Shown here in pieces: positions 1 through 64,000 of a DNA stretch of 64,000 bases. The stretch is from positions 500,790 to 564,789 of the forward strand of contig OY970314.1 of NCBI GenBank assembly GCA_963716475.1, written 5' to 3'. Source of the DNA: Candidatus Woesebacteria bacterium (GTDB lineage Bacteria > Patescibacteriota > Microgenomatia > UBA8517). The notes beneath the pieces are model-generated. The model ran no database searches, had not been told where the DNA came from, and saw only the letters and a list, made by a program, of their open reading frames with translations. A program made the translations under genes and the position numbers. Positions within the stretch are counted from its first letter, which is position 1. Each line of letters opens with the position of its first letter.

Positions 1-249
1 TAACCAAATCGGATCCAATTTCTTAACAAGGGAGATTTTTAATCTCTCCTCCGCGGGCAGAACCGCCAAAGATTCAATGACTTCGTGAACCGCCTGCCCG
101 AGGGCTAGTGGCGGTGATACTATCGTCATTTTGTGACCGGTCCGCGGATCTTTATAAACATTCCGGAGGTAGTATCCCCTGGGGCATTTCAGAAAATCCG
201 AAATTGAAGAATGGGAAACCCAGGTTGCGGAATATTTGTCTGGAGCCAT
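1..249 (-). CDS. N-terminal fragment (83 aa) of a PD-(D/E)XK nuclease, Cas4/RecB-like; the gene continues beyond the window start
   Basis: An ATG at 247-249 (minus) opens a frame that runs off the window edge: MAPDKYSATWVSHSSISDFLKCPRGYYLRNVYKDP... The 'S.S.l..f..CPR.yyL' N-terminal cysteine motif is characteristic of Cas4/AddB-type nucleases. It is absent from the ORF track because it is truncated at the edge. Confidence 0.35.
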   Translation of the reverse strand, partial: MAPDKYSATWVSHSSISDFLKCPRGYYLRNVYKDPRTGHKMTIVSPPLALGQAVHEVIESLAVLPAEERLKISLVKKLDPIWL

Positions 250-250
250 A

Positions 251-739
251 TTAACGGTTTACAATTTTGTTGGTAGTTGTGTCCCAACACTCCGGAATCA
301 TATCGGTAGGGAATGCCGGGTAGGGAGCAATGTCTGAACAGTTAATTTGTCCGTTCCCGTCCCAAACCAATTTCCAAATTCCGCTAACCTTGGCGGCATA
401 CCACATTCCCCCTCCGCCTTGCCCCGAGGCCCCGCCCGATGCATAATTACCTTCAATTTTTGAGATAGTAATATTTAAGGTTTGTGCATCCGGTCCGTGT
501 TCGGAAACGAGAGCCGCCTGGACTGCAGAAACGATAGATATATTTTCATCAGCAACTTGTGTGGTGGAAGGCGTCGCTGTCGCAGTAACAACAATCGGAA
601 CGGGTGTTTGGGAAACCTGGCTTTGTGTAGCAACCGGAGACTTATTGTAAGACGGAAAAGTCGGCAGTCCCTTGTAATAAAAAGTTGCCCCCAGAAAAAC
701 TACAACCGCTGTAATAAAAACTGCAATAAAGTATTTCAT
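251..739 (-). CDS. secreted or signal-anchored protein with a Thr/Pro/Ser-rich linker and a Cys-containing C-terminal domain (hypothetical)
   Basis: 162 aa. N-terminal hydrophobic helix (FIAVFITAVVVFLGATFYY), then a low-complexity linker (QTPVPIVVTATATPSTTQV), a Gly-rich stretch (GGASGQGGGG), and two Cys in the C-terminal domain. A 4-bp overlap with the upstream gene suggests co-translation. Confidence 0.5.
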   Translation of the reverse strand: MKYFIAVFITAVVVFLGATFYYKGLPTFPSYNKSPVATQSQVSQTPVPIVVTATATPSTTQVADENISIVSAVQAALVSEHGPDAQTLNITISKIEGNYASGGASGQGGGGMWYAAKVSGIWKLVWDGNGQINCSDIAPYPAFPTDMIPECWDTTTNKIVNR

Positions 740-1551
740 TTTGACTTATTATATCGTGGTTTTTTAACAAAAAACAATATAAATCCCAATACAATAGCGG
801 CGCTTCCGAATAACAGCCATATGCTCAAAAGTCCCTGAATAACCGGAGGGGCAACTATTCCGATAATAGAATCACCCATGTTAGAACTACCCGCAAGATC
901 CCTTGCCCAATTAATTCGAATAATTGTACCTGCACCCGCTATGATTAGCGCCAATACTCCTGAGATTACCAGGGCAATACCCGGAGCAACCAACCTTTTT
1001 CCGAAACCTTCAGAAATAAATAAAAGGCAAAATAACAAAACCAGTATTAGAGAAGTTAAAATGTAGAGTATCCAACTTCCGGTTCCTGTTTGGGAAATCG
1101 ATTGAATTTGGTTAGCGGAAATTCCCGGCACATTAAACTCTTTGAGTAATTCAGGCAAACTCATTTCTGTTTTGACTGTATTTATATTTTTAGAAAGCAA
1201 CGATTCAGGAATTTTATTTACGGGCACATAAACGATAAATTCGCTTGTTTTTCCGTTGACATACTGCAAAACATTATTAACATTCCTGGTGATTAGATCT
1301 TCTAAATTCCCGGGAGTTATCAAATCCGTAAAAATCTTTACGTCGCTGGCCTTGCCTCCCTCAGCAATGGTTTGAGATTCCAGATTTTTGTTGATAGACG
1401 CGGAAAGTACGGAATATATATCACCGGAAGTAAAAGTTTTTTCCCAAAACGAAGCAGTCAAAAGCTGAAACCTCAGGTTAAAGGCAAGAAGAAATATCAG
1501 AAAAACCGGGACAAAAATAATTATTAAGATAATTTTACCAATAAGTTTCAT
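736..1551 (-). CDS. membrane protein with TM helices at both ends and a central extracytoplasmic domain (hypothetical)
   Basis: 271 aa. N-terminal TM (IILIIIFVPVFLIFLLAF) and C-terminal TM cluster; no recognisable catalytic motif. Confidence 0.45.
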   Translation of the reverse strand: MKLIGKIILIIIFVPVFLIFLLAFNLRFQLLTASFWEKTFTSGDIYSVLSASINKNLESQTIAEGGKASDVKIFTDLITPGNLEDLITRNVNNVLQYVNGKTSEFIVYVPVNKIPESLLSKNINTVKTEMSLPELLKEFNVPGISANQIQSISQTGTGSWILYILTSLILVLLFCLLFISEGFGKRLVAPGIALVISGVLALIIAGAGTIIRINWARDLAGSSNMGDSIIGIVAPPVIQGLLSIWLLFGSAAIVLGFILFFVKKPRYNKSK

Positions 1552-1553
1552 AA

Positions 1554-1648
1554 CAATTTCATAGAACTTGATATACCGCCTCCTTTCGGAAGTGTTATAA
1601 CAGTTTCATAGAACCTGATATATCATCTTCCCACGGAAGATGTTATTG
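1554..1648. repeat. tandem imperfect direct repeat (2 copies of ~47 bp) in the divergent intergenic region; candidate operator or duplicated promoter element
   Basis: Copy 1 is 1554-1600 (CAATTTCATAGAACTTGATATACCGCC...CGGAAGTGTTATAA). Copy 2 is 1601-1648 (CAGTTTCATAGAACCTGATATATCATC...CGGAAGATGTTATTG). About three quarters of positions are identical. Conserved cores are TTTCATAGAAC(T/C)TGATATA and CGGAAG(A)TGTTAT. Confidence 0.7.
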
Positions 1649-1689
1649 CACAATTAGTATACAATAGTGAAAGAACGGGGGTGATAGAT

Positions 1690-2073
1690 ATGGCAGGATT
1701 TAAAGGTAATTTAGAAAAAGATACATTAGCAAACACATATTTCCGGCATGTAATTTATACCGCACCGCATTCCCAGTTAGTGCTTATGTGCCTGGCCCCC
1801 GGTGAGGAAATCGGAATGGAGGTTCATCCCGATAATGACCAATTCTTAAGATTTGAAGAGGGTGAATGGGAAGCTGTAATTTCGGATGAAAAGTTTTCGG
1901 GAGGCGCAGGAGATTGCGTAATTGTTCCCGCAGGAAACTATCACAATATAATTAATACCTCGAAAGATAAAGAATTAAAGCTTTACACGGTATATTCGCC
2001 GGCACATCACCCGGATGGGACAATTCACAAAACCAAAGCGGAAGCAATGCAAGCCGAAGCATCGGAAAAGTAG
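1690..2073 (+). CDS. cupin-domain protein
   Basis: The ORF track starts at GTG 1681. The ATG at 1690 is preceded by a strong SD (GGGGGTGA at 1675-1682), so 1690 is the likelier start. Cupin-like His/Glu pattern (GMEVHPDNDQFLRFEEGEW...VIVPAGNYHNI). Confidence 0.65.
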   Translation: MAGFKGNLEKDTLANTYFRHVIYTAPHSQLVLMCLAPGEEIGMEVHPDNDQFLRFEEGEWEAVISDEKFSGGAGDCVIVPAGNYHNIINTSKDKELKLYTVYSPAHHPDGTIHKTKAEAMQAEASEK

Positions 2074-2076
2074 AAA

Positions 2077-2736
2077 CTAAAATAGACTGTTTTGAATTGT
2101 GGAGACATCCTCTTTAGGATATGAAAAATCCAGTTTAATTTCGCGTGTTTCGTTCCAAAAATCAACATATTTTAAAAATCCGTTTTTAAGAACATGGTCA
2201 TAGATATCGCGGGTTAAGGCTACATCCATTTCACAATATTTCTTAAGTTTCGCCAGGCTTTCATCGGTTCCCTCATTCCAATACTTAATGGCATTTACCC
2301 CGTTGTCATTCTTGGCATTTCCCAGAGTCGCCTTGGCCAAAGAGTCGAGCGACATCCGTTTGCCTATGGCCTCCTTAATTTTCGAAAGTATATCGAAATG
2401 CTTCAATTTCGGCCAATGGGGCGGAAGATATGGCGAAAGAGCGGGAACATCAAAGCCGATAGAATTAAAACCGATAATCCTGTCTGCCTTTTCAAACAAT
2501 GTGAACATTTCCTGAAAATCTTTCTCCCAAAAGCTCTGCATTTTCCCGTCGATCTCTTCCAGGTTCTCGTCCAATCTCCGGGAATAAACCGAAGTTATTG
2601 ATACCCCGAGTTTACTTGGGTCGTATCCTTCCACGTCACTAAAAAACTTCTTTGTTTCCGTGTCAAAAATTACCTCAAACATAGATCCAATCATTTTACG
2701 CAAGTAACGGTTCGTTTTCAAATATCCGGCAAGCAA
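2077..2736 (-). CDS. DEDDy-type 3'-5' exonuclease (RNase D / Pol I proofreading-domain-like), standalone
   Basis: 219 aa. Exo I FDTET, Exo II IGFNSIGFDVPAL, Exo III Y-x3-D (YCEMDVALTRDIY). Confidence 0.6.
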   Translation of the reverse strand: MLAGYLKTNRYLRKMIGSMFEVIFDTETKKFFSDVEGYDPSKLGVSITSVYSRRLDENLEEIDGKMQSFWEKDFQEMFTLFEKADRIIGFNSIGFDVPALSPYLPPHWPKLKHFDILSKIKEAIGKRMSLDSLAKATLGNAKNDNGVNAIKYWNEGTDESLAKLKKYCEMDVALTRDIYDHVLKNGFLKYVDFWNETREIKLDFSYPKEDVSTIQNSLF

Positions 2737-2738
2737 AC

Positions 2739-3506
2739 TTATTTTCTTCTGAAGATGTAACTAAGAATAAATAGGACAACCGAAAAAAGAACCACTGCCG
2801 GCCCTGAGGCGATGCCAAATATTCTTGCTATCAATATTCCGGCAACAGACGCGACTATTCCGATTGATACCGAATACAAATGAAAACTTTTCAGACTTCC
2901 GGAAATATTCTTGGCAGTTGCCGCAGGAATAATAACCATAGCCCCGGTAAGAAGAGTGCCCAAAAATTTCACCCCCATAGCCACAACCAGGGCGACCAGT
3001 AGTAGGTAAACCAAATTAATCTTCCTTATATCAATCTTTTGAGATTTCGCAAGGTCTTCGGAAACAACCCCCAGTAAAAGCTTCTTGGAAATATCAGCTG
3101 TAGCCATAAATATAACAACTGCACCCATAAGTACGACTACCCCGTCAAAAATACCAATTTTATCGATATTTCCAAACAACGCTTCAAGTAGGTCGGGTTC
3201 GGGAGTTAAGAGCAAACCGATTGAGAGACTTGCAGTAAAAAAAACACCCACCAAAGCTTCGGGATAAACTTCGGAATGTTCGCTTAAATACCAAATACCG
3301 AAAGTTGCAATAACCAATGCTACAAGCGCTCCAAGCATAGGATTAATGCCAAAAGTTAAGGCAATAGCTATTCCGGGAAGAGCCACATGACTTAGAGCGT
3401 CCCCAACAAGAGACATCCTTTTAAGAACCATAAAGCTGCCCAGAAAACCTGACGACGCGCCGACCAGTACTCCAACTATCAATAGAAATAATAAATTAGT
3501 GTTCAT
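2739..3506 (-). CDS. metal (Zn/Mn) ABC transporter permease, ABC-3 / ZnuB-MntB family
   Basis: 255 aa, polytopic. N-terminus MNTNLLFLLIVGVLVGASSGFLGSFMVLKRMSLVGDALSHVALPGIAIA is typical of ZnuB/MntB. 11-bp overlap with the ATPase gene. Confidence 0.8.
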   Translation of the reverse strand: MNTNLLFLLIVGVLVGASSGFLGSFMVLKRMSLVGDALSHVALPGIAIALTFGINPMLGALVALVIATFGIWYLSEHSEVYPEALVGVFFTASLSIGLLLTPEPDLLEALFGNIDKIGIFDGVVVLMGAVVIFMATADISKKLLLGVVSEDLAKSQKIDIRKINLVYLLLVALVVAMGVKFLGTLLTGAMVIIPAATAKNISGSLKSFHLYSVSIGIVASVAGILIARIFGIASGPAVVLFSVVLFILSYIFRRK

Positions 3507-4248
3507 GTAAATGATGCGGCTCTAAATGTTTATGTAGCCGGACATCTTCACCATATAATTTAGCTAATGTTTCTTTATTAACAACATCCATCGGCGGCCC
3601 AAAAGAAATATTTTCCTTATTCAGACACAATACATTATTTGCGTAATGGTTAACTACCTGAAGTTCATGAGAAATAAAAATAATTGTTAAATCCTCGTCC
3701 GCTTGGAGCTTGTGAATGAGATCATAAATTGTCTCCTCGCCGGATACATCTACTCCGGCTGTGGGTTCATCAAAAAGAAGGACATTGGGGTCACCCAAAA
3801 GAGCGTAGGCAATTAATACTCTTTGGAGTTCACCCCCGGAAAGGTCTCCCAGACATGTATTCAATACTCTTTTATCATTATGCAAATGCTCCGCAACTTC
3901 CAAAAAGCCGACAGATCTGATAACTTCATAAATTTTTGCTTGGTCTTTTTCCTTGAAACGCAAGAATTCATTTACGGTTAACGGAAGATCTTTTGCAACC
4001 GCCAATTTTTGGGGAACATAACCGATTCTTGCATCACTCGCCCACTCAACTTTACCGGTATAAGGAACTAAACCCAAAAGTGCCCTGAAAAGAACCGATT
4101 TTCCCGCACCGTTCGGACCGATTATTGCCAAAGTATCGTCACGCATAACTTCGAAACTGATATCATCCAGGATTGTATGATTATCAAACTCCACCTTCAG
4201 TCCGGTAACTGTGAGAATATTTTTTTTATTTTCCATGAAATCCTCCAA
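3496..4248 (-). CDS. metal ABC transporter ATP-binding protein (ZnuC/MntA-like) with a His-rich C-terminal tail
   Basis: Walker A GPNGAGKS, signature LSGGELQRV, Walker B LLFDEPTAGVD. C-terminal tail HKHLEPHHLHEH. Confidence 0.85.
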   Translation of the reverse strand: MEDFMENKKNILTVTGLKVEFDNHTILDDISFEVMRDDTLAIIGPNGAGKSVLFRALLGLVPYTGKVEWASDARIGYVPQKLAVAKDLPLTVNEFLRFKEKDQAKIYEVIRSVGFLEVAEHLHNDKRVLNTCLGDLSGGELQRVLIAYALLGDPNVLLFDEPTAGVDVSGEETIYDLIHKLQADEDLTIIFISHELQVVNHYANNVLCLNKENISFGPPMDVVNKETLAKLYGEDVRLHKHLEPHHLHEH

Positions 4249-4251
4249 TAA

Positions 4252-4797
4252 TTATTGTACCATCCTTTTACCCACCCTTTCCGAATAAATTTGTCGTTCT
4301 ATAACCTCCTCCAATTTTTCATCGGGAGAATAAAGAATTTTACCTCCGGGCCAGTAGCCCAATGTTATAAGTAAGTCGGTAATAAAGTTGAGACGCAGTT
4401 TTTTAAGCATTTTTGCCGACTTCAATTTTTGCAGAGAATCGAGAAGCAAATCATATACTTCGGTTTTTTCCTCACCTTCATGGGTAATACGCCCGACGAC
4501 TTCCATTAAATAATATGCCAGAGAAATCCTTCTTAGGCTTCCCCTAATCTCCTTAAAGTTTTCAATAACTTCCGCTTCAGTCATAATATCCAATCCGCGG
4601 CCGAGTACGGCTTGAAATTTAATCTTATTAAAAACCTCAACGTGGCCTCTCTTTTTACTTTTCGGGCGACGGATTCCCTTAGCCAATAAACTGATTTTGC
4701 CGAAATTTTTGGTATAAAGAACAAGAATTCTATCTGCCTCACCAAAGTTGCGTCTTGCAAGTACTACTCCTTCGGAAGTGTATGCCCGGGGCTTCAT
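4252..4797 (-). CDS. recO: DNA repair protein RecO, short form lacking the Cys4 zinc finger
   Basis: 181 aa. N-terminal OB-fold signature (EGVVLARRNFGEADRILVLYTKNFGKISLLAKGIRR) matches RecO. No cysteines in the protein. Confidence 0.65.
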   Translation of the reverse strand: MKPRAYTSEGVVLARRNFGEADRILVLYTKNFGKISLLAKGIRRPKSKKRGHVEVFNKIKFQAVLGRGLDIMTEAEVIENFKEIRGSLRRISLAYYLMEVVGRITHEGEEKTEVYDLLLDSLQKLKSAKMLKKLRLNFITDLLITLGYWPGGKILYSPDEKLEEVIERQIYSERVGKRMVQ

Positions 4798-4840
4798 AAT
4801 CGAAGATTATATCAGACTATATCTGTTGTCCGCTCCTTGT

Positions 4841-6862
4841 CTAAATTCCAATTTTCAGTTCCTTATCTGTTTTTAAATAAAACTCTTCCGAATGCTTACC
4901 TAGATTAACGGTATACAAAAACCCGTCCGTCCCCGGTTGTTTTTGTATAAGAAGGTTGTATTGCCCGGAGACTTTAAACGGCAGCTTATATTGAAATGTA
5001 ACTTTTGAGACCCCTTCCGGTCTAAGTTGGAAAAATCCGGCAAATACGGTTTTTCCCAAATCTTCATACGGATCCTGCTTGGCCTCAAGGCCCTCGGAAG
5101 TGATAAGTTGGCTACCTTTGGGAACATAAACCCGCACCCAAGTAGGTAATACTGAATTAAGCCAGCCGTCCTGGCTTTGAGGATTTTTATAAGTAATTGT
5201 TACGGTTTTGGTTACACTTCCGTCAGAAGCGATTACAACATCCTGCTGAACTTCTTCATAGGCGTAGAGATTAGATTTGCGCCCTCCCAGGTTGGCGTCA
5301 TTGATATGAAGATAGTCGCCGCTATAGTCCCTGATGGCTCCTCCTACGCCAAAATCGGAAACTGCGGCTTCCACTTTAGTGTCCATCAGGTAGAAAAGAA
5401 CGTGTTTTTCAATCAAAGAATTAAATGCGGCTTGCATCAATCCGGGAAGTTTATCTTTTGGTTGTCCCAAAGCATTTGCCAAAATCGAATTCATCAGAGG
5501 ACCTATTATTTTCTTTCTATTATCCGAGTTTGGGGGTCTTTGAATAATCTTTCCGGTTAGGGGATCCCAAATAATCGGGCCTTCTACATCTGCAAAAGCT
5601 TCAAGTTCATGTATAACCTGGGCACAGTTACACTGCGGATCAATTTTTGTACTAAAGTTTCCGAATCCGGGAACGCCGATCGGCCCTATTACATCCAGTA
5701 AATTCACGAGAAGTTGCGTATCAACCGCAATAACTCCGTCAATATTGGTTATGCCAACCTGTTTGGCGGCAGGGAGAACTGTCTGCATACTTGTGGCAAA
5801 ATCCGGTGACCAGTTCATGTCCCTGAGTCTCCAATTTTGAGACAAAACGTAAGGACCTTTTATATATTTAATAATAGGGGCAGGAGCCGGAATTGAGGGT
5901 TTATACTGCGCATCCAGCGTATAAATGTCACTACTTGACGCCGGAGTAAATTTTGCCTTATCTACTTTCATGATCGCATAGGCCGTCATAAATCCCCCCG
6001 TGGGACGGAGTTCCTTGTCGTTTTGGAAAAGAATAAGATACGTCCTGGGAGCATCCATTCCGAGCAGGTATGGCGCGGATTCCAAGAACGGTTTACCGTT
6101 AACAATAAAAGTCGCCGCCTCGTCAACCAGGCTTTGAGCATTTTTAATCTGGGACTTTACAGCCTTTCCCTGAAAATTGTCGGGGTATCTGTCCGGGTTA
6201 ATTTGTGAAAGTTCATCTTCAACGGTTTTTACCTTACTGGATATAGAATCTATCTGAGGCAGAATGTCCGGGATCGTTTTTATCACAAAATCTATTCTCT
6301 CCTGTGTTGTTTGTGCTCCTGTTTTTGCAGCCAGCACTGTGCTTGAATTTTCGTTAAATCCCAAAAGGTCAGCGTAGGGTTGCGCGACAGTCAAAACAAT
6401 TTTTCCCGCGTCGAGGCCCGCCTCCCCCGCTCTGATTCCGTGCCCTGCGTCATCAATATACGGCCCTATAAATGGGATAAACTTTTCCCAGGCAATAAGT
6501 CTATAAGTAGAGGCCAGTGCGTTTAGGGAATTTTGGGTATTACCCAAATCGGACCCGATTTTCGTAAGATCCTGTGATTTTGCCGAATCGGCAAGTTTGC
6601 CGATATCCGCAATAAGGTTTTTCCCTTTTTGGTACAGAAGAAACCCCGAAATCAGGTTGTAAAACAAAAAAAATACTACTATCCCTCCTGCGATCCACCA
6701 AATCTTTTTTCTGCTCACGGTTTTTACTGGTGTCTTCACTTTCTGTGGATCTTCGTTCCGGGAAACATCTATCTTTGGAACCAAAATCGATTCCTTGACG
6801 GGCTCTTTGCCTGGAACAGTGTCCGGATTTATTTTGGGTAACTGACCACTCTCATTCGGCAT
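4841..6862 (-). CDS. large single-pass membrane protein with extracytoplasmic domain, DUF4012-like
   Basis: 673 aa. Cytoplasmic Lys/Pro-rich N-terminus, one TM (WWIAGGIVVFFLFYNLISGFLLY), then an A/L/G-rich region (ADIGKLADSAKSQDL...IPFIGPYIDDAGHGIRAGEAGLDAG) resembling DUF4012 proteins found beside cell-envelope polysaccharide loci. Confidence 0.45.
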   Translation of the reverse strand: MPNESGQLPKINPDTVPGKEPVKESILVPKIDVSRNEDPQKVKTPVKTVSRKKIWWIAGGIVVFFLFYNLISGFLLYQKGKNLIADIGKLADSAKSQDLTKIGSDLGNTQNSLNALASTYRLIAWEKFIPFIGPYIDDAGHGIRAGEAGLDAGKIVLTVAQPYADLLGFNENSSTVLAAKTGAQTTQERIDFVIKTIPDILPQIDSISSKVKTVEDELSQINPDRYPDNFQGKAVKSQIKNAQSLVDEAATFIVNGKPFLESAPYLLGMDAPRTYLILFQNDKELRPTGGFMTAYAIMKVDKAKFTPASSSDIYTLDAQYKPSIPAPAPIIKYIKGPYVLSQNWRLRDMNWSPDFATSMQTVLPAAKQVGITNIDGVIAVDTQLLVNLLDVIGPIGVPGFGNFSTKIDPQCNCAQVIHELEAFADVEGPIIWDPLTGKIIQRPPNSDNRKKIIGPLMNSILANALGQPKDKLPGLMQAAFNSLIEKHVLFYLMDTKVEAAVSDFGVGGAIRDYSGDYLHINDANLGGRKSNLYAYEEVQQDVVIASDGSVTKTVTITYKNPQSQDGWLNSVLPTWVRVYVPKGSQLITSEGLEAKQDPYEDLGKTVFAGFFQLRPEGVSKVTFQYKLPFKVSGQYNLLIQKQPGTDGFLYTVNLGKHSEEFYLKTDKELKIGI

Positions 6863-6880
6863 GATTTATGATACAACAAA

Positions 6881-7531
6881 TCACACGGCGCCGACACCGC
6901 TAATCATCGCGATAGGGGTTTTAAGAATTATAATAAAGTCCATCCATAGGGATTTCTTTCTGGCATAGAGAGCATCCATTTCGATCCTTTTGTCAAAATT
7001 TATATTGCTTCTACCCGTAACTTGCCAGTGCCCAGTTATTCCGGGTTTTACCGTTTGAGTTTCTATTACAAATTTATGAGTTCCCGGATACCTTTTCTGT
7101 TGTTCTTCAATCTCATCGGCATGATACGGCCTCGGGCCAACCAGACTCATTTCTCCTTTTAAAACATTAAAAAGCTGGGGCATTTCATCGATTGAGTATT
7201 TTCTTATAAATCTTCCGAATTTTGTAACACGCGGGTCTTCGTGAAGTTTAAAACTGGACTTCTTATATTCGGTATATAGTTTTTTAAATCGAGGATCCCG
7301 GGTTAATATATAATCGGCATTGACGGCCATTGATCGGAATTTATAAAGCCTGAATATTTTCCCGTTTTTCCCAATACGCTTCATGTGTGAGTTGGTTTTT
7401 TCAACAAGCGCAGGTCCGGAGGAAGTCAGCTTTATTATAATCGCAGCAAGAAGCATTATCGGGGAAAAAAGAACAATTAAGATTACCGAGAGCGTGATAT
7501 CCATAATTCTTTTAATAAAGTCGTAAATCAT
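6881..7531 (-). CDS. polyprenyl-phosphate glycosyl-1-phosphate transferase (small monotopic Bac_transf / PglC-WbaP C-domain family); initiating enzyme
   Basis: 216 aa. Re-entrant N-terminal helix. Motifs PALVEKTN...RIGKNGKIF..YKFRSM...DE(M)PQL...GEMSLVGPRP are typical of bacterial sugar transferases. Confidence 0.85.
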   Translation of the reverse strand: MIYDFIKRIMDITLSVILIVLFSPIMLLAAIIIKLTSSGPALVEKTNSHMKRIGKNGKIFRLYKFRSMAVNADYILTRDPRFKKLYTEYKKSSFKLHEDPRVTKFGRFIRKYSIDEMPQLFNVLKGEMSLVGPRPYHADEIEEQQKRYPGTHKFVIETQTVKPGITGHWQVTGRSNINFDKRIEMDALYARKKSLWMDFIIILKTPIAMISGVGAV

Positions 7532-7541
7532 AAAGCTTTAA

Positions 7542-8741
7542 TTATAGAAGATCTGCCCTTTTCTCCTCCTTTAATCTCTCAACGATATTTTTGACGGCTT
7601 GTGCGTGGCTTTTTGAACAAACAAGGAGTGCATCTTTTGTATCAACAATAATTATATTATCCAATCCTACGACAGCAACCATTCTACCGTCAGTATGAAT
7701 AAGAGCGTCAGATGTGTCGACATTCAATACTTCTCCACCGGGTTCGTCCCCTGAGATAACAACATTGCTTTTATTGTCCTTCTTAGAATTCGCCCAAACT
7801 TCTCTCCAATCTCCGATATCTGTCCAGAAAAAGTCTCCCGCAACCACAACAAAATTATCCGCCTTCTCTGCAACCGCGTAATCGATAGAAATCGTAGGCA
7901 TCTCCTTGTACTCTTTTTCGATAATCTCACCTTGCTTTATGGTCCCGATCTGAGGCCGAATTTTTTCCAAATTCTCCCAAATTCTGGGTGCATGAACTTT
8001 AATAGCGGAAAGAATAACATCCGCCCGCCACACAAAAACCCCGGTATTCCAAAGGTATTCTCCCGAGGCCGTGTACTTTTTCGCCAGTTCTATCGGGGGC
8101 TTCTCGACAAACTTATCAAGTACGTAGAAATCGATATCTCCCTTTACGGAAATCTTCTTTCCTTTTCTTATGTGTCCCATTCCGGTGTGGGGATAGCGCG
8201 GCTCGACACCGATTGTTATTAACACCTTACTATCGTAAGCCTTCTTTGCGGCAGCTGTCAGCGTATCTAAATACCTACTGATTGGCTTAACTATCCTATC
8301 CGCTGCCTCCGTTATAATTACAGCATTGGGGTCTTTGCTCTGAATTACCAGGGCTCCCAACCCGTGGGCCGGCCCCGTTTCTCTCCTCTCGGGTTCGACA
8401 ATTACGTTCTCCCTGTGCAAACGCGGGCACTCCTTAAGCACTTCGGCCCTATATTCATTCGAAACGGTAATTATGTATATTTTCTCCCAAGGTAAAATTT
8501 CACTAAAACGCCTGACTGCCACCTGTGTTAATGTTTCGTTATCAAATAATTTCAAGAATTGCTTTGGAGTTTTTTGCCTTGATCTCGGCCAGAGTCGTGT
8601 TCCCCCGCCTCCGGCTAAAATCAAGCCGTAAATATGATTTTTATAGTCGTCCTTCTTCAACGGATTTATTTTTTCTAAAATCTCTTTAATTTTCATAACA
8701 GTTTTTAGCGTACGGAGGATGTTATTAAAACATTCTAGCAT
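7542..8741 (-). CDS. manC: mannose-1-phosphate guanylyltransferase (GDP-mannose pyrophosphorylase, ManC-like; no PMI domain)
   Basis: 399 aa. N-terminal nucleotidyltransferase motif GLILAGGGGTRLWPRSRQKTPKQF. Confidence 0.75.
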   Translation of the reverse strand: MLECFNNILRTLKTVMKIKEILEKINPLKKDDYKNHIYGLILAGGGGTRLWPRSRQKTPKQFLKLFDNETLTQVAVRRFSEILPWEKIYIITVSNEYRAEVLKECPRLHRENVIVEPERRETGPAHGLGALVIQSKDPNAVIITEAADRIVKPISRYLDTLTAAAKKAYDSKVLITIGVEPRYPHTGMGHIRKGKKISVKGDIDFYVLDKFVEKPPIELAKKYTASGEYLWNTGVFVWRADVILSAIKVHAPRIWENLEKIRPQIGTIKQGEIIEKEYKEMPTISIDYAVAEKADNFVVVAGDFFWTDIGDWREVWANSKKDNKSNVVISGDEPGGEVLNVDTSDALIHTDGRMVAVVGLDNIIIVDTKDALLVCSKSHAQAVKNIVERLKEEKRADLL

Positions 8742-9804
8742 TTTTCACGAAGTCAATAAATTCCTTCTTAAATCGCTCTTTCGAGAATCTGTCTGCGTTG
8801 GTCTTTAAAACGTTTATATCAAACTTGATCTTTTCAAACTTTTTAACGGCATCTATCAAACTTGCAGGCTTTTGTTCTTCAAAAAGTATCCCGGTTTTGT
8901 CCGGGATTACCGTATCAATCGCACCGCCTTTTTTGTAAGCGATAACCGGAACTCCAAACTTCTGTGCTTCGACTGATACGATCCCAAAATCTTCTTCCTG
9001 CGGCATAATCAAAGCTTTCGCACCGGCATAATATTTGACTAGACCCGCTTCGGAAACCTGACCCACAAATTTGATGTTACTGCCTGCCATTCGTTTTAAC
9101 TTATTCTCTTCGCGACCCGTCCCGATGATGATAAGCGGATACCCAAGTTTATTAAACGCCTTTAGTACCAAATCTACCTTCTTATAACCGACAAGTCTCG
9201 ACACTGTTAAATAATATTTTCTGTTGTTACCTTTCTTAACATTTGTCGGGGTAATATTAACAGGAGGGTAAATAACATTAGAATCTCTGACATAATAGCT
9301 CTTTATTCTATTTTTCACTTCTCTCGAAATAGAGATAATTTTATCCGGTCGGTTAGATGCCAATTTATCCCATCTTCTAAGACTATCCACAAACGGTTTT
9401 GCAATAACTTTAGATAATACTGTCCCAAAGTAGTGTTCATAATGACTCCATAAGTACCGCGTTGGGGTTAGACAATAACAAATATGCAAAGTACCCGGTT
9501 TCGTGCGGATGCCTTTGGCCGCTTCACTGGTAACAGATATCACCAGATCAAAATCAGAAAAATTAAATGATTCAAAAGCCAGTGGCATTAAAGGTGCCAA
9601 AAATTCGTGATTTGATCTGGCAAAGGGGAATTTTTGTAAAAATGACGTCACAACTGCCGGAAATACTTTTGCCCAGGGGGCGCCCCCCGGATCATATACA
9701 GAAGTATAAAGAGGGGCTTCCGGAAAAATTTCATGGAGAGCAAGAAGAACCCGTTCGGCTCCTCCCCATTTATTTACCCGGTCGTATACTATAGCAACTT
9801 GCAT
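8725..9804 (-). CDS. glycosyltransferase family 4 (GT-B, retaining)
   Basis: 359 aa. C-terminal GT4 donor-binding region (QEEDFGIVSVEAQKFGVPVIAYKKGG). Confidence 0.8.
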   Translation of the reverse strand: MQVAIVYDRVNKWGGAERVLLALHEIFPEAPLYTSVYDPGGAPWAKVFPAVVTSFLQKFPFARSNHEFLAPLMPLAFESFNFSDFDLVISVTSEAAKGIRTKPGTLHICYCLTPTRYLWSHYEHYFGTVLSKVIAKPFVDSLRRWDKLASNRPDKIISISREVKNRIKSYYVRDSNVIYPPVNITPTNVKKGNNRKYYLTVSRLVGYKKVDLVLKAFNKLGYPLIIIGTGREENKLKRMAGSNIKFVGQVSEAGLVKYYAGAKALIMPQEEDFGIVSVEAQKFGVPVIAYKKGGAIDTVIPDKTGILFEEQKPASLIDAVKKFEKIKFDINVLKTNADRFSKERFKKEFIDFVKNARMF

Positions 9805-10891
9805 ATATTCGTAGTGTTTCTTCCGCCATTTTAGCCCAGGAGTAACGTTTTACAAAATTCAGGGCTTTCTCAATTTTCCCGGAACGCGATTTTTCATCCG
9901 TCTCTATAGCTCTCTCCATGGCCTTTTCTATCGATGTAAAGTCCAAGGGATTAAAAAATATCGCGTTGTCCTGATAAATTTCTCTAAAAACCGGAATGTC
10001 CGATGCCAAAACCAGAGTTCCCGATGCCATTGCCTCAAGTCCGGGCAAACCGAAACCCTCGGAAAGGGAAGGGGAAACAAATCCAACCGAATTTTTATAC
10101 AACCCGAATAACTCTTTATCTGAAATAAAACCCAGTAATTTAGTGTAACTCCCTGCCCCATGCTCATGAATTAAACTTTCCAGTCTCCGGGTAAATATTC
10201 CCCTCGATGTTGCAATAAGTAATTTCACCGGTTGAATATATTTTTTGTTCAATAAAACCACTGCTTCCATTAATCTATTAAGATTTTTGTGGGGATAAGC
10301 GTTGCCGGCATAAATAAAGTACGGTTTCCCCGAAAAATTACTACTCATGTCAATCTCTTTGACTTCCGCTCCCAAATGCGTTACGAAAACTTTGCTTTCG
10401 GAAAGTCTGTAATATTTAACCAGTTCTTCTTTAATTGCCTGGCTGGGAGCAATGATTTTTTCGGACCGTCTTACGGCGTTGTCAAAAACCAATCTGTAAC
10501 CTAATCTTTTTAAAAAATATAAGGGAGCCGACAGGGTTGTAGCCGCCAAACCAACACTCTTATGCATAAGCATATCGTGTATTGTCACAATGTAATTACC
10601 CCGATAGAAAACAGGTGCGTTGAAATGCGGAAAGTGAACTAAATCCGGACTTTCATTATTTATTAGGTTCGGAAGTTTAAATTGCTCTGCAAAACTATAA
10701 TGGCGGAAGTCAGCTTCTATTTTTTTCCAATTTTGGGGTAATTTCAGACTGTCAAAATACTTCTTTCTGAGTAGGATTACATATTCATTACGGGAGTCTA
10801 TCTTTCCAAGTTGATCAATAAGATTAATAAGGTATCTGCCGAGACCTGCATTTTCCAAACCATATAAACGCCCGTCAATCAAAATTTTCAT
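9770..10891 (-). CDS. glycosyltransferase family 4
   Basis: 373 aa. SEGFGLPGLEAMASGTLVLASDIP is a GT4 E-x7-E-type motif. Confidence 0.8.
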   Translation of the reverse strand: MKILIDGRLYGLENAGLGRYLINLIDQLGKIDSRNEYVILLRKKYFDSLKLPQNWKKIEADFRHYSFAEQFKLPNLINNESPDLVHFPHFNAPVFYRGNYIVTIHDMLMHKSVGLAATTLSAPLYFLKRLGYRLVFDNAVRRSEKIIAPSQAIKEELVKYYRLSESKVFVTHLGAEVKEIDMSSNFSGKPYFIYAGNAYPHKNLNRLMEAVVLLNKKYIQPVKLLIATSRGIFTRRLESLIHEHGAGSYTKLLGFISDKELFGLYKNSVGFVSPSLSEGFGLPGLEAMASGTLVLASDIPVFREIYQDNAIFFNPLDFTSIEKAMERAIETDEKSRSGKIEKALNFVKRYSWAKMAEETLRIYASCYSIRPGK

Positions 10892-12087
10892 AGGGTTCCG
10901 GTTTTTTCATATATTTTGTCCAAATACTCTCCCATTTTATACCAGCTGAATTTTTCTTCGACCAATTTTCTTGCATTTTCCGCTATTCTTTTTGCAAGAT
11001 TTTCATCATCCAAAACTCCCAAAACCGCCTCGGCCATTTCCCCCGGTTCATCCCGAATAATAACCTCTTTCCCGTCGGTTGCCTCAAGTCCCTCAGCCCC
11101 GACAGAAGTCGTGACGAGAGGCAATTTTGCAGCCATTGCGGCAAGATGTTTAAGTCTGGTTCCGCCGGGTCCCCGTAAAGGAGAAACAAAAACTGAAGAT
11201 TCATAGTACGCCTTCCTTATACTCTCCTGGTCGTCTTCTTTTAAATCATCAATAATAATATTTTCGGATTTATATTCAAGAATTTCTTTGGGAACATGCT
11301 GTCCGACAATCCATACTTTAATATCGGCATTTTTTCTATGAATCAAGGGGAAAACTTCATCCAAAAGCAGTTTTGCCGCTTCAACATTCTGCAGCCATTT
11401 GAAATTTGCTATAAAAAGGATTTTCGGGTTTTGGCTGGTCCAACTATTCTTCTCTCGAAAAAAATTAAGATTTACTCCGTTAGGAACAAGATCAACTTTA
11501 AGACCTGGAACAAGTTTCAACATTTCCTTTTTATCAGATTCGGAAACGGCAACCACACGATTGGCCTTTTTCCAAAAACTGGTTTCCCAAAAGCGCAGCT
11601 TGGCCACGTCGATTGAAAGAAGCCACCTGACAAGAATATTTTTTGATCCTTCAACATAATGCTTATAAACAAGATATTCTATCGTCTGCTCAACGAGCAG
11701 TATCGGTATGTTTGTCTTGGGAATATGAGGCATTACATAAAATGTTTCTGCATGTATAAGATCGTAATGAACATGTTCTACCTCACTTACAACTGCATCC
11801 TTTTCCTCCGGTGAGAGGTTGCGTATTACCAGGAACGGATATGGCCCGAACCCCGTAAGTAAAATATTTCTTAGTGTCCATGGTGACTTCGAGCGTTTGA
11901 AGACCTGAACCTTCGAACAATATTTAGTCAACTCCGGAATAAATCTTTTTTCCGAATCATCTTTGATCAAAGAAAAGAGCGTTATCTCGTGTTTTTTACT
12001 TAAATCCTTTATTAAGTTATATGAACGGATTTGCCCACCCGAGGAATCGGGAAAAGGCAAATATGGGGTGAGCATTAATATCTTCAT
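10888..12087 (-). CDS. glycosyltransferase family 4
   Basis: 399 aa. FVSPLRGPGGTRLKHLAAMAAKLPLVTTSVGAEG is a GT4 C-domain. 4-bp overlaps on both sides. Confidence 0.8.
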   Translation of the reverse strand: MKILMLTPYLPFPDSSGGQIRSYNLIKDLSKKHEITLFSLIKDDSEKRFIPELTKYCSKVQVFKRSKSPWTLRNILLTGFGPYPFLVIRNLSPEEKDAVVSEVEHVHYDLIHAETFYVMPHIPKTNIPILLVEQTIEYLVYKHYVEGSKNILVRWLLSIDVAKLRFWETSFWKKANRVVAVSESDKKEMLKLVPGLKVDLVPNGVNLNFFREKNSWTSQNPKILFIANFKWLQNVEAAKLLLDEVFPLIHRKNADIKVWIVGQHVPKEILEYKSENIIIDDLKEDDQESIRKAYYESSVFVSPLRGPGGTRLKHLAAMAAKLPLVTTSVGAEGLEATDGKEVIIRDEPGEMAEAVLGVLDDENLAKRIAENARKLVEEKFSWYKMGEYLDKIYEKTGTL

Positions 12088-13559
12088 CTAATTGTTAATG
12101 GAGATCGGAGGTCGATAATAATATATTTATCAGTTTTTTCTATCGTCTTGAAACGTCCCTCAATCATTTTTGTGTCGGAGCTCCCCAAATCGACCGAGAC
12201 ATAATAACCCGCACCTTCCTTGATAATATTGTCTATTGAGCTATCAATGGCGGGCCAACCCCAGCGGTTTGTCGCATATAAGAAAGCCGTATCTCCGTCA
12301 TATGGGGCAACTATGAGGGTATTCTTCGGGGTAATTTTATCTATCTCCGCCCCCGCGGCAAGTATTTCCGGATGGTTGATATTGTAGTCTCCGACAATCT
12401 GATTCCATCCGGTAATAAGCATCACCACAATTGAAATAATCAAAATAACTCTTGTTAAAACCCTGTTAAACGTTTTCGTGGTCCAAAGGTAAATAGCTCC
12501 GGCTGCAAGCCCCAAAGAAATCGCAGGGATTGTAAGTATTTGGTAGTAGTCATGCATCACATTTGCATCCGCAACCAATATTACGTAAAAAAGTGCTCCT
12601 GCCAAAAACACGTGGACAAAGAAATTTTTAACCTTTGTATTTAATACTCCGAAAACAAACGGGATTAATCCCATTGAACCCAATATAAGATGTCCCAGCC
12701 TTTCACCGAATATCCAGTACCAAAAAGACGGTTTAAAACGGATATGGTTACCGTTAAATGCCCAGGTATAAAAAGGAATGCCCTGAGGAAACTTGGCTTC
12801 CCACATTCTCCAAAGGAAAAACGGCACAAATGCCAGAATAAAATAGATTGCGGTACTAATCATAACTTTCTTATCGTTTATAAACTTCTTAATACCGTAC
12901 TTTTTTAGAGCCAGATAAATTATCGGGAATATATAAAATCCCAGATACGGCTTAATCAGCATTGCCAATCCGAAGAAAATTCCGGAAATGTAAATAAGCG
13001 GTTTTTTATCCGTAATCGTAAACTCCAAAAATGCCCAGAGCGAGATCATGCCAAACATCACACCCATCGGGTCCGGCAAAATAACCCTGGTGAAATAAAT
13101 GTTAAAGGGTATAAAAAGATAAAAGAATGCACCTAGCAGCCCTCCCCATTTCCCCATTAATCTTTTTCCGATCAGGTATATAAAAAACGAAGTTATTAGT
13201 GCGCACGAAATAGTTATTAATCTTGCCCAGGTTTCTAAAGAAACGGATTTAAAGTTAACACTCAAAACTGCATTTAGGGCATTGTAAAACGGGAACTCAA
13301 CCATCCTGTAGCCCTCGGGGTTGAATATTCCTGTTTGAATACTTGAGATATCATGATACCTCGGAATCAATAGATTAATCCCCTGTTGTACATAGGTTCG
13401 GCTCACCGAGGCTGTGTCCGCCTGTCTCCATGAATGCCAATCGGCAACGGGGTTATCTATTTTATATAACCTCACTAAAAAGCCCAAAATAAGTATTATT
13501 GATAATAATATATACTCAAATAATTTCCCTTTAAAAAATTGATTAATTTTGATGTTCAT
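12084..13559 (-). CDS. polytopic GT-C-fold glycosyltransferase candidate (PMT_2/ArnT-like)
   Basis: 491 aa, at least 10 TM. The first loop reads RLYKIDNPVADWHSWRQADTASVSRTY, an acidic loop after TM1 as in GT-C enzymes. No soluble-enzyme motifs. Confidence 0.45.
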   Translation of the reverse strand: MNIKINQFFKGKLFEYILLSIILILGFLVRLYKIDNPVADWHSWRQADTASVSRTYVQQGINLLIPRYHDISSIQTGIFNPEGYRMVEFPFYNALNAVLSVNFKSVSLETWARLITISCALITSFFIYLIGKRLMGKWGGLLGAFFYLFIPFNIYFTRVILPDPMGVMFGMISLWAFLEFTITDKKPLIYISGIFFGLAMLIKPYLGFYIFPIIYLALKKYGIKKFINDKKVMISTAIYFILAFVPFFLWRMWEAKFPQGIPFYTWAFNGNHIRFKPSFWYWIFGERLGHLILGSMGLIPFVFGVLNTKVKNFFVHVFLAGALFYVILVADANVMHDYYQILTIPAISLGLAAGAIYLWTTKTFNRVLTRVILIISIVVMLITGWNQIVGDYNINHPEILAAGAEIDKITPKNTLIVAPYDGDTAFLYATNRWGWPAIDSSIDNIIKEGAGYYVSVDLGSSDTKMIEGRFKTIEKTDKYIIIDLRSPLTIR

Positions 13560-14979
13560 AATTAAGATCTCTTACCAAGAAAACGGCTAAACCAATAAGC
13601 AGCCAGAATATTGTAGCAAACTTCGACGCTTCAAAAATGTCAATAAAGACTGCATTTAATAAAGATCCAAAAAAACCTCCTATTACTCCCGCAACAAAAC
13701 CTAATTTAATACCGGTTAGCTTTTCGGTAAGCGGAAGACAAGATATGAAAACAACCACTATCCTAACTAATATAAGAATAAAGCCCAGAAAACCCAAAAT
13801 TCCGACCTCGGCCAAAAGTCTTAAATAGTCATTATCAACCGCCAGGCCGACTGAAGAGTATCCTGTACCGATAAGGGGATTCTTGAAAAATGCGCGGATT
13901 GCCCCCGGCCATTCAACATTAAGTCTGATCGAGGTCGACCTGTCTTCAAGAACAGGAATTGGTGTACTTACGGGTGGCGCCGTTTCCTTTAAGGCCGGAA
14001 TAGTCAGCTCTTGCGCTGAAATTTTAAAATTGGAAAAGTTTGTTTCTACAATCTTAACATTTTTGATTTTTTGAAAGTAAACGTCAATTAAGCTTTTATA
14101 CCTTGCAAAAAGACTTGTTGAAAACCCGCTCAAAACCAAACTGATAATCACAACTGCGATCATTGCCTTATATTTCTTGACTAAGAATAGGGAAATACAT
14201 ATTGCTGCCAGATATGATACTAAAGAAATTCTCGAGGCTGTATTTACCAACAACCAATAACCGGAAAGAGAAACTATAGACAAAAGTATTTTGGCTAGTT
14301 TGCCCTTAACTACAAAAATAAGAGTTATCAGAATAGGCAAAATCAAAACCATATACGAGGCAAGATCATAATGGCCGGCAAACGTTGAGGTTAACTGACT
14401 ACCCGGAATCCAACTTAAGGCAATTCCCTTTGAGGATTCCGAATTCTGAGTCACGATTACCGGAAAATTGAGATATTTTTGTCCCACACCGTATAGGAAG
14501 GCTACAAATACGGTAATTATCAGAATCTTAACGTAAAACTCCAAGTTTTTGTCCTTCTCGTAGGGAAAAAAAGCCAGAACGGCGAAGAACGGAATAAAGT
14601 ACTCCACACGCCTGAGAAGGTGCAAAACCCCAATACTGGGAACTACTGTTTGCGTCAAAAACACGCCGGCAAGTACCGACACCGATCCGATAAGAAGAAA
14701 AACAAGCATTGCCCGGGTTATTTGGTCATCAAATACTTTCTTAAGGCTGGGAATAATTTTGATAAAAGTAAATATCGCGGTAATAGCTAACAAAAAATCC
14801 TCAAATCTTATAGAAACATACGTTCCCGGGACTTGAATGAGAGGAAATTTCGGGTAAAGAGGCACAATAATAATTAGCGCGGCTACCAGATACTTAAAAA
14901 ATTTATTTAACGGTTCAATAAGTTTATGCATTTTTATAATCGAAAGATCCATTTTGATGTTTTCACCGTTTTTACCCAC
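13543..14979 (-). CDS. O-antigen ligase / polymerase family membrane protein (Wzy_C-type)
   Basis: 478 aa, polytopic. Wzy_C-like region GTGYSSVGLAVDNDYLRLLAEVGILGFLGFILIL. An alternative start (MHKLIEP) would reduce the 46-bp overlap with the downstream gene. Confidence 0.6.
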   Translation of the reverse strand: MGKNGENIKMDLSIIKMHKLIEPLNKFFKYLVAALIIIVPLYPKFPLIQVPGTYVSIRFEDFLLAITAIFTFIKIIPSLKKVFDDQITRAMLVFLLIGSVSVLAGVFLTQTVVPSIGVLHLLRRVEYFIPFFAVLAFFPYEKDKNLEFYVKILIITVFVAFLYGVGQKYLNFPVIVTQNSESSKGIALSWIPGSQLTSTFAGHYDLASYMVLILPILITLIFVVKGKLAKILLSIVSLSGYWLLVNTASRISLVSYLAAICISLFLVKKYKAMIAVVIISLVLSGFSTSLFARYKSLIDVYFQKIKNVKIVETNFSNFKISAQELTIPALKETAPPVSTPIPVLEDRSTSIRLNVEWPGAIRAFFKNPLIGTGYSSVGLAVDNDYLRLLAEVGILGFLGFILILVRIVVVFISCLPLTEKLTGIKLGFVAGVIGGFFGSLLNAVFIDIFEASKFATIFWLLIGLAVFLVRDLNYEHQN

Positions 14980-15458
14980 TCACTCGCCAAAATCCAGATT
15001 AAACCCAAGGTGGAAAGTCCTATTAGCACCCGCAAAAAAACATTTGAACCTACATATTTAATAATCACTTTTTGGTTAAACGTTTTACCGTCAACCTCAA
15101 ATGTACCTCCGCCGGGCCCGAGTACATTTCCTGCAACATATATCGATTCGCGCATTGGGTGAACTATCTCCTCCAAAAAAGTGGCCTTAGTTTGGTCTCT
15201 AATTAAAGTTTGTGCATCTTCAGGCGGATAGTTAAGAGTCTCCCCCCATCCAAACTCCGCTACATAATGACTCATCAATTGTTCCCTGGTTAAATTTGTA
15301 TAATATCCGCGCCTTAGGGGAGTTTCCTTATCGGCTGGTTCAGTCGAAGATACAAAGTCCCAAAGGGTTTTAGGAAAGGGCGGGGCCGGCCAAACCAAAT
15401 AGACCAAAAGTCCAATACCTAAAAGGGCAAATATAATTTTTACCAGATTTTTCATCAT
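14934..15458 (-). CDS. small bitopic membrane protein (hypothetical)
   Basis: 174 aa. N-terminal TM, soluble middle region, C-terminal TM. No motifs recognised. Confidence 0.4.
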
Positions 15459-16051
15459 TGAAAGAGGCGAGGCCGACCTAAATGGTAACTTGGGTTTTTA
15501 TTTTTTCGTTCTCCGATCTCTTTCGCGGGAACTCCCCCGACTATGGCAAAATCACGCACATCTTTGGTCACAACCGCTCCGGCCGCTACGACTGCTCCCT
15601 TACCTATCTTAACCCCCGGTAAAACAATGGCTCTGGGACCTATAAAAACGTAGTCTCCTATCCAGACGGGCTCAGTTATTGCCGAAAAATCGTCCTTTTC
15701 CAAATTATGCTCGGAATTATAAATCATCACAGAGGAGGCAATGTCAACATGATTCCCGATGATAAGTGGAGCCCGTCCGTCCAAAAAAGCGTGATCACCG
15801 ATAATTGTATTGTTACCGATAACAATCCCTTCCGGTTCAAAAAAACCTGCCCACATGTGGACAACCGACCCTTTCCCTATCTTCATTCCGGCTAACCTAT
15901 AAAATAATTTCCGGAATAGGTGCGACGGGACATGACTTACCCACCTGAGAACCATTAACTCAAAATCCAGTAAATAGTTATAGAGTCGGTTCGAAACCTT
16001 TCCCAAAGCCTCCTTATTTGATAATTCCTTGCCTGATTTGTCCTTAAACAT
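15455..16051 (-). CDS. hexapeptide-repeat (LbH) sugar O-acetyltransferase, WcaF/WbbJ-like
   Basis: 198 aa. Repeated [LIV]-G-x-x-x-x hexapeptides ([35 protein letters not shown]...[15 protein letters not shown]). Confidence 0.8.
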
Positions 16052-16055
16052 AAAT

Positions 16056-17180
16056 CTAGATATTAGTAATTACCTCCAACGTTTTTCTCGCTGTTTTCTC
16101 CCAGGAAAAATCCTTAACTTGCTCCAAGCCTTTCCTGACATAACCATTATACTTCGCAACCGGCGCCAAAAGCACCTCTTTCATGCCTTGGGTAATACTC
16201 TCCGTATCTTTTGGATCAACTATTATCCCTGCCCCCCCCACAACTTCGGGAAGACTTCCGACTCCGGATACAACAACCGGCACCCCACAGGCCATTGCGT
16301 TAAGTGCATCCAAACCAAATCCTTCCCAAAACGACGGAAGAACAAATAACCTGGCTCCCCTGATTAATGCCGGTTTATCTTCCTCGTCAACAAAATCGGT
16401 AAAAATTATCCGATCCGTTAGCCTCATTTTTTCCACTTTTTCAAAAATTGGTTCAAAAAGCCAACCTTTCTTTCCCGCAATCACCAACCGAAGTTCGGGT
16501 TTTAGAGTCCGGAGTTTCGAAAAAGCCTCTATTAAATTTTCTATATTCTTGCTGGGTTTGAGCGTACCCAAATATAATACATAGTCCGTAACTATGGAGT
16601 ACTTATCCATCACACGTCGCACATCATCATTGGTAATTTGAGTATTAAATCTATCTGCGTCGTAGGCTAACGGTGTAACGTAAATTTTGTCTTTCGCAAA
16701 CGGATAGTGTCGTACAATATCTTCTTTTGTACTATTTGATATCGCTATGATCCTCTTTGATACAAAAATACTTATAGCACTCCATAACTTTAACTGCCAA
16801 AAGTCTTTTTTTCTAAATTGCTCCGTAAATTCGAGGTATCCAAGGTCCATTATTGAACATATTCGGGGTATTGAAGCTATCGGTGGTACATAGTGACTCG
16901 GAGAAAAGAAAATATCACATTTTGGCTTTCCAAAAAAAAGATATGGCATAAGTCTGGTTAGAATCCAGGCGGATCCTCCTTTAATAACCTTATATTTGAA
17001 GAATTGGCTCTCCTTGGGCATGTCTTCTTTGGGATTTTCCTTGAGATAAACCACAAGCGTATGCTTATCTTTCCATTCATCCTGTAGTTTCCGCAGATTT
17101 TTCAGTAATTCGTAGGCGTAGGTGTTCACACCCACCCTTTTATCTACGTTAGCCTCGTTTCCGTCGATACCGATTTGCAT
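16056..17180 (-). CDS. glycosyltransferase family 4
   Basis: 374 aa. [37 protein letters not shown]. Confidence 0.8.
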
Positions 17181-17260
17181 TTAGCTAATTATACTCGTAA
17201 ATTATTTTGAGCTGAAGCATAAAATAGTTTGGCTCCTAATGTGTAGTAGAATATGACTAT

Positions 17261-18958
17261 ATGAAACGGCTGATGTTCATTATTCTTTTGGCGGCGGCCT
17301 TTTTAAGAGTCCTCAATTTAAATACGGTCCCGCCGGGGGTGGCTAATGACGAGCTCAATATAGCTATAAACGCGGAGTCTTTGCTTAAAACAGGTACAAA
17401 TATTCCCGGTGTGGTCACGGGAATCATCGGGAAAACCTCGGGAGATCTGTCAATGGGAATACATAGTGAGATCGGTTCATTTTTGATTATTCCTTTTGTT
17501 GCGCTCTTTGGATTCAATTTTGTATCAGTTAAAATTCCGTTTGTTCTTGCAAGTTTAGGCATCGTAGTTATCGGTTATTTTCTTACCAAACGGCTTATTA
17601 ACCAAAAGGCAGCACTTATTGCCATGGCGCTTCTTGCCGTTAATCCTTGGCTAATCTTTTTCGGAAGGGCAGCTTACGAATCTATATTAAGTTCATTCTT
17701 TAATTTATTGGCAATTCTCCTAATAATAAATCTTACGGGTTGGAAGAAAATTTACGCCTTATTGCCGCTTATCGCGGGGTTCCTTTGTTATTTTTCGGCA
17801 AAGACCCTTGTCCTTCCCGTAAGTTTGGTTGCATCTTACGCTTCGGCTGTCTTAAACAAAGATCATAATTATAAACCGCTTATAACACTCAATGTTCTGG
17901 TTTTAGCTGTTGTTATCTTATATCTTCTTATTCTCCCAAAAACACCCGCGGGTGCACGAATTAATGAGTTAAAATCTTCCGAGATTCCCCAAACGGTTAA
18001 CTCAAACAGAACAGCAAGTTTAGATAGCCCTCTCTCCCTGCCATTCGAAAATAAAATTATTGAAGAGCTGAGAATTAGAATACCGGCTTCACTCGGAGAA
18101 TTTAACCCAATTTATTTATTCTTTAACGGTCAGCCTGAATCAATTCCATCATTATCAATCCCCAACCATGCATTCATGTACGTGATTGATCTTCCGCTCA
18201 TCATACTGGGAATAATATTTATGGCGGGCAAGTATAAAAAGCAGCTAACAATTCTCTTAAGCTTCATCGTCATAACCCTGATACCAAATTTTCTTGACCT
18301 GCAGGGAACAACGTATTCCATTAGGACGGTAATACTTTTCCCCGTCCTTGGGATAATCTCTGCTATAGGGATTTATTCGCTGGGCAGTGGTCTACTTAGA
18401 AAAATTGTGGTCTTAATTTACATAATTTTCGTTTTGAATTTTTGTTATATCTACTTCGACAGGCTTCCGGTAGTAAAAAGTGAGGGTTGGTTTTTGTCCC
18501 AGCGGGTATTATCCAGGTACATAACTGAGACTATGACAAAAAGCCCGGAGACAAAAATATTATTTGTAACTGAACAACCGAAACTGGCATTTTACAAATA
18601 TCTTTTTTACGGCGGCAAATATACGGATCCGAAAGAAATAAATTCCATTAACGATATGATCGCCAAGGAGGATTATGAAATCGGCAATTTAACAATAACT
18701 GCTGAGTGTCCCAAAGATCTGAGCTTTCAAAAACAGGAAATCGTTATCACGAGTGCAGACTCAAATTGTGCAAAATCGAAGAACATCTCGATTAAATCGA
18801 TTTATGACGCCGGAGACATATTTTTCATATCCCAAGACTTACTCTGCCGGGGTTTTGCCAAAAATCATTATCCCCTAATCAAAAATGCCGGAACACTTGC
18901 TGTAGAAAAATTAACTACTGAGGATTTCTGTAAAAATTATATTTCGGCCTCTTTATAA
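17261..18958 (+). CDS. PMT_2/ArnT-like GT-C-fold membrane glycosyltransferase (paralog 1 of 6)
   Basis: 565 aa. After TM1 the loop reads NTVPPGVANDELNIAINAESLLKTGTNIPG, homologous to the W-DE-x-S-x-GYNA-x-S loop of the five other paralogs. Polytopic N-terminal half, soluble C-terminal domain. Confidence 0.6.
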   Translation: MKRLMFIILLAAAFLRVLNLNTVPPGVANDELNIAINAESLLKTGTNIPGVVTGIIGKTSGDLSMGIHSEIGSFLIIPFVALFGFNFVSVKIPFVLASLGIVVIGYFLTKRLINQKAALIAMALLAVNPWLIFFGRAAYESILSSFFNLLAILLIINLTGWKKIYALLPLIAGFLCYFSAKTLVLPVSLVASYASAVLNKDHNYKPLITLNVLVLAVVILYLLILPKTPAGARINELKSSEIPQTVNSNRTASLDSPLSLPFENKIIEELRIRIPASLGEFNPIYLFFNGQPESIPSLSIPNHAFMYVIDLPLIILGIIFMAGKYKKQLTILLSFIVITLIPNFLDLQGTTYSIRTVILFPVLGIISAIGIYSLGSGLLRKIVVLIYIIFVLNFCYIYFDRLPVVKSEGWFLSQRVLSRYITETMTKSPETKILFVTEQPKLAFYKYLFYGGKYTDPKEINSINDMIAKEDYEIGNLTITAECPKDLSFQKQEIVITSADSNCAKSKNISIKSIYDAGDIFFISQDLLCRGFAKNHYPLIKNAGTLAVEKLTTEDFCKNYISASL

Positions 18959-19995
18959 ATTTCCAAGGTTTGCTTTGCAGTTTCTTCCCACGTAAACCCG
19001 CTGACCCGGGCTAATCCTTTTTCAATAAGTCCCTTGGGTCCGTCTAAAGTCTTCGCTATACCGTCGGCAATTGATGAGGCATCGTACGGATCCACGAGTA
19101 CCGCTGCACCGCCTGCCACTTCAGGCATCGAGGAAATGTTTGATGTTACAACAGGTACCCCACAGGCAAACGCATCCAAAATCGGGATTCCGTAACCCTC
19201 ATATAGTGACGCAAATATCAGGCCTCTCGAACCGGTCAGAAGCGCCCTCAGATCATTTTGTGGTACAAAGCCCAACACTCTCAGGTTCCTTTCCGGTTTC
19301 ACTTCAGTGCCGGAAGGTCTCCCGACAAGAACCAGTTTGAGTTCTTTTCCGGCGGAGCTTAAATGAAAAGCCTCGATAACTCTTTTGGTATTTTTAAGCT
19401 CTGTAACGCCGATTGAAATCAAATAGTCGCCCTGAATTTGATATTTTTTCTTTACGCTTTCAACCTGCGCTTCATTTGCCTTCGAAAAAGACGGGGCCTC
19501 GGGGATTACTCTGATTATATTCGTATCCACTCCTAAATCCGTAAGATCCGTCTTGGTTGAATTTGAAGGTACGATTATTCTTTTGCTTTCGCGGGTTACC
19601 CAGGAAAGTTTCCGCTTTTGAACCTCCAAAATTTTCGGGGGAACCATTTTGGGAAATTTCAAAGCATATAAATCATGAACCGTTGTAACCTTAAATGCGT
19701 TCGAAGGGGGCTCCGCCCAGTCCGACGTGTGGAAAACATCAATATTCCCGATTAATTTTTCGATTGGCAAAATATGAAATTTATTCCAAATAAGATCCGC
19801 CAAAACCGGGGGGATCGGAAATATACGGGCCTTCGGAAAGGATCGTAAAATGTCGCCACGCCTCCTGAAAGCCCCTGCAAAGAGCGTAAATTCATCTTCC
19901 GAATCAATCTTCAGAAGCGTTCTAACCAGATTCTCGGTGTATGTTGAAACACCCGTTCCGTAGACGATCTGACTGATATCAATTGCTACACGCAT
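18937..19995 (-). CDS. glycosyltransferase family 4
   Basis: 352 aa. LIFASLYEGYGIPILDAFACGVPVVTSNISSMPEVAGG. The 3' end overlaps the convergent gene by 22 bp. Confidence 0.8.
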   Translation of the reverse strand: MRVAIDISQIVYGTGVSTYTENLVRTLLKIDSEDEFTLFAGAFRRRGDILRSFPKARIFPIPPVLADLIWNKFHILPIEKLIGNIDVFHTSDWAEPPSNAFKVTTVHDLYALKFPKMVPPKILEVQKRKLSWVTRESKRIIVPSNSTKTDLTDLGVDTNIIRVIPEAPSFSKANEAQVESVKKKYQIQGDYLISIGVTELKNTKRVIEAFHLSSAGKELKLVLVGRPSGTEVKPERNLRVLGFVPQNDLRALLTGSRGLIFASLYEGYGIPILDAFACGVPVVTSNISSMPEVAGGAAVLVDPYDASSIADGIAKTLDGPKGLIEKGLARVSGFTWEETAKQTLEIYKEAEI

Positions 19996-20015
19996 AATCT
20001 TTTCTAGTTAATAAT

Positions 20016-21422
20016 TTACTTTGCGACAATGGTCGCATCTATTTTAAAAAAGGCAGACACGGCTCGGTTTTCCCAATTTTCCGGAAAGGCTGTAACCTGC
20101 CAAAAACGGATCAACCCCGAAGGCGGAAGCTGTTTCACTTCAATAATCTTTTGATTTTTGACAGGCGGAAGATCTTTAAGATAGCTAAACATGGCATCAA
20201 ATGATTGAGCGTAATTCTTTGCAATATACATGTCCGCGGCTAATGTGGATGTTATCCGGAAGCCGAAAAGAAAGATTAATAGCGAACTTATTATCACAAA
20301 CCCTTCAAACCATTTCTGTGCATATTCACTCCCCCTTCGGATCAGGTAACTCATAAAATAACTACCCGTGACCAGCGACAATAAAATAGTAAACGCCGTT
20401 GTTTCAAACGCTCTGTCCGGCAAAATTCTACCCAGCGACAGGTAACCGATAACCATTGGGGGAATACTTAGAAGAACCGGCGCGCTAAGAGTGAATAATA
20501 TTAAATTTATAAGGCTCTGTTTTTTTATCTTAGTCAAACTCTTCTGCACAAAGTCAAGTTTTGAAAAAAGGTAGGCTAGGGATATGAAAAGAGGCATCAG
20601 TAATAAAAAGTAGTTTTTAAAGATATCCCAAACCAGGTTTGGACCATCTCTTATAGCGTAGAATACGCTTCCCAGGGGGCTCATGGGGCTTGAGGTGGGT
20701 GAATTCATACGACCACTATTGCCCGGGCTTAAATATACGATAACCAAAGATATCGCAGTGGCCAAAAATACAAATAGTATCTGTTTCGAAAGGGTGGTAC
20801 GGGGCTTACTCCTCTGTATAAAAAAGTAGACAGTGGCTAGACCGCTTACCAGAAAATTTACAACCAAAACGGTTTCGTTTCCTCCACCTGCAAAAAATGC
20901 AAATACAAAAAGAAGCAAATACGCCCACCAAGATTTAACACCTCTAATTAATAATGAAATAACAATCAGGTCGAATAGGGTTGGCCAGAGATAGGTGGCA
21001 GCGCCGTTCAACCAATACCAACTGTCTCTTTGACTTGGTGTTATTACATAATATGTAACAAAAAGAATTCCGGTAAATAAAATATTTTTCCAATTAAAAA
21101 ATCTCAGTTTCGTCAGAGAACTAATAAAAAACGCCAGAGAAAGAAAACCTAAAGCGACGGTAATTAACGAAAAAATTACAGTTTTCCCTGTCGGACTCGA
21201 CATGGCACCGATTGACGAAATTAATAAATTGGATGTATATCTTCCCGTCAGGGACATATACCACCCTATTTGCCCGAAGAAAAAATTGCTATTCAGAAAA
21301 CCATTAGCAAAGCTAAAATCGTCAGCCGCCATCCTATTAAAAGGAATTATCGAGAAAATCTTGATAAAACCCAGCAAAGAGGTCGACACTAAAGCAAATA
21401 TTAAATATAGATCAATTCCCAT
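20016..21422 (-). CDS. polytopic membrane protein, possible GT-C-fold transferase or polymerase (hypothetical)
   Basis: 468 aa, at least 10 predicted TM. Acidic first loop (NRMAADDFSFANGF). Confidence 0.4.
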   Translation of the reverse strand: MGIDLYLIFALVSTSLLGFIKIFSIIPFNRMAADDFSFANGFLNSNFFFGQIGWYMSLTGRYTSNLLISSIGAMSSPTGKTVIFSLITVALGFLSLAFFISSLTKLRFFNWKNILFTGILFVTYYVITPSQRDSWYWLNGAATYLWPTLFDLIVISLLIRGVKSWWAYLLLFVFAFFAGGGNETVLVVNFLVSGLATVYFFIQRSKPRTTLSKQILFVFLATAISLVIVYLSPGNSGRMNSPTSSPMSPLGSVFYAIRDGPNLVWDIFKNYFLLLMPLFISLAYLFSKLDFVQKSLTKIKKQSLINLILFTLSAPVLLSIPPMVIGYLSLGRILPDRAFETTAFTILLSLVTGSYFMSYLIRRGSEYAQKWFEGFVIISSLLIFLFGFRITSTLAADMYIAKNYAQSFDAMFSYLKDLPPVKNQKIIEVKQLPPSGLIRFWQVTAFPENWENRAVSAFFKIDATIVAK

Positions 21423-21481
21423 ACAAAACTCTTCAATTATATCTTATTTTAGAGTTTTGCAAGTGTTCGGCTATCGTGTTT

Positions 21482-22318
21482 TTATTTTGCCTGACGACCT
21501 TGAAGATATTCTAAAATCCCTACGAAAATTCCGAAATCATAAGTAATTTTAAACTGTATAAATGCTGGTGTGCGGGAGGTAACTGACTTCCATATACCGA
21601 CGATTAGAGAAACGGGAAGAATAGTCCTCCCTGCGCCGATTATCATTCCCAATTTTCCGAATTTATAATTTCTCTTTCCGACCCATTTGGCATGACTAAA
21701 AATCTCTCCAAGCGACGAAGGGTTTTTATGATAAAAAATAGCTCCTTGGGTATTCACTGCTTCATAACCGAGTTTCCCGTAAAGACTCCAGTCGTCATCG
21801 TAGCCGCCGGGAGTAAATCCGCCTACTTTATCAAACTCACTTTTCAGAATCGCCCTGAAGACCGGTTGATAATCCGGATAATTTTCAGGGTGTCGCTTTT
21901 TGGCTTCCCATCCTTCGTTTATGTTCCAGCATCTGGCCCAAACATTTTGCCAGTTTGCCACGTATTCTTCCTTACTGAAAGTTCCTTTTGCTTTACCATC
22001 AACAATCGGTGCTATGAGATTTTTTAAGAAATCTTTTTCAAAGGTCATATCCGCATCCACGAAAACCAAAATTTCTCCTTTTGACAACCCAGCGCCTGCA
22101 TTTCTGGCTGCCCCTGTTCCGAGGTGACTTTGCTTGATAAATCTGAAGTTCTGTAAAGATCTTTTTAAGTTTTTTAATACCCCGAGTGTTCCGTCTGTCG
22201 AACCGTCATCAACAACAATAATTTCAAAATCATTTTGGGTTTGCTCCCCCAACGATTGTATGCAATCTTCAAGAACTCCTTTTTCGTTATAAGATGGAAT
22301 AATGGTGGATATTTTCAT
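21482..22318 (-). CDS. glycosyltransferase family 2 (GT-A)
   Basis: 278 aa. ISTIIPSYNEKGVLEDCIQSLGEQTQNDFEIIVVDDGSTDGT...VFVDADM (DxD). Confidence 0.8.
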   Translation of the reverse strand: MKISTIIPSYNEKGVLEDCIQSLGEQTQNDFEIIVVDDGSTDGTLGVLKNLKRSLQNFRFIKQSHLGTGAARNAGAGLSKGEILVFVDADMTFEKDFLKNLIAPIVDGKAKGTFSKEEYVANWQNVWARCWNINEGWEAKKRHPENYPDYQPVFRAILKSEFDKVGGFTPGGYDDDWSLYGKLGYEAVNTQGAIFYHKNPSSLGEIFSHAKWVGKRNYKFGKLGMIIGAGRTILPVSLIVGIWKSVTSRTPAFIQFKITYDFGIFVGILEYLQGRQAK

Positions 22319-22340
22319 TTGATAATTTCAGCCAAATAAA

Positions 22341-23248
22341 TTATTCATACTTTCTCGCAATCCCGTCCCAGGAAAATTTCTCAGCTTGTTTTCTGGGTTT
22401 ATCGTCCCAATTTGTTTCCAAGGTCTTTTGTAAAGCCTTTGCATATTCATCGGTGTTGGTTGGGATCGGTAAAAAGTCCGGCTTCTCCCACTATTTCGCG
22501 TCTCACAGGATCATCGGTTGCCACAACCGGAAGCCCCGATGCCATCGCTTCAACCAAAACATTACCAAAAGACTCGGATGATGCTGACGGCAATGTAAAA
22601 ATGTCAGCGCTCCTATAAACTTCCGGCATTTTTTCGAAAGGAACCGAAATCATTTCAAATTTACCTCTAAGGGTCTCTGTACCCATTCTTTTTATTTCCT
22701 CAGTCTTATCCCCCCCTCCGGCAGCAATAAGTAAATTTACATTTTCCAGTTTTGCAACAGCCTTAATAACTAAATCCAGTCTTTTTTGTTCCGTCGCAGC
22801 TCCTACGCAAAGAATCGTCTTTGTCCGATTCCCAATTCCTCTACTTTTAGATTTAAATCTTTCGAGGTCAACTCCGTTGGGTATATATATAGATTTAACA
22901 AAAGGGTTCACTTTCCTTGCCCAGCCTAGTGCTTTCGAAGATAAGAGCAACAAAAGTGTCCGGAAATGTATAGAGGTTAACGCGATCATCCCATCCTATG
23001 CCCGACTGTCCCGAGACGACCATTTTGCCTCCTGTCAGCCAGGTTATTTTTCGCGTTATGATAACCTGTAAGCGTCCGTTTGTCGGAATTACTACATCAT
23101 ATTTTTTCTTCAGAAGTTTGAAGTAGTTTATCTCGGCGATTACATCAACTTCGTGGTTTTTGGAAAGTCTTTTGGACAGCTCATAGACAAAAGTCTCGGC
23201 TCCCCGGGAAACCTTATTTTGATATCTGTTTAAAAAAGCAATTTTCAC
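22341..23248 (-). pseudogene. glycosyltransferase family 4 gene disrupted by two frameshifts (or sequencing errors)
   Basis: Three consecutive minus-strand frames encode the N-, middle and C-terminal GT4 parts. (1) 22895-23248: MKIAFLNRYQNKVSRGAETFVYEL... (2) 22447-22989: ...ILCVGAATEQKRLDLVIKAV...SESFGNVLVEAMASGLPVVATDDPVRREIVGEAGLFTDP. (3) 22341-22466: DFLPIPTNTDEYAKALQKTLETNWDDKPRKQAEKFSWDGIARKYE*. Frame switches occur near 22900-22990 and near 22447-22466; an AAAAA run lies at 22463-22467. Confidence 0.6.
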
Positions 23249-24666
23249 TTGTTTGAAATAAGTATTTCTATACCATCCACTTTTTCTCTTAACACATAGT
23301 TTACTGTTACATAATCATAAACTTTTTGCGGAATGTACGCCGAAAGACCCGACTCCGAATATGAATTAAGAAGAATGATTTTAGGTTTTGAATTTTTAAG
23401 GTCTTCGACCATTTTATCCTGAATTCCGGGCAGCTCCGTATACCAGGAAAGTTGTGGCATCCAGGGATCGACTGCCGGTAACGTGTCACTCAAAGCGTAA
23501 ATGTTGTCCCACCAGTTCATAACAAAAATTTTGTCTCCCGGGTTGGTATTATATTTTACGTATAAAACCAAATCCTGTACGTCACTCTCGTAAAACCTGA
23601 CACCTTCATTGAAATTTCTCATAAAGAACCCGCCAAAAAGATAAATACTTCCCAAAATGTAAAAAAACAGGAATATTTTAATCAACTTTTCTTTTAAAAA
23701 CTTATCGGAGAAAAAGATTCCGGTCGCGATTGCTAAAAAGGGAATCGCGGGCTGAAAATGAAAATATTCAAATCGCGGATATGCCCCGAGTGATCCGGCA
23801 ACTGCCCAAATAAGCAAATTAATATTTTTCCGACCCGTTTTCCAAATCAGAGGAATAAATATCAAAAACGGAAATGCCGAGACGACCAGATTTTTTAAAT
23901 CCGGTAATTGTATTTGCCCCTGAGCCTTGGGTAAAACAATAATCCCAAAATGAATAGCCCATTCGTAAAAGCCGGGCAAGATACCCAGTGACCATAAAAC
24001 CAAAACGCTCGTGATAGTAACAAGAAATACCCCTATGATAAATTTCTTGAAATTTTGTATTAAGTACCGCGTACTCTGTGTCAATTCCAACCCGATTGGA
24101 AGTAAAAACCAGACAGCCGTCTGTTTTGAAAGAAATGCAATTGCCCAAAAAATTCCTGCCCAAAAATTTTTTTTCTTTTTAATAAAGTAATAGGATATTA
24201 AAACCGGTACTCCCATAAACAAATCAAACCAAAGTCCGTTTCCGTCAAAAAACAGCTGCCAGAAAATAAAAGAACCTAGAGCGATTAGGGCCGTTTTGAT
24301 ACTCCAAAGTTTCTTGCCTACCCAAAATACCAAAAAATCCAATATCAAAATTAAAATCCAGGTAAATATTTTTAATTGAAGAATACCCGTACCGAAGATT
24401 TTGTAGAAAATTGCAAGCTTAAACAACATTAAGGGCGTATGGGCAATTGCAATATCGCGGTAGGGCAGCCAGCCTTTGGTTATAAGGTACGGCCAGAGAG
24501 TCATTTCCGGCCAGGCAGTAAATTTTAAGTAAATCAACAGAACAAGATGAACTAAAACGGCTCCGAAGAGAAGGAGTGTAGAATTTTTCTTGATAAAATT
24601 TAACATTTCAATAGCCGGGTTTCCCCCACCATACCCTCCTTTTAATTTTTCGGAGCGGAGTTTCAA
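23245..24666 (-). CDS. polytopic membrane protein, possible GT-C-fold glycosyltransferase (hypothetical)
   Basis: 473 aa. Loop ITKGWLPYRDIAIAHTPL after the first helices, then many TM. The start is probably the internal M (MLNFIKK, about 24606), which removes the overlap with the next gene. Confidence 0.4.
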   Translation of the reverse strand: MKLRSEKLKGGYGGGNPAIEMLNFIKKNSTLLLFGAVLVHLVLLIYLKFTAWPEMTLWPYLITKGWLPYRDIAIAHTPLMLFKLAIFYKIFGTGILQLKIFTWILILILDFLVFWVGKKLWSIKTALIALGSFIFWQLFFDGNGLWFDLFMGVPVLISYYFIKKKKNFWAGIFWAIAFLSKQTAVWFLLPIGLELTQSTRYLIQNFKKFIIGVFLVTITSVLVLWSLGILPGFYEWAIHFGIIVLPKAQGQIQLPDLKNLVVSAFPFLIFIPLIWKTGRKNINLLIWAVAGSLGAYPRFEYFHFQPAIPFLAIATGIFFSDKFLKEKLIKIFLFFYILGSIYLFGGFFMRNFNEGVRFYESDVQDLVLYVKYNTNPGDKIFVMNWWDNIYALSDTLPAVDPWMPQLSWYTELPGIQDKMVEDLKNSKPKIILLNSYSESGLSAYIPQKVYDYVTVNYVLREKVDGIEILISNK

Positions 24667-25558
24667 AAATGGATTTTATCGTAAAAGGAACATCCATCGT
24701 CTTCCAGGGGCTTTCTACTATCACCGGTCTGGGTTTGAAAAACACTTCCGGGTAGTAAAAGTCCTTTGGAAACGGAATTCCCATCTCATATTTCCGTTTC
24801 ATTTTCCTTTTTACAACTTCGGCATCTCTGTCTCCGCCGGATCTGGACAAATGGGTAACGTGCATATATGGGGCGTTTATAAATGCTATTTTCTTCGGAT
24901 CTCTGTCTTGGATCATCTTTCCTTCGCCGTCTACCCAACCCCAAACGCCATGAACCCCCTGAGAATGTAAACCGGGAATTTTTCTATTGATTGCCCGTAG
25001 GGCAAAATGCCCAACCTTACCGGCAAGTTTATATCTGCCGGCTTTTTCTTCCTGACGATGAAACATATCCCCGACCGGCAAGATCGCAGGAACGACTATT
25101 GACTCAAGTTCGTCCCCTCTCTCCTGAATCAAATCAACAACTTTCCGTATGGAGTCCTCCCACCAAATTTCATCGGCATCGACAACAATAAACCAGTCCG
25201 CTACAGTCTTGTCCAGCATTTTTTCCCGCGTCCATGGAAAAAAACTTTCATCCTGATATAATTCTGCGGCGGGCGGAGTCTGATCCAGCATATGTTGTCT
25301 GGCAAACTCCTCATCAAAATCCTGCATCATTGCGTCTTCGTAAAATACCTTACCCTGGCTTTTGGACAAATCTAGTATTTTATCGACCACGGCCCGGGTG
25401 TAATCTCGACTGCCCATATCCCAAATCCTTATTCTGTCGACGTATTTATAAACCGACATTACTGCATACCACACAAACTTTGCTTCATTTTTTACCAGAG
25501 TGTGAACCGAAATTATTTTCTTACGTTTCATTTTTTGCCCAGTAGTGTCTGATAACAA
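24608..25558 (-). CDS. GT-A-fold glycosyltransferase (GT2-like), soluble
   Basis: 316 aa. ISVHTLVKNEAKFVWYAVMSV...IRIWDMGSRDYT...FIVVDADEIW (DxD-like DADE). Visibly higher GC than its neighbours. Confidence 0.5.
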   Translation of the reverse strand: MLSDTTGQKMKRKKIISVHTLVKNEAKFVWYAVMSVYKYVDRIRIWDMGSRDYTRAVVDKILDLSKSQGKVFYEDAMMQDFDEEFARQHMLDQTPPAAELYQDESFFPWTREKMLDKTVADWFIVVDADEIWWEDSIRKVVDLIQERGDELESIVVPAILPVGDMFHRQEEKAGRYKLAGKVGHFALRAINRKIPGLHSQGVHGVWGWVDGEGKMIQDRDPKKIAFINAPYMHVTHLSRSGGDRDAEVVKRKMKRKYEMGIPFPKDFYYPEVFFKPRPVIVESPWKTMDVPFTIKSIFETPLRKIKRRVWWGKPGY

Positions 25559-26807
25559 TTACCCATGTGTAAGTTGCTAAAATGATATTTGTAACACCTA
25601 AAGTAATTGTTGGCCCGAAAACCCCAAATTTAGGAATTAGGACAAAGTTCAAAATGAAAATTGCGGCTATCTGAAAAAACGAAAATGCTCCGATAAACAC
25701 CGTTTTCTTCATCGCATATATAATTGCTGTTACTGAAGGAACGGTAAATAAAAAGGGGATTTGGGCTGCCGCCAGCGCCTGAAAAACAGGAACTGACTCT
25801 AGATATTTCGTTCCGAAAAGAGTCAGTATGAACGGTTTTGCAATAATTATCCAAAGTACTATTCCAGCAGTAATCGGAAGAAGTGCCAAAAGAGATTTCA
25901 TAATGTATTTTTTCTCAATTTCCTTATTTCCAAACCCGGCAAGCCTCGGCGCAAGTACCGAAGAAAAACTTCCTGCAAGAACTATGATAAAAGAAGCAAG
26001 CCGTGAGGGAATTGAATACAGTCCGGTAGCAAACGCACCGGCCATCGTCGCCAACATTTGAATATCAAGTCTTCCGGAAACTGATGAAACAATTCTATTT
26101 ACGCCAATCCAGCCAGAATACTTGAGAAGATTTTTATACTCGTCCTTTTCGGGTTTTGCCCTCAGGAAATCAGTCTTTAGAAAAATCAAGATCAAAATAA
26201 CCTCCACAACAAATCCGGCACCAAACGCCCAAAACGCCTTTGACATTGTCAGGGCTCCGATTACATAAAAAGCAAACGCAAACAAAAATCTTACCAAATA
26301 GAAAACATTATCAATTACTGTAGAGTGGAGAAACTTTTTCTTTGCCTGCAAAATATATGGGAAAAACGCATCGGGAAAAAGAAAAATCGGAATAATTGCG
26401 GACCAAATAGCAATTCCCGGGTCGCGTGTGGCCAAAAAGGTCCTTGAAACAAATGGGGCAAAAATAAAAATAACGGCCGAGACAAAAAAAACAATAACAA
26501 GCCTGACTACAAACGCTGCTTTTATATACTGATTGGCTTTTTCAGGCTCACCTTTTGCTGTGTGGGTAGAAACAAAATTCACTGATCCTGTCGAAATCCC
26601 AATGTCTGAAAGGGACGCAAGAATGGTAACAAGGTTAATCGCTGCCGAAAAAATTCCAAAATCATACACACTGAAGGAGCGGGCAACAAATAATGTAAAA
26701 AGAAAGCCCAAAAATGCTGAGCTTGTATTACCGATAAATAGAACAAAGGTGTCCTTCGCCGTTCCCGAAAAAAGTATGTGCCTCACCAAATCGTAATATC
26801 TTCTCAC
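25521..26807 (-). CDS. wzx: oligosaccharide/polysaccharide flippase, Wzx-like (MOP superfamily)
   Basis: 428 aa, about 12 TM. The N-terminus (RHILFSGTAKDTFVLFIGNTSSAFLGFLFTLFVARSFSVYDFGIFSAAINL) is typical of the polysaccharide biosynthesis protein family. Confidence 0.65.
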   Translation of the reverse strand: MRRYYDLVRHILFSGTAKDTFVLFIGNTSSAFLGFLFTLFVARSFSVYDFGIFSAAINLVTILASLSDIGISTGSVNFVSTHTAKGEPEKANQYIKAAFVVRLVIVFFVSAVIFIFAPFVSRTFLATRDPGIAIWSAIIPIFLFPDAFFPYILQAKKKFLHSTVIDNVFYLVRFLFAFAFYVIGALTMSKAFWAFGAGFVVEVILILIFLKTDFLRAKPEKDEYKNLLKYSGWIGVNRIVSSVSGRLDIQMLATMAGAFATGLYSIPSRLASFIIVLAGSFSSVLAPRLAGFGNKEIEKKYIMKSLLALLPITAGIVLWIIIAKPFILTLFGTKYLESVPVFQALAAAQIPFLFTVPSVTAIIYAMKKTVFIGAFSFFQIAAIFILNFVLIPKFGVFGPTITLGVTNIILATYTWVIVIRHYWAKNET

Positions 26808-26819
26808 ACCGTTATTTTA

Positions 26820-28376
26820 CTATTTCCTGACTAGAAGGACAGCTGAAGAATCTTGTCGTTCATAATCATCACTTGCACTAACTTTGTAAATTCCTTTCAA
26901 AGTAAATTCTTTTGCAATTTCAGTGCATCCGTCACATGTCCATTTTTTTGGATCCCCCGGATTATTAAATATCAATCTCCAATCAGTACCCATATAATAG
27001 TTCTCGTCGTCTATTAAATAACTTGTCAGGTAAATCGCATCAAAGGGAATTTTGCCGGTATCGGGGTCTATTAATTGCTTTGGCTCAAGCGGAAACCAAA
27101 CGGTCTTCCTTTCTCCATACCAGCTTCCCCAAGTGTCCAAATTTGTAAGTACAACATCCGCCATATTAGTATTGTCACGAAGTTTATAGGAAAGCTCAAC
27201 ATATACAGGAGGTTTCCCAACGTTGTGAGTGTTCCTTTCAAATCTGGAGTCGAGAACTAGTACCCCAAGAGTTTGTCCAACCCCAAAAACCAGAATTAAG
27301 AATGTAGAAGCTAGAATCACAAACTTCTTATTACTCGATATTTGACCCATTATCGAAACAAGTGTCCCAACAGCAATAATATATACAAGAGGAATTATTG
27401 GGTGGATATATCTATAAAAAGGAATGCTTGCTGCCGTAACCAAAAGGGTAACGGCTGCCATAAAGACCGAGGCAAACTTGAAACCGGACAAAAGTCTTAC
27501 TTGCCCTTCCGTGGCTTTAGGCGAAGGAGGGACAAATAAACCTATTACGAATAGTGCAAAAAGATACGGACTAATTATCTGTGGGAGAAGTTTGTAAAAG
27601 TTATAGAGATTGTAAAAAATATTTTTAAGAGTTTGACCAATTCCTCCGACCGCAACTACTGCGCCTCGAAGTGAACCAGATGCAACCCCAGATTGATTAA
27701 ATGACGAACCAATTCCTCTGCCAATAATAGAATACAAAAAATAATTCCCTGAAATAATCAATAAAATAAAGTGATCTATCAAAAAACCTGCAACTAAAAT
27801 TCCAGAAAAATAAATCGCCGCCTTTTTAATATTGAAATTTATCAAAAGCCAATAAAGAATTACTCCTGCTATATAAATAAAGGCTTGACGACGCGTGAAA
27901 TACATTAACACTAAAAACAAAAAGGCAATTACTGTCCCCCACTTCTTCTTTAAAGAAATGAAGTATGAAGCAGCCACTATTTCAAAAATAAATGGAGATT
28001 CGGAGGCTCCGTCAGTGGCATAATTTATAAGATCATAATTAAATCCGATGGTAAGGGTTGAAAGAACCCCAGCGAGATTGCTACGGAATATTTTTTTAGA
28101 CAATAGAAATACAAAAACGAGGGTAAGAATAAAATAGAAAAATGATGTGGCAATTACTGCAAAATCAGTAACCCCAAAGACTTTAAAAAAGCTGGCAATT
28201 GAAAAAGGCATAATCGGTGGTGTCCATAAGGCTGAAAATGTGTTTTGCTTTAAAAAACCAAATATTGAGCTATCCCAAAAGTTAAAACTACCACCATAAC
28301 CTAAACCATTTACCAAATTTCTGGCAATATCTGCAAACTTGGCTGCATCAGAAAAATGTAGATAAAAATCAAGCAT
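26820..28376 (-). CDS. polytopic GT-C-fold glycosyltransferase candidate (ArnT/PMT_2-like, divergent)
   Basis: 518 aa. N-terminal HFSDAAKFADIARNLVNGLGYGG resembles the D-x-x-x-Y-A-x-I-A loop of ArnT-type GT-C enzymes. At least 10 TM, plus a C-terminal soluble domain with 3 Cys. Confidence 0.45.
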   Translation of the reverse strand: MLDFYLHFSDAAKFADIARNLVNGLGYGGSFNFWDSSIFGFLKQNTFSALWTPPIMPFSIASFFKVFGVTDFAVIATSFFYFILTLVFVFLLSKKIFRSNLAGVLSTLTIGFNYDLINYATDGASESPFIFEIVAASYFISLKKKWGTVIAFLFLVLMYFTRRQAFIYIAGVILYWLLINFNIKKAAIYFSGILVAGFLIDHFILLIISGNYFLYSIIGRGIGSSFNQSGVASGSLRGAVVAVGGIGQTLKNIFYNLYNFYKLLPQIISPYLFALFVIGLFVPPSPKATEGQVRLLSGFKFASVFMAAVTLLVTAASIPFYRYIHPIIPLVYIIAVGTLVSIMGQISSNKKFVILASTFLILVFGVGQTLGVLVLDSRFERNTHNVGKPPVYVELSYKLRDNTNMADVVLTNLDTWGSWYGERKTVWFPLEPKQLIDPDTGKIPFDAIYLTSYLIDDENYYMGTDWRLIFNNPGDPKKWTCDGCTEIAKEFTLKGIYKVSASDDYERQDSSAVLLVRK

Positions 28377-28469
28377 CGTGATAATATTATCAGTTTTTAT
28401 TCTAGAGTATCATATCAAACTAAACAAATATTGAAACGGTAATCTTATGTATAATAAATAACAATTTCA

Positions 28470-29078
28470 ATGAGTAAGGTCGGCAAAATGGTAAAAAGGC
28501 TAAAAGCCACAAAATTAAGCAAAAAAATTATTTGGTTATTTTTCACAACGATAAAACCAAGAGGCGGTCCACAATCTACTAAAGAAAAACAAGAATTAAT
28601 AATCAAATTGGCTCAAAAGAACAAGATATCAAATTTTATTGAGACCGGCACCTATATCGGAGAAACGGTAAAGGCTATCATCCCATTTTTCAAAAACATT
28701 TACACTATAGAACTAAATAAAAAGTTGTACCTATACAATAAAAAAAGGTTTTACAAAAATAGCAAGGTAAAGGTTGTTTGGGGAAATAGCTATTTGAAAC
28801 TTAAACAGATTTTACCCAAGCTAAAAAGACCAATATTTTTCTGGTTAGATGCTCATTACTCCGGAGGAATAACTTCTAAAACAAAAAAACAAACTCCAAT
28901 AGAAGAAGAACTAGCAACTATTGTAAAATATTGGAGAAAAGGAAGCATCGTACTAATAGACGATGCAAGGCTTTTCAACGGTAAGCGAGGATATCCCACA
29001 ATCGAAAAAATTGTAAAAATATTTTCAAAAAAGAATGTCATAATAAAAATTACGAAAGACATAATAACAATCGAGTGA
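28470..29078 (+). CDS. class I SAM-dependent methyltransferase, Methyltransf_24-like (probable sugar O-methyltransferase)
   Basis: 202 aa. IETGTYIGETV (motif I-like) and IFFWLDAHYSGG...GSIVLIDDARLF match the f.D.dH...g.ivfDD pattern. Extremely AT-rich gene. Confidence 0.55.
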   Translation: MSKVGKMVKRLKATKLSKKIIWLFFTTIKPRGGPQSTKEKQELIIKLAQKNKISNFIETGTYIGETVKAIIPFFKNIYTIELNKKLYLYNKKRFYKNSKVKVVWGNSYLKLKQILPKLKRPIFFWLDAHYSGGITSKTKKQTPIEEELATIVKYWRKGSIVLIDDARLFNGKRGYPTIEKIVKIFSKKNVIIKITKDIITIE

Positions 29079-29809
29079 ATATAACTTACGAACTTCTTCA
29101 AAAAATTAAGGGTGTATTTAGATACCTTGGATTAGAAATTAGTTTTTACAATCCCTCCGGTGTGTTTATTAACCAATTTATGACAGCGTTAAAATACAAC
29201 AAAATAGATTTAATCATCGATGTGGGTGCCAACGAGGGTCAATTCGCCTTAGAATCAATACACGCTGGTTACAATGGAAGTATTATTTCAATCGAGCCCC
29301 TCACTGGCGCCTATGGAAACCTGTTAAAAAATTCAAAAAAATATAAAAATTGGATAGTATTTCCCAGAATGGCTGTCGGTGACAAAAATCATTTAACCTA
29401 TATTAATGTTTCCCAAAACTCAGTAAGCAGTTCGATATTGGATATGACACCAAGACACCTCAATTCGGCTCCAGATTCCAAATACGTAAAGAGGGAGAAA
29501 GTAAAAGTTTTTCAATTGGACAACTTTATTAATAAGTTTAAAGAATATGAATATATTTTACTCAAAATAGACGCACAGGGTTACGAAAGTTTTGTTTTGA
29601 AAGGGGCTAAGAAATTATTATTATCAAAAAATTTAAAGGGTATATTTATAGAGGTCTCTTTTTCAGAATTGTATAAAAACCAGAAAATGTTCGACTATTT
29701 TTACAAGGAATTAAAAAATAAAGGATTTAATATATGGGCACTAGAAGACGAATTAATCGAAAAATCTACCGGTAAGTTACTCCAAGCCAACCTATTTGCC
29801 TTCAAATAA
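29075..29809 (+). CDS. FkbM-family methyltransferase
   Basis: 244 aa. IDVGANEGQFALE...LLKIDAQGYESFVLKGAKKLL is a canonical FkbM signature. 4-bp overlap with the upstream methyltransferase. Confidence 0.8.
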   Translation: MNITYELLQKIKGVFRYLGLEISFYNPSGVFINQFMTALKYNKIDLIIDVGANEGQFALESIHAGYNGSIISIEPLTGAYGNLLKNSKKYKNWIVFPRMAVGDKNHLTYINVSQNSVSSSILDMTPRHLNSAPDSKYVKREKVKVFQLDNFINKFKEYEYILLKIDAQGYESFVLKGAKKLLLSKNLKGIFIEVSFSELYKNQKMFDYFYKELKNKGFNIWALEDELIEKSTGKLLQANLFAFK

Positions 29810-30575
29810 ATTTTCTCAAAAAATTAAGTTTATGAACAAGTAATAACGGGGAAATAATTAATTTATTTTTAACGTATTTTTTCAAAATCTTAGGGTGTTC
29901 GGACTTGGCGACGTCGGATTCGCCCATGGAACCCTCATTTACCCTAAAACGAGAAATAAGTTGGTTTAAAAAATAAAAATTAACCTTATTTTTAGTTAAC
30001 CTAATCCACATTTCATAATCCATTGAGCTTTTCAATTTTTCGTCAAAATAACCATATTTGTCGAAAACCGTTTTTCGAGTAAAAACAGTTTGATGAGGAA
30101 TATAATTTGTGAGTAACAATAACCAGTAACGAGCCTTTTTATAAATTCCTCTGTGAGGAATAACCCTCTTTATTTTCCTATTTTCATCCTTAAAAAATAT
30201 AGCTTTGCCATATAATACTTCTGCCTCTTTCTTATTTTTAAGGAATATATAAACTTTCTCCAATACTTTCTTGTTGTAAAAATAATCATCACCATTAAGA
30301 AAAACTATCCATTTTCCCCTAGTTTTTAATATCCCCCTGTTGAATGCATTCGAAATCCCATTGGCTGGAAACTGGAAAAGTCTCACTCTTCCGCCGTTTC
30401 TCTTTTGATAAAACTTTATTATTTTTATAGTATTATCTGAAGAAAAACCATCAATAAATATATGTTCATAATTTTCAAAGGTTTGATTTTCAACAGAAGT
30501 TATATTTTTTTGCAAGTACCTTTCTGAATTCTTTGTACAGGTAATAACACTAATAAAAGGTTCAGTTTTTTGCAT
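29802..30575 (-). CDS. glycosyltransferase family 2
   Basis: 257 aa. ISVITCTKNSERYLQKNITSVENQTFENYEHIFIDGFSSDNT...LNGDD. Confidence 0.8.
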   Translation of the reverse strand: MQKTEPFISVITCTKNSERYLQKNITSVENQTFENYEHIFIDGFSSDNTIKIIKFYQKRNGGRVRLFQFPANGISNAFNRGILKTRGKWIVFLNGDDYFYNKKVLEKVYIFLKNKKEAEVLYGKAIFFKDENRKIKRVIPHRGIYKKARYWLLLLTNYIPHQTVFTRKTVFDKYGYFDEKLKSSMDYEMWIRLTKNKVNFYFLNQLISRFRVNEGSMGESDVAKSEHPKILKKYVKNKLIISPLLLVHKLNFLRKFI

Positions 30576-30601
30576 AATACTCGTTTACTACATTGAGCTT
30601 T

Positions 30602-31717
30602 TTACCGTAAAGTTCTTTTCACGGTAGCATATATTATTTCTGCACTATTTCGGGGCGTCTGCGACTCAATTATTTTACTAGAAGCTTTTCCCATTCGTTC
30701 CATCAAACTGGCAGAACTTAATATACGTAATATTTTATTAGACAGATCACGTACTGATCCCGACTTAAACACATATCCATTCACACCGTTTTGGACCAAA
30801 TCCGGCGCACAGCCAGCATTGTTTGAAACTACAATCGGCAAACCAGATGCCATAGCCTCATTTACAACTAAACCCCAAACATCTTCTCTCGAAGGTAAAA
30901 CAAACAGGTTTGCTTCCGAAAAAAACTTTCCAATTTTATAATCACCAGGATCTTCTACAAAATTTACGTTCTTGCCTATTCCAAGTTTACTAACTAATTC
31001 AATAAGATAATTTTTAAAAAATCCAGATCCAACAATTGACAATCTAATATTACTTATTCTTTTTTGAATTGATGCGAAAGCTTTTATTAATATATCAACA
31101 CCTTTTCTTTCGATTATTTGCCCGTAATACATAATAACTTTTTCCTTTTTCTGGTTATATTTTTTGGGGTATCTTCTGTATCTATCTAAATCAGTTGTGT
31201 GCTTATAAATGAATATCTTATCCTGCCTTGCACCCAACATTTCCAAATATTCTTTGGCTCTTATTCCGTAAGCAATATATGCATCCGAACCTTTAACAAT
31301 TGATCTAACTAAAGGCAGGCTAATAGTTCTTCTCCAACTATTTTCGTATCTGGTACTTCCAGACCAGAGAATAACTTTAATACCTCTTAGCTTACAGTAG
31401 AAAAAAACTACTTGGTAAGAAAAGATATCCCATCCGGAAATTATTACTACTTCTGGTTTAATTATTCGAAACTCTTTTAAAATTGTAAAGTTTATAAAAT
31501 ATGTAAACAAATCCTTTCCGCGAAATTTAATAGAAATATTTGGAAGAACCTTATATTTAAAACCGGAGGGGCTATCTTTCCAGTTTCTGTTCTCCTCATC
31601 CTGAGAACAATAAATAACATCTAAATCAACCAGTTTGGATAATTCTTTAAAAAGTAATGTCGTATGTGGAGAAACGACATTGTGAATCACAAGAACCTTA
31701 ACCTTATCCTTTACCAT
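30602..31717 (-). CDS. glycosyltransferase family 4
   Basis: 371 aa. LFVLPSREDVWGLVVNEAMASGLPIVVSNNAG. Confidence 0.8.
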   Translation of the reverse strand: MVKDKVKVLVIHNVVSPHTTLLFKELSKLVDLDVIYCSQDEENRNWKDSPSGFKYKVLPNISIKFRGKDLFTYFINFTILKEFRIIKPEVVIISGWDIFSYQVVFFYCKLRGIKVILWSGSTRYENSWRRTISLPLVRSIVKGSDAYIAYGIRAKEYLEMLGARQDKIFIYKHTTDLDRYRRYPKKYNQKKEKVIMYYGQIIERKGVDILIKAFASIQKRISNIRLSIVGSGFFKNYLIELVSKLGIGKNVNFVEDPGDYKIGKFFSEANLFVLPSREDVWGLVVNEAMASGLPIVVSNNAGCAPDLVQNGVNGYVFKSGSVRDLSNKILRILSSASLMERMGKASSKIIESQTPRNSAEIIYATVKRTLR

Positions 31718-32540
31718 TTTTATTCTTTCTTAGAACAAATAAAACATTGTTTTTAGTATCTATTTTTTTACTAATTCGCAAGGTCAGTTTAGCAAAAATT
31801 GGGAACAGCAGTCCGAAAAACGCGGATACGGGTAGAAAGAAAGTATAAATATTAGTAATGATGGGAAACCTTTCATTACATATAAGTTTTGCTTCTAACT
31901 TAAGTCCTGTGGGTATTAATAATCTTTCTTTAAGTGTTTTAGGGCTATATATTCTTGAAAGAAAAACAGGTTTATCCCCATCATATTTGTTTCCATAGGC
32001 ATCTCTTTTTACCCAAATTTCTTTATATTCTTTCCCAAAGGGCGTGGTAATTACAATCTTACCTCCGGGTTTGAGAACCCTACACATTTCTTTAATGCAT
32101 ATTGTGTCTCCATGGCTTTCAATATGTTCTATTACGGATATACTGTATATTTTATCGAAAAAATTATTCCTAAAAGGTAATTTCGTACCGTCAACTGTTA
32201 ATAATTTCAACCTCTTTGAAAGTGTTGAGTTGCCTAAATTATTTTTTATATTTTTCCACTCAAGTATCTCTTTATTCCAAACATCGGTTGCGTAAACATT
32301 GGACTTATATCTTTCTGAAATGTAAAAACTCAACAGTTTCGGACTGGATATATCCAGGATGCTTTCATCTACCTTGGGATTGATATGCTGAAAGGTTGCA
32401 GGAATTTCGAAATATCTTGCTATGTCCATAGGTATAATTATTCGTTTTAAGGCTTCTTTACTAACTCTAAAATTTCCACTTAGGTAATACCTTAATCCCA
32501 AATTAATACTGTAGATGTAAAATTTATACCAAGTATTCAC
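31704..32540 (-). CDS. class I SAM-dependent methyltransferase (Methyltransf_11-like)
   Basis: 278 aa. ...VYATDVWNK...FDKIYSISVIEHIE...VLKPGGKIVITTP (motifs II/III and post-III). Confidence 0.55.
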   Translation of the reverse strand: MNTWYKFYIYSINLGLRYYLSGNFRVSKEALKRIIIPMDIARYFEIPATFQHINPKVDESILDISSPKLLSFYISERYKSNVYATDVWNKEILEWKNIKNNLGNSTLSKRLKLLTVDGTKLPFRNNFFDKIYSISVIEHIESHGDTICIKEMCRVLKPGGKIVITTPFGKEYKEIWVKRDAYGNKYDGDKPVFLSRIYSPKTLKERLLIPTGLKLEAKLICNERFPIITNIYTFFLPVSAFFGLLFPIFAKLTLRISKKIDTKNNVLFVLRKNKNGKG

Positions 32541-33241
32541 TTCTTTATAGATTTGATAATAATATCACTTGAGAATAAAGGCAGATGTAATAACTTTATT
32601 TTCCTAAATAATCCGGAGCATGTTGTATTTTTAACTTTAAACCCAAAATTCGAGACAAGATTGGCCAATGATAAAAAAGTGAAATAGTGCAAAATGCCTC
32701 CGTCCCAGGTTTGAAAATGCGCAAATGATGTAAATATTTGTTTACCACATAGGAGTTGGATTCTATATACAATCCAAGCTAAATTAGGAACCTGAATATA
32801 CATTTCCCCACTTTTTTTCAAAATCCTATTGATTTCCCTAAGAGTAAAATATGGATCGTAACTATACTCGAACGCTGAAATCATAACAACCACATCGAAA
32901 TAATTATCTTTAAAAGGAAGTCTTCCATCCATATCTGATGCGATAAAAGTAATATTTTTTCTTTTATTTTTAATGGCGTTAGCTTTTTTAATGCGGGCTT
33001 TGGCAACGTCAATCCCAAAAATTTGTTTAAAATCCAATTCTTCCCTAAAACAAAATCCACCGTCACCGCAACCCACATCCAAAAGCCTCTCTCCCTTTTT
33101 AACCATCTCAATAATAATATCTTCAGGAGAAACGGAATATTTTCTAAAAAAACGAAAGAGTCCGTCAATTAAGACACCATGTGGTGATTTTCTGTTTGTG
33201 TTGGAGTATGGTATCCCCTGATATTTACTTTTATCAAGCAT
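32537..33241 (-). CDS. class I SAM-dependent methyltransferase
   Basis: 234 aa. Motif I LLDVGCGDGGF, motif II FDVVVMISAFEY, and ILKKSGEMYIQVP. Confidence 0.7.
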   Translation of the reverse strand: MLDKSKYQGIPYSNTNRKSPHGVLIDGLFRFFRKYSVSPEDIIIEMVKKGERLLDVGCGDGGFCFREELDFKQIFGIDVAKARIKKANAIKNKRKNITFIASDMDGRLPFKDNYFDVVVMISAFEYSYDPYFTLREINRILKKSGEMYIQVPNLAWIVYRIQLLCGKQIFTSFAHFQTWDGGILHYFTFLSLANLVSNFGFKVKNTTCSGLFRKIKLLHLPLFSSDIIIKSIKK

Positions 33242-33242
33242 A

Positions 33243-34355
33243 TCAGCTCCTTTTTAAAGATATCACTTTAAAGGAGATTTCTTTGATTTGTTTTTCATTC
33301 AAATCATACCCCGATGGTAAATACAACCCATTAATCCCCAGATTTTCAGCAACGGGGCAAGATACACCGTTAAAAAATCCCATCTCCTTAAAAACTGGTT
33401 GAATATTCATTGGGATAAAGAAAGCTCTGGAATCTACTCCAAGATCTAACAACTTTTTCATTACCTGTTCTCTTGTTCGCCCAAACTCTGCGGGTTCAAT
33501 TACGATTCCATACATCCAATACGTACTTTTTGCGTAGGGTTTTTCTACTGGAATTACTATTCCCTTAGTGTTTCCAAGGTATTTGTTATATAACTTTGCA
33601 ATTTGTCTTTTTTTGTTTACGATTGTTTCAATTCTCTCCATTTGGGACACGGCAAGTGCGGCAACAAAATTTGGCATGCGATAATTATACCCAGCAAATC
33701 TATGCAAATACCTAGGTACCTCAAAAGCAAGATTTTTTAATAAATTTACCCTATCAATTATCTTTTTATCATTTGTAAGCACCATTCCACCCTCCCCTGT
33801 GGTAATCGTTTTATTTGCATAAAAACTTAAACATCCAATCGTACTTAAACAACCAACTTTCTTTCCTTTATACTCAGCACCCTGAGCCTCTGCCGCATCC
33901 TCTATAACAAATAGATTATGATTCTTTGCTATTTTAATCAGCGGGTCCATGTCGACGGGGTGTCCGTATATATGAACCGTTAAAATTGCTTTTGTTTTTT
34001 TGGTAACATATTTTTCTATCTGTTTAACATCCATATTCCAAGTATCCGATTCTGAATCAATAGCAACAGGCGTGGCTCCACAGCGAGTAATAGCTAGACA
34101 ACTTGCAATGTTCGTAAACGTCGAAACAAGAACTTCGTCACCTTTTGTAATACCTAGAGACTCTACTGCCAACTGCAATGCAGACGTTCCGCTATTAACT
34201 GCGGAGGCATATTTTACTCCATGGTAATCAGCACAGGCTTTTTCTAGATCTCTTAGGGATTCTCCGTAATTACCGGAGATCTCACCTTTCTTGAGAGCAT
34301 TTGCAACTGAGAGAATATCTTTCTTAGTTATTGTTGGGTTAAATACTGGTATCAT
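33243..34355 (-). CDS. DegT/DnrJ/EryC1/StrS-family PLP-dependent sugar aminotransferase (FdtB/TylB-like)
   Basis: 370 aa. ...SAVNSGTSALQLAVESLGITKGDEVLVSTFTNIAS...; Lys-containing region FYANKTITTGEGG. Confidence 0.85.
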   Translation of the reverse strand: MIPVFNPTITKKDILSVANALKKGEISGNYGESLRDLEKACADYHGVKYASAVNSGTSALQLAVESLGITKGDEVLVSTFTNIASCLAITRCGATPVAIDSESDTWNMDVKQIEKYVTKKTKAILTVHIYGHPVDMDPLIKIAKNHNLFVIEDAAEAQGAEYKGKKVGCLSTIGCLSFYANKTITTGEGGMVLTNDKKIIDRVNLLKNLAFEVPRYLHRFAGYNYRMPNFVAALAVSQMERIETIVNKKRQIAKLYNKYLGNTKGIVIPVEKPYAKSTYWMYGIVIEPAEFGRTREQVMKKLLDLGVDSRAFFIPMNIQPVFKEMGFFNGVSCPVAENLGINGLYLPSGYDLNEKQIKEISFKVISLKRS

Positions 34356-34759
34356 TTTGTTGTCACATCTATTTTATCATTGGTATCACCGAAAAAGGGG
34401 CCTTGCTTTACTGAGACTGCCTTGCACGCCTTAATTATCTTTACACTATGCGTTCCTCTTATAATTAGAATGCTATCTCCTTTTTTGATTGTTTTTGCCT
34501 GTGCAAAGACGCCCTTTTTGTCAAAAAACTCAACCCTCATAATTCCTTTCGTGATATATAAGAATTGTTCAACACGATCAATCTTTCTTTCTACAGTCTT
34601 ATGGTAATGGGGTGCTTCTACAAAAGATGTTCCTCTTTTAAAAATGGCAACTTGCAAATTTAGGTCGTCTGGAGAGAGAAAGGTTGACGACTTTACGTCA
34701 GCCGTGTTTCTAACTACAAGGGCACAGAGATCGTTATCGACAATTATCTTTTCTAACAT
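34352..34759 (-). CDS. WxcM/FdtA-like cupin: NDP-4-keto-6-deoxyhexose 3,4-ketoisomerase
   Basis: 135 aa cupin. GTSFVEAPHYHKTVERKIDRVEQFLYITKGIMRVEFFD...IIRGTHS. 4-bp overlap with the aminotransferase. Confidence 0.6.
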   Translation of the reverse strand: MLEKIIVDNDLCALVVRNTADVKSSTFLSPDDLNLQVAIFKRGTSFVEAPHYHKTVERKIDRVEQFLYITKGIMRVEFFDKKGVFAQAKTIKKGDSILIIRGTHSVKIIKACKAVSVKQGPFFGDTNDKIDVTTK

Positions 34760-34773
34760 AGATTTTTCGGCAA

Positions 34774-35946
34774 TTATATACTTTTAAAGGCAAGTTGAAA
34801 ACTCTCCCTAACCACCTTGTTTGTGTAATAATTGGCTATCCTTTTTCGAGCTTCAAACCCCATTTTCCGAGCCAATTTTTCATCTTCTAAAAGATTAATT
34901 ATAGAGTTAACCAACTTCTTCTTATCGTTAGAGTTGAATAAATATCCGGATACACCATCTTCCACCTCCTCAGTCGAATTTGATGTCCTAACTACCGGAG
35001 TTTGACATGACATAACTTCTAGAACAAAATAACTACACGAACCCGCACCGTCCCCCACCCCTGCATAAACTGCACACCTTGCCAAAGAATATACTGCCGC
35101 TAGGTCCTTGTTTTCAACAAACCCCAATATTTTAATATTATGTGAGATTCCTTGTCTTTTAGCATACTCCAAAAGTCTATTTCTATTTTTACTTATATCG
35201 AGTGGGGATATTATTAAAAGTAATGCGTTTGGAATTTTTTTAACAACTTCTCTAAAACCACTCATTATAAAGGGTGTTCGTTTAAGAGGTGTTAAGTCGG
35301 TACTGTGCAGAACTACTAACTTATTATTATATTCTAATTCTAATAATCTACTTCTTACCCTGCTAAACTTTTTTGTATCAACAATTAGGTAGGAAGGTAT
35401 AGATTTCTTTCCATATACTTTTGCTATCCACTTGGATACATCTTTATTTACAGTCATTATTACTTTTGATACCTTAGTAAAATGAATGTCTAACCCACCG
35501 TAAAGAATACTGGCAATCTTCATTAGTATTTTAATAATAAACGGTTGTCCGTTAATCATTTTTTTGTCATGGAAAAAAGCAAACGGCTCAAAAACAAATT
35601 GGATGTGATTTTTGGGGCTAATAACATTGCCAAGTATATTCATTGGAAACATACTCGTAACAATTCTGTAATACCTAGGCAAAACTCTTCTAAGTATAAA
35701 TATCTCCTTTAGAAGAATAATCGGAAATATAACCCAGTAAATTATTCTATTTGTCGAAAATTGAGCGATCTTAACAATCTTAATTCCTAACTTATCAAAA
35801 TCATTCTTTATCTCATCATTATAATCCTCAGTGAAAATGGTAACGTCATAAATATTAGATAGATCTTTTAAAACGGCTAGTATATATTTAGTTCCGCCAG
35901 TCCAATAACAAAAGTGCGGATGCAACCATGCAATTTTTAATCTCAT
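34774..35946 (-). CDS. glycosyltransferase family 4-like (GT-B)
   Basis: 390 aa. The C-terminal domain AVYAGVGDGAGSCSYFVLEVMSCQTPVVRTSN has GT-B donor-site topology. Confidence 0.65.
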   Translation of the reverse strand: MRLKIAWLHPHFCYWTGGTKYILAVLKDLSNIYDVTIFTEDYNDEIKNDFDKLGIKIVKIAQFSTNRIIYWVIFPIILLKEIFILRRVLPRYYRIVTSMFPMNILGNVISPKNHIQFVFEPFAFFHDKKMINGQPFIIKILMKIASILYGGLDIHFTKVSKVIMTVNKDVSKWIAKVYGKKSIPSYLIVDTKKFSRVRSRLLELEYNNKLVVLHSTDLTPLKRTPFIMSGFREVVKKIPNALLLIISPLDISKNRNRLLEYAKRQGISHNIKILGFVENKDLAAVYSLARCAVYAGVGDGAGSCSYFVLEVMSCQTPVVRTSNSTEEVEDGVSGYLFNSNDKKKLVNSIINLLEDEKLARKMGFEARKRIANYYTNKVVRESFQLAFKSI

Positions 35947-36006
35947 TTGTTTTTACTGCTAGTTTCTTAATTTATTTTTTAAATATAGTCTCACTTTAAT
36001 AATTTC

Positions 36007-37371
36007 TTATCTATGTTGAAATTTTACCCAAAAATCATAAAATACTGAAAAGGCAGTAGTAAAAACCAAAACTCTCCAAAAAATACTAAATCTATCTAAA
36101 TTACCCACAAGGGCCAAAAAGTCTGTGTGAGATGATATGATTCTGTAATACAGCGTTCCTCCAAAAAACATTAAAAGATAGAAGCAACAAAAAAATATTA
36201 AGAAAAAGGTCTCTCTTTTGAGCCTAAATCGCGTTAAAAACCCAAATGTAACTAAAGACACGATTGGTATTATCATCTCCAATATTATAGTCCTGCAAAC
36301 CAAAACAACCGGATCTATTAGCGTTTTCAAACTAAAATTATTCAAGGAAGAAAAAGTCTTACCGATAAAATCAAGCTGTGATAAATACGCATTATTATTA
36401 ACCAAATTATAAGATGCTATATACTTTGTGGATACGAAACCTACAAAAAAATTGAAAATAAAAAACAAGAATACTTCTTTCAGAAACTTCCTTTTAATTA
36501 AAGAGTAGATAAACAAAAAAAGGAAAACGAAAATCCAAACCGGCTCATTTCGTGTAAATCTCGAAAACGCAAATAACAAACCGGACAAAATTAAATAACT
36601 GAATTTCTTTTTAGACATCCAATTTATCAAATAGAAAGTAGCTATAACCAAATAAGTTGACTGAATCAAATCCGTTAATGCGTATAAAGACTGTTCGTAA
36701 AATAATGGATAAAAAGAAACTAAAAAAGCTAAAGACAAAGATAATTTTCTGTTTAAGATTTTTCGACTAAAGGCGTAAACGCACAGAACTAAAGAAGAAA
36801 AAATCAAGGAATAAATAAATTGAGGGTTAAGACTCCCCGCTATATAGAAAATAGCATGAAGAATGGATGTTAATAAAGGATAAGAAATATCATAAAAGGA
36901 TTGTGACGGGAAAAATATACTTTGACTTAAAACCATCAGTTTGGCTCTGTAATCATAAAGTTGTACAGCATCCCACATCCAAACCGGCCAGTATAAAGTC
37001 CTGATTAAAGATGTCAGAAGAAAGAAGGCAATTCCTCCAATAAGGATTCTGTCAAATAAATCAAGACTTTTTATTTTTTTATGGAGAGAATGCCATTCAA
37101 GATTAATCGAATTTTTGAAGAACACCTTATTTAATATTATTAAAAATAGATTAGATAGAGTCAAAAATAGAAAAACATATAAATAATTAAGTTTAAATCC
37201 CAGAAAACTAAGCAAAAACATACCAAACGTTGAAAACCCTATTCCAAGAATTAATCCCGATGATAAAATTTCTATACCGCTAAACTTAAGACGGAACAAT
37301 CTTAAAAAATTAACACCCAGATAGAGAATTAGAAATACAAAAAATATCTGTTTCAAAATATTTATTATCAT
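36007..37371 (-). CDS. polytopic membrane protein, possible GT-C transferase or repeat-unit polymerase (hypothetical)
   Basis: 454 aa, at least 12 TM. Loop YWPVWMWDAVQLYDYRAKL. Extremely AT-rich. Confidence 0.4.
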   Translation of the reverse strand: MIINILKQIFFVFLILYLGVNFLRLFRLKFSGIEILSSGLILGIGFSTFGMFLLSFLGFKLNYLYVFLFLTLSNLFLIILNKVFFKNSINLEWHSLHKKIKSLDLFDRILIGGIAFFLLTSLIRTLYWPVWMWDAVQLYDYRAKLMVLSQSIFFPSQSFYDISYPLLTSILHAIFYIAGSLNPQFIYSLIFSSLVLCVYAFSRKILNRKLSLSLAFLVSFYPLFYEQSLYALTDLIQSTYLVIATFYLINWMSKKKFSYLILSGLLFAFSRFTRNEPVWIFVFLFLFIYSLIKRKFLKEVFLFFIFNFFVGFVSTKYIASYNLVNNNAYLSQLDFIGKTFSSLNNFSLKTLIDPVVLVCRTIILEMIIPIVSLVTFGFLTRFRLKRETFFLIFFCCFYLLMFFGGTLYYRIISSHTDFLALVGNLDRFSIFWRVLVFTTAFSVFYDFWVKFQHR

Positions 37372-38513
37372 TTATCCATTTTAATAATCCCCCAAACGTC
37401 TTTCTCCTTAAAATCTTTAGGATTATATCCCGAATGCAATAATTCCTTTACATAATTACCATCCTCTTGCCTTTCAAGAAAAATTACCTCTTCTGATTTT
37501 ATAGTAAAATCCGGCCATATATAGTCTTTTTGATACTGAGTGTCATATATGGGATGCAGGAAACCTTTTGCTAAAAGAATGTAGTCAAAATCATTTATAT
37601 TAATTCCAGAGTAATAATTTGTTAATTTTCTGTTACCCAAAAATGGTCTGTAATACCTCGAGTCCGCATCAACAGTATGTGGAGAGGCATCTTCGGGCAA
37701 AAGAATGGAAGATCCATCAGGCGTATTATCTTTCACTAAAGTAACAATGTCATACAAAACACCCCACTTGGCTTGCATTTTTTGATCATAAGTGTAATTG
37801 GGGTGAGCAGAAATATAAACTAGGTCTGTCATTGTGTCATTAAGTGTATTAAAAAAATTAACTACTATATAGCCAAGGGAAAGCGAAAATATACAAATTA
37901 ATATAACTGTTTTTAAATCCCACGATAGGGAAATGCCAGACCTCAAGTTTGAACGTAAGCGTAAACAAATACTTGTACCAAAAGGATTCCATGATCTACG
38001 ACGTGCAGGGAAAGAATATTTTATCTGCGGAGTAGGGTCGTTCTTGTTGTTCTTACCGACAATGAGCAGCTTATTAAATATTTCCTTCGTCTTAGGCGTT
38101 CTGCAAAACTTTAAAATGATTAAAGACAGACTCAAATAAAGAATATTCAAAAAATTTTGCGGTTGAATATGAAATGTCGCAAAAACATAATTTGAGTATT
38201 TGACAATATTTGAAACCAGCATGATCCAATAAAAAATAATTATCGGGAGAATAAGTAAGGAGTTCAGGCTCAATATAAAATTTTCCAAACTTCCAGACCT
38301 ATAATTTTTATCCTTTATCCACAAATATAATAGGAGAATAATTGAAATAATAGAAAAGAATAAGAAAAAGCGAGAGTCAACAAAAATATATTTTTTCAAA
38401 AAGCCTGTATACATATAGGATTCTAAAATCAAAAAGAAAAACGAAAGACTTATTAGATAGGGAAAGATTACTTTGTTTACCTTTAAAATCTCAGCAAAAT
38501 AATTATTTTTCAT
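37368..38513 (-). CDS. membrane protein with 4-5 N-terminal TM and a C-terminal extracytoplasmic domain (hypothetical)
   Basis: 381 aa. Arg-rich cytoplasmic loop (FPARRRSWNPF...RLRSNLRSG); the other frames are closed there, so no frameshift. Confidence 0.4.
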   Translation of the reverse strand: MKNNYFAEILKVNKVIFPYLISLSFFFLILESYMYTGFLKKYIFVDSRFFLFFSIISIILLLYLWIKDKNYRSGSLENFILSLNSLLILPIIIFYWIMLVSNIVKYSNYVFATFHIQPQNFLNILYLSLSLIILKFCRTPKTKEIFNKLLIVGKNNKNDPTPQIKYSFPARRRSWNPFGTSICLRLRSNLRSGISLSWDLKTVILICIFSLSLGYIVVNFFNTLNDTMTDLVYISAHPNYTYDQKMQAKWGVLYDIVTLVKDNTPDGSSILLPEDASPHTVDADSRYYRPFLGNRKLTNYYSGININDFDYILLAKGFLHPIYDTQYQKDYIWPDFTIKSEEVIFLERQEDGNYVKELLHSGYNPKDFKEKDVWGIIKMDK

Positions 38514-40201
38514 TTAGGAGTTTCTTGAGTTGGGTAAAAACCGGATTTGATATTCCCAGGCTGAAACATTTTAAACTTACCCACACTTGGAGCACACGGC
38601 AATTGCGAATTAACACACTGATCGCCATTAACCGGCATCCAAATATAAAAAGACTGATCCGAGTAACTGACAGTAACAGATCTAACTAAAGAGCTCTCTT
38701 CTTTTTGAACAATAAACAATTCTGGTTGTTCTTTTAAGGTTATTGCTTTAAAAAGGTAGCTAGATATTAGAAATATAAAAACCAAAATGATTGTTGACTT
38801 AAAAAAATCGTATTTAAAAAAATTAACAAAGAATGAAGACAAAATTAAGGAAATCGAAACAAATATGAATATTCCCATATATCTAAGGTCGGGGGCAGTC
38901 AAAAAGGTATACAAAAGAGTTGCTGTGCTGGCCAAAACTAGAAAGTTGACCTTTCTTATATCTGTTATGGAGCTTAATTGTTTTTTTGATTTACCCGTAG
39001 AATAAAAATACATAAATATCAAAAAAAACAAAAGAAATATATAATACAGACTAGGGTTATTTTTATTGTAATTAAACCAACTTATAAACCAATCCCAAAA
39101 ATTAGCATTCACAGAACTCAAATAATATGGTCCAGGCAAACGTGCAAAACCAGTTATAACATTATTAATGTTCTTTAGTTGTTCTAACGGAACTTGCCAT
39201 TTAAAGTTTAGGCCAAAATATGGGAATGGGAAAAGGGCCCAGCCGGACAAAATTAGATTTCTAATTATAAAACTCACCAAAAATATAAATGAAAGGAATA
39301 AAATGTACACATTTTTTTTCAGTAAAACTTTATCTTTCAATTCAATAAGTATAAATAATGAAAATAAAGCTAAAACGATAAAACAAGAGAATTTTGAAGT
39401 TGCTGCCAGTATCAGTATCGGCATAGACAACACCAGGTTTTCTCTTTCAAAGAGCATGAAATAGAAATTAAACAACAATAGAAAAATTGCCATACTCAGA
39501 TCGGTTGAAAGTGAATTAATTTGGCCAATAAAATAATATTGACCAATAAAAATTGATAGAATTAAAATGGAAAAAAGTCCAAAAAAATAGGCTAAAATAT
39601 TTTTTGGTTTTCTAAACAAAAATAGAATAATCTGAGAAGCAAAAACAAAAACCAAAAAAGAGTTCATGACATGGCTTGAGGAATTTGTAAAAACGCCGTG
39701 ATTCATAATTGCTGCTAAAAGAAAAGTTACGTTGTTTATACCCAAAGGGAATTGTAGATTAGCTAAACCCTTAACAGAACCGTAATCAGTTAGCCACTTA
39801 ATTGAATTAAGATGGTAAAGATTTGTGTCATACCACGTAACTGGCAAGTTAGATAAAAAGGAAACAAAAAAGGCTAAAATTACAAAAAGCAATATTTTTT
39901 TATAATCAATATGTTGAAATATATTCCTTAATATAAGTCTCCAGTTAAATTTTATATTTCTTAAATTTAACAAAAATAGGAAAAGGTTAAATGCAATCGA
40001 GTAAGTTAGCACCTTACCATTTAATGGATGGAAAAGAGAAATGATTTCCAAAACCAATACAAAAGAAAACAATCCAAACCAAAAGTTGTAAAAAAAATCA
40101 ATTTTTTTGTTATCTTTCTTAAATATTATTCTTAAAACAAAGAAGCCGATGTTAAAACAAAACAGGAACCAAAATATCCAAGCAAGAATTATATAAATCA
40201 T
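38510..40201 (-). CDS. polytopic membrane protein (hypothetical; candidate polymerase or GT-C)
   Basis: 563 aa, at least 12 TM. C-terminal region with Cys (DQCVNSQLPCAPSVGKF). Confidence 0.4.
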   Translation of the reverse strand: MIYIILAWIFWFLFCFNIGFFVLRIIFKKDNKKIDFFYNFWFGLFSFVLVLEIISLFHPLNGKVLTYSIAFNLFLFLLNLRNIKFNWRLILRNIFQHIDYKKILLFVILAFFVSFLSNLPVTWYDTNLYHLNSIKWLTDYGSVKGLANLQFPLGINNVTFLLAAIMNHGVFTNSSSHVMNSFLVFVFASQIILFLFRKPKNILAYFFGLFSILILSIFIGQYYFIGQINSLSTDLSMAIFLLLFNFYFMLFERENLVLSMPILILAATSKFSCFIVLALFSLFILIELKDKVLLKKNVYILFLSFIFLVSFIIRNLILSGWALFPFPYFGLNFKWQVPLEQLKNINNVITGFARLPGPYYLSSVNANFWDWFISWFNYNKNNPSLYYIFLLFFLIFMYFYSTGKSKKQLSSITDIRKVNFLVLASTATLLYTFLTAPDLRYMGIFIFVSISLILSSFFVNFFKYDFFKSTIILVFIFLISSYLFKAITLKEQPELFIVQKEESSLVRSVTVSYSDQSFYIWMPVNGDQCVNSQLPCAPSVGKFKMFQPGNIKSGFYPTQETPK

Positions 40202-40359
40202 TTCTAATTTCCCTAATTACGCAAATTCATTGTATTTACGAATCTCACAAACACAACGTTACTGTACTCAGGACCAATCGGCCTCATCGCTAAATTCGGT
40301 CAAGCCAATCCTCGCAATCTAAACCATTTCAAGTATAATAGGCCGTAAACCTAAACTAA

Positions 40360-41460
40360 ATGACTAACATTTTCCAGAAATTGTACCATAAAGACTTACA
40401 AAAAACCTATCGGGGCTTCACGGCTTCGGACGGGGATGTGGTTTTGGACAATGTTATCGGAGACATCCCCGATCTTCAAACCTATTTTGAAAACCTAAGG
40501 GAGAATGTCTTACCGGATAGCAAAATCCTGATTTCCTACCACAACCCGTCCTGGGAGCCGGTTTTGACTCTTGCTTCAAAACTGGGGCTCAGAAGGAATG
40601 TTGGGATTCAAAATTGGTTAGACCTGAACGATTTGAAAAACATTCTAAATCTTTCGGGATTTGAGGTGATAAGGTCACAAAAAAGATTTTTCGGTATCAC
40701 AACCATTACTATCGTCCGCCCAATCAACTATCAACCATCAACCATTACCCATCAATATAGTGTATCTATCGTGATCCCCGCTCGTAATGAGGAAGGGAAT
40801 ATTCCAAAAATTCTACCTAGTATTCCCAAATTTGGTAAATCGCAGGAGATAATTTTTGTGGAAGGGCATTCAAAAGATAATACATGGGGTAAAATCCAAA
40901 AGACTGCTTCAAAAAAATATCCAAAAAACATTTCGGTCATCGGTCTTAAACAAACAGGCAGGGGAAAGGCGGATGCTACCTGGCTCGGACTTTCAAAAGC
41001 AACCGGAGATATCTTAATGATCTATGATGCCGACCGGACGGTTGACGCTAAAGATCTTCCCAAATTTTATAACGTTCTGGCTAAAGGAATTGGAGAGTTT
41101 GCCAACGGAAGCCGTATGGTTTATCCGATGGAACAGGATGCTATGCAGGCTCTAAACAAAATCGGAAATCAAATGTTCAGCCGGCTGTTTACTTGGATTT
41201 TGGGACAGCATTTCAAAGACACACTTTGCGGAACCAAAGCTTTCTTCCGGAAAGATTTTCAAAAGTTCAGGCGTTCAAAAACCGATCCTTTCGGGGATTT
41301 TGACCTGATTTTCGGGGCTGTCAGAAATAGTCTTAAAGTAATTGAAATACCTGTTCGGTATAAAGAGCGGGTTTACGGATCAACCAACATAAATAGATTC
41401 CGTCACGGGTTACTTCTTGCCAAAATGGCAATTCTTGCCTTTAAGGAATTTAGGACTTAA
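40360..41460 (+). CDS. GT2 glycosyltransferase (DPM1/GtrB-like) with an N-terminal truncated methyltransferase-like domain
   Basis: 366 aa. The C-terminal ~230 aa are GT2 (VSIVIPARNEEGNI...MIYDADRTVD...CGTKAFFR...RYKERVYGSTNI). The N-terminal ~130 aa (DVVLDNVIGDIPDLQTYFENL...ILISYHNPSWEPVLTLASKLG...LNDLKNIL) match the C-terminal half of the neighbouring split methyltransferase but lack SAM motif I. Confidence 0.7.
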   Translation: MTNIFQKLYHKDLQKTYRGFTASDGDVVLDNVIGDIPDLQTYFENLRENVLPDSKILISYHNPSWEPVLTLASKLGLRRNVGIQNWLDLNDLKNILNLSGFEVIRSQKRFFGITTITIVRPINYQPSTITHQYSVSIVIPARNEEGNIPKILPSIPKFGKSQEIIFVEGHSKDNTWGKIQKTASKKYPKNISVIGLKQTGRGKADATWLGLSKATGDILMIYDADRTVDAKDLPKFYNVLAKGIGEFANGSRMVYPMEQDAMQALNKIGNQMFSRLFTWILGQHFKDTLCGTKAFFRKDFQKFRRSKTDPFGDFDLIFGAVRNSLKVIEIPVRYKERVYGSTNINRFRHGLLLAKMAILAFKEFRT

Positions 41461-42131
41461 CGGCGACGAAGTACTCAATAAAAGCTAGGTTTTTGAAATA
41501 TTTCTCCAAATACTTATTCGCAAAGTCTGTAATCACTGGGATTTTAACTGGGATTAGAAGTCCGAAGTCGTGTTTGACGAGTCTTAATTTTGAATTTTTA
41601 TCACGAAGTGTCGTTTCTATCATTAACTTTAAATCATTAAACGCTACACGTTTGTGTGGCCCTTCTTTCATTTTCCAACCCAATTTTTCCCAAACAATCA
41701 TAAGCGGTTCCCAAATAGGATTTGCCATTGTGCAAATGAGGATCGTCCCATTATCCATCAACCCGGAGATCTTTCGAAAGGTCTCTTCCGGTTTTTCCAA
41801 ATGCTCGATAACATCACTCATAAAAATATAATCAAACTTTTCTTTCGGCCAAACTGTTGAAAACTGCAAGTTTTTTGAATCTTTGTATTTGAGCCTTGAT
41901 ATTATGATCATCTGACCACTAATATCCGTTCCGTACCCGTATCTTGGATCCAATGAGGCCAAAAGGTCTCCCTGTTCCACACCCTACTTCAAAAACTTTT
42001 TTGTTTTTCGGAATTAGTTCTCCAAGAAGTTTTTTTAAACTTTCGTAATAGTATGAATACTTTCTCTTGCCATAATCATAGTTTTTCGCTACACGATCGA
42101 AATGTTGCTCGACAGACAAATCTGATTTCAT
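41450..42131 (-). pseudogene. class I SAM-dependent methyltransferase interrupted by a +1 frameshift immediately after motif I
   Basis: Fragment A (41919-42131) ends ...VFEVGCGTGRPFGLIGSKIRVRNGY*. Fragment B (41450-41980, GTG start) begins (V)EQGDLLASLDPRY... and carries ...FDYIFMSDVIEHLEKPEETF...NGTILICTMANPIWEP. A one-nucleotide shift within GGGAGACC (about 41960-41967) would join them. Confidence 0.6.
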
Positions 42132-42922
42132 ATCACTCCTCCGACAAATCTGCGTCCGTAATTATGAAGCATATGTAAAAATAGAATAATTATATTTCCG
42201 GTATATTTTTTGACAACTTTTTCATCTTCCGAAAGTAATTTTTCCGTCATCGTTTTGGTAATGGTTGAAGGTTCTACCCTAAACCCCGAGAGGTATTTGT
42301 CCGTAACTACGGGCATTTTATGGCTTGTAATTTTCAGCCACAAATCATACTCCGTTACAAAATCGGACGTTCCCGTAAAAGGACCGAATTTTTCCCAAGC
42401 CTTTTTCGTTACAAAAACGGAAGGTTGCATCAGATAGTTGGTTATCAGAAGGTAGATCTTGGAATTTAAAGAAAGAAGAAAATTTTTATAACAAGTAACA
42501 ATCTTTGCGATTTCGCGACCATTTGAATTTATCACCTTTCCCCTGCCCGCAAACCAGAGGGCACTGGAATTTGAAATATACATCTTTGAAATTTCACTTA
42601 AGGCTCCGGACAGATAGACGTCGTCGGCATTGATATAAGTTAAAATATCCCCAGTTGCTTTACCTAACCCTGTATTTATTGCGTCAAGTTGTCCTTTGTC
42701 TTTTCTTGATTCGAATTTAATGACTTTCGGGTATTTTTGTGCACATTCTTGAATTATCCCAAGAGTTCCGTCAGTGGAACCGCCGTCCTGAATAATCACT
42801 TCCAAATTAGAGTATTTCTGATTTACAATCGACTCAAGTGTCTGGCCAATATATTTAACTTTATTAAATGAAGGTATTACTACCGAAATAAGAGGATTCT
42901 GCATTCTGTAATCTATAATCAC
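42128..42922 (-). CDS. glycosyltransferase family 2
   Basis: 264 aa. ISVVIPSFNKVKYIGQTLESIVNQKYSNLEVIIQDGGSTDGT...YINADDV. Confidence 0.8.
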   Translation of the reverse strand: MIIDYRMQNPLISVVIPSFNKVKYIGQTLESIVNQKYSNLEVIIQDGGSTDGTLGIIQECAQKYPKVIKFESRKDKGQLDAINTGLGKATGDILTYINADDVYLSGALSEISKMYISNSSALWFAGRGKVINSNGREIAKIVTCYKNFLLSLNSKIYLLITNYLMQPSVFVTKKAWEKFGPFTGTSDFVTEYDLWLKITSHKMPVVTDKYLSGFRVEPSTITKTMTEKLLSEDEKVVKKYTGNIIILFLHMLHNYGRRFVGGVI

Positions 42923-43257
42923 TAATCTTTCTTCTTGGTTTTTAGCGCTTCCAGTCTTACCAGCTCTTCCAGTTTTTTCTCAAGCTGCTTGGTTCTAACA
43001 TATGCAACTGCAACCATCGAAATTACCAATATGAAGCCTCCAATGACCATAAGATCAAAAACCCTTGTTACTAAAAAAGTCTTTGCAAACGATTGAAGAA
43101 GTTCCGGAAAAATTATAATGATAATGGCAATCGTCCACATAATGAGCCAGGAAACTATCTCTGTGCCTCCTAATTCCCCTCTTTTAAAGTGAAGAACGGC
43201 AAAATATATCATGCTGAAAGCGAAAAGCAGGGCAATAATTTGTAGTCCGATAATCAT
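42922..43257 (-). CDS. small 3-TM membrane protein with a C-terminal coiled-coil tail, DUF2304-like (occupies a GtrA-like position)
   Basis: 111 aa. MIIGLQIIALLFAFSMIYF...VSWLIMWTIAIIIIIF...VFDLMVIGGFILVISMVAV, then KQLEKKLEELVRLEALK. Confidence 0.5.
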   Translation of the reverse strand: MIIGLQIIALLFAFSMIYFAVLHFKRGELGGTEIVSWLIMWTIAIIIIIFPELLQSFAKTFLVTRVFDLMVIGGFILVISMVAVAYVRTKQLEKKLEELVRLEALKTKKKD

Positions 43258-43261
43258 TTTG

Positions 43262-44895
<1,634 letters not shown>

Positions 44896-44906
44896 TTAAA
44901 TGCAAT

Positions 44907-46067
44907 TTAGGCTACCCAGTAGCCTCTTACAAACAACATTATCAAAATGACCCCCAGTGCAGCCGAGATAAAAATAGCCGGCCTGGTATATTTCCTAAAT
45001 TGGATAATCAGGTATGGTAAAAGGAAAACCGTGGGCACAAGAACATACCTTGGCATTGAAGAAAATGTTCCGGTTAGGGTTGCCAAGAGGAGAGCACAAA
45101 TTGAGAAAACCCAGTAGCTTAACCTCATTTTCTTAACAAAAGCTATTAAATATGCCAAAGGAACTAAGGTAAACGTAAATTCCAAAAACGCGTTAAAAAA
45201 CGACAAGGTAAAAATGTTTGTTGTTAAAAAGATTTTTAAATATCTGTAAATAACTTGCGGAAGAAAGATTATACCGTTTCCGATTCTCCCTGCTCCAAAA
45301 ACAGGCTGACTTGTCAAAAAATACAGAGGATCGTTAAATGCCGTTTTCAGGTAGTACATATATATCAAAATTCCCAAAGGAGTTATTAAAGTCCAGATAT
45401 AATTAATCCCTTTCTTACTTTGAAATGCCTCTACCAAATACAACGGAATAAGCAAGACTCCCGTAATCCGGGTAGCAGTAGAAAGCGCGATTAAAACCGC
45501 AGCCCAAAAGAAATTGCCTTTTCTGATTAAATAAACCGAGGAAACTGTCAAAAGCAGAAACAGGCTTTCCGTGTATATCGAGCCAAAGAAGTAGGAGGTC
45601 GGGAATGCCAAAAGAAAAATTACGGACAAAAAAGCAGTATCTTTTTTAAAATCGATATTTATAAGTTTATAGAAAACATACAGAGCGGCTAGGAAAAATA
45701 AATTGGACAGTATTATTCCGGAGTAAAAATAAGCCGGGTCGGTAAAAAGGTTGGTATCAAGATTCGGAACTCTCGGAAACACAAACGAAAATAGTCTGAT
45801 CAAGATGGGGAACAGTGGAAAAAAGGCTTGGGAATATTGAGCCAGGTAGCCGTCCTGAGCGATCCTTAAGTAATGAACCCCGTCAAAGTTCCCAAAACCC
45901 CAAATCCAATTTGGTAAATGGGTAATCTCCAAAACTCTGTCCGCATACGGAAATCTGGCTCCGAAAACCGGTAAAAGATAAATTGACAGGAAAGCCGCTA
46001 TAAAAAGAAGTATTCTCCAACCCAAAAAATACTTAAATATCTTCCAAAATACTTGTTTATCTGTCAT
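44907..46067 (-). CDS. PIG-V/Gpi18-like (Mannosyl_trans2) GT-C-fold mannosyltransferase
   Basis: 386 aa, polytopic. WGFGNFDGVHYLRIAQDGYLAQYSQAFFPLFPIL matches the W.fDgv.Y..IA..GY..e....AFfPl.P signature of the PIG-V family. Confidence 0.55.
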   Translation of the reverse strand: MTDKQVFWKIFKYFLGWRILLFIAAFLSIYLLPVFGARFPYADRVLEITHLPNWIWGFGNFDGVHYLRIAQDGYLAQYSQAFFPLFPILIRLFSFVFPRVPNLDTNLFTDPAYFYSGIILSNLFFLAALYVFYKLINIDFKKDTAFLSVIFLLAFPTSYFFGSIYTESLFLLLTVSSVYLIRKGNFFWAAVLIALSTATRITGVLLIPLYLVEAFQSKKGINYIWTLITPLGILIYMYYLKTAFNDPLYFLTSQPVFGAGRIGNGIIFLPQVIYRYLKIFLTTNIFTLSFFNAFLEFTFTLVPLAYLIAFVKKMRLSYWVFSICALLLATLTGTFSSMPRYVLVPTVFLLPYLIIQFRKYTRPAIFISAALGVILIMLFVRGYWVA

Positions 46068-47545
46068 GTTTTTGATTGTATAACATCCTTTTTGGAAAAC
46101 AGATAGAGTTCGTCGGCAAACTTGATTAACTTATACTTTGAATCTTTAAGCAAAAGGTTTTTAAGTTGTATCGCCTCCTCAAACGTTATCGGGAAAAAAC
46201 CGTCTCCTTCCTGTCCCGGGGTCAGATTCAGGACTACATAATCAGGGTTAATTACCTGATAATCCAACCTAAGTAAAACCACCTGCCCGTGGGTAAACCT
46301 GGTAGCCAAGGCATTTTGAGTCATAACTAAGCCGTCACGGGGTGTTTTCTGAATGATATTATCCAGGTATTTAACCCCCGCATTTTGTGCGTAAAATGCA
46401 GGATTATAGGCAAGACCCAAAGGACCCCTCAAGACAAATCTGTGTAGGACAAATACGGTCAGCATCAGAAAAATTGCATAATAGGTAATTACCTTTTTGT
46501 GCTTGATTGCTTTTTCAATTTTAATTAAAGGGTATAGTGCACCCATAAACATAAGGGGTGACAAGGTGGCACTATAATGCATTCCCAAGTCCCATCCTCT
46601 GGGTACAGCCGAAAAAAATCTTTCGAAGAAATTTTCGAAAATTGCCGGCAGAAGTGAAATTTCGGATAGCGGTAAAAAACCAAAACTCAAAAATGAATAG
46701 AAATAGGTCTTCAATTTAATTGATGGGGAGATAAACCTCTGAATAAAATCCCCCGCCGAGGAAACAGGCGCCGTTTGATAGAAATACACACCACCGGAAA
46801 AATAGGGAATAATATATTTAACTGCGGTAACGCCCCATAAAATACTGAGAGCTATCGTTATTAATGAAAATTTCCAATTGGCTCTGCTTTTTATTAAAAG
46901 AAAAATTCCCATAGCAATTCCCAAACCTGCAAATGATTCTTTAAAACCCAAAGTTATTACCAAAAACAGGAAATATAACAACCATTTCTTTTTAGATACC
47001 GCCCAAAACATCAACATAACCGGAAGCACGGCCACGGTGGTGTCATGAAAATCGGTGATAACGGCATTTTGCAAACCTACAAAGCCCAGATAAGCAAATA
47101 CTAAACTAAATACGGCAATTTTATTTTTAAGAAATTTATCGGCTAATTTAAAGGCAATAATTGCAGAAATACTTACACATAGTGTCTGGGCTACAAGAAT
47201 AATTTCCTGCCTATCGGTCAGCCAATATAATGGACTAAATAGAAAAATGCTGGGGTTGAAATGATCGGCAAATATCATCTTCATGGTATTTCCAAAATAG
47301 AAATGATAAACCAGGGGAGCTTTAAGTTGAGAAACTTTCCAAATGGCGGTATCAAAAATACCAAAATCAAAATATCCTGTTTGATATTGCCAATGCCGAT
47401 TTAAGGATACGGATAAAGCCGCCAAAGTCCACACAAAAATGAAAACGTAAGTTATTAAGGAGATATGCTTTTCAACCTTATTTGAAAATAAAGAAATAAA
47501 TCTCAAAAACGATAATTTACAGTTTTTTAAAAAATTATTTTTCAC
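46064..47545 (-). CDS. DUF2079-like polytopic membrane protein (GT-C-like)
   Basis: 493 aa, at least 12 TM. Loop QYQTGYFDFGIFDTAIWKVSQLKAP. Confidence 0.45.
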   Translation of the reverse strand: MKNNFLKNCKLSFLRFISLFSNKVEKHISLITYVFIFVWTLAALSVSLNRHWQYQTGYFDFGIFDTAIWKVSQLKAPLVYHFYFGNTMKMIFADHFNPSIFLFSPLYWLTDRQEIILVAQTLCVSISAIIAFKLADKFLKNKIAVFSLVFAYLGFVGLQNAVITDFHDTTVAVLPVMLMFWAVSKKKWLLYFLFLVITLGFKESFAGLGIAMGIFLLIKSRANWKFSLITIALSILWGVTAVKYIIPYFSGGVYFYQTAPVSSAGDFIQRFISPSIKLKTYFYSFLSFGFLPLSEISLLPAIFENFFERFFSAVPRGWDLGMHYSATLSPLMFMGALYPLIKIEKAIKHKKVITYYAIFLMLTVFVLHRFVLRGPLGLAYNPAFYAQNAGVKYLDNIIQKTPRDGLVMTQNALATRFTHGQVVLLRLDYQVINPDYVVLNLTPGQEGDGFFPITFEEAIQLKNLLLKDSKYKLIKFADELYLFSKKDVIQSKT

Positions 47546-48569
47546 CCGAGATTATTTTATATATTTCCAATGTATCTTTAGAGGTCTTATCCCAGGAATA
47601 GTCCCTTGGAAGTTTTTTATTAATATTTGGGTTTAAAATAGCTTTTGCCATTGATTTTATGTCATTTGGGTCACAGTAAGAGAAATCATCTCCCATAACC
47701 TCCACCAGACATTGAGACCTGGCTATTGCTACCGGTGTACCACAAGCAACTGCCTCAACGGCCGGGAGGCCGAAACCTTCGTAAAAAGAGGGTTGAACAT
47801 ACACCGTCGCCAAATTATATATCGCAGCCAAATCCTCATCCGGAATAAACCCCGGCCGGATTGTGTTTGTCCAATCAACATCTTTGAGATGCTTAAGCTC
47901 GGCGTGGCGCAAATCGCTGTTTTCGATTCCTTTGGCTTGCTTACCGCAAATTACCAACGGCATTTTTGCAATTCTGCAGGCTGCGACCATTCCCGGAATA
48001 TTCTTGTTGTAATTAACATCACCGACATACAAAGCAAAACGGTCAGGAAGGGTATACTTCTCTTTAGCTGCAATTAGTAAATCACGATTAGCTATTGGTT
48101 CAAAAACGGTACGGGGAGCAAGATAAATTACATACACTTTTCTTGGGTCCACCCCCAAAAATCTGCAAATATCCTTTTTGGAAGTTTCTGAAATCGTGAT
48201 AATCGCATCTACATTTTTCCTAACCATTTCTTTATTTTTCAAAAAATTAACTTTACCTCTCACGCCGGAAGGGTAATGCTTGGGGTAAATTAAAGGAATC
48301 AAATCGTGTATCGTCAGGATAACTTTGGCTTTAGGTTTGTCGGAAGGTAAATCCGTAAAAAATGGTCTGAAATATTGAAAGTGGACAACGTCAAATCCTA
48401 AAAAACCTCTTTTTGAAAAATCAAACTCGTATATTTGTATATCCTTATGTGGAACAAGTTTAAATCCCTGCAAAAGCTCCCTGGTATTCACTCCGATCCC
48501 CCTGACAGCGTGCCCCGAAGTTAAGGGGCCTGAATCAACTGCAACCTTAAGCATGTTTAAATTATACAT
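47535..48569 (-). CDS. glycosyltransferase family 4
   Basis: 344 aa. VYVQPSFYEGFGLPAVEAVACGTPVAIARS. Confidence 0.8.
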   Translation of the reverse strand: MYNLNMLKVAVDSGPLTSGHAVRGIGVNTRELLQGFKLVPHKDIQIYEFDFSKRGFLGFDVVHFQYFRPFFTDLPSDKPKAKVILTIHDLIPLIYPKHYPSGVRGKVNFLKNKEMVRKNVDAIITISETSKKDICRFLGVDPRKVYVIYLAPRTVFEPIANRDLLIAAKEKYTLPDRFALYVGDVNYNKNIPGMVAACRIAKMPLVICGKQAKGIENSDLRHAELKHLKDVDWTNTIRPGFIPDEDLAAIYNLATVYVQPSFYEGFGLPAVEAVACGTPVAIARSQCLVEVMGDDFSYCDPNDIKSMAKAILNPNINKKLPRDYSWDKTSKDTLEIYKIISGEK

Positions 48570-48619
48570 AATTACTTACTTTACACATAATTAGCCGTTA
48601 TACTATTTAGAACCGCCTA

Positions 48620-49348
48620 ATGTTATTCGGAATGATCAATAAATCAAAACATTTTGAAAATTACTTATATTTACTTGTTCTTTCCTTAGCCAATTTTTGG
48701 ATCTGGCAAATTTATTCAAATAATTTTATTCTCGGGATTATTTTATTAGCAATTGAACTTGGGCTTTTCGTTCTAATCACAAAAAAGGATTTGAAAAGAA
48801 ATTGCATATTCACTATTTTCATATCGGTTTTGCTCCTATTGGTTCTTGGCGTCATTCTTTTAATGGGTGAGTTTGACAACACCTTATTAACCACCTCTCC
48901 AACCGAAACAAGTATTCTTAACCAACGGCATGGTTATTTAGCTGAAGGTTTAGGAAAAATCTTTACTAATAAGTACGTTCTGCATTTCTACAAGCTACAA
49001 GAATATGGCACGGCTACCGGAAAGTATTTACAAAATGTTTTTTATAGCCTAGACCCAAATCTATACTTTTTCCGAAGCCACCCAAGAGAGAAAGCCGGGA
49101 TTGACGAATACAATAAATACTCCCCCATCGTTTTACCTCTTTTTGTAATAGGCGTTTTATTTTTAACAATTAACTACCATAAATATAAATTTTTGGTTTT
49201 ATATTCCATACCGGCAATATTATTTACGGGTTTCATCAGTCCCAAGTACAAACTTGGTCCACTGCTAATGTTTCCGCTTATAAATATAATCCTTTATCTG
49301 GGACTTATTGCGGTCATATCGAAAGTCAGACCATTATTTAAAAAGTGA
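48620..49348 (+). CDS. membrane protein (hypothetical)
   Basis: 242 aa, about 6 TM. 4-bp overlap with the downstream PMT_2-like gene. Confidence 0.4.
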   Translation: MLFGMINKSKHFENYLYLLVLSLANFWIWQIYSNNFILGIILLAIELGLFVLITKKDLKRNCIFTIFISVLLLLVLGVILLMGEFDNTLLTTSPTETSILNQRHGYLAEGLGKIFTNKYVLHFYKLQEYGTATGKYLQNVFYSLDPNLYFFRSHPREKAGIDEYNKYSPIVLPLFVIGVLFLTINYHKYKFLVLYSIPAILFTGFISPKYKLGPLLMFPLINIILYLGLIAVISKVRPLFKK

Positions 49349-51003
49349 AAACAAAAAAAATATTTCTACTGATATTATTTGTCATTATTTTATGTGCCGC
49401 CTGCTTCGTCAGGTTATACAAACTTGGGGAAATTCCGGCCGGGGCCTACCTTGACGAGGCTTCGCTGGGATACAATGCCTATTCGCTATTATTAACAGGC
49501 AGAGACGAATTTGGCAAAAATTGGCCGATATATTTTAGAGCTTTTTCGACCTTCCAAGACTCACTTTACGGCTATTTTAGTATTATTCCTGTTTATTTTC
49601 TTGGTTTAAGTATTTTCTCAACACGATTGGTATCGGTAATTTCGGGGTCAATTGTTGTTCTGATTACTTTTTTACTTTTTTATTACTCGGATCTCAAAAA
49701 TAAGTTAAGTCTGGCGCTTCTTGCCGGCCTTACGGTAGCATTTACACCTTGGGCGATCTACCAAAGCCGCGTGGCTGTTGGATCTAATTTAGGCTTGGCT
49801 TTAACAGCCATTAGCATCTTATTATTATTTTTATCCCTGAAAAGGGAATGGTTTTTTGTGCCCGCTTGTGCCTTTTTTGGGATTGCTTCTTATGCTTACG
49901 CCGGCCAGCGAATTACGGGCATATTATTTCCGATTGTCTTCGTACTAATTAATAGGAAAATATTTTCGCAATCTAAGAAGCTGGTCGTGATTGGTTTTGC
50001 GCTCTTAATACTTATTATGCTGCCGCAATTTATGGCACTATCTCACACGGGTTCATTAGTCAGATACCAAACACAAGGTTATACGCAAGAAAGTACTTTT
50101 CTGAAAAATGGAGATTCTTTAGTCAAATTACCGATTTTTGTAGGTTGGCCTTTGTATATAGTTAGGCAATTCACAAGTCAGTATCTTTCCGACTTTTCTC
50201 CCAGAAGCCTATTCTTTGAGCCGGAACCGCAACTTGTTAGATCTATTCCGGGCTTAAGTGTTTTCTATGTCTGGATGATTATTCCTTTCTTTATCGGTTT
50301 CGCCCGATTATGGAAAGAAAAATCAAATCCCTTAATACAAATCATATTTCTATTGATGATTATCGGACCTTTGCCGGAAGCTTTAACAGGTGACCCTTTC
50401 TATACCTTAAGGATGCTGCCCGGCTTATGGGGAATGACACTACTGGTGTCGTTCGGTATTTATGCCATCTTTGACAAGTTCAAACATAACTATGCAAAAA
50501 TCCTGTTGGCGGCATTTCTGATTGCTATTTCCGGTCTTAATTTTTATATAAGCTACTTTATTTTATTAAAACATGAACGTTCCGTATATTTCGGCTACCC
50601 TTTCCAGGTCCTGGCGGAAATTACGGAAGAAAACAAAAGTCAGACGTTTGTTTTGGATTCTGAGATTTATGACGCTCCTTATATCTGGATGGCTTTTTAT
50701 AAAAAATATGATCCTGTGGAATTGCAAGCTCAAACACCACCAGGCTTACTTAATCACTATTATGACGATTTGACTTTTTACAAATATAGAACGATCGGTA
50801 ATGTGGAAGTAAGAAAGATAAATTGGGGCGTTGACCAATGTAAAGACGAATATCTGGTTGGTGATATAACAGCTATATCTGACACTCAGGCCAAAGAACA
50901 CAAATTTACTCTTATTAGAGAAGTTAAAGATTTAACAGGAAAAACCATACTCTGGATTTATCGCACTAATCCCCAGCCGGAGTGCATCAATACTACAGAC
51001 TAG
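49345..51003 (+). CDS. PMT_2/ArnT-like GT-C-fold membrane glycosyltransferase (paralog 2 of 6)
   Basis: 552 aa. Loop-1 motif GAYLDEASLGYNAYSLLLTGRDEFGKNWPIYFRAF; second motif YQSRVAVGSNLG. Confidence 0.65.
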   Translation: MKTKKIFLLILFVIILCAACFVRLYKLGEIPAGAYLDEASLGYNAYSLLLTGRDEFGKNWPIYFRAFSTFQDSLYGYFSIIPVYFLGLSIFSTRLVSVISGSIVVLITFLLFYYSDLKNKLSLALLAGLTVAFTPWAIYQSRVAVGSNLGLALTAISILLLFLSLKREWFFVPACAFFGIASYAYAGQRITGILFPIVFVLINRKIFSQSKKLVVIGFALLILIMLPQFMALSHTGSLVRYQTQGYTQESTFLKNGDSLVKLPIFVGWPLYIVRQFTSQYLSDFSPRSLFFEPEPQLVRSIPGLSVFYVWMIIPFFIGFARLWKEKSNPLIQIIFLLMIIGPLPEALTGDPFYTLRMLPGLWGMTLLVSFGIYAIFDKFKHNYAKILLAAFLIAISGLNFYISYFILLKHERSVYFGYPFQVLAEITEENKSQTFVLDSEIYDAPYIWMAFYKKYDPVELQAQTPPGLLNHYYDDLTFYKYRTIGNVEVRKINWGVDQCKDEYLVGDITAISDTQAKEHKFTLIREVKDLTGKTILWIYRTNPQPECINTTD

Positions 51004-51014
51004 AACAAATATTT

Positions 51015-51746
51015 TCAGTACGAGTCTTTAATCCAGTCGAAATAGCGGATAGAGAGAAGTTCGTGGAATGACCTTACCATATCACCCGGGAAACGGACTC
51101 TTGTCTGTTTATCGTTTTTCCATACCACAGGTACTTCTTTAATAGAAAATCCATACTTTTTAGCCAAAAACAATGTCTCTGAATCAAAACCCCAACGAAA
51201 AATTTTCGTCTTATGAAAAATTTGTTGGGCGGCTTCTCGGGAAAAGCATTTAAAACCGCAGGTAAAATCTGTGACCTTGGTGTTTAATATTAATCGCGAA
51301 AGCAAAGTAAATATTTTTCCAAGATTTTCCCTTAAAAAAGGCTGATGCACAACAACTTCTGCTCCCTTGACTTTTCTGGTCCCTATAACCACATCATATT
51401 GGTTGATAAATTGACTGATCTTTTTTATTTCATCTATGGGTGTCGAAAGGTCTACATCCATAAATAATCTAAACTCACCAACTGCCGCCAACATTCCTGT
51501 TTTAACAGCATATCCTTTTCCACGGTTGTTTCTATAACTTATAAGCCTAAAGTCTGATTTCTTCTTGAGAAATTTGAGTCTTTCAAGAGTGTTGTCAGTA
51601 CTTCCGTCGTCCACGACAATAAGTTCCCACGGCTTATCAAGTCCCCGCAAATACCGGAGTATATTAACTATGTTATCAACACGTGTAGCCTCGTTATAAC
51701 AGGGAACAATAATAGACCAGAAAACGCTTTTTTGTTTTACTGTCAC
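51015..51746 (-). CDS. GT2 polyprenyl-phosphate sugar synthase (DPM1/GtrB-like)
   Basis: 243 aa. IIVPCYNEATRV...LIVVDDGSTDNT...FMDVDLSTP...CGFKCFSREA. Confidence 0.75.
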   Translation of the reverse strand: MTVKQKSVFWSIIVPCYNEATRVDNIVNILRYLRGLDKPWELIVVDDGSTDNTLERLKFLKKKSDFRLISYRNNRGKGYAVKTGMLAAVGEFRLFMDVDLSTPIDEIKKISQFINQYDVVIGTRKVKGAEVVVHQPFLRENLGKIFTLLSRLILNTKVTDFTCGFKCFSREAAQQIFHKTKIFRWGFDSETLFLAKKYGFSIKEVPVVWKNDKQTRVRFPGDMVRSFHELLSIRYFDWIKDSY

Positions 51747-51768
51747 AGCATATAATATAACCTACGTA

Positions 51769-54117
51769 ATGATATTACTATTAGTTTTGTTTAACTTGAT
51801 CCTGTTTGCGCCGATGCTTCATGGTCTTATCCCCCTGCCTACAGATGCCCTCGCCGGTGTCTATTACCCTTGGGCCGGACAATTTTGGGGATTTGTGGCC
51901 GGAATTCCTTACAAAAATGTCTCTCTAACGGATGTCTTTTCTCAACTATATCCCTGGCGAAGCCTGGCGATAGATTTAATCAAACACGGCAGTCTGCCAT
52001 TATGGAACTCTTTCTCCTTCTCCGGATATCCCCTCCTGGCCAACTGGCAATCCGCACCGTTTTACCCTCTGAATCTACTGATGCTCATATTTGGAAATCC
52101 CCACGGATACGGGTTGATGGTTTTTCTGCAACCGGTTCTTGCTGCCTCATTTATGTATATTTTCCTTCGTCAGCTGGGTCTTTCCAAGGTGGCTGCGGGC
52201 GTGGGAGGGTTGGTTTCTGCATATTCAGGGTTTGTCATGGTTTATTTGGAATATGCAACCATTGGTCAAATAATGGTTTGGCTTCCGCTGGTCTTGTATC
52301 TCTTTGAGAAATATTTTGAAAAAAAACAGATTCGTTTCTTGGCCTTGTCGTCCATCTGCCTATTCCCGGTACTAACCGGCGGTTTTTTCCAACCTGCATT
52401 CTATGTCATCTTGATTGCGTCACTTTATTTTCTTTTCCGCTCCCTATCGCTTCCGGAAGCGGTAAACAAGACTCGTTTGATTACTTTAGGCGCCGTTTTC
52501 ATTTTGGTCGGAGCGACCACAGCTGCCGTACAACTGCTACCTACGGCCGAACTTCTGAAATATTCGATAAGAAATCTGGACCAGAATATCATCGAATATC
52601 ATTATGGCCTTCTGCCCGTTCAGAACCTTATTTCATTTTTAGCTCCGGATTTTTTTGGAAACCCTGCGACGCAAAATTATTGGGGGGTAATCCAGTATCA
52701 GGAAGTAACGGGGTACTTTTCGGTAATTGCCCTCGCGTTGGCGCTTGCGGGGCTTTTCACCAAAAAAAGGAACTGGATGTTAAATCTTTTCTCCGGACTA
52801 TTTATCGGGTCAATACTTCTTGCCTTTGATAACCCGATAGGCAGACTTATTTATCAACTTAAAGTTCCTCTTCTTGCTACCGGGTATGCTTCCCGCTGGC
52901 TCATAATAACAGCATTCTCGGGAGCGTTTCTTGCAGCAACCGCAATTGAAAGATTTAATCAAAAAAAACTAGCCGTTATTCTCTGTTCCTTACTGGATAT
53001 ACTGATTTTGATTTATGGACTGATTTGGAAAGGCGTTATTCCGGTAAATCTTAACTACATCCTTGTTGCATTAAGGAATCTTTTACTACCAATTGCTTTA
53101 CTGGCAGGGGGTGTCACCATTTGTATTTTTATCAGAAATAAAAACTGGGCAAAATGGCTGCTTTTAATACTCATCGTTTTTGATCTGGGCCGTTTTACGA
53201 TGAAATTCACACCCTTCTCCGATCCTCAGTACACCAGCCGCGCTGTCCCGGTTTTCGAATACATAAAGAGCCAGACCAATATTGATCGTGTGATAAGTGA
53301 AGAGGGCCCTGTCCTTCCTGCCAATACCTGGATGTATCCGGAACTTTATTCACCAACCGGTTACGATCCGCTCTTGATAAAAGACTATGCAGTCTTTTTT
53401 GATGGTCTAAATATGGGTCTGGTAAATAAACCGGATTTAAGCGGCAGGTTTGACCAGATTAACTTTACACGCTATTTAAATCTCGCCAATCTTAACTCTC
53501 CGCTTCTTGACTTGGTCGGAGCAAAATATCTACTGGCCATAAAATATGATCAGTGGGGGCAAATAAGTTCTGTGGGGAAAATAAATGAAGCCAAAGTAGA
53601 TTTGACCCGCTATAAACCCGTATTTGAAGACGGAGAAACTGTTGTATTACAAAACCAAACAGTACTTCCAAGAGTTATTCTATACTACCAAGCGGAATCG
53701 GAAACAGACAATGTACAAGCGGCAGAGAAATTGGTAACGGGTTTTGATTTTCGAAACAAACTCCTTATTGACAAGGAAAATCCTACACAATATATGCCGG
53801 GAGAAAACGATACGGTTGAAATTGCCGAATATTCCGCTAACAAGGTTGATTTTCAGGTAAAAACTCAAAGTGGAGCATACTTTTTTCTATCGGACACTTT
53901 CTTCCCTGGTTGGCAGGTTTCTATCAACGGGAAGTCGGGCGAAATTTTACGTGCAGATAGCATCTTCAGAGCCGTTGAGGTTCCGCCGGGTGAATCACAA
54001 ATTGAAATGGTTTACTCGCCAAATAGCTTTAAGGTCGGCGCTATTATTTCGATAATTTCGCTTACGATACTGCTGATTTTGACATTTAAAAAACCACTTA
54101 ATCACGACACTAACTGA
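51769..54117 (+). CDS. YfhO-family GT-C-fold membrane glycosyltransferase
   Basis: 782 aa. N-terminal loop SQLYPWRSLAIDLIKHGSLPLWNSFSFSGYPLLANWQSAPFYPL is the YfhO signature. At least 12 TM, a large C-terminal extracytoplasmic domain, and a final TM. Confidence 0.7.
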   Translation: MILLLVLFNLILFAPMLHGLIPLPTDALAGVYYPWAGQFWGFVAGIPYKNVSLTDVFSQLYPWRSLAIDLIKHGSLPLWNSFSFSGYPLLANWQSAPFYPLNLLMLIFGNPHGYGLMVFLQPVLAASFMYIFLRQLGLSKVAAGVGGLVSAYSGFVMVYLEYATIGQIMVWLPLVLYLFEKYFEKKQIRFLALSSICLFPVLTGGFFQPAFYVILIASLYFLFRSLSLPEAVNKTRLITLGAVFILVGATTAAVQLLPTAELLKYSIRNLDQNIIEYHYGLLPVQNLISFLAPDFFGNPATQNYWGVIQYQEVTGYFSVIALALALAGLFTKKRNWMLNLFSGLFIGSILLAFDNPIGRLIYQLKVPLLATGYASRWLIITAFSGAFLAATAIERFNQKKLAVILCSLLDILILIYGLIWKGVIPVNLNYILVALRNLLLPIALLAGGVTICIFIRNKNWAKWLLLILIVFDLGRFTMKFTPFSDPQYTSRAVPVFEYIKSQTNIDRVISEEGPVLPANTWMYPELYSPTGYDPLLIKDYAVFFDGLNMGLVNKPDLSGRFDQINFTRYLNLANLNSPLLDLVGAKYLLAIKYDQWGQISSVGKINEAKVDLTRYKPVFEDGETVVLQNQTVLPRVILYYQAESETDNVQAAEKLVTGFDFRNKLLIDKENPTQYMPGENDTVEIAEYSANKVDFQVKTQSGAYFFLSDTFFPGWQVSINGKSGEILRADSIFRAVEVPPGESQIEMVYSPNSFKVGAIISIISLTILLILTFKKPLNHDTN

Positions 54118-54129
54118 CAGCCTACCTGA

Positions 54130-55236
54130 TCATACCCTTTTCTTTAGAAGGCCCACCAACAAGGAGGAAAGATTCAGATAAGCGTAAGGCAAGATTATTA
54201 AGAAATATCTTGTAAAGGGTACCTGTGTACTGGTTAAAAGAAGATAACCAATTGGTAGTAAATAAAAGAAAAACCTTAAGTCTTTCAACTTTGTTTTAAA
54301 GATTAGAAATACTGAAGCAAGAAAAGATATTGGCCAAAGAAAACTCCAGTCTCCTATGTGTATTATTCCGTTTTGCCACCACGGAAGAAAATAGCCGCTG
54401 ATAAATAATGCTATCGGACCTCCCGGAACACCTGCCGAATTGTGCGCCAACATATACCTTAAGACCTTGCCTTGATAAATAACTATGTTGAAATCTCCAT
54501 AATTGTTGATAAAAGTTTTTATATATAAAAGACTGTATGTGATAAGTGTAGTCAGCAGTACCAATCCTATCTTTTTAATATTGAGTCTTTCCTTCCTAAT
54601 GAATATTTTGTATATGGTAATTAAAAAAACAAATATAACTGCTGTGGACCAAAATTTGGAAGCAGCAAAAAGACCCAGTGTGATTCCCTGTAAGATAAAA
54701 CTTTCAGGATAAAAAAACATCAGAATAACAAAACTTAGAGCAAAAACCGTTTGCCCCAGGTCCAATAACGCCCCGTTCATCATGCCTCCAAAAACAGGGT
54801 CAATTAATAAAAGGGTAGTTCCAATTAAGGAAACTGCCCGGTTTTTAAATAGTTTCATCCCCAAAAAGTAAGTCAACCAAAGAAGTGCTATACCAAAAAC
54901 AATTTGGACATAAAAAGGATTTCCAAAAGCAAGGATGCTAAAACCGAAAAGGTATTTAATGAGTGCCGGAACTTGGAAATCATACCCCGTCGGGTCTGCC
55001 CCTTTTGCGTAAAGATACCCCGAGGCAATATAGAGATCGCTGTCGGAAAGGAAAATTCTATCTTTAATGGCATTACCTTTATCCTCGATGTCCTGAGATC
55101 TAAGATACTCGGATATCAAATTTACATTAAACTTATATTTAAAAAGGTCCTGATGTTTTAGAAAAAGAAAGCCTAAAAACAGTAGAGTAATAAAAGCATA
55201 CGGAAGAATCTTTTTTAATCGGAAAATTAATTTCAT
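54130..55236 (-). CDS. polytopic membrane protein, possible GT-C (hypothetical)
   Basis: 368 aa. Acidic loop DRIFLSDSDLYIASGYLYAKGADPTGYDFQVPAL after TM1. Confidence 0.4.
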   Translation of the reverse strand: MKLIFRLKKILPYAFITLLFLGFLFLKHQDLFKYKFNVNLISEYLRSQDIEDKGNAIKDRIFLSDSDLYIASGYLYAKGADPTGYDFQVPALIKYLFGFSILAFGNPFYVQIVFGIALLWLTYFLGMKLFKNRAVSLIGTTLLLIDPVFGGMMNGALLDLGQTVFALSFVILMFFYPESFILQGITLGLFAASKFWSTAVIFVFLITIYKIFIRKERLNIKKIGLVLLTTLITYSLLYIKTFINNYGDFNIVIYQGKVLRYMLAHNSAGVPGGPIALFISGYFLPWWQNGIIHIGDWSFLWPISFLASVFLIFKTKLKDLRFFFYLLPIGYLLLTSTQVPFTRYFLIILPYAYLNLSSLLVGLLKKRV

Positions 55237-55248
55237 ATAAAACCGATC

Positions 55249-56094
55249 TTACTTACTTGCAGTAATGTATTTAAAATAAGCGATCGGAAAATGCATAGCG
55301 GAAAAGAAGCTCCAAAGGAAACCGCCGGACCCGTCCAAAAACCCCAAATGGCGAAAATAGAGGTTTAAAAAGGTTCTTAACGGATAGTAAATAGTAAACA
55401 GCAAAAATGCAATAACACCTTTCGAAACCTTGTTGTCTCCAAGCTCTTTAGCTTTTAAATCGGTATAACGGTTGAAACGTACCAAATAGCGTTTGAGTGT
55501 TGGTGAATCATAATGCTCAAGGTCGCTGCTGAGCCAACCGACTTCACCATCTAGTTCAATCTGTTCGTGCACGGATCTTTGAGGGAACCTTGATTTCCCG
55601 TTTTTAACCAGGCGGATTACCCCATCAGGGTAGACCCCGGCGTGGATTAACGGTTTACCCAAGAAAATATTTCTTCTGGGAATAAAGTATCCGACAATTT
55701 CGCCGGTTTTTTTGCCTATCGGACCATCCCTTTCCTCTATGAGTTTTTGATGACGTAGGAACAGCTTATTGTAATTCGTAACCGGTAGTCGATGATTAAC
55801 GACAGAAATAATTTCTTTCGCCAATGCCGGCGTCACGGCCTCGTCCGCATCAAGCTGGAGTATCCATTCACCGGAGGCTTTTTCTAGAGCTTTTTGCTTG
55901 GTAACATGGAAAATGTCATGGTGGGGTTCAAGAAATATTTTTGCACCATTCTTTTTGGCAATCTCGACCGTTTTATCCGTCGAGTACTCGTCTACAACAA
56001 CAATTTCATCTGCTATATCTTTAACAGATTCAAGGCAACGACCAATATTAGTCTCCTCATTTCTGACTGCCAGGACAACAGATAGTTTGAACAT
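55249..56094 (-). CDS. glycosyltransferase family 2
   Basis: 281 aa. LSVVLAVRNEETNIGRCLESV...IVVVDEYSTDKT...LQLDADE; C-terminal hydrophobic helices. Its start codon overlaps the stop of the upstream PMT_2-like gene (TAATG). Confidence 0.8.
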   Translation of the reverse strand: MFKLSVVLAVRNEETNIGRCLESVKDIADEIVVVDEYSTDKTVEIAKKNGAKIFLEPHHDIFHVTKQKALEKASGEWILQLDADEAVTPALAKEIISVVNHRLPVTNYNKLFLRHQKLIEERDGPIGKKTGEIVGYFIPRRNIFLGKPLIHAGVYPDGVIRLVKNGKSRFPQRSVHEQIELDGEVGWLSSDLEHYDSPTLKRYLVRFNRYTDLKAKELGDNKVSKGVIAFLLFTIYYPLRTFLNLYFRHLGFLDGSGGFLWSFFSAMHFPIAYFKYITASK

Positions 56095-57656
56095 TAGTCA
56101 AAAGTACTCCTCGCGGTTACCAGGAAAAATGCATCCGACCCATTGGGATATTTTACAGCGTAAACGGTTTCAAATAAAAGCTGGTATTTTAAACCAGTGT
56201 AAACCGACGGCGTAACCACATATAAAACATGCGGAATCGGTTGACTATCAATAGGGTCCCAAAGGCCAAAATGATACTTTGAATATCCGGCTACGGTATT
56301 TGCCGGTCTTGATTGGGTTTCGTTATATTTAACAGTCTTCAAATATAAGGACAGAGGAGTTTTAAGATAAAAAAGATAGAAAATGTAAGGCTGCTGCCTT
56401 TCCGGAGTCATGTAGACCTCATCGTATTCCGGATGGGCTTTCACAAACTCAACGACCTGTTTCATTCCGTATTGCCATTCAATTGCATACCTTTTGGTGT
56501 AAACACCAAAATAATTTCGTATATAACCGAATAACGAAACTCCCAGAATGCCGGTTATTAATAGACCCACCGCAACTTTTATGTATCTGTTCTTAAACAT
56601 TTTTATTATCGTAAACACACCTAGGGCCGCAATAAGATGCCAACTTCCCGTCATAAACATTGCCCGGGCGGCGTGAGGTGCTTCGCTTGTTACACTCGCA
56701 GGTATCGGGGCCAGAAGAGCCCATGCTAAAACAATCAAATATTCTTTTTTACCTCTGAATATTCCCCAAATCAGGGCAATAACTCCTATTATTAAAAAAA
56801 CAATATCAACCTTGTAAAAAGTACCTGTTTGACCGGAAAGTCTGGGGTTACTGTCCCCTTGTACAAAGAGAAAGTTATATGAAAAATGCTCTAAATATTT
56901 TTTGGTGATAGCCTGGATGTTTCTTTCCTGAGGAGAAGATGTCTGCTTGAATCTTGCCCCACCGAGGAGAGCCGGCTCCACAAAAAATAAACTGACGAAA
57001 ATAAAAAATGCCAAAAGCCCCGCAAAAAAATATTTTTTATCCTTCAGAAGGTCCTTAAAATAGATAATAGTTATCAAAAGGAGTAGCGGGGGAACCAGCA
57101 CGGTTGCACTTTGATACGCAAGCAGGTCAAGACCCAAAGAAGCGAACCCCAATACTATTAAATAGTTCCTTTTTTCAAGACCTTTTAATATAAGGTAAAA
57201 ACCCAGCATGAAGAAAAAAATCGCGAAATTCAGTTCATGATTAAATCGTGAAAAGTGTATGTTATATGGCGAAATCGTTAATATTAACGAGGCTATAAGC
57301 CCTGCCCAACTGCTATCAAAGATCTTCTTACCCAGAAAAAAGATTATTGCTACGTTAAGGACTCCGAACAGTGCGGAGGAAGCTCTAACTCCTAATTCGT
57401 TAAGACCGAAAACCGCAATCGTCGGTACGGTTAAATAAATATGAACGGGGTGCTTATCATCTTCAAATGATTTAAAAATCAGGGGTAGTGTTTTACCCCA
57501 TTCGTCTTTTCCCCAATGTAAGATTGTCCAGGCATTATAACCGACAGCTGTCTCATCCCAACTTATAGAAGGAGGGGCACTGCTCAATTTATAGAAACGT
57601 AAAATCGCAGCCAAAATTAAAATAGCTGCAAAGATAATTAAGGTTAACTTTTTCAC
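56094..57656 (-). CDS. PMT_2/ArnT-like GT-C glycosyltransferase (paralog 3; tandem copy 4 of 4)
   Basis: 520 aa. SISWDETAVGYNAWTILHWGKDEWGKTLPLIFKSF; IHFSRFNHELNF. Confidence 0.65.
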   Translation of the reverse strand: MKKLTLIIFAAILILAAILRFYKLSSAPPSISWDETAVGYNAWTILHWGKDEWGKTLPLIFKSFEDDKHPVHIYLTVPTIAVFGLNELGVRASSALFGVLNVAIIFFLGKKIFDSSWAGLIASLILTISPYNIHFSRFNHELNFAIFFFMLGFYLILKGLEKRNYLIVLGFASLGLDLLAYQSATVLVPPLLLLITIIYFKDLLKDKKYFFAGLLAFFIFVSLFFVEPALLGGARFKQTSSPQERNIQAITKKYLEHFSYNFLFVQGDSNPRLSGQTGTFYKVDIVFLIIGVIALIWGIFRGKKEYLIVLAWALLAPIPASVTSEAPHAARAMFMTGSWHLIAALGVFTIIKMFKNRYIKVAVGLLITGILGVSLFGYIRNYFGVYTKRYAIEWQYGMKQVVEFVKAHPEYDEVYMTPERQQPYIFYLFYLKTPLSLYLKTVKYNETQSRPANTVAGYSKYHFGLWDPIDSQPIPHVLYVVTPSVYTGLKYQLLFETVYAVKYPNGSDAFFLVTARSTFD

Positions 57657-59074
57657 TTAAATTGAAATCCGTTGAATGACGCTACCTTTGAAAATCCCCA
57701 ATCGCTAACCGGGTTTAGCTTCACCTCTTCCCTGAATTTTTCCGGAGGATATTTCAGGTAATAGAGAGCAAAGATATAAGGCTGAGCATACTTATCGGAA
57801 ACCACACCGCTTTTTTGATTCGCAAAAATTTCCTTATATTGATACTGCCAATCAGAAGCGGTCTCGGAAGAATATTTTGTCAAAAAATCAACCATGTACG
57901 ATTCGAAAGACAAGTAGTAAGCCGCAATTACAACCAAAAGGATAACTGTACTAAATTTTTTGATATTTTCTCTTAAGAACATGACACCCAGAGCTGACAT
58001 TATGGCAAGTGAAGGAGCCGCAAGGAGTGCTCTTAACGCATGGGGTGATTCTTTGGTCAAGGCTGCGGGAATCGGAGCAATCAGAAGCGTTGCCAAAGGC
58101 AAAAAGTATAATATTTTTTTACTTTTAATAATTGCGAGTAAGCCTAAAAGTATCAGGGGAGCTTCAAATAAATAAAGCTCACCGTGTCCCGGAATTTGAC
58201 TGCGGGGATTGGTATCACCTTTGAAAAATAAAAATTGGGGGTCAAAATGGGAAAAATAGTTTTTAACAAAATCCAGCTTACTCGTAATTTGCACTTCAGC
58301 AAACCTCGCCCCACCCGAATCGTATTTATAAAGTCTATAAACCGGAATTAAGCTTAATAAGAATAATGTTATAGAAATGATAAGAACAACCGGATACTTG
58401 CGGTCTCTGATAAACTCGCGAAACTTGTAGACAAAAAGTAAAACCATCCAAATAGGAACAATTATCCGGAATGAGTTGTAACTGTAAAAAGATAAAATAA
58501 AACTTAATGTTGCAGCCAATAAATAATATTTGTTTTTGGGGAGAAGCAGAAACAAATACGTAGCGAGTAAAAAGAAAAATAGGCCCGCGGTGGCTTCATA
58601 TCCGGTTCTTGAAAATATAAAAAACCACGGAGAAAAACTTAGAATAAAGCTTGCCAGGATCGCAATACTCTCTTTGCCGGTTATTTTCTTGGTTAATAAA
58701 TAGACAACAATCAAAGTTCCCAACGAATACAAAACTGCCGGAAGTCTGACGGCATATTCATTTAAGCCTATTGTCTTAACAAATATGGCTACTGAATAAA
58801 TGTAGACCGGAAGCTTAAATTCGCCGAAGGCGCGAAAATGCAGAGGAAGTGTCACTCCCCATTCATCTTTCAGGTCGGTCGCAATCGAATAAGCATTATA
58901 TCCTATCGAGGCCTCATCCCAATAAACGGATTGCGGTATTTCTGCAATTTTATATATTCGGGTAGCAAGAAAAAGAACCAATACAAAGGCGAAGATTATT
59001 TTTCGTTTAATGAACGCATTATTTCGCATTTTTTTCAACAATATCAAATGCCCTATTACCGTTAAGGAAATCAA
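57653..59074 (-). CDS. PMT_2/ArnT-like GT-C glycosyltransferase (paralog 4; tandem copy 3 of 4)
   Basis: 473 aa. SVYWDEASIGYNAYSIATDLKDEWGVTLPLHFRAF; FIFSRTGYEATAG. The start is probably the internal MRNNAF..., which reduces the overlap with the upstream paralog. Confidence 0.65.
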   Translation of the reverse strand: MISLTVIGHLILLKKMRNNAFIKRKIIFAFVLVLFLATRIYKIAEIPQSVYWDEASIGYNAYSIATDLKDEWGVTLPLHFRAFGEFKLPVYIYSVAIFVKTIGLNEYAVRLPAVLYSLGTLIVVYLLTKKITGKESIAILASFILSFSPWFFIFSRTGYEATAGLFFFLLATYLFLLLPKNKYYLLAATLSFILSFYSYNSFRIIVPIWMVLLFVYKFREFIRDRKYPVVLIISITLFLLSLIPVYRLYKYDSGGARFAEVQITSKLDFVKNYFSHFDPQFLFFKGDTNPRSQIPGHGELYLFEAPLILLGLLAIIKSKKILYFLPLATLLIAPIPAALTKESPHALRALLAAPSLAIMSALGVMFLRENIKKFSTVILLVVIAAYYLSFESYMVDFLTKYSSETASDWQYQYKEIFANQKSGVVSDKYAQPYIFALYYLKYPPEKFREEVKLNPVSDWGFSKVASFNGFQFK

Positions 59075-60677
59075 CAGTCAAAAGTCTTGGTAAATTATCA
59101 GGGAAGTCGCCGGATTTTCCTATAAACAACATTTTCTTCCCGGGATTTGCATTAACAATGTCTTGATAGTGAGTTCCGGTATCACCAAGGTCCGGAAAAT
59201 AAAACTTATCAAACTTGAGAACCCAAATCCATTGATTGGCCTCAAAACGGTCAAGGTTCGGGTCATTCTGATACTTTGCCGGGTCCCAGTTCAAGAAAAA
59301 AAGAGTAAACATGTGAGGCTCTCCGTAAGTCCGGCTGAAAACTATCAGGTCATAGTTGTTATAGTGCTCTTTTATATAACCTACTGCTTGCTTATAACCA
59401 TATTGCCAATCGCGTGAATATAGAACAGGATAAATATTGTAATAATTATTTAAATATCCTTTGAAACTGAAGGCTAGTGCAATTACTGACGCAGTCATTA
59501 CTACCCAACGGATAATATTCTTCCGGCTTAGCAACTTAAATGTCTTGTAAATACCAAGAGCGGTAAATATTTGATACGGAATTGCCGCCAATAGTGTTCT
59601 TAGTGCGTTAGGAATACTGTCAACCGTTGCCGATACAGGAATAAATGCCAAAAGTAACCATGTTACGAGTAGCCACCTCCATTTATTTTTGTTCCTAAAA
59701 AGAAAGAAAAGACCGATTAAAATAAACGGTGCCTGAATTGCATACATTTCCCCAATCCCTTGAACGTGTTGTTGCTTATGCCCCGCGCCATTTATAAAAA
59801 GGAAGTCGGGAGTAAAATGACTAAGGTAATTCCCCACGAATACATAAACATAATGTGTTACTTTATTGTGAATAAGACGGGGTAGCGGTTCAGGAAGACG
59901 TGTATTACCACGCGCTTCATTTATCCGAAGCGTAAATCCCGGATCATCTGTAATACTTACCAGATTAAACCTGGCTGTTGCCTCCCCGCTTATTACAAAG
60001 CTTGCAAGTGGGATCATCGACAACAAAAAAACCAGTAGGCTAAGAATAAATATTCTGGTATTTTTCAAAATATCTTTTTTATAAATTAGGAAAAGGGCTA
60101 GTACAAATAGTGGAGTAAAAACCCGTGCGGCATTATAAGTATAAATTGAAATAATAAAAGGTATTGTCGAGGCTAACCAATATTTTTTGTTTGTAAATCC
60201 CTTGATAAAAAGCCACACCCCAAGGGTAACCCAGAAAACCGAAAATGAGGATTCAAAAGATACCCTAGTCAGCTGAATATGCCAGGGGGAAATTGCAAGA
60301 AAAAATGAGGAGGTTAGAGCAATCCACTCGTTTTGAAAAATTTCCTTGGCCAAGAAATAAAGAAGTAACACCGTCAATGTTCCGTAAATGACAGGAGTAA
60401 TCCTTACTCCGAGCTCGTTAAGACCGAACATTGCAATTCCCGGAATCGAAGCATATATCTGCGCCGGAAGTTTATACTCACCGTAAGATTTAAAATGAAC
60501 AGGCAAAAGCTGCCCCCACTCGTCTCGGCCGGTTTTGAGAACGGAGTAGGCGTTGTAGCCGATTGATACCTCGTCCCAGTTGAGTGATGGCGGATCAGAA
60601 GTAACCCTATATAGCCTCAGGAATAAAGCCAGCGCGACAACCAAGAAAAGAACAATCCTGGATAAATTACGCTTCAT
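59019..60677 (-). CDS. PMT_2/ArnT-like GT-C glycosyltransferase (paralog 5; tandem copy 2 of 4)
   Basis: 552 aa. SLNWDEVSIGYNAYSVLKTGRDEWGQLLPVHFKSY; IQLTRVSFESSFS. Confidence 0.65.
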   Translation of the reverse strand: MKRNLSRIVLFLVVALALFLRLYRVTSDPPSLNWDEVSIGYNAYSVLKTGRDEWGQLLPVHFKSYGEYKLPAQIYASIPGIAMFGLNELGVRITPVIYGTLTVLLLYFLAKEIFQNEWIALTSSFFLAISPWHIQLTRVSFESSFSVFWVTLGVWLFIKGFTNKKYWLASTIPFIISIYTYNAARVFTPLFVLALFLIYKKDILKNTRIFILSLLVFLLSMIPLASFVISGEATARFNLVSITDDPGFTLRINEARGNTRLPEPLPRLIHNKVTHYVYVFVGNYLSHFTPDFLFINGAGHKQQHVQGIGEMYAIQAPFILIGLFFLFRNKNKWRWLLVTWLLLAFIPVSATVDSIPNALRTLLAAIPYQIFTALGIYKTFKLLSRKNIIRWVVMTASVIALAFSFKGYLNNYYNIYPVLYSRDWQYGYKQAVGYIKEHYNNYDLIVFSRTYGEPHMFTLFFLNWDPAKYQNDPNLDRFEANQWIWVLKFDKFYFPDLGDTGTHYQDIVNANPGKKMLFIGKSGDFPDNLPRLLTVDFLNGNRAFDIVEKNAK

Positions 60678-60704
60678 TACTATTAATTATGCCTTAAAAT
60701 GCTT

Positions 60705-62327
60705 TTACTTGCACACTATTTTTGTGGAATAACCAAAAAGAATGGGTTTCCCCAAGTAATCGGGAACCGTAAACTCTTCATGGAGTTTGTGTGTAATAAT
60801 CTGTAGCGAAGAAACGGATAGCTCGTCCCCGACTATAATCAGGTTTGGTCCACACACTTTAGTCCAATCCAGCGGCTTGAAGATGATATTACCGATCCTG
60901 TAAATTTCTTGAGCATTTACATCCCGACTATAGTAATTTGTTGTCAACTGAGCTTTCAGATTAGCCTGAACCAGCCTTGGATCAACTGATTTAAGATAGG
61001 TCATTCTGATACCCACCCCCCAGGCACGGGCATTGAAATCAACAACGATTTGCCTGTCTTTGTATTTATCCAAAACAGGCATCAATTCTACATAGGGCTC
61101 TCCGGAAGCTATCACTAGTTCATATTTAAGAATGACAAAGTACGATATCCCAAAAAGAATTAATGAGTAGCCGACTATTCCCAAGACGGCCAATAGCTTC
61201 AGCCATTTATTTTTTATCGCCCCCAGTACCACCCAGCACCCCAGCGAAACAATAAAAGCGACAACCCAAAGATAATCAAGAGTCCTTAGCGGATAAAAAA
61301 GATCCCCGGTTAGCGCGGCAGGGATGGGCGCGATTAAAAGTAAAGCTAGTATAATTTTTAAAAAATTGTTTTGCCTATTTTTAAACAGATAACCAAGGCC
61401 TATCAGAAAGGGAATAGCCATCCAGGGATAATAAACTCCCATGTCGGGCGCAGTTCTTCCAAGACTGCTACCCGGATCAAAAAATAGGTTTTTTGGTGAA
61501 ATGTAGATTAGATAATGATTACTAAATTGTTTAGCGGCTTCCAGAATTTTTCCTCCAAAATTTATTTTCTCTTCAAAAATATTCCCAAAATATGTTACTT
61601 GGCTTAATCTTTTCGTTAAAGCTCCTGTTGTCAATAAATACAAGTGCGGCAAAAGGATTAATACAAAAATTCCTAAGCCCAGTGCTGTGGTTTTTTTTGT
61701 TTTCAGGAAAATTTTTCGATAGATTAAAACAACGAATGCCAAAAGTAGCACCGATGTTACCCTTTCAGAATAATAAGCATGAGTAGAAAGTCCCAAAACC
61801 AGACAGGCTAAAGGAAACAGTGAAATCTTTTTCAAGGAACTGGCCAGTAAATATACACCGGCCATAAAGATAAGGACTCCTACGTTGGCCTCAACCGCCA
61901 CCCTGCTAAAGAGAATGGCCCAGGGAGAGATTGCGACAATTCCGGAAGTAATTAAACCAAGTGTAACTCCGTCTTTTTTACTTCCGAGGAAGAGCCTGCT
62001 TACAAAAAAATAGGTTAATAAAACCAATCCCACACCGGATACCGCCGAAACTACTTTGACCGTAAAAATACTATCACCCAAAAAAACTGTCGGGATTATT
62101 GTCAGATAAGTATAAATTGGCGGTTGATACGAACCGTTTGCTCTAAAAAGTATGGGAAAACTTTTTCCATACATATCTTTACCTGTTTTCAGGATCGAGA
62201 AAGCGTTAAATCCCTGAGAAGCTTCGTCTGCGTGTAACCCGGGAGGAACTGTATCCAATTCATAAAATCTTAAAATAACAGCTATAAAAACAATTATTAT
62301 TAATATTATTTTTTGAAATTTATTCAT
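60705..62327 (-). CDS. PMT_2/ArnT-like GT-C glycosyltransferase (paralog 6; tandem copy 1 of 4)
   Basis: 540 aa. GLHADEASQGFNAFSILKTGKDMYGKSFPILFRAN; ILFSRVAVEANVG. Confidence 0.65.
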   Translation of the reverse strand: MNKFQKIILIIIVFIAVILRFYELDTVPPGLHADEASQGFNAFSILKTGKDMYGKSFPILFRANGSYQPPIYTYLTIIPTVFLGDSIFTVKVVSAVSGVGLVLLTYFFVSRLFLGSKKDGVTLGLITSGIVAISPWAILFSRVAVEANVGVLIFMAGVYLLASSLKKISLFPLACLVLGLSTHAYYSERVTSVLLLAFVVLIYRKIFLKTKKTTALGLGIFVLILLPHLYLLTTGALTKRLSQVTYFGNIFEEKINFGGKILEAAKQFSNHYLIYISPKNLFFDPGSSLGRTAPDMGVYYPWMAIPFLIGLGYLFKNRQNNFLKIILALLLIAPIPAALTGDLFYPLRTLDYLWVVAFIVSLGCWVVLGAIKNKWLKLLAVLGIVGYSLILFGISYFVILKYELVIASGEPYVELMPVLDKYKDRQIVVDFNARAWGVGIRMTYLKSVDPRLVQANLKAQLTTNYYSRDVNAQEIYRIGNIIFKPLDWTKVCGPNLIIVGDELSVSSLQIITHKLHEEFTVPDYLGKPILFGYSTKIVCK

Positions 62328-62333
62328 CTTGTT

Positions 62334-62978
62334 TTAATTTTTGAAGAGTCTTCCTATATTTTTTACGCCCATTAATAATCCTAAATTGATTAATGGAATA
62401 AATAGCCAATAAGCCACATCGGGAGGAACCAGAATGGCCCCCACAGTCGCCAAACTAAGATAATATAAGGTTGGTTTTATTTTTTCAGAAAGCATAACCA
62501 AAAATCCCAAGGTAAAAAGGGGAAATAATATCAATGAATAAAATGAATAATTCTCAGATGAAAAATAATGAGATATTTCATACGGTTCCGTAATTTTTTG
62601 ATTTACCTTGTCAATAATCAGTTTCGTCTGTTCAATAAATTTATTTCCGAAGTTGTTTCTCCCGATGAAGCCCAGTTCTCTTCTGTAAAGTTCTTCCCTT
62701 TCCCACAATATGTTTTTCTCAAAGTTTGTAATCTTAAAAGTATCCTTATATATGCCGCTCCCGATAATAAATATACCGACAAAAATCGGTAAGGCTAATA
62801 ATATAATTATTCTTAGTAGATAATTGTGAGACTTTTCCGCGATTACAAAATATAGCAGGGTACTTTGGAAAAAAGTAAAAACTACCAGCCATATGGTTGG
62901 TGAAGATCCGGGTTTAAAAAAAACAACAATTAATGCCAAAAATAGTAACGACAGGGTTGTACTTCTTTTGAAAATCAT
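62334..62978 (-). CDS. membrane protein (hypothetical)
   Basis: 214 aa, about 6 TM. 4-bp overlap with the upstream GT2 gene. Confidence 0.4.
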   Translation of the reverse strand: MIFKRSTTLSLLFLALIVVFFKPGSSPTIWLVVFTFFQSTLLYFVIAEKSHNYLLRIIILLALPIFVGIFIIGSGIYKDTFKITNFEKNILWEREELYRRELGFIGRNNFGNKFIEQTKLIIDKVNQKITEPYEISHYFSSENYSFYSLILFPLFTLGFLVMLSEKIKPTLYYLSLATVGAILVPPDVAYWLFIPLINLGLLMGVKNIGRLFKN

Positions 62979-63730
62979 TTTGCTACTTTAGGGTTAAATC
63001 TCCTGTCATTAATAATACCTGCTTTATAAAGTAAATACATTCCTGTCGTTCCGAATCCTTCCAGTATAAACTTAGCACCTTTAAGAAATCTTATCGAGGA
63101 AGCTTTATCGTGATATCTTGTGGGGATGGCAATCTCGCCAATCCTAAATCCGTAACTTATTGAAGAAGTAGTCATTTCCTGATCGAAAACGAAGTCGTTG
63201 GAAAACCTCTGAAAAGGGACTATTCTTAACAATTTACTCGAATATGCCCTGAAACCGGAAAAATATTCGCTGAAATTTTCACCCAAAAGAATGTTTTGCA
63301 TAAGACACACAAGACGGTTTACATAATATTTTATCTTTGGCATACCGCCCGCAAGCGCAGACCCCCTGTTCTTAATCCGACTACCAAACATAAAGTCAAA
63401 ATTACCAGCTAAAATCGGCACGATCAGATGATCAATCTTTGAAGCATCATACTGATAATCCGGATGTAACATTACAACAACGTCGGGATTCAATTTTAAC
63501 GCCTCCCAATAACATGTTTTTTGATTCCCCCCGTAACCTAAATTGTTTGGGTGTTCAAATACCGTAATCCCTAATTTCCTCGCAACCGCTATCGTATCAT
63601 CTGTGCTGTGGTCATCGACTAAAATTATATTCTTACGGTATTTTAAAGGAACCTCCGAGTAAGTATCTTTAACGGTTTTTGCAGCATTATACGCCGGCAT
63701 TACTATTACAATTTTTGGAGTTTTTTTCAT
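62975..63730 (-). CDS. GT2 glycosyltransferase (DPM1/GtrB-like)
   Basis: 251 aa. IVIVMPAYNAAKTV...ILVDDHSTDDT...MLHPDYQYD...SGFRAYSSK. Confidence 0.75.
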   Translation of the reverse strand: MKKTPKIVIVMPAYNAAKTVKDTYSEVPLKYRKNIILVDDHSTDDTIAVARKLGITVFEHPNNLGYGGNQKTCYWEALKLNPDVVVMLHPDYQYDASKIDHLIVPILAGNFDFMFGSRIKNRGSALAGGMPKIKYYVNRLVCLMQNILLGENFSEYFSGFRAYSSKLLRIVPFQRFSNDFVFDQEMTTSSISYGFRIGEIAIPTRYHDKASSIRFLKGAKFILEGFGTTGMYLLYKAGIINDRRFNPKVAK

Positions 63731-63817
63731 TCGCCGTTGATTACGATATTACCATAAACTTTGGGGGGTTTCCCGTACTTGAAAATTAACGTCCCTAAAA
63801 TCCGAATTGGATACTTA

Positions 63818-64000
63818 TTATCTTTTTGTCAGAAGATAAAATACCGGTTCACCGGACGGGTAGCGAATAATTTTTATTACTTTTATATCTTTAGGAATTC
63901 TTTCGGGATATTTGCCCAGATCAAACACAACTTCTTCTGTTGTAGCTACATACAAGGTATTTACAGGAAGGACATTACTCAAACTGTAAAGGTCTGTAAA
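63818..64000 (-). CDS. C-terminal fragment (60 aa) of an ORF entering from beyond the window end (hypothetical)
   Basis: Open minus-strand frame from the window edge to the stop at 63818-63820 (...VFDLGKYPERIPKDIKVIKIIRYPSGEPVFYLLTKR*). No motif recognised. Confidence 0.25.
   Translation of the reverse strand, partial: FTDLYSLSNVLPVNTLYVATTEEVVFDLGKYPERIPKDIKVIKIIRYPSGEPVFYLLTKR

Follow-up and report, generated by a model that had tools for sequence, protein, structure and literature searches.

The window, a 64,000-nucleotide stretch of a ~0.98-Mb Woesebacteria-like genome (Patescibacteria, Microgenomates), raises the question of how its GT2 genes and the polytopic GT-C genes beside them work together. 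An earlier note read GT2a, GT2b, and GT2c (Table 1) as GtrB-like synthases paired with neighboring GT-C enzymes. Every open reading frame (ORF) that it named is present, with coordinates and strands confirmed. The reading holds for the GT2a and GT2c pairs but not for GT2b, which is a different enzyme type. Our argument draws on family assignments, gene order, and gene-order conservation. Together they indicate that the interval is probably part of a cell-envelope glycan cluster that is conserved across Microgenomates/Woesebacteria and follows a multi-component transmembrane glycosylation logic. The cluster is a variant of already known systems of this kind.

Table 1. Genes of the window discussed in the text (GT-C paralogs are named by their first position)
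Name	Coordinates	Strand	Length (aa)	Assignment
Wzx	25521–26807			flippase-like
GT2f	40360–41460	+	366	methyltransferase-like N-terminal domain and AglJ-like DPM1-type GT2 domain
DUF2304	42922–43257	-	111	small membrane protein, GacJ/Rv3632 family; PF10066 5e-17, 62.5 bits (cut-off 25.5)
GT2d	43262–43951	-	229	PpgS/GacI-like DPM1-type GT2
Epimerase	43927–44865	-		NAD-dependent sugar-nucleotide epimerase/reductase; PF01370 2.4e-52, GDP_Man_Dehyd 2e-25
PIG-V	44907–46067	-		PIG-V-like (Mannosyl_trans2) GT-C; PF04188 2.7e-15
DUF2079	46064–47545	-		polytopic membrane protein, GT-C-like; PF09852 7e-39 and weak PMT_2
GT4	47535–48569	-		glycosyltransferase; Pfam Glycos_transf_1 and Glyco_transf_4
mpA	48620–49348	+	242	membrane protein, ~4 TM helices
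GT-C 49345	49345–51003	+	552	GT-C paralog, closest to GT-C 60705
GT2a	51015–51746	-	243	DPM1/PgfS-type polyprenyl-phosphate glycosyltransferase candidate, no TM helix
YfhO	51769–54117	+	782 (longest ORF)	YfhO-family GT-C; PF09586 2e-32, 112.9 bits (cut-off 28.5)
mp368	54130–55236	-	368	polytopic membrane protein, at least 7 TM helices
GT2b	55249–56094	-	281	SunS/GmaR-like GT2
GT-C 56094	56094–57656	-	520	last gene of the array; PMT_2 57.8 bits
GT-C 57653	57653–59074	-	473 (longest ORF)	PMT_2 38.8 bits; likely start ATG at 59029
GT-C 59019	59019–60677	-	552	PMT_2/PMT; PF13231 38.0 bits, PF02366 37.3 bits
GT-C 60705	60705–62327	-	540	PMT_2 22.5 bits, 1.5e-4 (below cut-off 26.1); Agl23-like 1e-7
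mpB	62334–62978	-	214	membrane protein, ~5 TM helices, between GT2c and first GT-C
GT2c	62975–63730	-	251	DPM1/AglJ-type polyprenyl-phosphate glycosyltransferase candidate, no TM helix
GT-C-like 3′ end	63818–64000	-		C-terminus resembling PMT_2 paralogs; runs off window edge

The best matches of GT2a, GT2c, GT2d, and GT2f are polyprenyl-phosphate glycosyltransferases, aligned across the full catalytic domain (PgfS, AglJ, PpgS, Dol-P hexose transferase, ArnC, DPMS 5mlz, and GtrB 5ekp). In NCBIfam, GT2a matches PgfS (4e-21) and also Dol-P hexose transferase, PpgS, and ArnC; GT2c matches AglJ (1e-20), PpgS (6e-15), and Dol-P hexose transferase (3e-12); GT2d matches PpgS (1.6e-27, full length) and AglJ (6e-22); and GT2f matches AglJ (3.7e-30). 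All of these matches lie far below the equivalog cut-offs and do not give sugar or acceptor specificity. Against the PDB, GT2a retrieves DPMS (5mlz, 2.8e-17), then ArnC and GtrB, and a profile search with GT2c places DPMS 5mlz first (1.2e-11); GT2d retrieves DPMS and GtrB. GSR and D/E-x-x-S/C-G-F-K/R motifs are common to the DPM1-type GT2s and absent from the other GT2s. GT2a and GT2c are thus candidate polyprenyl-phosphate-sugar synthases, and "GtrB-like" is apt for these two of the three GT2s first singled out. No TM helix is predicted in GT2a, GT2b, or GT2c, and the C-terminal membrane anchor of GtrB is absent from all three. The TM part of polyprenyl-phosphate glycosyltransferases can sit on separate chains (PMC4728340).

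GT2b is of another kind. Its best sequence matches, GmaR (4e-15) and SunS (1e-10), cover only the N-terminal ~95 residues, and in fold it comes closest to SunS and ThuS (E 4e-13, TM 0.54; 261 aligned columns for SunS), as compared to E 2.5e-7 and TM 0.34–0.41 for GtrB/ArnC. Confidence in the model is no more than moderate (pLDDT 74), and SunS leads GtrB in TM-score by a modest margin (0.54 versus 0.41). Sequence and modeled fold both place GT2b as SunS/GmaR-like and not of the DPM1/GtrB type; a non-canonical lipid-phosphate acceptor is still conceivable. Its closest matches are peptide S-glycosyltransferases (SunS, ThuS) and a flagellin O-GlcNAc transferase (GmaR). However, GT2b scores 57.5 bits against a SunS equivalog cut-off of 350, lacks a TPR or peptide-binding extension, and is encoded next to a GT-C array, a coupling not reported for SunS or GmaR. 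Its LDADE motif and C-terminal helices presumably resemble those of WaaE/LgtF-type LPS-core glucosyltransferases. GT2b has more than 7,900 homologs, with 70–82% identity across Woesebacteria, and clustering at 50% identity leaves 428 representatives with E ≤ 1e-30. As the earlier note stated, the gene overlaps GT-C 56094; the overlap is one base at the stop codon (TAATG). In 53 of 63 Patescibacteria loci from several candidate phyla, the gene immediately before GT2b is a polytopic ORF of at least 380 aa, and the median overlap is 4 nt in the 37 loci whose upstream gene is called GT-C by phmmer. This adjacency is the most conserved of the three, even though GT2b is not GtrB-like.

The array that ends in GT2b consists of diverged paralogs. 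Three of the four tandem genes claimed as PMT_2 exceed the Pfam gathering score, whereas GT-C 60705 falls below it. GT-C 49345 has no match in a Pfam search, but its proposed kinship with the tandem genes is borne out by BLASTP: it is 37% identical to GT-C 60705 (E 6e-90) and 24–27% identical to the other three. All five paralogs carry an invariant Asp-Glu pair right after TM1. At least 16 loci repeat the order 59019-57653-56094, and the 59019 type is the commonest GT-C in relatives' arrays, which hold 3–8 diverged paralogs in conserved order. The array here has at least six GT-Cs, counting GT-C 49345 and the truncated gene at the window edge. GT2c had been thought to head the array; the open frame upstream of it shows that the array continues beyond. 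In three close relatives (L088–L090), 2–4 additional PMT_2 genes, together with GT87 genes, lie upstream of the GT2c homolog.

The array belongs to a conserved backbone, in the order GT-C array, GT2b, GT4, PIG-V-like GT-C, one DPM1-type GT2, and sometimes DUF2304. Of 45 loci, 40 have a GT4 as the first or second labeled gene past GT2b, and 31 have a PIG-V-like gene downstream of it. The DUF2079 gene is also found in two relatives. An optional member, mp368, has no family match in Pfam or NCBIfam; its homologs adjoin or sit near GT2b in five loci, and we suspect that it is a GT-C. GT2f is conserved in five loci. GT2d is the candidate lipid-sugar synthase of the backbone. This TM-less GT2 lies directly before the DUF2304 gene, as the synthases do in gacI-gacJ of S. 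pyogenes (GacI/GacJ/GacK/GacL) and ppgS-Rv3632 of M. tuberculosis (PpgS/Rv3632/Rv3779), and GT-C genes share its cluster as in those systems. The role of GacJ and Rv3632 has been described (bioRxiv 10.1101/180810). Such a pair occurs in L002 and L004–L006 and in 13 of 45 loci. In contrast to GacI/GacJ and PpgS/Rv3632, the pair is accompanied here by many GT-Cs rather than one, and GT2d reaches 96 bits against a PpgS equivalog cut-off of 370, a match that does not give the sugar. The pair lies outside the coordinates covered by the earlier note.

These assignments allow us to propose a scheme, in which the donor sugars and their acceptor, the sequence in which the enzymes act, the identity of the flippase, and the function of GT2b are inferred. 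Soluble DPM1-type GT-A enzymes would charge polyprenyl phosphate with the sugar of a nucleotide-sugar donor on the inner side of the membrane, the lipid-linked sugar would be flipped across, and polytopic GT-C enzymes would transfer it to acceptors outside. In the backbone, the diverged PMT_2/ArnT-like GT-C array ends in GT2b, probably a Leloir enzyme, followed by GT4, DUF2079, the PIG-V-like GT-C, and PpgS/GacI-like GT2d with its DUF2304 partner (43951–42922). The single DPM1-type synthase of the backbone would be the donor source for most GT-C paralogs, which may act in sequence on one glycoconjugate. GT2b and GT4 would work on the cytoplasmic face and would make or prime the acceptor, not the lipid-linked donor. 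A comparable arrangement is seen in the assembly of mycobacterial lipomannan, LAM, and arabinogalactan. There, Ppm1 works with the GT-Cs PimE, MptA/B/C, and Emb/Aft, and the cytoplasmic GT4s PimA/PimB carry out priming. Both cases would share one synthase feeding a diverged GT-C series and a GT4 in the same pathway, and GT87 genes (the MptA/B family) occur in relatives' clusters. Unlike in mycobacteria, PMT_2, PIG-V-like, DUF2079, and YfhO GT-Cs stand in one operon-like array, and no phosphatidylinositol pathway is evident.

The PMT_2 paralogs could instead be Pmt-like protein O-glycosyltransferases that use polyprenyl-phosphate sugar, each for different secreted or surface proteins (S-layer, pilins, adhesins), with GT2b as a cytoplasmic protein or peptide glycosyltransferase and no polymer made. 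The Pfam matches to PMT and PMT_2 are consistent with this possibility, as is the fact that the nearest solved-structure relatives of GT2b glycosylate peptides or flagellin. In addition, GT2a and YfhO match PgfS and PgfM of the Pgf system (PgfS and the YfhO-family proteins PgfM1 and PgfM2), which glycosylates adhesins according to bioRxiv 10.1101/2022.10.10.511621. However, PMT_2 (PF13231) also includes ArnT-like lipid/glycan transferases, and the only PDB sequence match, that of GT-C 56094, is ArnT (5ezm, 4e-5). Moreover, an ordered series of 3–8 paralogs, accompanied by GT4, PIG-V-like, and DUF2079 genes (and by GT87 genes in some relatives), looks more like a sequential assembly line, and the cluster contains no evident gene for an acceptor protein. 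We therefore regard dedicated protein O-glycosylation as unlikely, though a serious candidate, and favor assembly of a cell-envelope glycan.

Within such a glycan cluster, each of the three GT2s might still be a GtrB-like synthase for its own GT-C neighbor, giving at least three independent Gtr-type three-component systems. GT2a and GT2c, DPM1-type enzymes with conserved GT-C neighbors, would fit this arrangement. GT2b does not, its SunS/GmaR-like character having already refuted the idea in part, and none of the three carries a TM anchor. A GtrA-type flippase (PF04138) has no homolog among the ORFs scanned at 26.8–28.4 and 36–64 kb, which argues against the three-component set that had been suggested; the sole flippase-like gene in the window is Wzx. 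The position of the synthases also speaks against it. In 41 of 45 loci, the array and GT2b have a DPM1-type GT2 on their downstream side; just 6 of the 45 have one within or ahead of the array, and GT2 and GT-C are therefore not paired one-to-one as a rule. Iterated independent pairs are accordingly improbable, and the conserved backbone fits better. This gene order suggests that one lipid-sugar synthase feeds many GT-Cs, with the YfhO and GT2c modules as probable additions in this lineage. The likeness to GtrA/GtrB/GtrC O-antigen glucosylation (Shigella, Salmonella phages) is one of concept only, a polyprenyl-phosphate-sugar synthase plus a GT-C: the C-terminal TM hairpin and phage context are missing, and the GT-Cs are PMT_2 and YfhO proteins, unlike GtrC.

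Adjacency inside the window alone is not above chance. When gene order was shuffled (17 GT-C-like and 9 GT2 genes among 53 window genes), 8 GT2/GT-C adjacencies were observed versus 5.8 ± 1.9 expected (P = 0.18); real pairing is supported because it is conserved in relatives, the sole source of evidence on this point. That the adjacencies have no functional meaning and merely reflect a 60-kb island packed with glycosyltransferases, as the shuffle alone would allow, is hardly credible, since all three recur in other genomes, one of them (GT2a/YfhO) in unrelated surroundings in L007 and that of GT2b often with stop/start overlap across several candidate phyla. The pairing proposed for GT2a and GT2c stands because both enzymes are DPM1-type and their adjacencies to GT-C genes are kept in relatives.

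GT2a and YfhO look like an accessory, portable two-gene module added in this lineage. As described previously, GT2a is convergent with GT-C 49345 (gap 11 nt) and divergent from YfhO; the start-to-start distance is 22 nt for the longest YfhO ORF, or 67 nt if translation begins at 51814, as the length of database protein P0121 (767 aa) implies. The C-terminus of YfhO matches PgfM1 and PgfM2, and its homologs in Patescibacteria are 34–82% identical. The divergent pair recurs in five relatives (L006, L007, and L092–L094), and a 49345-type GT-C is likewise convergent with GT2a in L094. In L091, a YfhO relative 81% identical has no adjoining GT2, and in L096–L098, distant homologs (34–41% identity) adjoin GT2b-like and GT4 genes instead. 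GT2a would make a lipid-linked donor for YfhO to use, as in CsbB/YfhO or PgfS/PgfM. Indeed, a GT2 adjoins a YfhO-family GT-C in CsbB/YfhO/GtcA (B. subtilis, S. aureus, Listeria) and PgfS/PgfM1/PgfM2 (S. mutans), and the logic of a C55-P-sugar made inside and used outside is probably shared. Unlike membrane-linked CsbB and PgfS (PgfS model 308 positions), GT2a is short and without a TM helix. The divergent orientation, with starts 22–67 nt apart, also differs from both systems. In contrast to CsbB/YfhO/GtcA, no GtcA/GtrA flippase gene was found near GT2a/YfhO, and the host is a Patescibacterium without known teichoic acid.

GT2c, mpB, and GT-C 60705 likewise look like a lineage-specific addition, an accessory three-gene unit inside the GT-C array, and their order is kept in L088–L090. 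In the proposed scheme, mpB would serve this second module as anchor/activator or flippase. It overlaps GT2c by 4 nt and has no family match in Pfam or NCBIfam; a homolog search recovered just 19 proteins, all closely related, and its AF2 model is unusable (pLDDT 49.6). The end of mpA overlaps the start of GT-C 49345, also by 4 nt, and the unit of mpA and a 49345-type GT-C recurs in L006 and L012. mpA and mpB show weak similarity to each other (E 0.002) over 72 C-terminal residues.

The earlier note described repeated pairings of GtrB-like GT2 genes with polytopic membrane glycosyltransferases (GT-Cs) around a YfhO-like gene, and the coordinates and strands of all the ORFs it named were borne out. 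Genes are designated here by their lower coordinates. GT2 51015 is indeed convergent with GT-C 49345, across a gap of 11 nt, and divergent from the YfhO gene, for which a 767-aa database copy implies a start at 51814. The overlap reported for GT2 55249 consists of one base, TAATG, shared with the stop of tandem GT-C 56094. GT2 62975 overlaps the gene for membrane protein 62334 by 4 nt, followed by 6 nt to GT-C 60705. Contrary to what had been claimed, it does not head the array; an ORF with a GT-C-like C-terminus lies beyond it, and in close relatives further PMT_2 and GT87 genes lie upstream of its homolog. The longest ORF at 57653 has a TTG start and overlaps the preceding gene by 56 nt (59019-59074); the ATG at 59029, 15 codons downstream and with an 11-nt overlap, is the more likely start. 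Scanning 47-64 kb for promoters and terminators did not yield boundaries that could define operons. Promoter-like sites in this region are rarer than in shuffles, and terminator-like sites fall inside genes.

Coordinates of the features discussed, counted within the window
Feature	Coordinates	Strand	Description
Polysaccharide locus	4841-28376		Wzx/Wzy type
GT4 22447	22447-23244	-	frameshift-split
Island	28000-40200		low GC
GT2 40360	40360-41460	+	DPM1-type
Methyltransferase	41450-42127	-	backbone gene
42922	42922-43257		DUF2304, 111 aa
GT2 43262 (GT2d)	43262-43951	-	backbone DPM1-type
mpA 48620	48620-49348	+	membrane protein
GT-C 49345	49345-51003	+	GT-C paralog
GT2 51015 (GT2a)	51015-51746	-	DPM1-type
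YfhO	51769-54117	+	YfhO-like
mp368	54130-55236	-	
GT2 55249 (GT2b)	55249-56094	-	SunS/GmaR-like
GT-C 56094	56094-57656		tandem paralog
GT-C 57653	57653-59074		tandem paralog
GT-C 59019	59019-60677		tandem paralog
GT-C 60705	60705-62327		tandem paralog
62334	62334-62978	-	membrane protein, 214 aa
GT2 62975	62975-63730	-	DPM1-type
63818	63818-64000	-	ORF with GT-C-like C-terminus, leaves the window at its edge

The window holds 17 GT-C-like and 9 GT2 genes among its 53 genes, and from ~4.8 to 64 kb nearly every gene belongs to glycan biosynthesis. When gene order was shuffled, the 8 observed GT2/GT-C adjacencies were not above chance within the window (5.8 +/- 1.9, P = 0.18). Evidence that the pairs are genuine can come only from their conservation elsewhere, in other genomes. 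Homologs of GT2 55249 were compared at 80 genomic loci, 69 of them from Patescibacteria (Woese-, Davies-, Ames-, Levy- and Gottesmanbacteria and some Saccharimonadales and Parcubacteria) and 11 from Acidobacteria/Elusimicrobia. The adjacency proposed for this gene is conserved: the homolog directly follows a large polytopic ORF (same strand, at least 380 aa, at least 6 TM helices) in 53 of the 63 patescibacterial loci with room upstream. The junction has a median overlap of 4 nt in the 37 loci whose upstream gene was called a GT-C by phmmer. GT-C arrays in relatives comprise 2-6 or more genes, and the paralog order 59019-57653-56094 was found in at least 16 loci. Among the 45 loci with at least 6 kb of downstream sequence, the homolog is followed by a GT4 (40 loci), a PIG-V-like gene (31), a DPM1-type GT2 (41, at a median of 4.8 kb) and DUF2304 (13). 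In only 6 of these loci does a DPM1-type GT2 occur within the array or ahead of it, and YfhO is present in 1. At the 11 outgroup loci, no GT-C was found near the homolog (38-40% identity), and the neighbors there, which are kinases, sigma factors, TPR and OEP proteins, gave no functional clue. The idea that strong conservation singles out GT2 55249 was dropped, since its neighbors in the relative's locus L006 show similar bits per residue.

Comparison with three relatives' loci (L002, L004 and L006) identifies 48620-55236, which contains mpA, a GT-C, GT2 51015, YfhO and mp368, as variable material inserted between GT2 55249 and the backbone GT4. At L004 and L005, an AbiEii/DUF6922 toxin-antitoxin-like pair (10878-11793) is inserted directly behind the GT2 55249 homolog, which shows that the backbone can accommodate insertions at the site occupied in the window by the YfhO module. 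A DUF3800 gene also lies within the cluster at these two loci.

The GT-C genes themselves had been described as PMT_2 paralogs. The Pfam gathering score (PF13231 PMT_2 / PF02366 PMT) is reached by three of the four tandem genes, 56094, 57653 and 59019, whereas 60705 falls just below it (22.5 versus a PMT_2 cut-off of 26.1). GT-C 49345 qualifies as a paralog by BLASTP similarity to the tandem genes (37% identity to 60705, 24-27% to the other three) but has no Pfam match. An Asp-Glu pair after TM1 (D37-E38) is invariant in all five paralogs, which have 7-11 hydropathy peaks per protein. They display the feature described for PMT/ArnT-like GT-Cs, a DE/DxD motif in the first extracytoplasmic loop after TM1 together with 8-13 TM helices (PMC8035078).

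Classification of the GT2s, which the earlier note had called for, upholds the GtrB-like label in part: GT2 51015 and GT2 62975 are candidate polyprenyl-P enzymes of the DPM1 type, but GT2 55249 is SunS/GmaR-like. The best NCBIfam matches of GT2 51015 are PgfS (4e-21, below the equivalog cut-off), Dol-P hexose transferase, PpgS and ArnC. Against the PDB its best match is DPMS (5mlz, 2.8e-17), followed by ArnC and GtrB (1.6e-12), with alignments spanning the DxD and G-(S/T)-R motifs. GT2 62975 matches AglJ, PpgS and Dol-P hexose transferase in NCBIfam, and a profile of eight homologs matches DPMS in the PDB at 1.2e-11. GT2 40360 (AglJ, 3.7e-30) and GT2 43262, both of which lie outside the original finding, belong to the same class. 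All NCBIfam equivalog scores are under their cut-offs. In an alignment, motifs common to GT2s 51015, 62975, 43262 and 40360 are absent from 55249, 42128 and 29802.

The C-terminal membrane anchor of a GtrB-type enzyme was not detected; by Kyte-Doolittle hydropathy (19-residue window, threshold 1.6), 51015, 55249 and 62975 all lack a TM segment. GtrB consists of a GT-A domain, two juxtamembrane helices and two TM helices (PMC4728340), and it has ~310-340 aa, compared with 243-281 aa for these three GT2s. Lacking a predicted TM helix, even the DPM1-type GT2s here differ architecturally from GtrB. They resemble TM-less catalytic subunits such as human DPM1, PpgS and GacI, which depend on a separate membrane protein (PMC4728340; PMC8035078).

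A gene pair of this kind is part of the backbone. GT2 43262 aligns with the PpgS model over positions 2-215 of 226 (E 1.6e-27) and is followed after 4 nt by 42922 (PF10066, 62.5 bits versus a cut-off of 25.5). A TM-less GT2 followed by DUF2304 is the layout of GacI/GacJ and PpgS/Rv3632, a variant of polyprenyl-P-sugar synthase made up of a cytoplasmic GT-A and a separate membrane protein (PMC8035078). At 96.4 bits versus an equivalog cut-off of 370, GT2 43262 was rejected as the same enzyme as PpgS, the GalNAc-P-polyprenol synthase. The pair is kept in L002, L004-L006 and 13 of the 45 loci, and it is the best-conserved candidate source of a lipid-linked donor for the GT-C genes. Scans of the ORFs at 26.8-28.4 and 36-64 kb, with 48620, 62334, 54130 and 42922 among them, gave no match to the GtrA flippase family. 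Coding sequence fills 97% of the window and leaves no gap into which a GtrA gene would fit, and a Wzx gene lies at 25521.

GT2 55249 aligns with GT2 models over its first ~95 residues only. Its PDB matches are GmaR (4e-15) and SunS/ThuS (~1e-10), and its best NCBIfam match is SunS. In a fold search, its AF2 model (pLDDT 74) is closest to SunS/ThuS (E 4e-13, TM 0.54), then to WrtF and TarS; the values for GtrB and ArnC are 2.5e-7 and TM 0.34-0.41. According to the main rival explanation of the cluster, GT2 55249 would be a protein glycosyltransferase and the PMT_2 paralogs Pmt-like protein O-glycosyltransferases, which we consider unlikely. Among proteins of known structure, SunS is nearest to GT2 55249, which is itself outside the SunS family, with 57.5 bits versus the TIGR04195 cut-off of 350 and a match confined to residues 9-86. 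Its own family is large, with 428 representatives of 50%-identity clusters at E<=1e-30, many of them ~250 aa, and may resemble WaaE/LgtF. An NCBIfam scan of seven ~250-aa representatives returned no named equivalog. The family members P0261-P0409 include tandem-duplicated forms of ~530 aa with four matched stretches and giant multidomain proteins of 1,000-2,700 aa with one or more copies of the domain.

Two further modules accompany the backbone in the window. The YfhO protein matches PF09586 over residues 51-641 (112.9 bits versus a gathering cut-off of 28.5), and its adjacency to GT2 51015 is conserved in relatives. A DPM1-type GT2 adjoins YfhO in 6 of 8 informative close relatives, divergently in L006, L007, L092, L093 and L094 and co-directionally in L044, where a GT2d-like gene comes after YfhO. 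A 49345-type GT-C is again convergent with the GT2 of the pair in L094. In L007, whose YfhO is 44% identical, the pair is surrounded by LysM, CTP synthase and polymerase genes; its recurrence in such different surroundings marks it as a portable module. L091 (YfhO 81% identical) has no adjacent GT2. No DPM1-type GT2 adjoins the distant YfhO homologs of L096-L098 (34-41% identity), where the order is GT2b-like, GT2, GT2b-like, GT4, (GT87), YfhO, methyltransferase. The GT2b-like genes in these clusters indicate that the SunS-like GT2 family repeatedly accompanies GT-Cs of different families. A metagenome scan for YfhO yielded 5 loci. GT2 51015 is a candidate C55-P-sugar synthase partner genetically linked to YfhO. 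In the second module, the order of GT2 62975 with 62334 and GT-C 60705 is kept in L088, L089 and L090; 552- and 452/463-aa genes follow the triad wherever the locus reaches, and L090 also has the 526-aa gene. Membrane protein 62334 has only 19 close homologs, and its AF2 model has a pLDDT of 49.6. The unit of mpA and GT-C 49345 also occurs in L006 and L012. Homology between membrane proteins 48620 and 62334 was rejected (E 0.002 over 72 residues, no clustering link).

The best explanation of these observations, and in our judgment a fairly probable one, is a multi-component transmembrane glycosylation mechanism. DPM1-type GT2s would load sugars onto polyprenyl phosphate, a flippase would move the lipid-linked sugars across the membrane, and GT-C enzymes would transfer them outside it, perhaps in sequential steps on one glycoconjugate. 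Such steps are suggested by the diverged paralogs, whose order is conserved, in combination with the GT4, PIG-V-like, DUF2079 and, in relatives, GT87 genes. GT2 55249 and the GT4 would act on the cytoplasmic side, and the YfhO and 62975 modules may add lineage-specific decorations. The family assignments and the synteny are observations; the sugars, the acceptor, the order of action and the role of GT2 55249 are inferred. Three independent GtrB/GT-C systems, the strict form of the proposal in the earlier note, are contradicted by the class of GT2 55249 and by the pattern of one synthase with many GT-Cs. The pairs it described are for the most part ordinary additions to known systems of lipid-carrier-dependent glycosylation, and its classification of one of the three GT2s was wrong; it is the cluster-level pattern that merits specialist attention.

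A more specific proposal is offered tentatively, as less likely than not. Microgenomates and some other Patescibacteria might build a conserved, possibly essential lipoglycan or wall glycopolymer outside the membrane by a GT-C assembly line, a tandem line of 3-8 sequential GT-Cs fed by one TM-less DPM1-type synthase. The SunS-like GT2, coupled physically or translationally to the last GT-C, would prime the product with the GT4, and the whole would be the bacterial counterpart to the ER-lumen ALG series, or a parallel to mycobacterial LM/LAM assembly, laid out as one operon in organisms with ~1-Mb genomes. The closest known systems are CsbB/YfhO/GtcA with PgfS/PgfM and GacI/GacJ/GacL with PpgS/Rv3632/Rv3779; the likeness to Gtr and mycobacterial LM/LAM assembly is conceptual. 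The cluster differs from CsbB/YfhO, Pgf, Gac, PpgS, Gtr and LM/LAM in its synthases without a TM anchor, in having no GtrA homolog among the ORFs scanned, in its tandem array of 4-8 GT-Cs and in the SunS-like GT2 coupled to the last of these. The searchable literature on YfhO, GT-Cs and mannosyltransferases in Patescibacteria or Microgenomates yielded no account of this cluster, though one may exist.

Patescibacteria (Candidate Phyla Radiation) are ultra-small, mostly uncultured episymbionts, and to our knowledge their surface chemistry is essentially unknown. Here, surface glycans take up almost all of a 64-kb window in a ~1-Mb genome, and at least 17 of the genes in it are GT-C-like. The core order of GT-C array, SunS-like GT2, GT4, PIG-V-like gene and DPM1-type GT2 is kept across several candidate phyla, which suggests that the envelope glycoconjugate is important, perhaps with a part in attachment to the host. 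Concrete, expressible targets for biochemistry are the TM-less synthases together with the small membrane proteins that partner them.

Several features elsewhere in the window were also recorded. The backbone methyltransferase ORF at 41450 has 176 aa versus 219 aa in relatives, with in-frame stops in its upstream part exactly at the SAM-binding motif. It reads 'FLK*GVEQGDLLASL' where L006 reads 'VLEIGCGTGDLLASL', and it looks like a pseudogene. The Wzx/Wzy-type locus contains DUF4012, a Bac_transf initiating transferase, a ManC-like nucleotidyltransferase, six complete GT4s, Wzy_C, a hexapeptide acyltransferase and Wzx, interspersed with four further PMT_2 genes (12084, 17261, 23245 and 26820) and a DUF6056 membrane protein. 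The 180-aa ORF of GT4 22447 covers the C-terminal Glycos_transf_1 half only, and a GT4-like N-terminal portion can be read, in a different frame, from the 255-nt upstream "gap"; this gene is either a pseudogene or an assembly error. The low-GC island (0.29-0.35 versus ~0.40 elsewhere) carries an FkbM methyltransferase, two other methyltransferases, a DegT aminotransferase, two GT4s, one GT2 and two more GT-C-like genes, 36007 (PMT_2) and 38510, and looks like a horizontally exchanged, variable glycan module.

Follow-up and report, generated by a model that had tools for sequence, protein, structure and literature searches.

Tandem, probably non-redundant ArnT/PMT-like GT-C glycosyltransferase paralogs in a Woesebacteria genome, with a conserved three-gene core

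Several described membrane glycosyltransferases of the GT-C class, whose members move sugars from lipid carriers onto extracellular targets, bear on the locus analysed here. ArnT, the undecaprenyl-phosphate-L-Ara4N:lipid A transferase (GT83; PDB 5EZM/5F15), has 13 transmembrane (TM) helices, an acidic catalytic residue that starts the first outer loop, a lysine of that loop within a K-x-P segment and an outer C-terminal alpha/beta domain. Its residues D55 and K85 are essential, and the PMT/POMT enzymes (GT39, including actinobacterial Pmt), which have 11 TM helices, are recognised by a catalytic DE motif in loop 1 (PMC8698208). PMTs work as paralog dimers, as in Pmt1-Pmt2 (6p25). The mycobacterial embCAB operon comprises three tandem, non-redundant GT-C arabinosyltransferase genes whose products use a polyprenyl-phosphate sugar as donor at the outer face, EmbA and EmbB as a heterodimer and EmbC as a homodimer. 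Finally, in the GtrB-GtrA-GtrC and CsbB-GtcA-YfhO systems, which have three components and glycosylate outside the cytoplasm, a polyprenyl-phosphate sugar synthase of the GT2 family accompanies a GT-C transferase (PMC11127046).

The window, i.e., the whole 64,000-nucleotide stretch of DNA that was analysed, comes from a tiny, uncultured, Microgenomates-type bacterium of the Woesebacteria and contains six related GT-C genes (Table 1). A preliminary description had placed four of them consecutively on the minus strand, where they were indeed found, and had treated these four as the transcription unit. The unit is larger: eight minus-strand genes, with intergenic gaps of 27 nt or less, follow one another in the order GT2, 214-aa membrane protein, G4, G3, G2, G1, GT2 and 368-aa membrane protein. 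The first GT2 gene and that of the 214-aa protein share an ATGA overlap. The claim that TAATG and ATGA junctions join all four GT-C genes stands in part. G3 and G2 overlap by 11 nt when G2 starts at ATG 59029 (its 473-aa form, from TTG 59074, looks over-extended), G2 and G1 by GTGA with GTG as the G1 start, and G1 is joined to the next GT2 by TAATG; G4 and G3, however, are separated by a 27-nt spacer, so that overlaps join just three of the four. Short gene overlaps occur often where a CPR genome is compact, and they are therefore in any case weak evidence of functional coupling.

Table 1. Genes of the tandem block and related genes elsewhere in the window
Feature	Positions	Strand	Length (aa)	Remarks
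GT2	62975-63730	-	251	without TM helices; resembles polyprenyl/dolichyl-phosphate sugar synthases; heads the tight minus-strand block
Membrane protein	62334-62978	-	214	about 5 hydrophobic segments; directly upstream of G4
G4	60705-62327	-	540	GT-C paralog; G4/copy-6 subclade
G3	59019-60677	-	552	GT-C paralog; opens the conserved G3-G2-G1 trio
G2	57653-59029	-	458	GT-C paralog; counted from ATG 59029
G1	56094-57656	-	520	GT-C paralog; GTG start; member chosen for modelling
GT2	55249-56094	-	281	hydrophobic C-terminal tail; fourth gene of the conserved cassette
Polytopic membrane protein	54130-55236	-	368	closes the block
Copy 6	49345-51003	+	552	GT-C paralog; nearest to G4
Membrane protein	48620-49348		242	precedes and overlaps copy 6
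Copy 5	17261-18958	+	565	more distant GT-C paralog; N-D-E in loop 1

Fold, family, topology, paralogy and orthology, active-site conservation in three clades, and conserved gene order with overlaps are shown by the results that follow. The PMT_2/ArnT-like assignment proposed earlier is supported by Pfam profiles. G1 (PMT_2 57.8 bits, PMT 33.2 bits), G2 (38.9 and 25.5 bits) and G3 (38 and 37.3 bits) exceed both cut-offs. G4 stays just under that of PMT_2 (22.5 bits, cut-off 26.1), yet it is tied to the other paralogs by BLAST (E 1e-30) and by homologs in Woesebacteria and Daviesbacteria annotated as 'glycosyltransferase family 39'. Copy 5 passes the PMT_2 cut-off of 26.1 with 28 bits, while copy 6 has no Pfam match. 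In a sequence-profile search of the PDB with G1, ArnT was the sole match (E 1e-5), the lysine of its KPPFH pairing with K68 in the alignment. As many as 2,987 clusters at 50 % identity match G3 at E <= 1e-30. Since databases already name relatives 'glycosyltransferase family 39', the ArnT/PMT "GT-C" class is here an ordinary, well-known one, although this subfamily has no characterised member.

BLASTP bears out the paralogy of the four tandem genes, at 24–34 % identity. Within the trio, G1 and G2 share 32 % (E 9e-61), G1 and G3 30 % (E 3e-80), and G2 and G3 34 % (E 1e-87); G4 is 24–31 % identical to G1-G3 (E 1e-31 to 3e-21; E 8e-30 with G1). The two further copies that had been noticed are related as well, copy 5 to G3 (27 %, E 1e-31) and copy 6 to G4 (37 % across the full length, E 6e-90) and to G2 (E 3e-35). 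The 368-aa protein, for which Pfam and NCBIfam searches gave no match, resembles G3 only weakly (E 0.018); it may be a GT-C-like protein that has diverged strongly and lacks the DE dyad. The 214-aa protein, likewise without a Pfam or NCBIfam match, is weakly similar to the 242-aa protein encoded ahead of copy 6 (E 0.002).

The AlphaFold (AF2) model of G1 is of high quality (pLDDT 93.5, pTM 0.92). Each paralog is predicted to have 11 TM helices between a short N-terminus in the cytoplasm and a small outer alpha/beta domain at the C-terminus, and its first outer loop is large. The polytopic part, first described as an N-terminal half, actually makes up about 75 % of each protein; in the G1 model the helices extend to residue ~389 of 520 and a soluble domain of ~130 aa follows. 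Whether this domain matches a carbohydrate-binding module had been raised as a question; no such (CBM) fold was found in it, and it is a small alpha/beta domain instead. In a Foldseek search with the model, ArnT (5ezm/5f15) ranks first (E 1.5e-8, TM-score 0.56–0.59, 14–15 % identity), and only GT-C glycosyltransferases match significantly, the top ones being ArnT, AglB/STT3/PglB, Pmt4, ALG12/9, DPY19, Emb (7bvc, 7bvf and 7bvh) and Pmt1-Pmt2. A transporter identity is rejected, GLUT3 and similar proteins appearing only at non-significant values (E >= 0.07, TM-scores ~0.1).

The D-E dyad is found in all six copies, at the position of the PMT DE motif and of ArnT D55. In G1, D34-E35 lies after TM1 of an N-in protein and hence in the first extracytoplasmic loop, as had been proposed; the topology follows from the positive-inside count (7 K/R per 22 residues in short inside loops, 2 per 20 in short outside loops). 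A juxtamembrane helix begins with the dyad; further along the loop come a second acidic pair, D51-E52, and K68-x-P70, which aligns with K-P-P-F-H of ArnT. The wider loop-1 motif, W-D-E with G(K/R)DEWG, had been attributed to all four tandem genes; it holds for G1-G3, whereas G4 has A-D-E and GKDMYG, with Gln in place of Lys68, and the outlying copies have N-D-E (copy 5) and L-D-E (copy 6). Across the G1, G2 and G3 clades 38 positions are identical and at least 90 % conserved; outer loops hold 23 of them, inner loops not one. Five positions tell the clades apart, namely 72 (H/Y/Q), 136, 268, 272 and 422, and each lies on the outer side of the membrane. The last TM helix is directly followed by a conserved (D/E)-W-Q-Y-G segment, W394 and Q395 being invariant in the trio.

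Beyond this genome, a survey seeded with G1 covered 42 Microgenomates loci (Woesebacteria, Daviesbacteria). In about 36 of them G3-G2-G1 followed by the GT2 gene recurs as an orthologous cassette with its order unchanged; with such a seed, the count is no measure of how frequently the trio is missing. Orthologs are 42–84 % identical, versus 30–34 % between the paralogs G1-G3. In the phylogeny, G3 (37 sequences, 36 loci; 23/24 bootstraps), G2 (37 sequences, 36 loci; 20/24) and G1 (45 sequences, 41 loci; 20/24) are distinct clades, and G4 groups with copy 6 (24/24). Median ortholog lengths are ~551 aa for G3, ~531 aa for G1 and ~473 aa for G2, the shortfall of the window's G2 falling in the C-terminal domain. 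The median distance is -4 nt both for G3 to G2 (32 loci) and for G2 to G1, and 0 nt from G1 to the GT2 gene that follows it in 36 loci. Since G1, G2 and G3 are separate orthologous clades whose order is kept in some 36 related genomes, the copies are not redundant, which strengthens the earlier proposal of diversification.

The slot upstream of G3 varies among genomes and holds G4, copy-5-like or PMT_2-like genes. G4 occupies it in only about 5 of the 42 loci, and the copy-5 clade (20 sequences) is the source of variable paralogs there in many others. Deviations within the trio concern L029, L037 and L040, where a second G1-like copy replaces G2, and L033, where the order is altered. As to the flanking genes, the pair formed by the 242-aa protein and copy 6 is conserved in L020 and L037, a 64 %-identical ortholog of the 368-aa protein follows the GT2 gene in L020, and the 214-aa protein has a 29 %-identical counterpart at the same position in L005. 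The conserved trio appears to have gone undescribed so far.

The GT2 that heads the block matches AglJ (1e-20), PpgS (5.6e-15) and dolichyl-phosphate hexose transferase (2.6e-12) at family level in NCBIfam, none of the scores reaching the equivalog cut-off; a PDB sequence search with it gave no match. An ortholog (66–73 % identity) precedes the array in L002, L005, L006, L009, L010, L019, L022 (inverted), L024, L027 and L039. This GT2 is a candidate maker of the lipid-linked donor. Further polyprenyl-phosphate sugar synthase-like GT2s are encoded at 51015-51746, 43262-43951 (adjoining a DUF2304 protein) and 40360-41460, all these matches remaining far under equivalog cut-offs. Within the window a PpgS-like GT2 adjoins the DUF2304 protein and a YfhO protein adjoins a PgfS-like GT2. 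The rest of the window is a glycan-synthesis region of ~55 kb with a WbaP-like phosphoglycosyl transferase, Wzx, a Wzy_C protein, many GT4/GT2 genes, a mannose-1-P guanylyltransferase and further GT-C-like proteins. In its N-terminal GT-A part, the invariant partner GT2 of the cassette (Glycos_transf_2, 64.9 bits) is similar to GmaR (4e-15) and SunS (9e-11), not to GtrB/DPM1. GmaR and SunS are cytoplasmic protein/peptide glycosyltransferases, and this likeness counts against the explanation preferred below.

Taken as a whole, the explanation that we consider likely is that G4, G3, G2 and G1 are four non-redundant GT-C-fold glycosyltransferases of the ArnT/PMT-like PMT_2 branch, in which G3-G2-G1 and the next GT2 represent an ancient module, translated as one, in CPR bacteria of the Microgenomates type, and G4 fills a variable upstream slot. 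Conservation of the cassette supports non-redundant, co-expressed transferases. The donors are most likely polyprenyl-phosphate sugars from the adjacent GT2 synthase-like genes; as with the outer-face glycan or protein acceptor and the sequential action, we infer this donor type. Cytoplasmic GT2s in the block and nearby would charge polyprenyl phosphate with a monosaccharide, the lipid-linked sugar would be flipped across the membrane, and the paralogs would then transfer it on the outside, each to its own position, sugar or acceptor within a single glycoconjugate of the cell surface, perhaps a glycopolymer or lipoglycan, or secreted or S-layer proteins. Precedent is provided by three-component systems of GT2, flippase and GT-C enzyme (PMC11127046).

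Alternatively, the paralogs could be strict PMT (GT39) protein O-glycosyltransferases, moving mannose or another hexose from polyprenyl phosphate onto Ser/Thr residues of pilins, S-layer proteins or secreted proteins, each paralog having its own substrates. We regard this as possible but doubtful. The Pfam PMT match (PF02366) of G1-G3, the 11 TM helices shared with PMTs (PMC8698208), the loop 1 DE motif, the NCBI name of the relatives, the guanylyltransferase in the window and the presence of Pmt4 and Pmt1-Pmt2 among the fold matches all suit it. However, PMT_2 outscores PMT in G1 and G2 and about equals it in G3, the only PDB sequence match is ArnT, PMT_4TMC and MIR domains were not found by Pfam, the fold alignment to most PMT entries covers just ~260–300 columns, and the surroundings are mostly polysaccharide-type machinery (phosphoglycosyl transferase, Wzx, Wzy_C).

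It is rather unlikely, too, that the trio, with or without G4, works only as a hetero-oligomeric GT-C complex like Pmt1-Pmt2 of yeast or EmbA-EmbB of mycobacteria, translational coupling then setting subunit stoichiometry. A complete active site in all three proteins fits independent enzymes equally well, and the few loci with a second G1-like copy for G2 or a changed order speak against such a complex. In its favour are the fixed gene order with 4-nt overlaps in ~36 genomes, the equally strict conservation in all three clades and the paralog dimers among the GT-C relatives (6p25; 7bvc/7bvf); PMTs reportedly act as obligate dimers (PMC12705809). A complex would be compatible with the preferred explanation rather than exclusive of it.

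Transfer of a pre-assembled glycan en bloc from polyprenyl diphosphate to a protein or other acceptor, as by OSTs, is very improbable. No paralog of the window matches Pfam STT3, and the weak archaeal STT3 NCBIfam match of G3 (E 2e-4) reaches 19.6 bits where 450 would be needed; there are also 11 TM helices instead of 13. AglB, STT3 and PglB nevertheless rank straight after ArnT (E 8e-8 to 5e-6), and with OST structures scoring nearly as high by fold a polyprenyl-diphosphate-oligosaccharide donor is conceivable. The position of the (D/E)-W-Q-Y-G segment recalls the WWDYG motif of OSTs, to which it might be equivalent, and Wzx and a phosphoglycosyl transferase are encoded in the window. That the genes arose by recent duplication and are redundant or used by turns, without separate functions, e.g., as seroconversion-type variable copies, as tandem paralogs of one architecture with a variable slot upstream of G3 might suggest, is scarcely credible, given paralogs 24–34 % identical versus same-position orthologs 42–84 % identical in dozens of species-level genomes, the absence of a direct-repeat or recent-duplication signature at this divergence, and open reading frames and catalytic residues intact in all copies; for G1-G3 it is contradicted by conserved orthologous clades in fixed position.

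Compared with the known systems, the proteins of this preferred set of non-redundant transferases are closest to ArnT in structure, sharing with it the GT-C fold, the acidic residue and K-x-P lysine of loop 1 and the outer C-terminal domain. They differ from it in having 11 instead of 13 TM helices, low identity, a PMT-like DE dyad and an NCBIfam ArnT equivalog score of 15.7 bits (cut-off 567), and a CPR bacterium is unlikely to offer lipid A as the acceptor. With PMTs they share the DE motif, the helix number and, in G1-G3, the Pfam PMT match, but Pfam finds neither a MIR domain nor PMT_4TMC in them, and they have a distinct C-terminal alpha/beta domain. The arrangement of the genes recalls embCAB, but Emb proteins belong to another sequence family and, with ~1,050–1,100 aa, 15 TM helices and a large C-terminal domain that binds carbohydrate, are twice the size of those described here. 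With the three-component systems the locus shares a polyprenyl-phosphate sugar synthase-like GT2 next to GT-C transferases. It differs from them in that Pfam and NCBIfam recognise no GtrA-family flippase in the block, in having several GT-C genes per GT2 rather than one, and in forming a conserved core module where those systems are variable, serotype-converting add-ons.

The GT-C genes G4, G3, G2 and G1 lie within a tightly packed block of minus-strand genes. All four consecutive minus-strand genes of the preliminary description were found as ORFs and are in tandem, but the compact unit is longer than a four-gene array since it adds two GT2 genes and two membrane proteins. The block begins with a GT2 gene, joined by an ATGA overlap to the gene of a 214-aa membrane protein, followed after 6 nt by G4, after a further 27 nt by G3, G2 and G1, and then by the 281-aa GT2 gene and, 12 nt downstream, the gene of a 368-aa membrane protein. 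Overlaps, described as TAATG/ATGA for the whole array, join G3, G2 and G1 but not G4 and G3, where the 27-nt spacer means that overlaps link three, not four, of the GT-C genes. Read on the coding strand, G3 and G2 overlap by 11 nt if G2 starts at the ATG at 59029; this start gives a 458-aa G2 beginning MRNNAFIKRK..., in agreement with the short N-termini of the paralogs, and the TTG at 59074 looks like an over-extended start. G1 begins with a GTG codon within a GTGA overlap with G2, and its own junction with the next gene is TAATG. Scans for promoters and terminators were uninformative, promoter-like sites being rarer than in shuffled sequences and every terminator-like site falling inside coding sequence.

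Coordinates of the features discussed, numbered along the window
Feature	Coordinates	Strand	Length	Remark
WbaP-type phosphoglycosyl transferase	6881-7531
Mannose-1-phosphate guanylyltransferase	7542-8741
PMT_2 match	12084-13559
Wzy_C protein	13543-14979
Copy 5	17261-18958
DUF6056 GT-C-like	20016-21422
GT4, C-terminal piece	22447-22989	minus	180 aa	Glycos_transf_1
GT4, N-terminal piece	22895-23248	minus	117 aa
PMT_2 match	23245-24666
Wzx-type flippase	25521-26807
PMT_2 match	26820-28376
Low-G+C segment	28000-40200
PMT_2 match	36007-37371
AglJ-like GT2	40360-41460	plus		polyprenyl/dolichyl-phosphate sugar synthase-like, below equivalog cut-offs
Methyltransferase piece	41450-41980	minus	176 aa
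Methyltransferase piece	41919-42131	minus	70 aa	GCGTG SAM motif
DUF2304 membrane protein	42922-43257		111 aa
PpgS-like GT2	43262-43951	minus		polyprenyl/dolichyl-phosphate sugar synthase-like, below equivalog cut-offs
PIG-V-like GT-C-like	44907-46067
DUF2079 GT-C-like	46064-47545
GT4	47535-48569
Polytopic protein	48620-49348	plus	242 aa	directly precedes copy 6
Copy 6	49345-51003
PgfS-like GT2	51015-51746	minus		polyprenyl/dolichyl-phosphate sugar synthase-like, below equivalog cut-offs
YfhO	51769-54117	plus	782 aa
Membrane protein	54130-55236		368 aa
GT2 of the cassette	55249-56094		281 aa
G1	56094-57656	minus	520 aa	ORF listing
G2	57653-59074	minus	473 aa	ORF listing, from TTG
G3	59019-60677	minus	552 aa	ORF listing
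G4	60705-62327	minus	540 aa	ORF listing
Polytopic protein	62334-62978	minus	214 aa	directly precedes G4
GT2 heading the block	62975-63730			polyprenyl/dolichyl-phosphate sugar synthase-like, below equivalog cut-offs

The trio G3-G2-G1 and the 281-aa GT2 gene form a cassette that is conserved well beyond the window. A scan of GTDB species representatives seeded with G1 gave 42 loci, all from Microgenomates-type MAGs, and in about 36 loci best-hit synteny shows G3-G2-G1-GT2 (281-aa type) in this order, with all four genes on the same strand. Median intergenic distances are -4 nt for G3 to G2 (n=32), -4 nt for G2 to G1 (n=34) and 0 nt for G1 to GT2 (n=36), and the cassette is usually followed by a GT4 gene and a PIG-V-like GT-C gene of the kind found at 47535-48569 and 44907-46067. 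In a neighbour-joining tree of 184 family members (24 bootstraps), separate clades were obtained for G1 (45 sequences from 41 loci, 20/24 bootstraps), G2 (37 sequences from 36 loci, 20/24), G3 (37 sequences from 36 loci, 23/24) and G4 with copy 6, a further paralog of the window (11 sequences, 24/24). Together with these clades, the identities of 42–84 % between orthologs and 30–34 % between paralogs indicate that the triplication is older than the divergence of these lineages. Recent duplication and redundancy are thus rejected, and the distinct orthologous clades and their fixed order strengthen, for G1-G3, the initial assertion that the copies are not redundant. An exclusive clade of G1, G2 and G3 appeared in 0/24 bootstraps, other paralogs being interleaved.

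G4, with a preceding 251-aa GT2, is found in about five loci; in others, between one and four further divergent PMT_2 paralogs occupy the slot upstream of G3. In the window, about 6.5 kb break up the canonical cassette after the 281-aa GT2; they encode the 368-aa protein, a YfhO protein that adjoins a PgfS-like GT2, and a 242-aa protein with copy 6. The PgfS-like GT2 and the YfhO-family GT-C are on opposite strands (51015-54117) and constitute a putative separate two-gene outer-face glycosylation unit inserted in the conserved cassette; the YfhO C-terminus weakly matches streptococcal PgfM1/PgfM2. The pair made of the 242-aa protein and copy 6 is conserved in two of the related loci (L020, L037). 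Many related MAG records (TPA assemblies; L002, L006, L007, L009, L012 and others) are titled “uncultured Gammaproteobacteria bacterium” while carrying the Microgenomates-type cassette at 48–68 % identity, and these organism names are probably wrong.

BLASTP confirmed the proposed paralogy of the four genes and two more copies, all six being homologous. Identities are 30 % for G1/G3 (E 3e-80), 32 % for G1/G2 (E 9e-61) and 34 % for G2/G3 (E 1e-87), G4 is 24–31 % identical to G1-G3 (E 1e-31 to 3e-21), copy 6 matches G4 at 37 % over the full length (E 6e-90) and copy 5 matches G3 at 27 % (E 1e-31). The Pfam family PMT_2 (PF13231, gathering cut-off 26.1 bits) is matched by G1 (57.8 bits), G2 (38.9), G3 (38.0) and copy 5 (28.0). 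G4 falls short with 22.5 bits, and for copy 6 Pfam gave no match; both are nevertheless homologous to G1-G3 (BLAST E 1e-30 to 1e-35), and most G4 homologs have precomputed PF13231 matches. With PMT (PF02366, cut-off 22.7 bits), G1, G2 and G3 score 33.2, 25.5 and 37.3 bits, and no match was obtained for G4, copy 5 or copy 6. NCBIfam matches, which include the Agl23-type TIGR03663, the ArnT equivalog NF009784 and archaeal STT3 (19.6 vs 450 bits), are all sub-threshold. The family is large, G3 alone being matched at E <= 1e-30 by 2,987 clusters at 50 % identity. The database names of relatives, which come from Candidatus Woesebacteria, Daviesbacteria and the “Patescibacteria group”, read “glycosyltransferase family 39 protein”, “4-amino-4-deoxy-L-arabinose transferase-like” or “phospholipid carrier-dependent glycosyltransferase”.

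A 62-sequence alignment gave a confident AlphaFold2 model of G1 (pLDDT 93.5, pTM 0.92), which comprises TM1 (residues 3-21), a first loop of 65 residues containing a beta-hairpin and juxtamembrane helices (33-48, 77-83), ten more TM helices, the last ending at about 389, and a C-terminal alpha/beta domain (~390-520). The best 42 Foldseek matches in the PDB all belong to GT-C enzymes or to subunits of related complexes; ArnT (5ezm/5f15, E 1.5e-8 and 4.6e-8, TM 0.56–0.59) comes first, followed in order by AglB, STT3 and PglB; Pmt4; ALG12 and ALG9; DPY19; EmbC and EmbA-EmbB; and Pmt1-Pmt2. Significant E-values were confined to GT-C enzymes; transporters, appearing only at E >= 0.07 and TM ~0.1, are rejected. 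By the G1 model and by Pfam, the proteins belong to the GT-C fold (ArnT/PMT/OST-like branch) and to PMT_2, as originally proposed; an identity outside the GT-C enzymes, such as a transporter, which would have refuted the proposal, did not emerge.

The first loop carries the putative active site. In PMTs the DE motif is located in loop 1, and both this motif (ScPmt1 D77/E78, Mtb Pmt D55/E56) and ArnT D55 and K85 are functionally essential (PMC8698208). In G1 the motif is D34-E35, in the loop directly after TM1; neither residue varies within the clades of G1, G2 and G3, and the Asp is present in all six copies of the window. The loop-1 motif initially ascribed to the four genes proved narrower: the D-E dyad is general, appearing as A-D-E in G4 (with GKDMYG), N-D-E in copy 5 and L-D-E in copy 6, but the fuller W-D-E...GYNA...DEWG pattern is proper to G1-G3. 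A sequence-profile search of the PDB returned ArnT as its sole match (E 1e-5) and aligned K68-H-P-V-H of the family with K-P-P-F-H of ArnT, the Lys of which is SEQRES position 88 and may be the published K85. Lys and Arg make up 7 of 22 residues in the short loops predicted to be inside and 2 of 20 in those outside, and this count and the fold support an outer location of loop 1. With an N-in start, the DE loop, as first proposed, and the C-terminal domain are both extracytoplasmic; the refuting outcome, a cytoplasmic DE loop, did not emerge.

Thirty-eight positions are at least 90 % conserved and identical in the three clades, among them W33, D34, E35, D51, E52, K68, P70, E141, Y181, R235, R331, W394 and Q395. 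Outer loops, which make up 27 % of the protein, hold 23 of these, the outer C-terminal domain 6, TM helices 9 and inner loops none. Judged from these residues, G1, G2 and G3 include no degenerate pseudo-enzyme. Positions that strictly distinguish the clades number only five, and all of them face outward: 72 (H/Y/Q), which comes four residues after K68, 136 (S/S/T), 268 (D/D/A), 272 (R/R/Q) and 422 (Q/Q/E). G2 orthologs are consistently some 60–80 aa shorter than those of G1 and G3, a shortfall that in the window G2 falls in the C-terminal domain. This domain opens, right after the last TM helix, with (D/E)-W-Q-Y-G (G1 393-397; equivalents in G2 and G3), in which W394 and Q395 never vary in any of the three clades; at first sight its position and sequence are like those of the OST WWDYG motif. 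In G4 and copy 6, Gln replaces K68 and E52 is often lost. The whole pattern fits a common chemistry with diverged specificity.

As read from its genes, the window is almost entirely a glycan-synthesis region, in which numerous GT4 and GT2 genes occur along with methyltransferases and a DegT aminotransferase. The GT2 heading the block resembles AglJ, PpgS and dolichyl-phosphate hexose transferase (E 1e-20 to 3e-12, far below equivalog cut-offs) and had no match in a PDB sequence search, and the 281-aa GT2 has an N-terminal GT-A part like GmaR and SunS. Among the small membrane proteins, a family could be assigned only to the DUF2304 protein, which the PpgS-like GT2 (NCBIfam E 1.6e-27, below cut-off) precedes on the minus strand; this pair may parallel mycobacterial PpgS/Rv3632, the maker of polyprenyl-phospho-GalNAc. 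The 214-aa and 242-aa polytopic proteins, each placed just before a member of the G4/copy-6 subclade, have no Pfam or NCBIfam family and share a weak similarity (E 0.002), which the latter also shows to the central region of G3 (E 5e-4) and to copy 5 (4e-3); they could be partner subunits, split-off GT-C fragments or flippase substitutes.

Three further features of the window deserve mention. The segment at 28000-40200 has a G+C content of 0.29–0.35, as against 0.38–0.43 elsewhere, and carries methyltransferases, GT2/GT4 genes, the DegT aminotransferase, a 454-aa PMT_2-like protein and a pair of polytopic proteins (381 and 563 aa) with no assigned family; it has the look of a glycan-gene island, variable or gained by horizontal transfer, within the larger locus. 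A GT4 gene (22447-23248) appears split into two pieces in different frames that overlap by about 95 nt, the result of a frameshift in a pseudogene or else of faulty assembly. A methyltransferase (41450-42131) likewise seems split, and the N-terminal part of its convergent AglJ-like neighbour matches only the C-terminal part of a methyltransferase domain; the two neighbours recur in L020, L024, L026 and L029.

The best-supported mechanism, by analogy, would be the extracytoplasmic GT-C paradigm (reviewed in PMC11127046), the proteins working like ArnT, PMT or GtrC-type enzymes. A GT2 would charge polyprenyl phosphate with a sugar, the lipid-linked sugar would be flipped across the membrane, and each GT-C would have a site of its own on a surface glycoconjugate to which it adds the sugar. 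Donor type, acceptor (glycopolymer/lipoglycan versus protein) and the action of G1-G3, sequential or as a hetero-oligomer, are points that we infer. A bolder and rather improbable reading casts the cassette as an obligate GT-C machine with three subunits, lineage-defining for Microgenomates, in which a hetero-oligomer of three catalytically competent paralogs builds a CPR-specific lipoglycan or glycoprotein coat and the upstream slot (G4, copy-5-like) supplies exchangeable specificity subunits. Pmt1-Pmt2 or EmbA-EmbB would then have a bacterial counterpart, one whose three active subunits all differ.

The ancient, fixed-order trio of Woesebacteria- and Daviesbacteria-type genomes points to a surface glycoconjugate, elaborate and conserved, as a core trait of these uncultured and probably host-attached bacteria. 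CPR/Patescibacteria genomes are very small, yet about 15 of the ~57 genes in these 64 kb are GT-C-like outer-face transferases or related polytopic glycan-processing proteins (PMT_2, PIG-V, DUF2079, YfhO, DUF6056, Wzy_C), which on a contig of only ~983 kb amounts to an unusually large commitment to outer-face glycosylation. Identification of the acceptor would open up envelope chemistry and cell-cell attachment, and a compact GT-C subfamily (~520 aa, 11 TM) would be added for structure-function work. Searches for the Microgenomates trio (CPR, Patescibacteria or Woesebacteria with GT-C, GT39, ArnT or mannosyltransferase) found no paper, and for no member of the subfamily did they turn up biochemical data, which is weak evidence because most subscription journals were outside the coverage.

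The enzyme class itself is already recognised, databases labelling the relatives GT39/ArnT-like, and we rate the G1-G3 family as a new, so far uncharacterised subfamily of a known GT-C kind. It differs from ArnT (GT83), for which the equivalog NF009784 gave 15.7 bits against a cut-off of 567 and which has 13 TM helices compared with 11 in the G1 model. Like protein O-mannosyltransferases (GT39), G1-G3 have a Pfam PMT match above cut-off and the DE motif. Classical PMTs, however, carry a C-terminal PMT_4TMC (and MIR in eukaryotic members), whereas no such Pfam match was found here at E <= 0.01, and in the G1 model it is a distinct alpha/beta domain that comes next to the region after TM7. The Pfam STT3 domain and the WWDYG motif in a large C-terminal domain, typical of the oligosaccharyltransferases STT3/PglB/AglB (GT66), were not recognised here, nor was the large C-terminal carbohydrate-binding domain of Emb-type GT53 arabinosyltransferases; a small GtrA-family flippase, as in three-component GtrB/GtrA/GT-C systems, was not found in the locus with Pfam or NCBIfam. 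The proteins are not surprising as an enzyme class, and the conserved three-paralog module is modestly interesting. The most similar arrangement is that of embCAB, where the GT-C paralogs are also tandem and non-redundant, and some of them heterodimerise.
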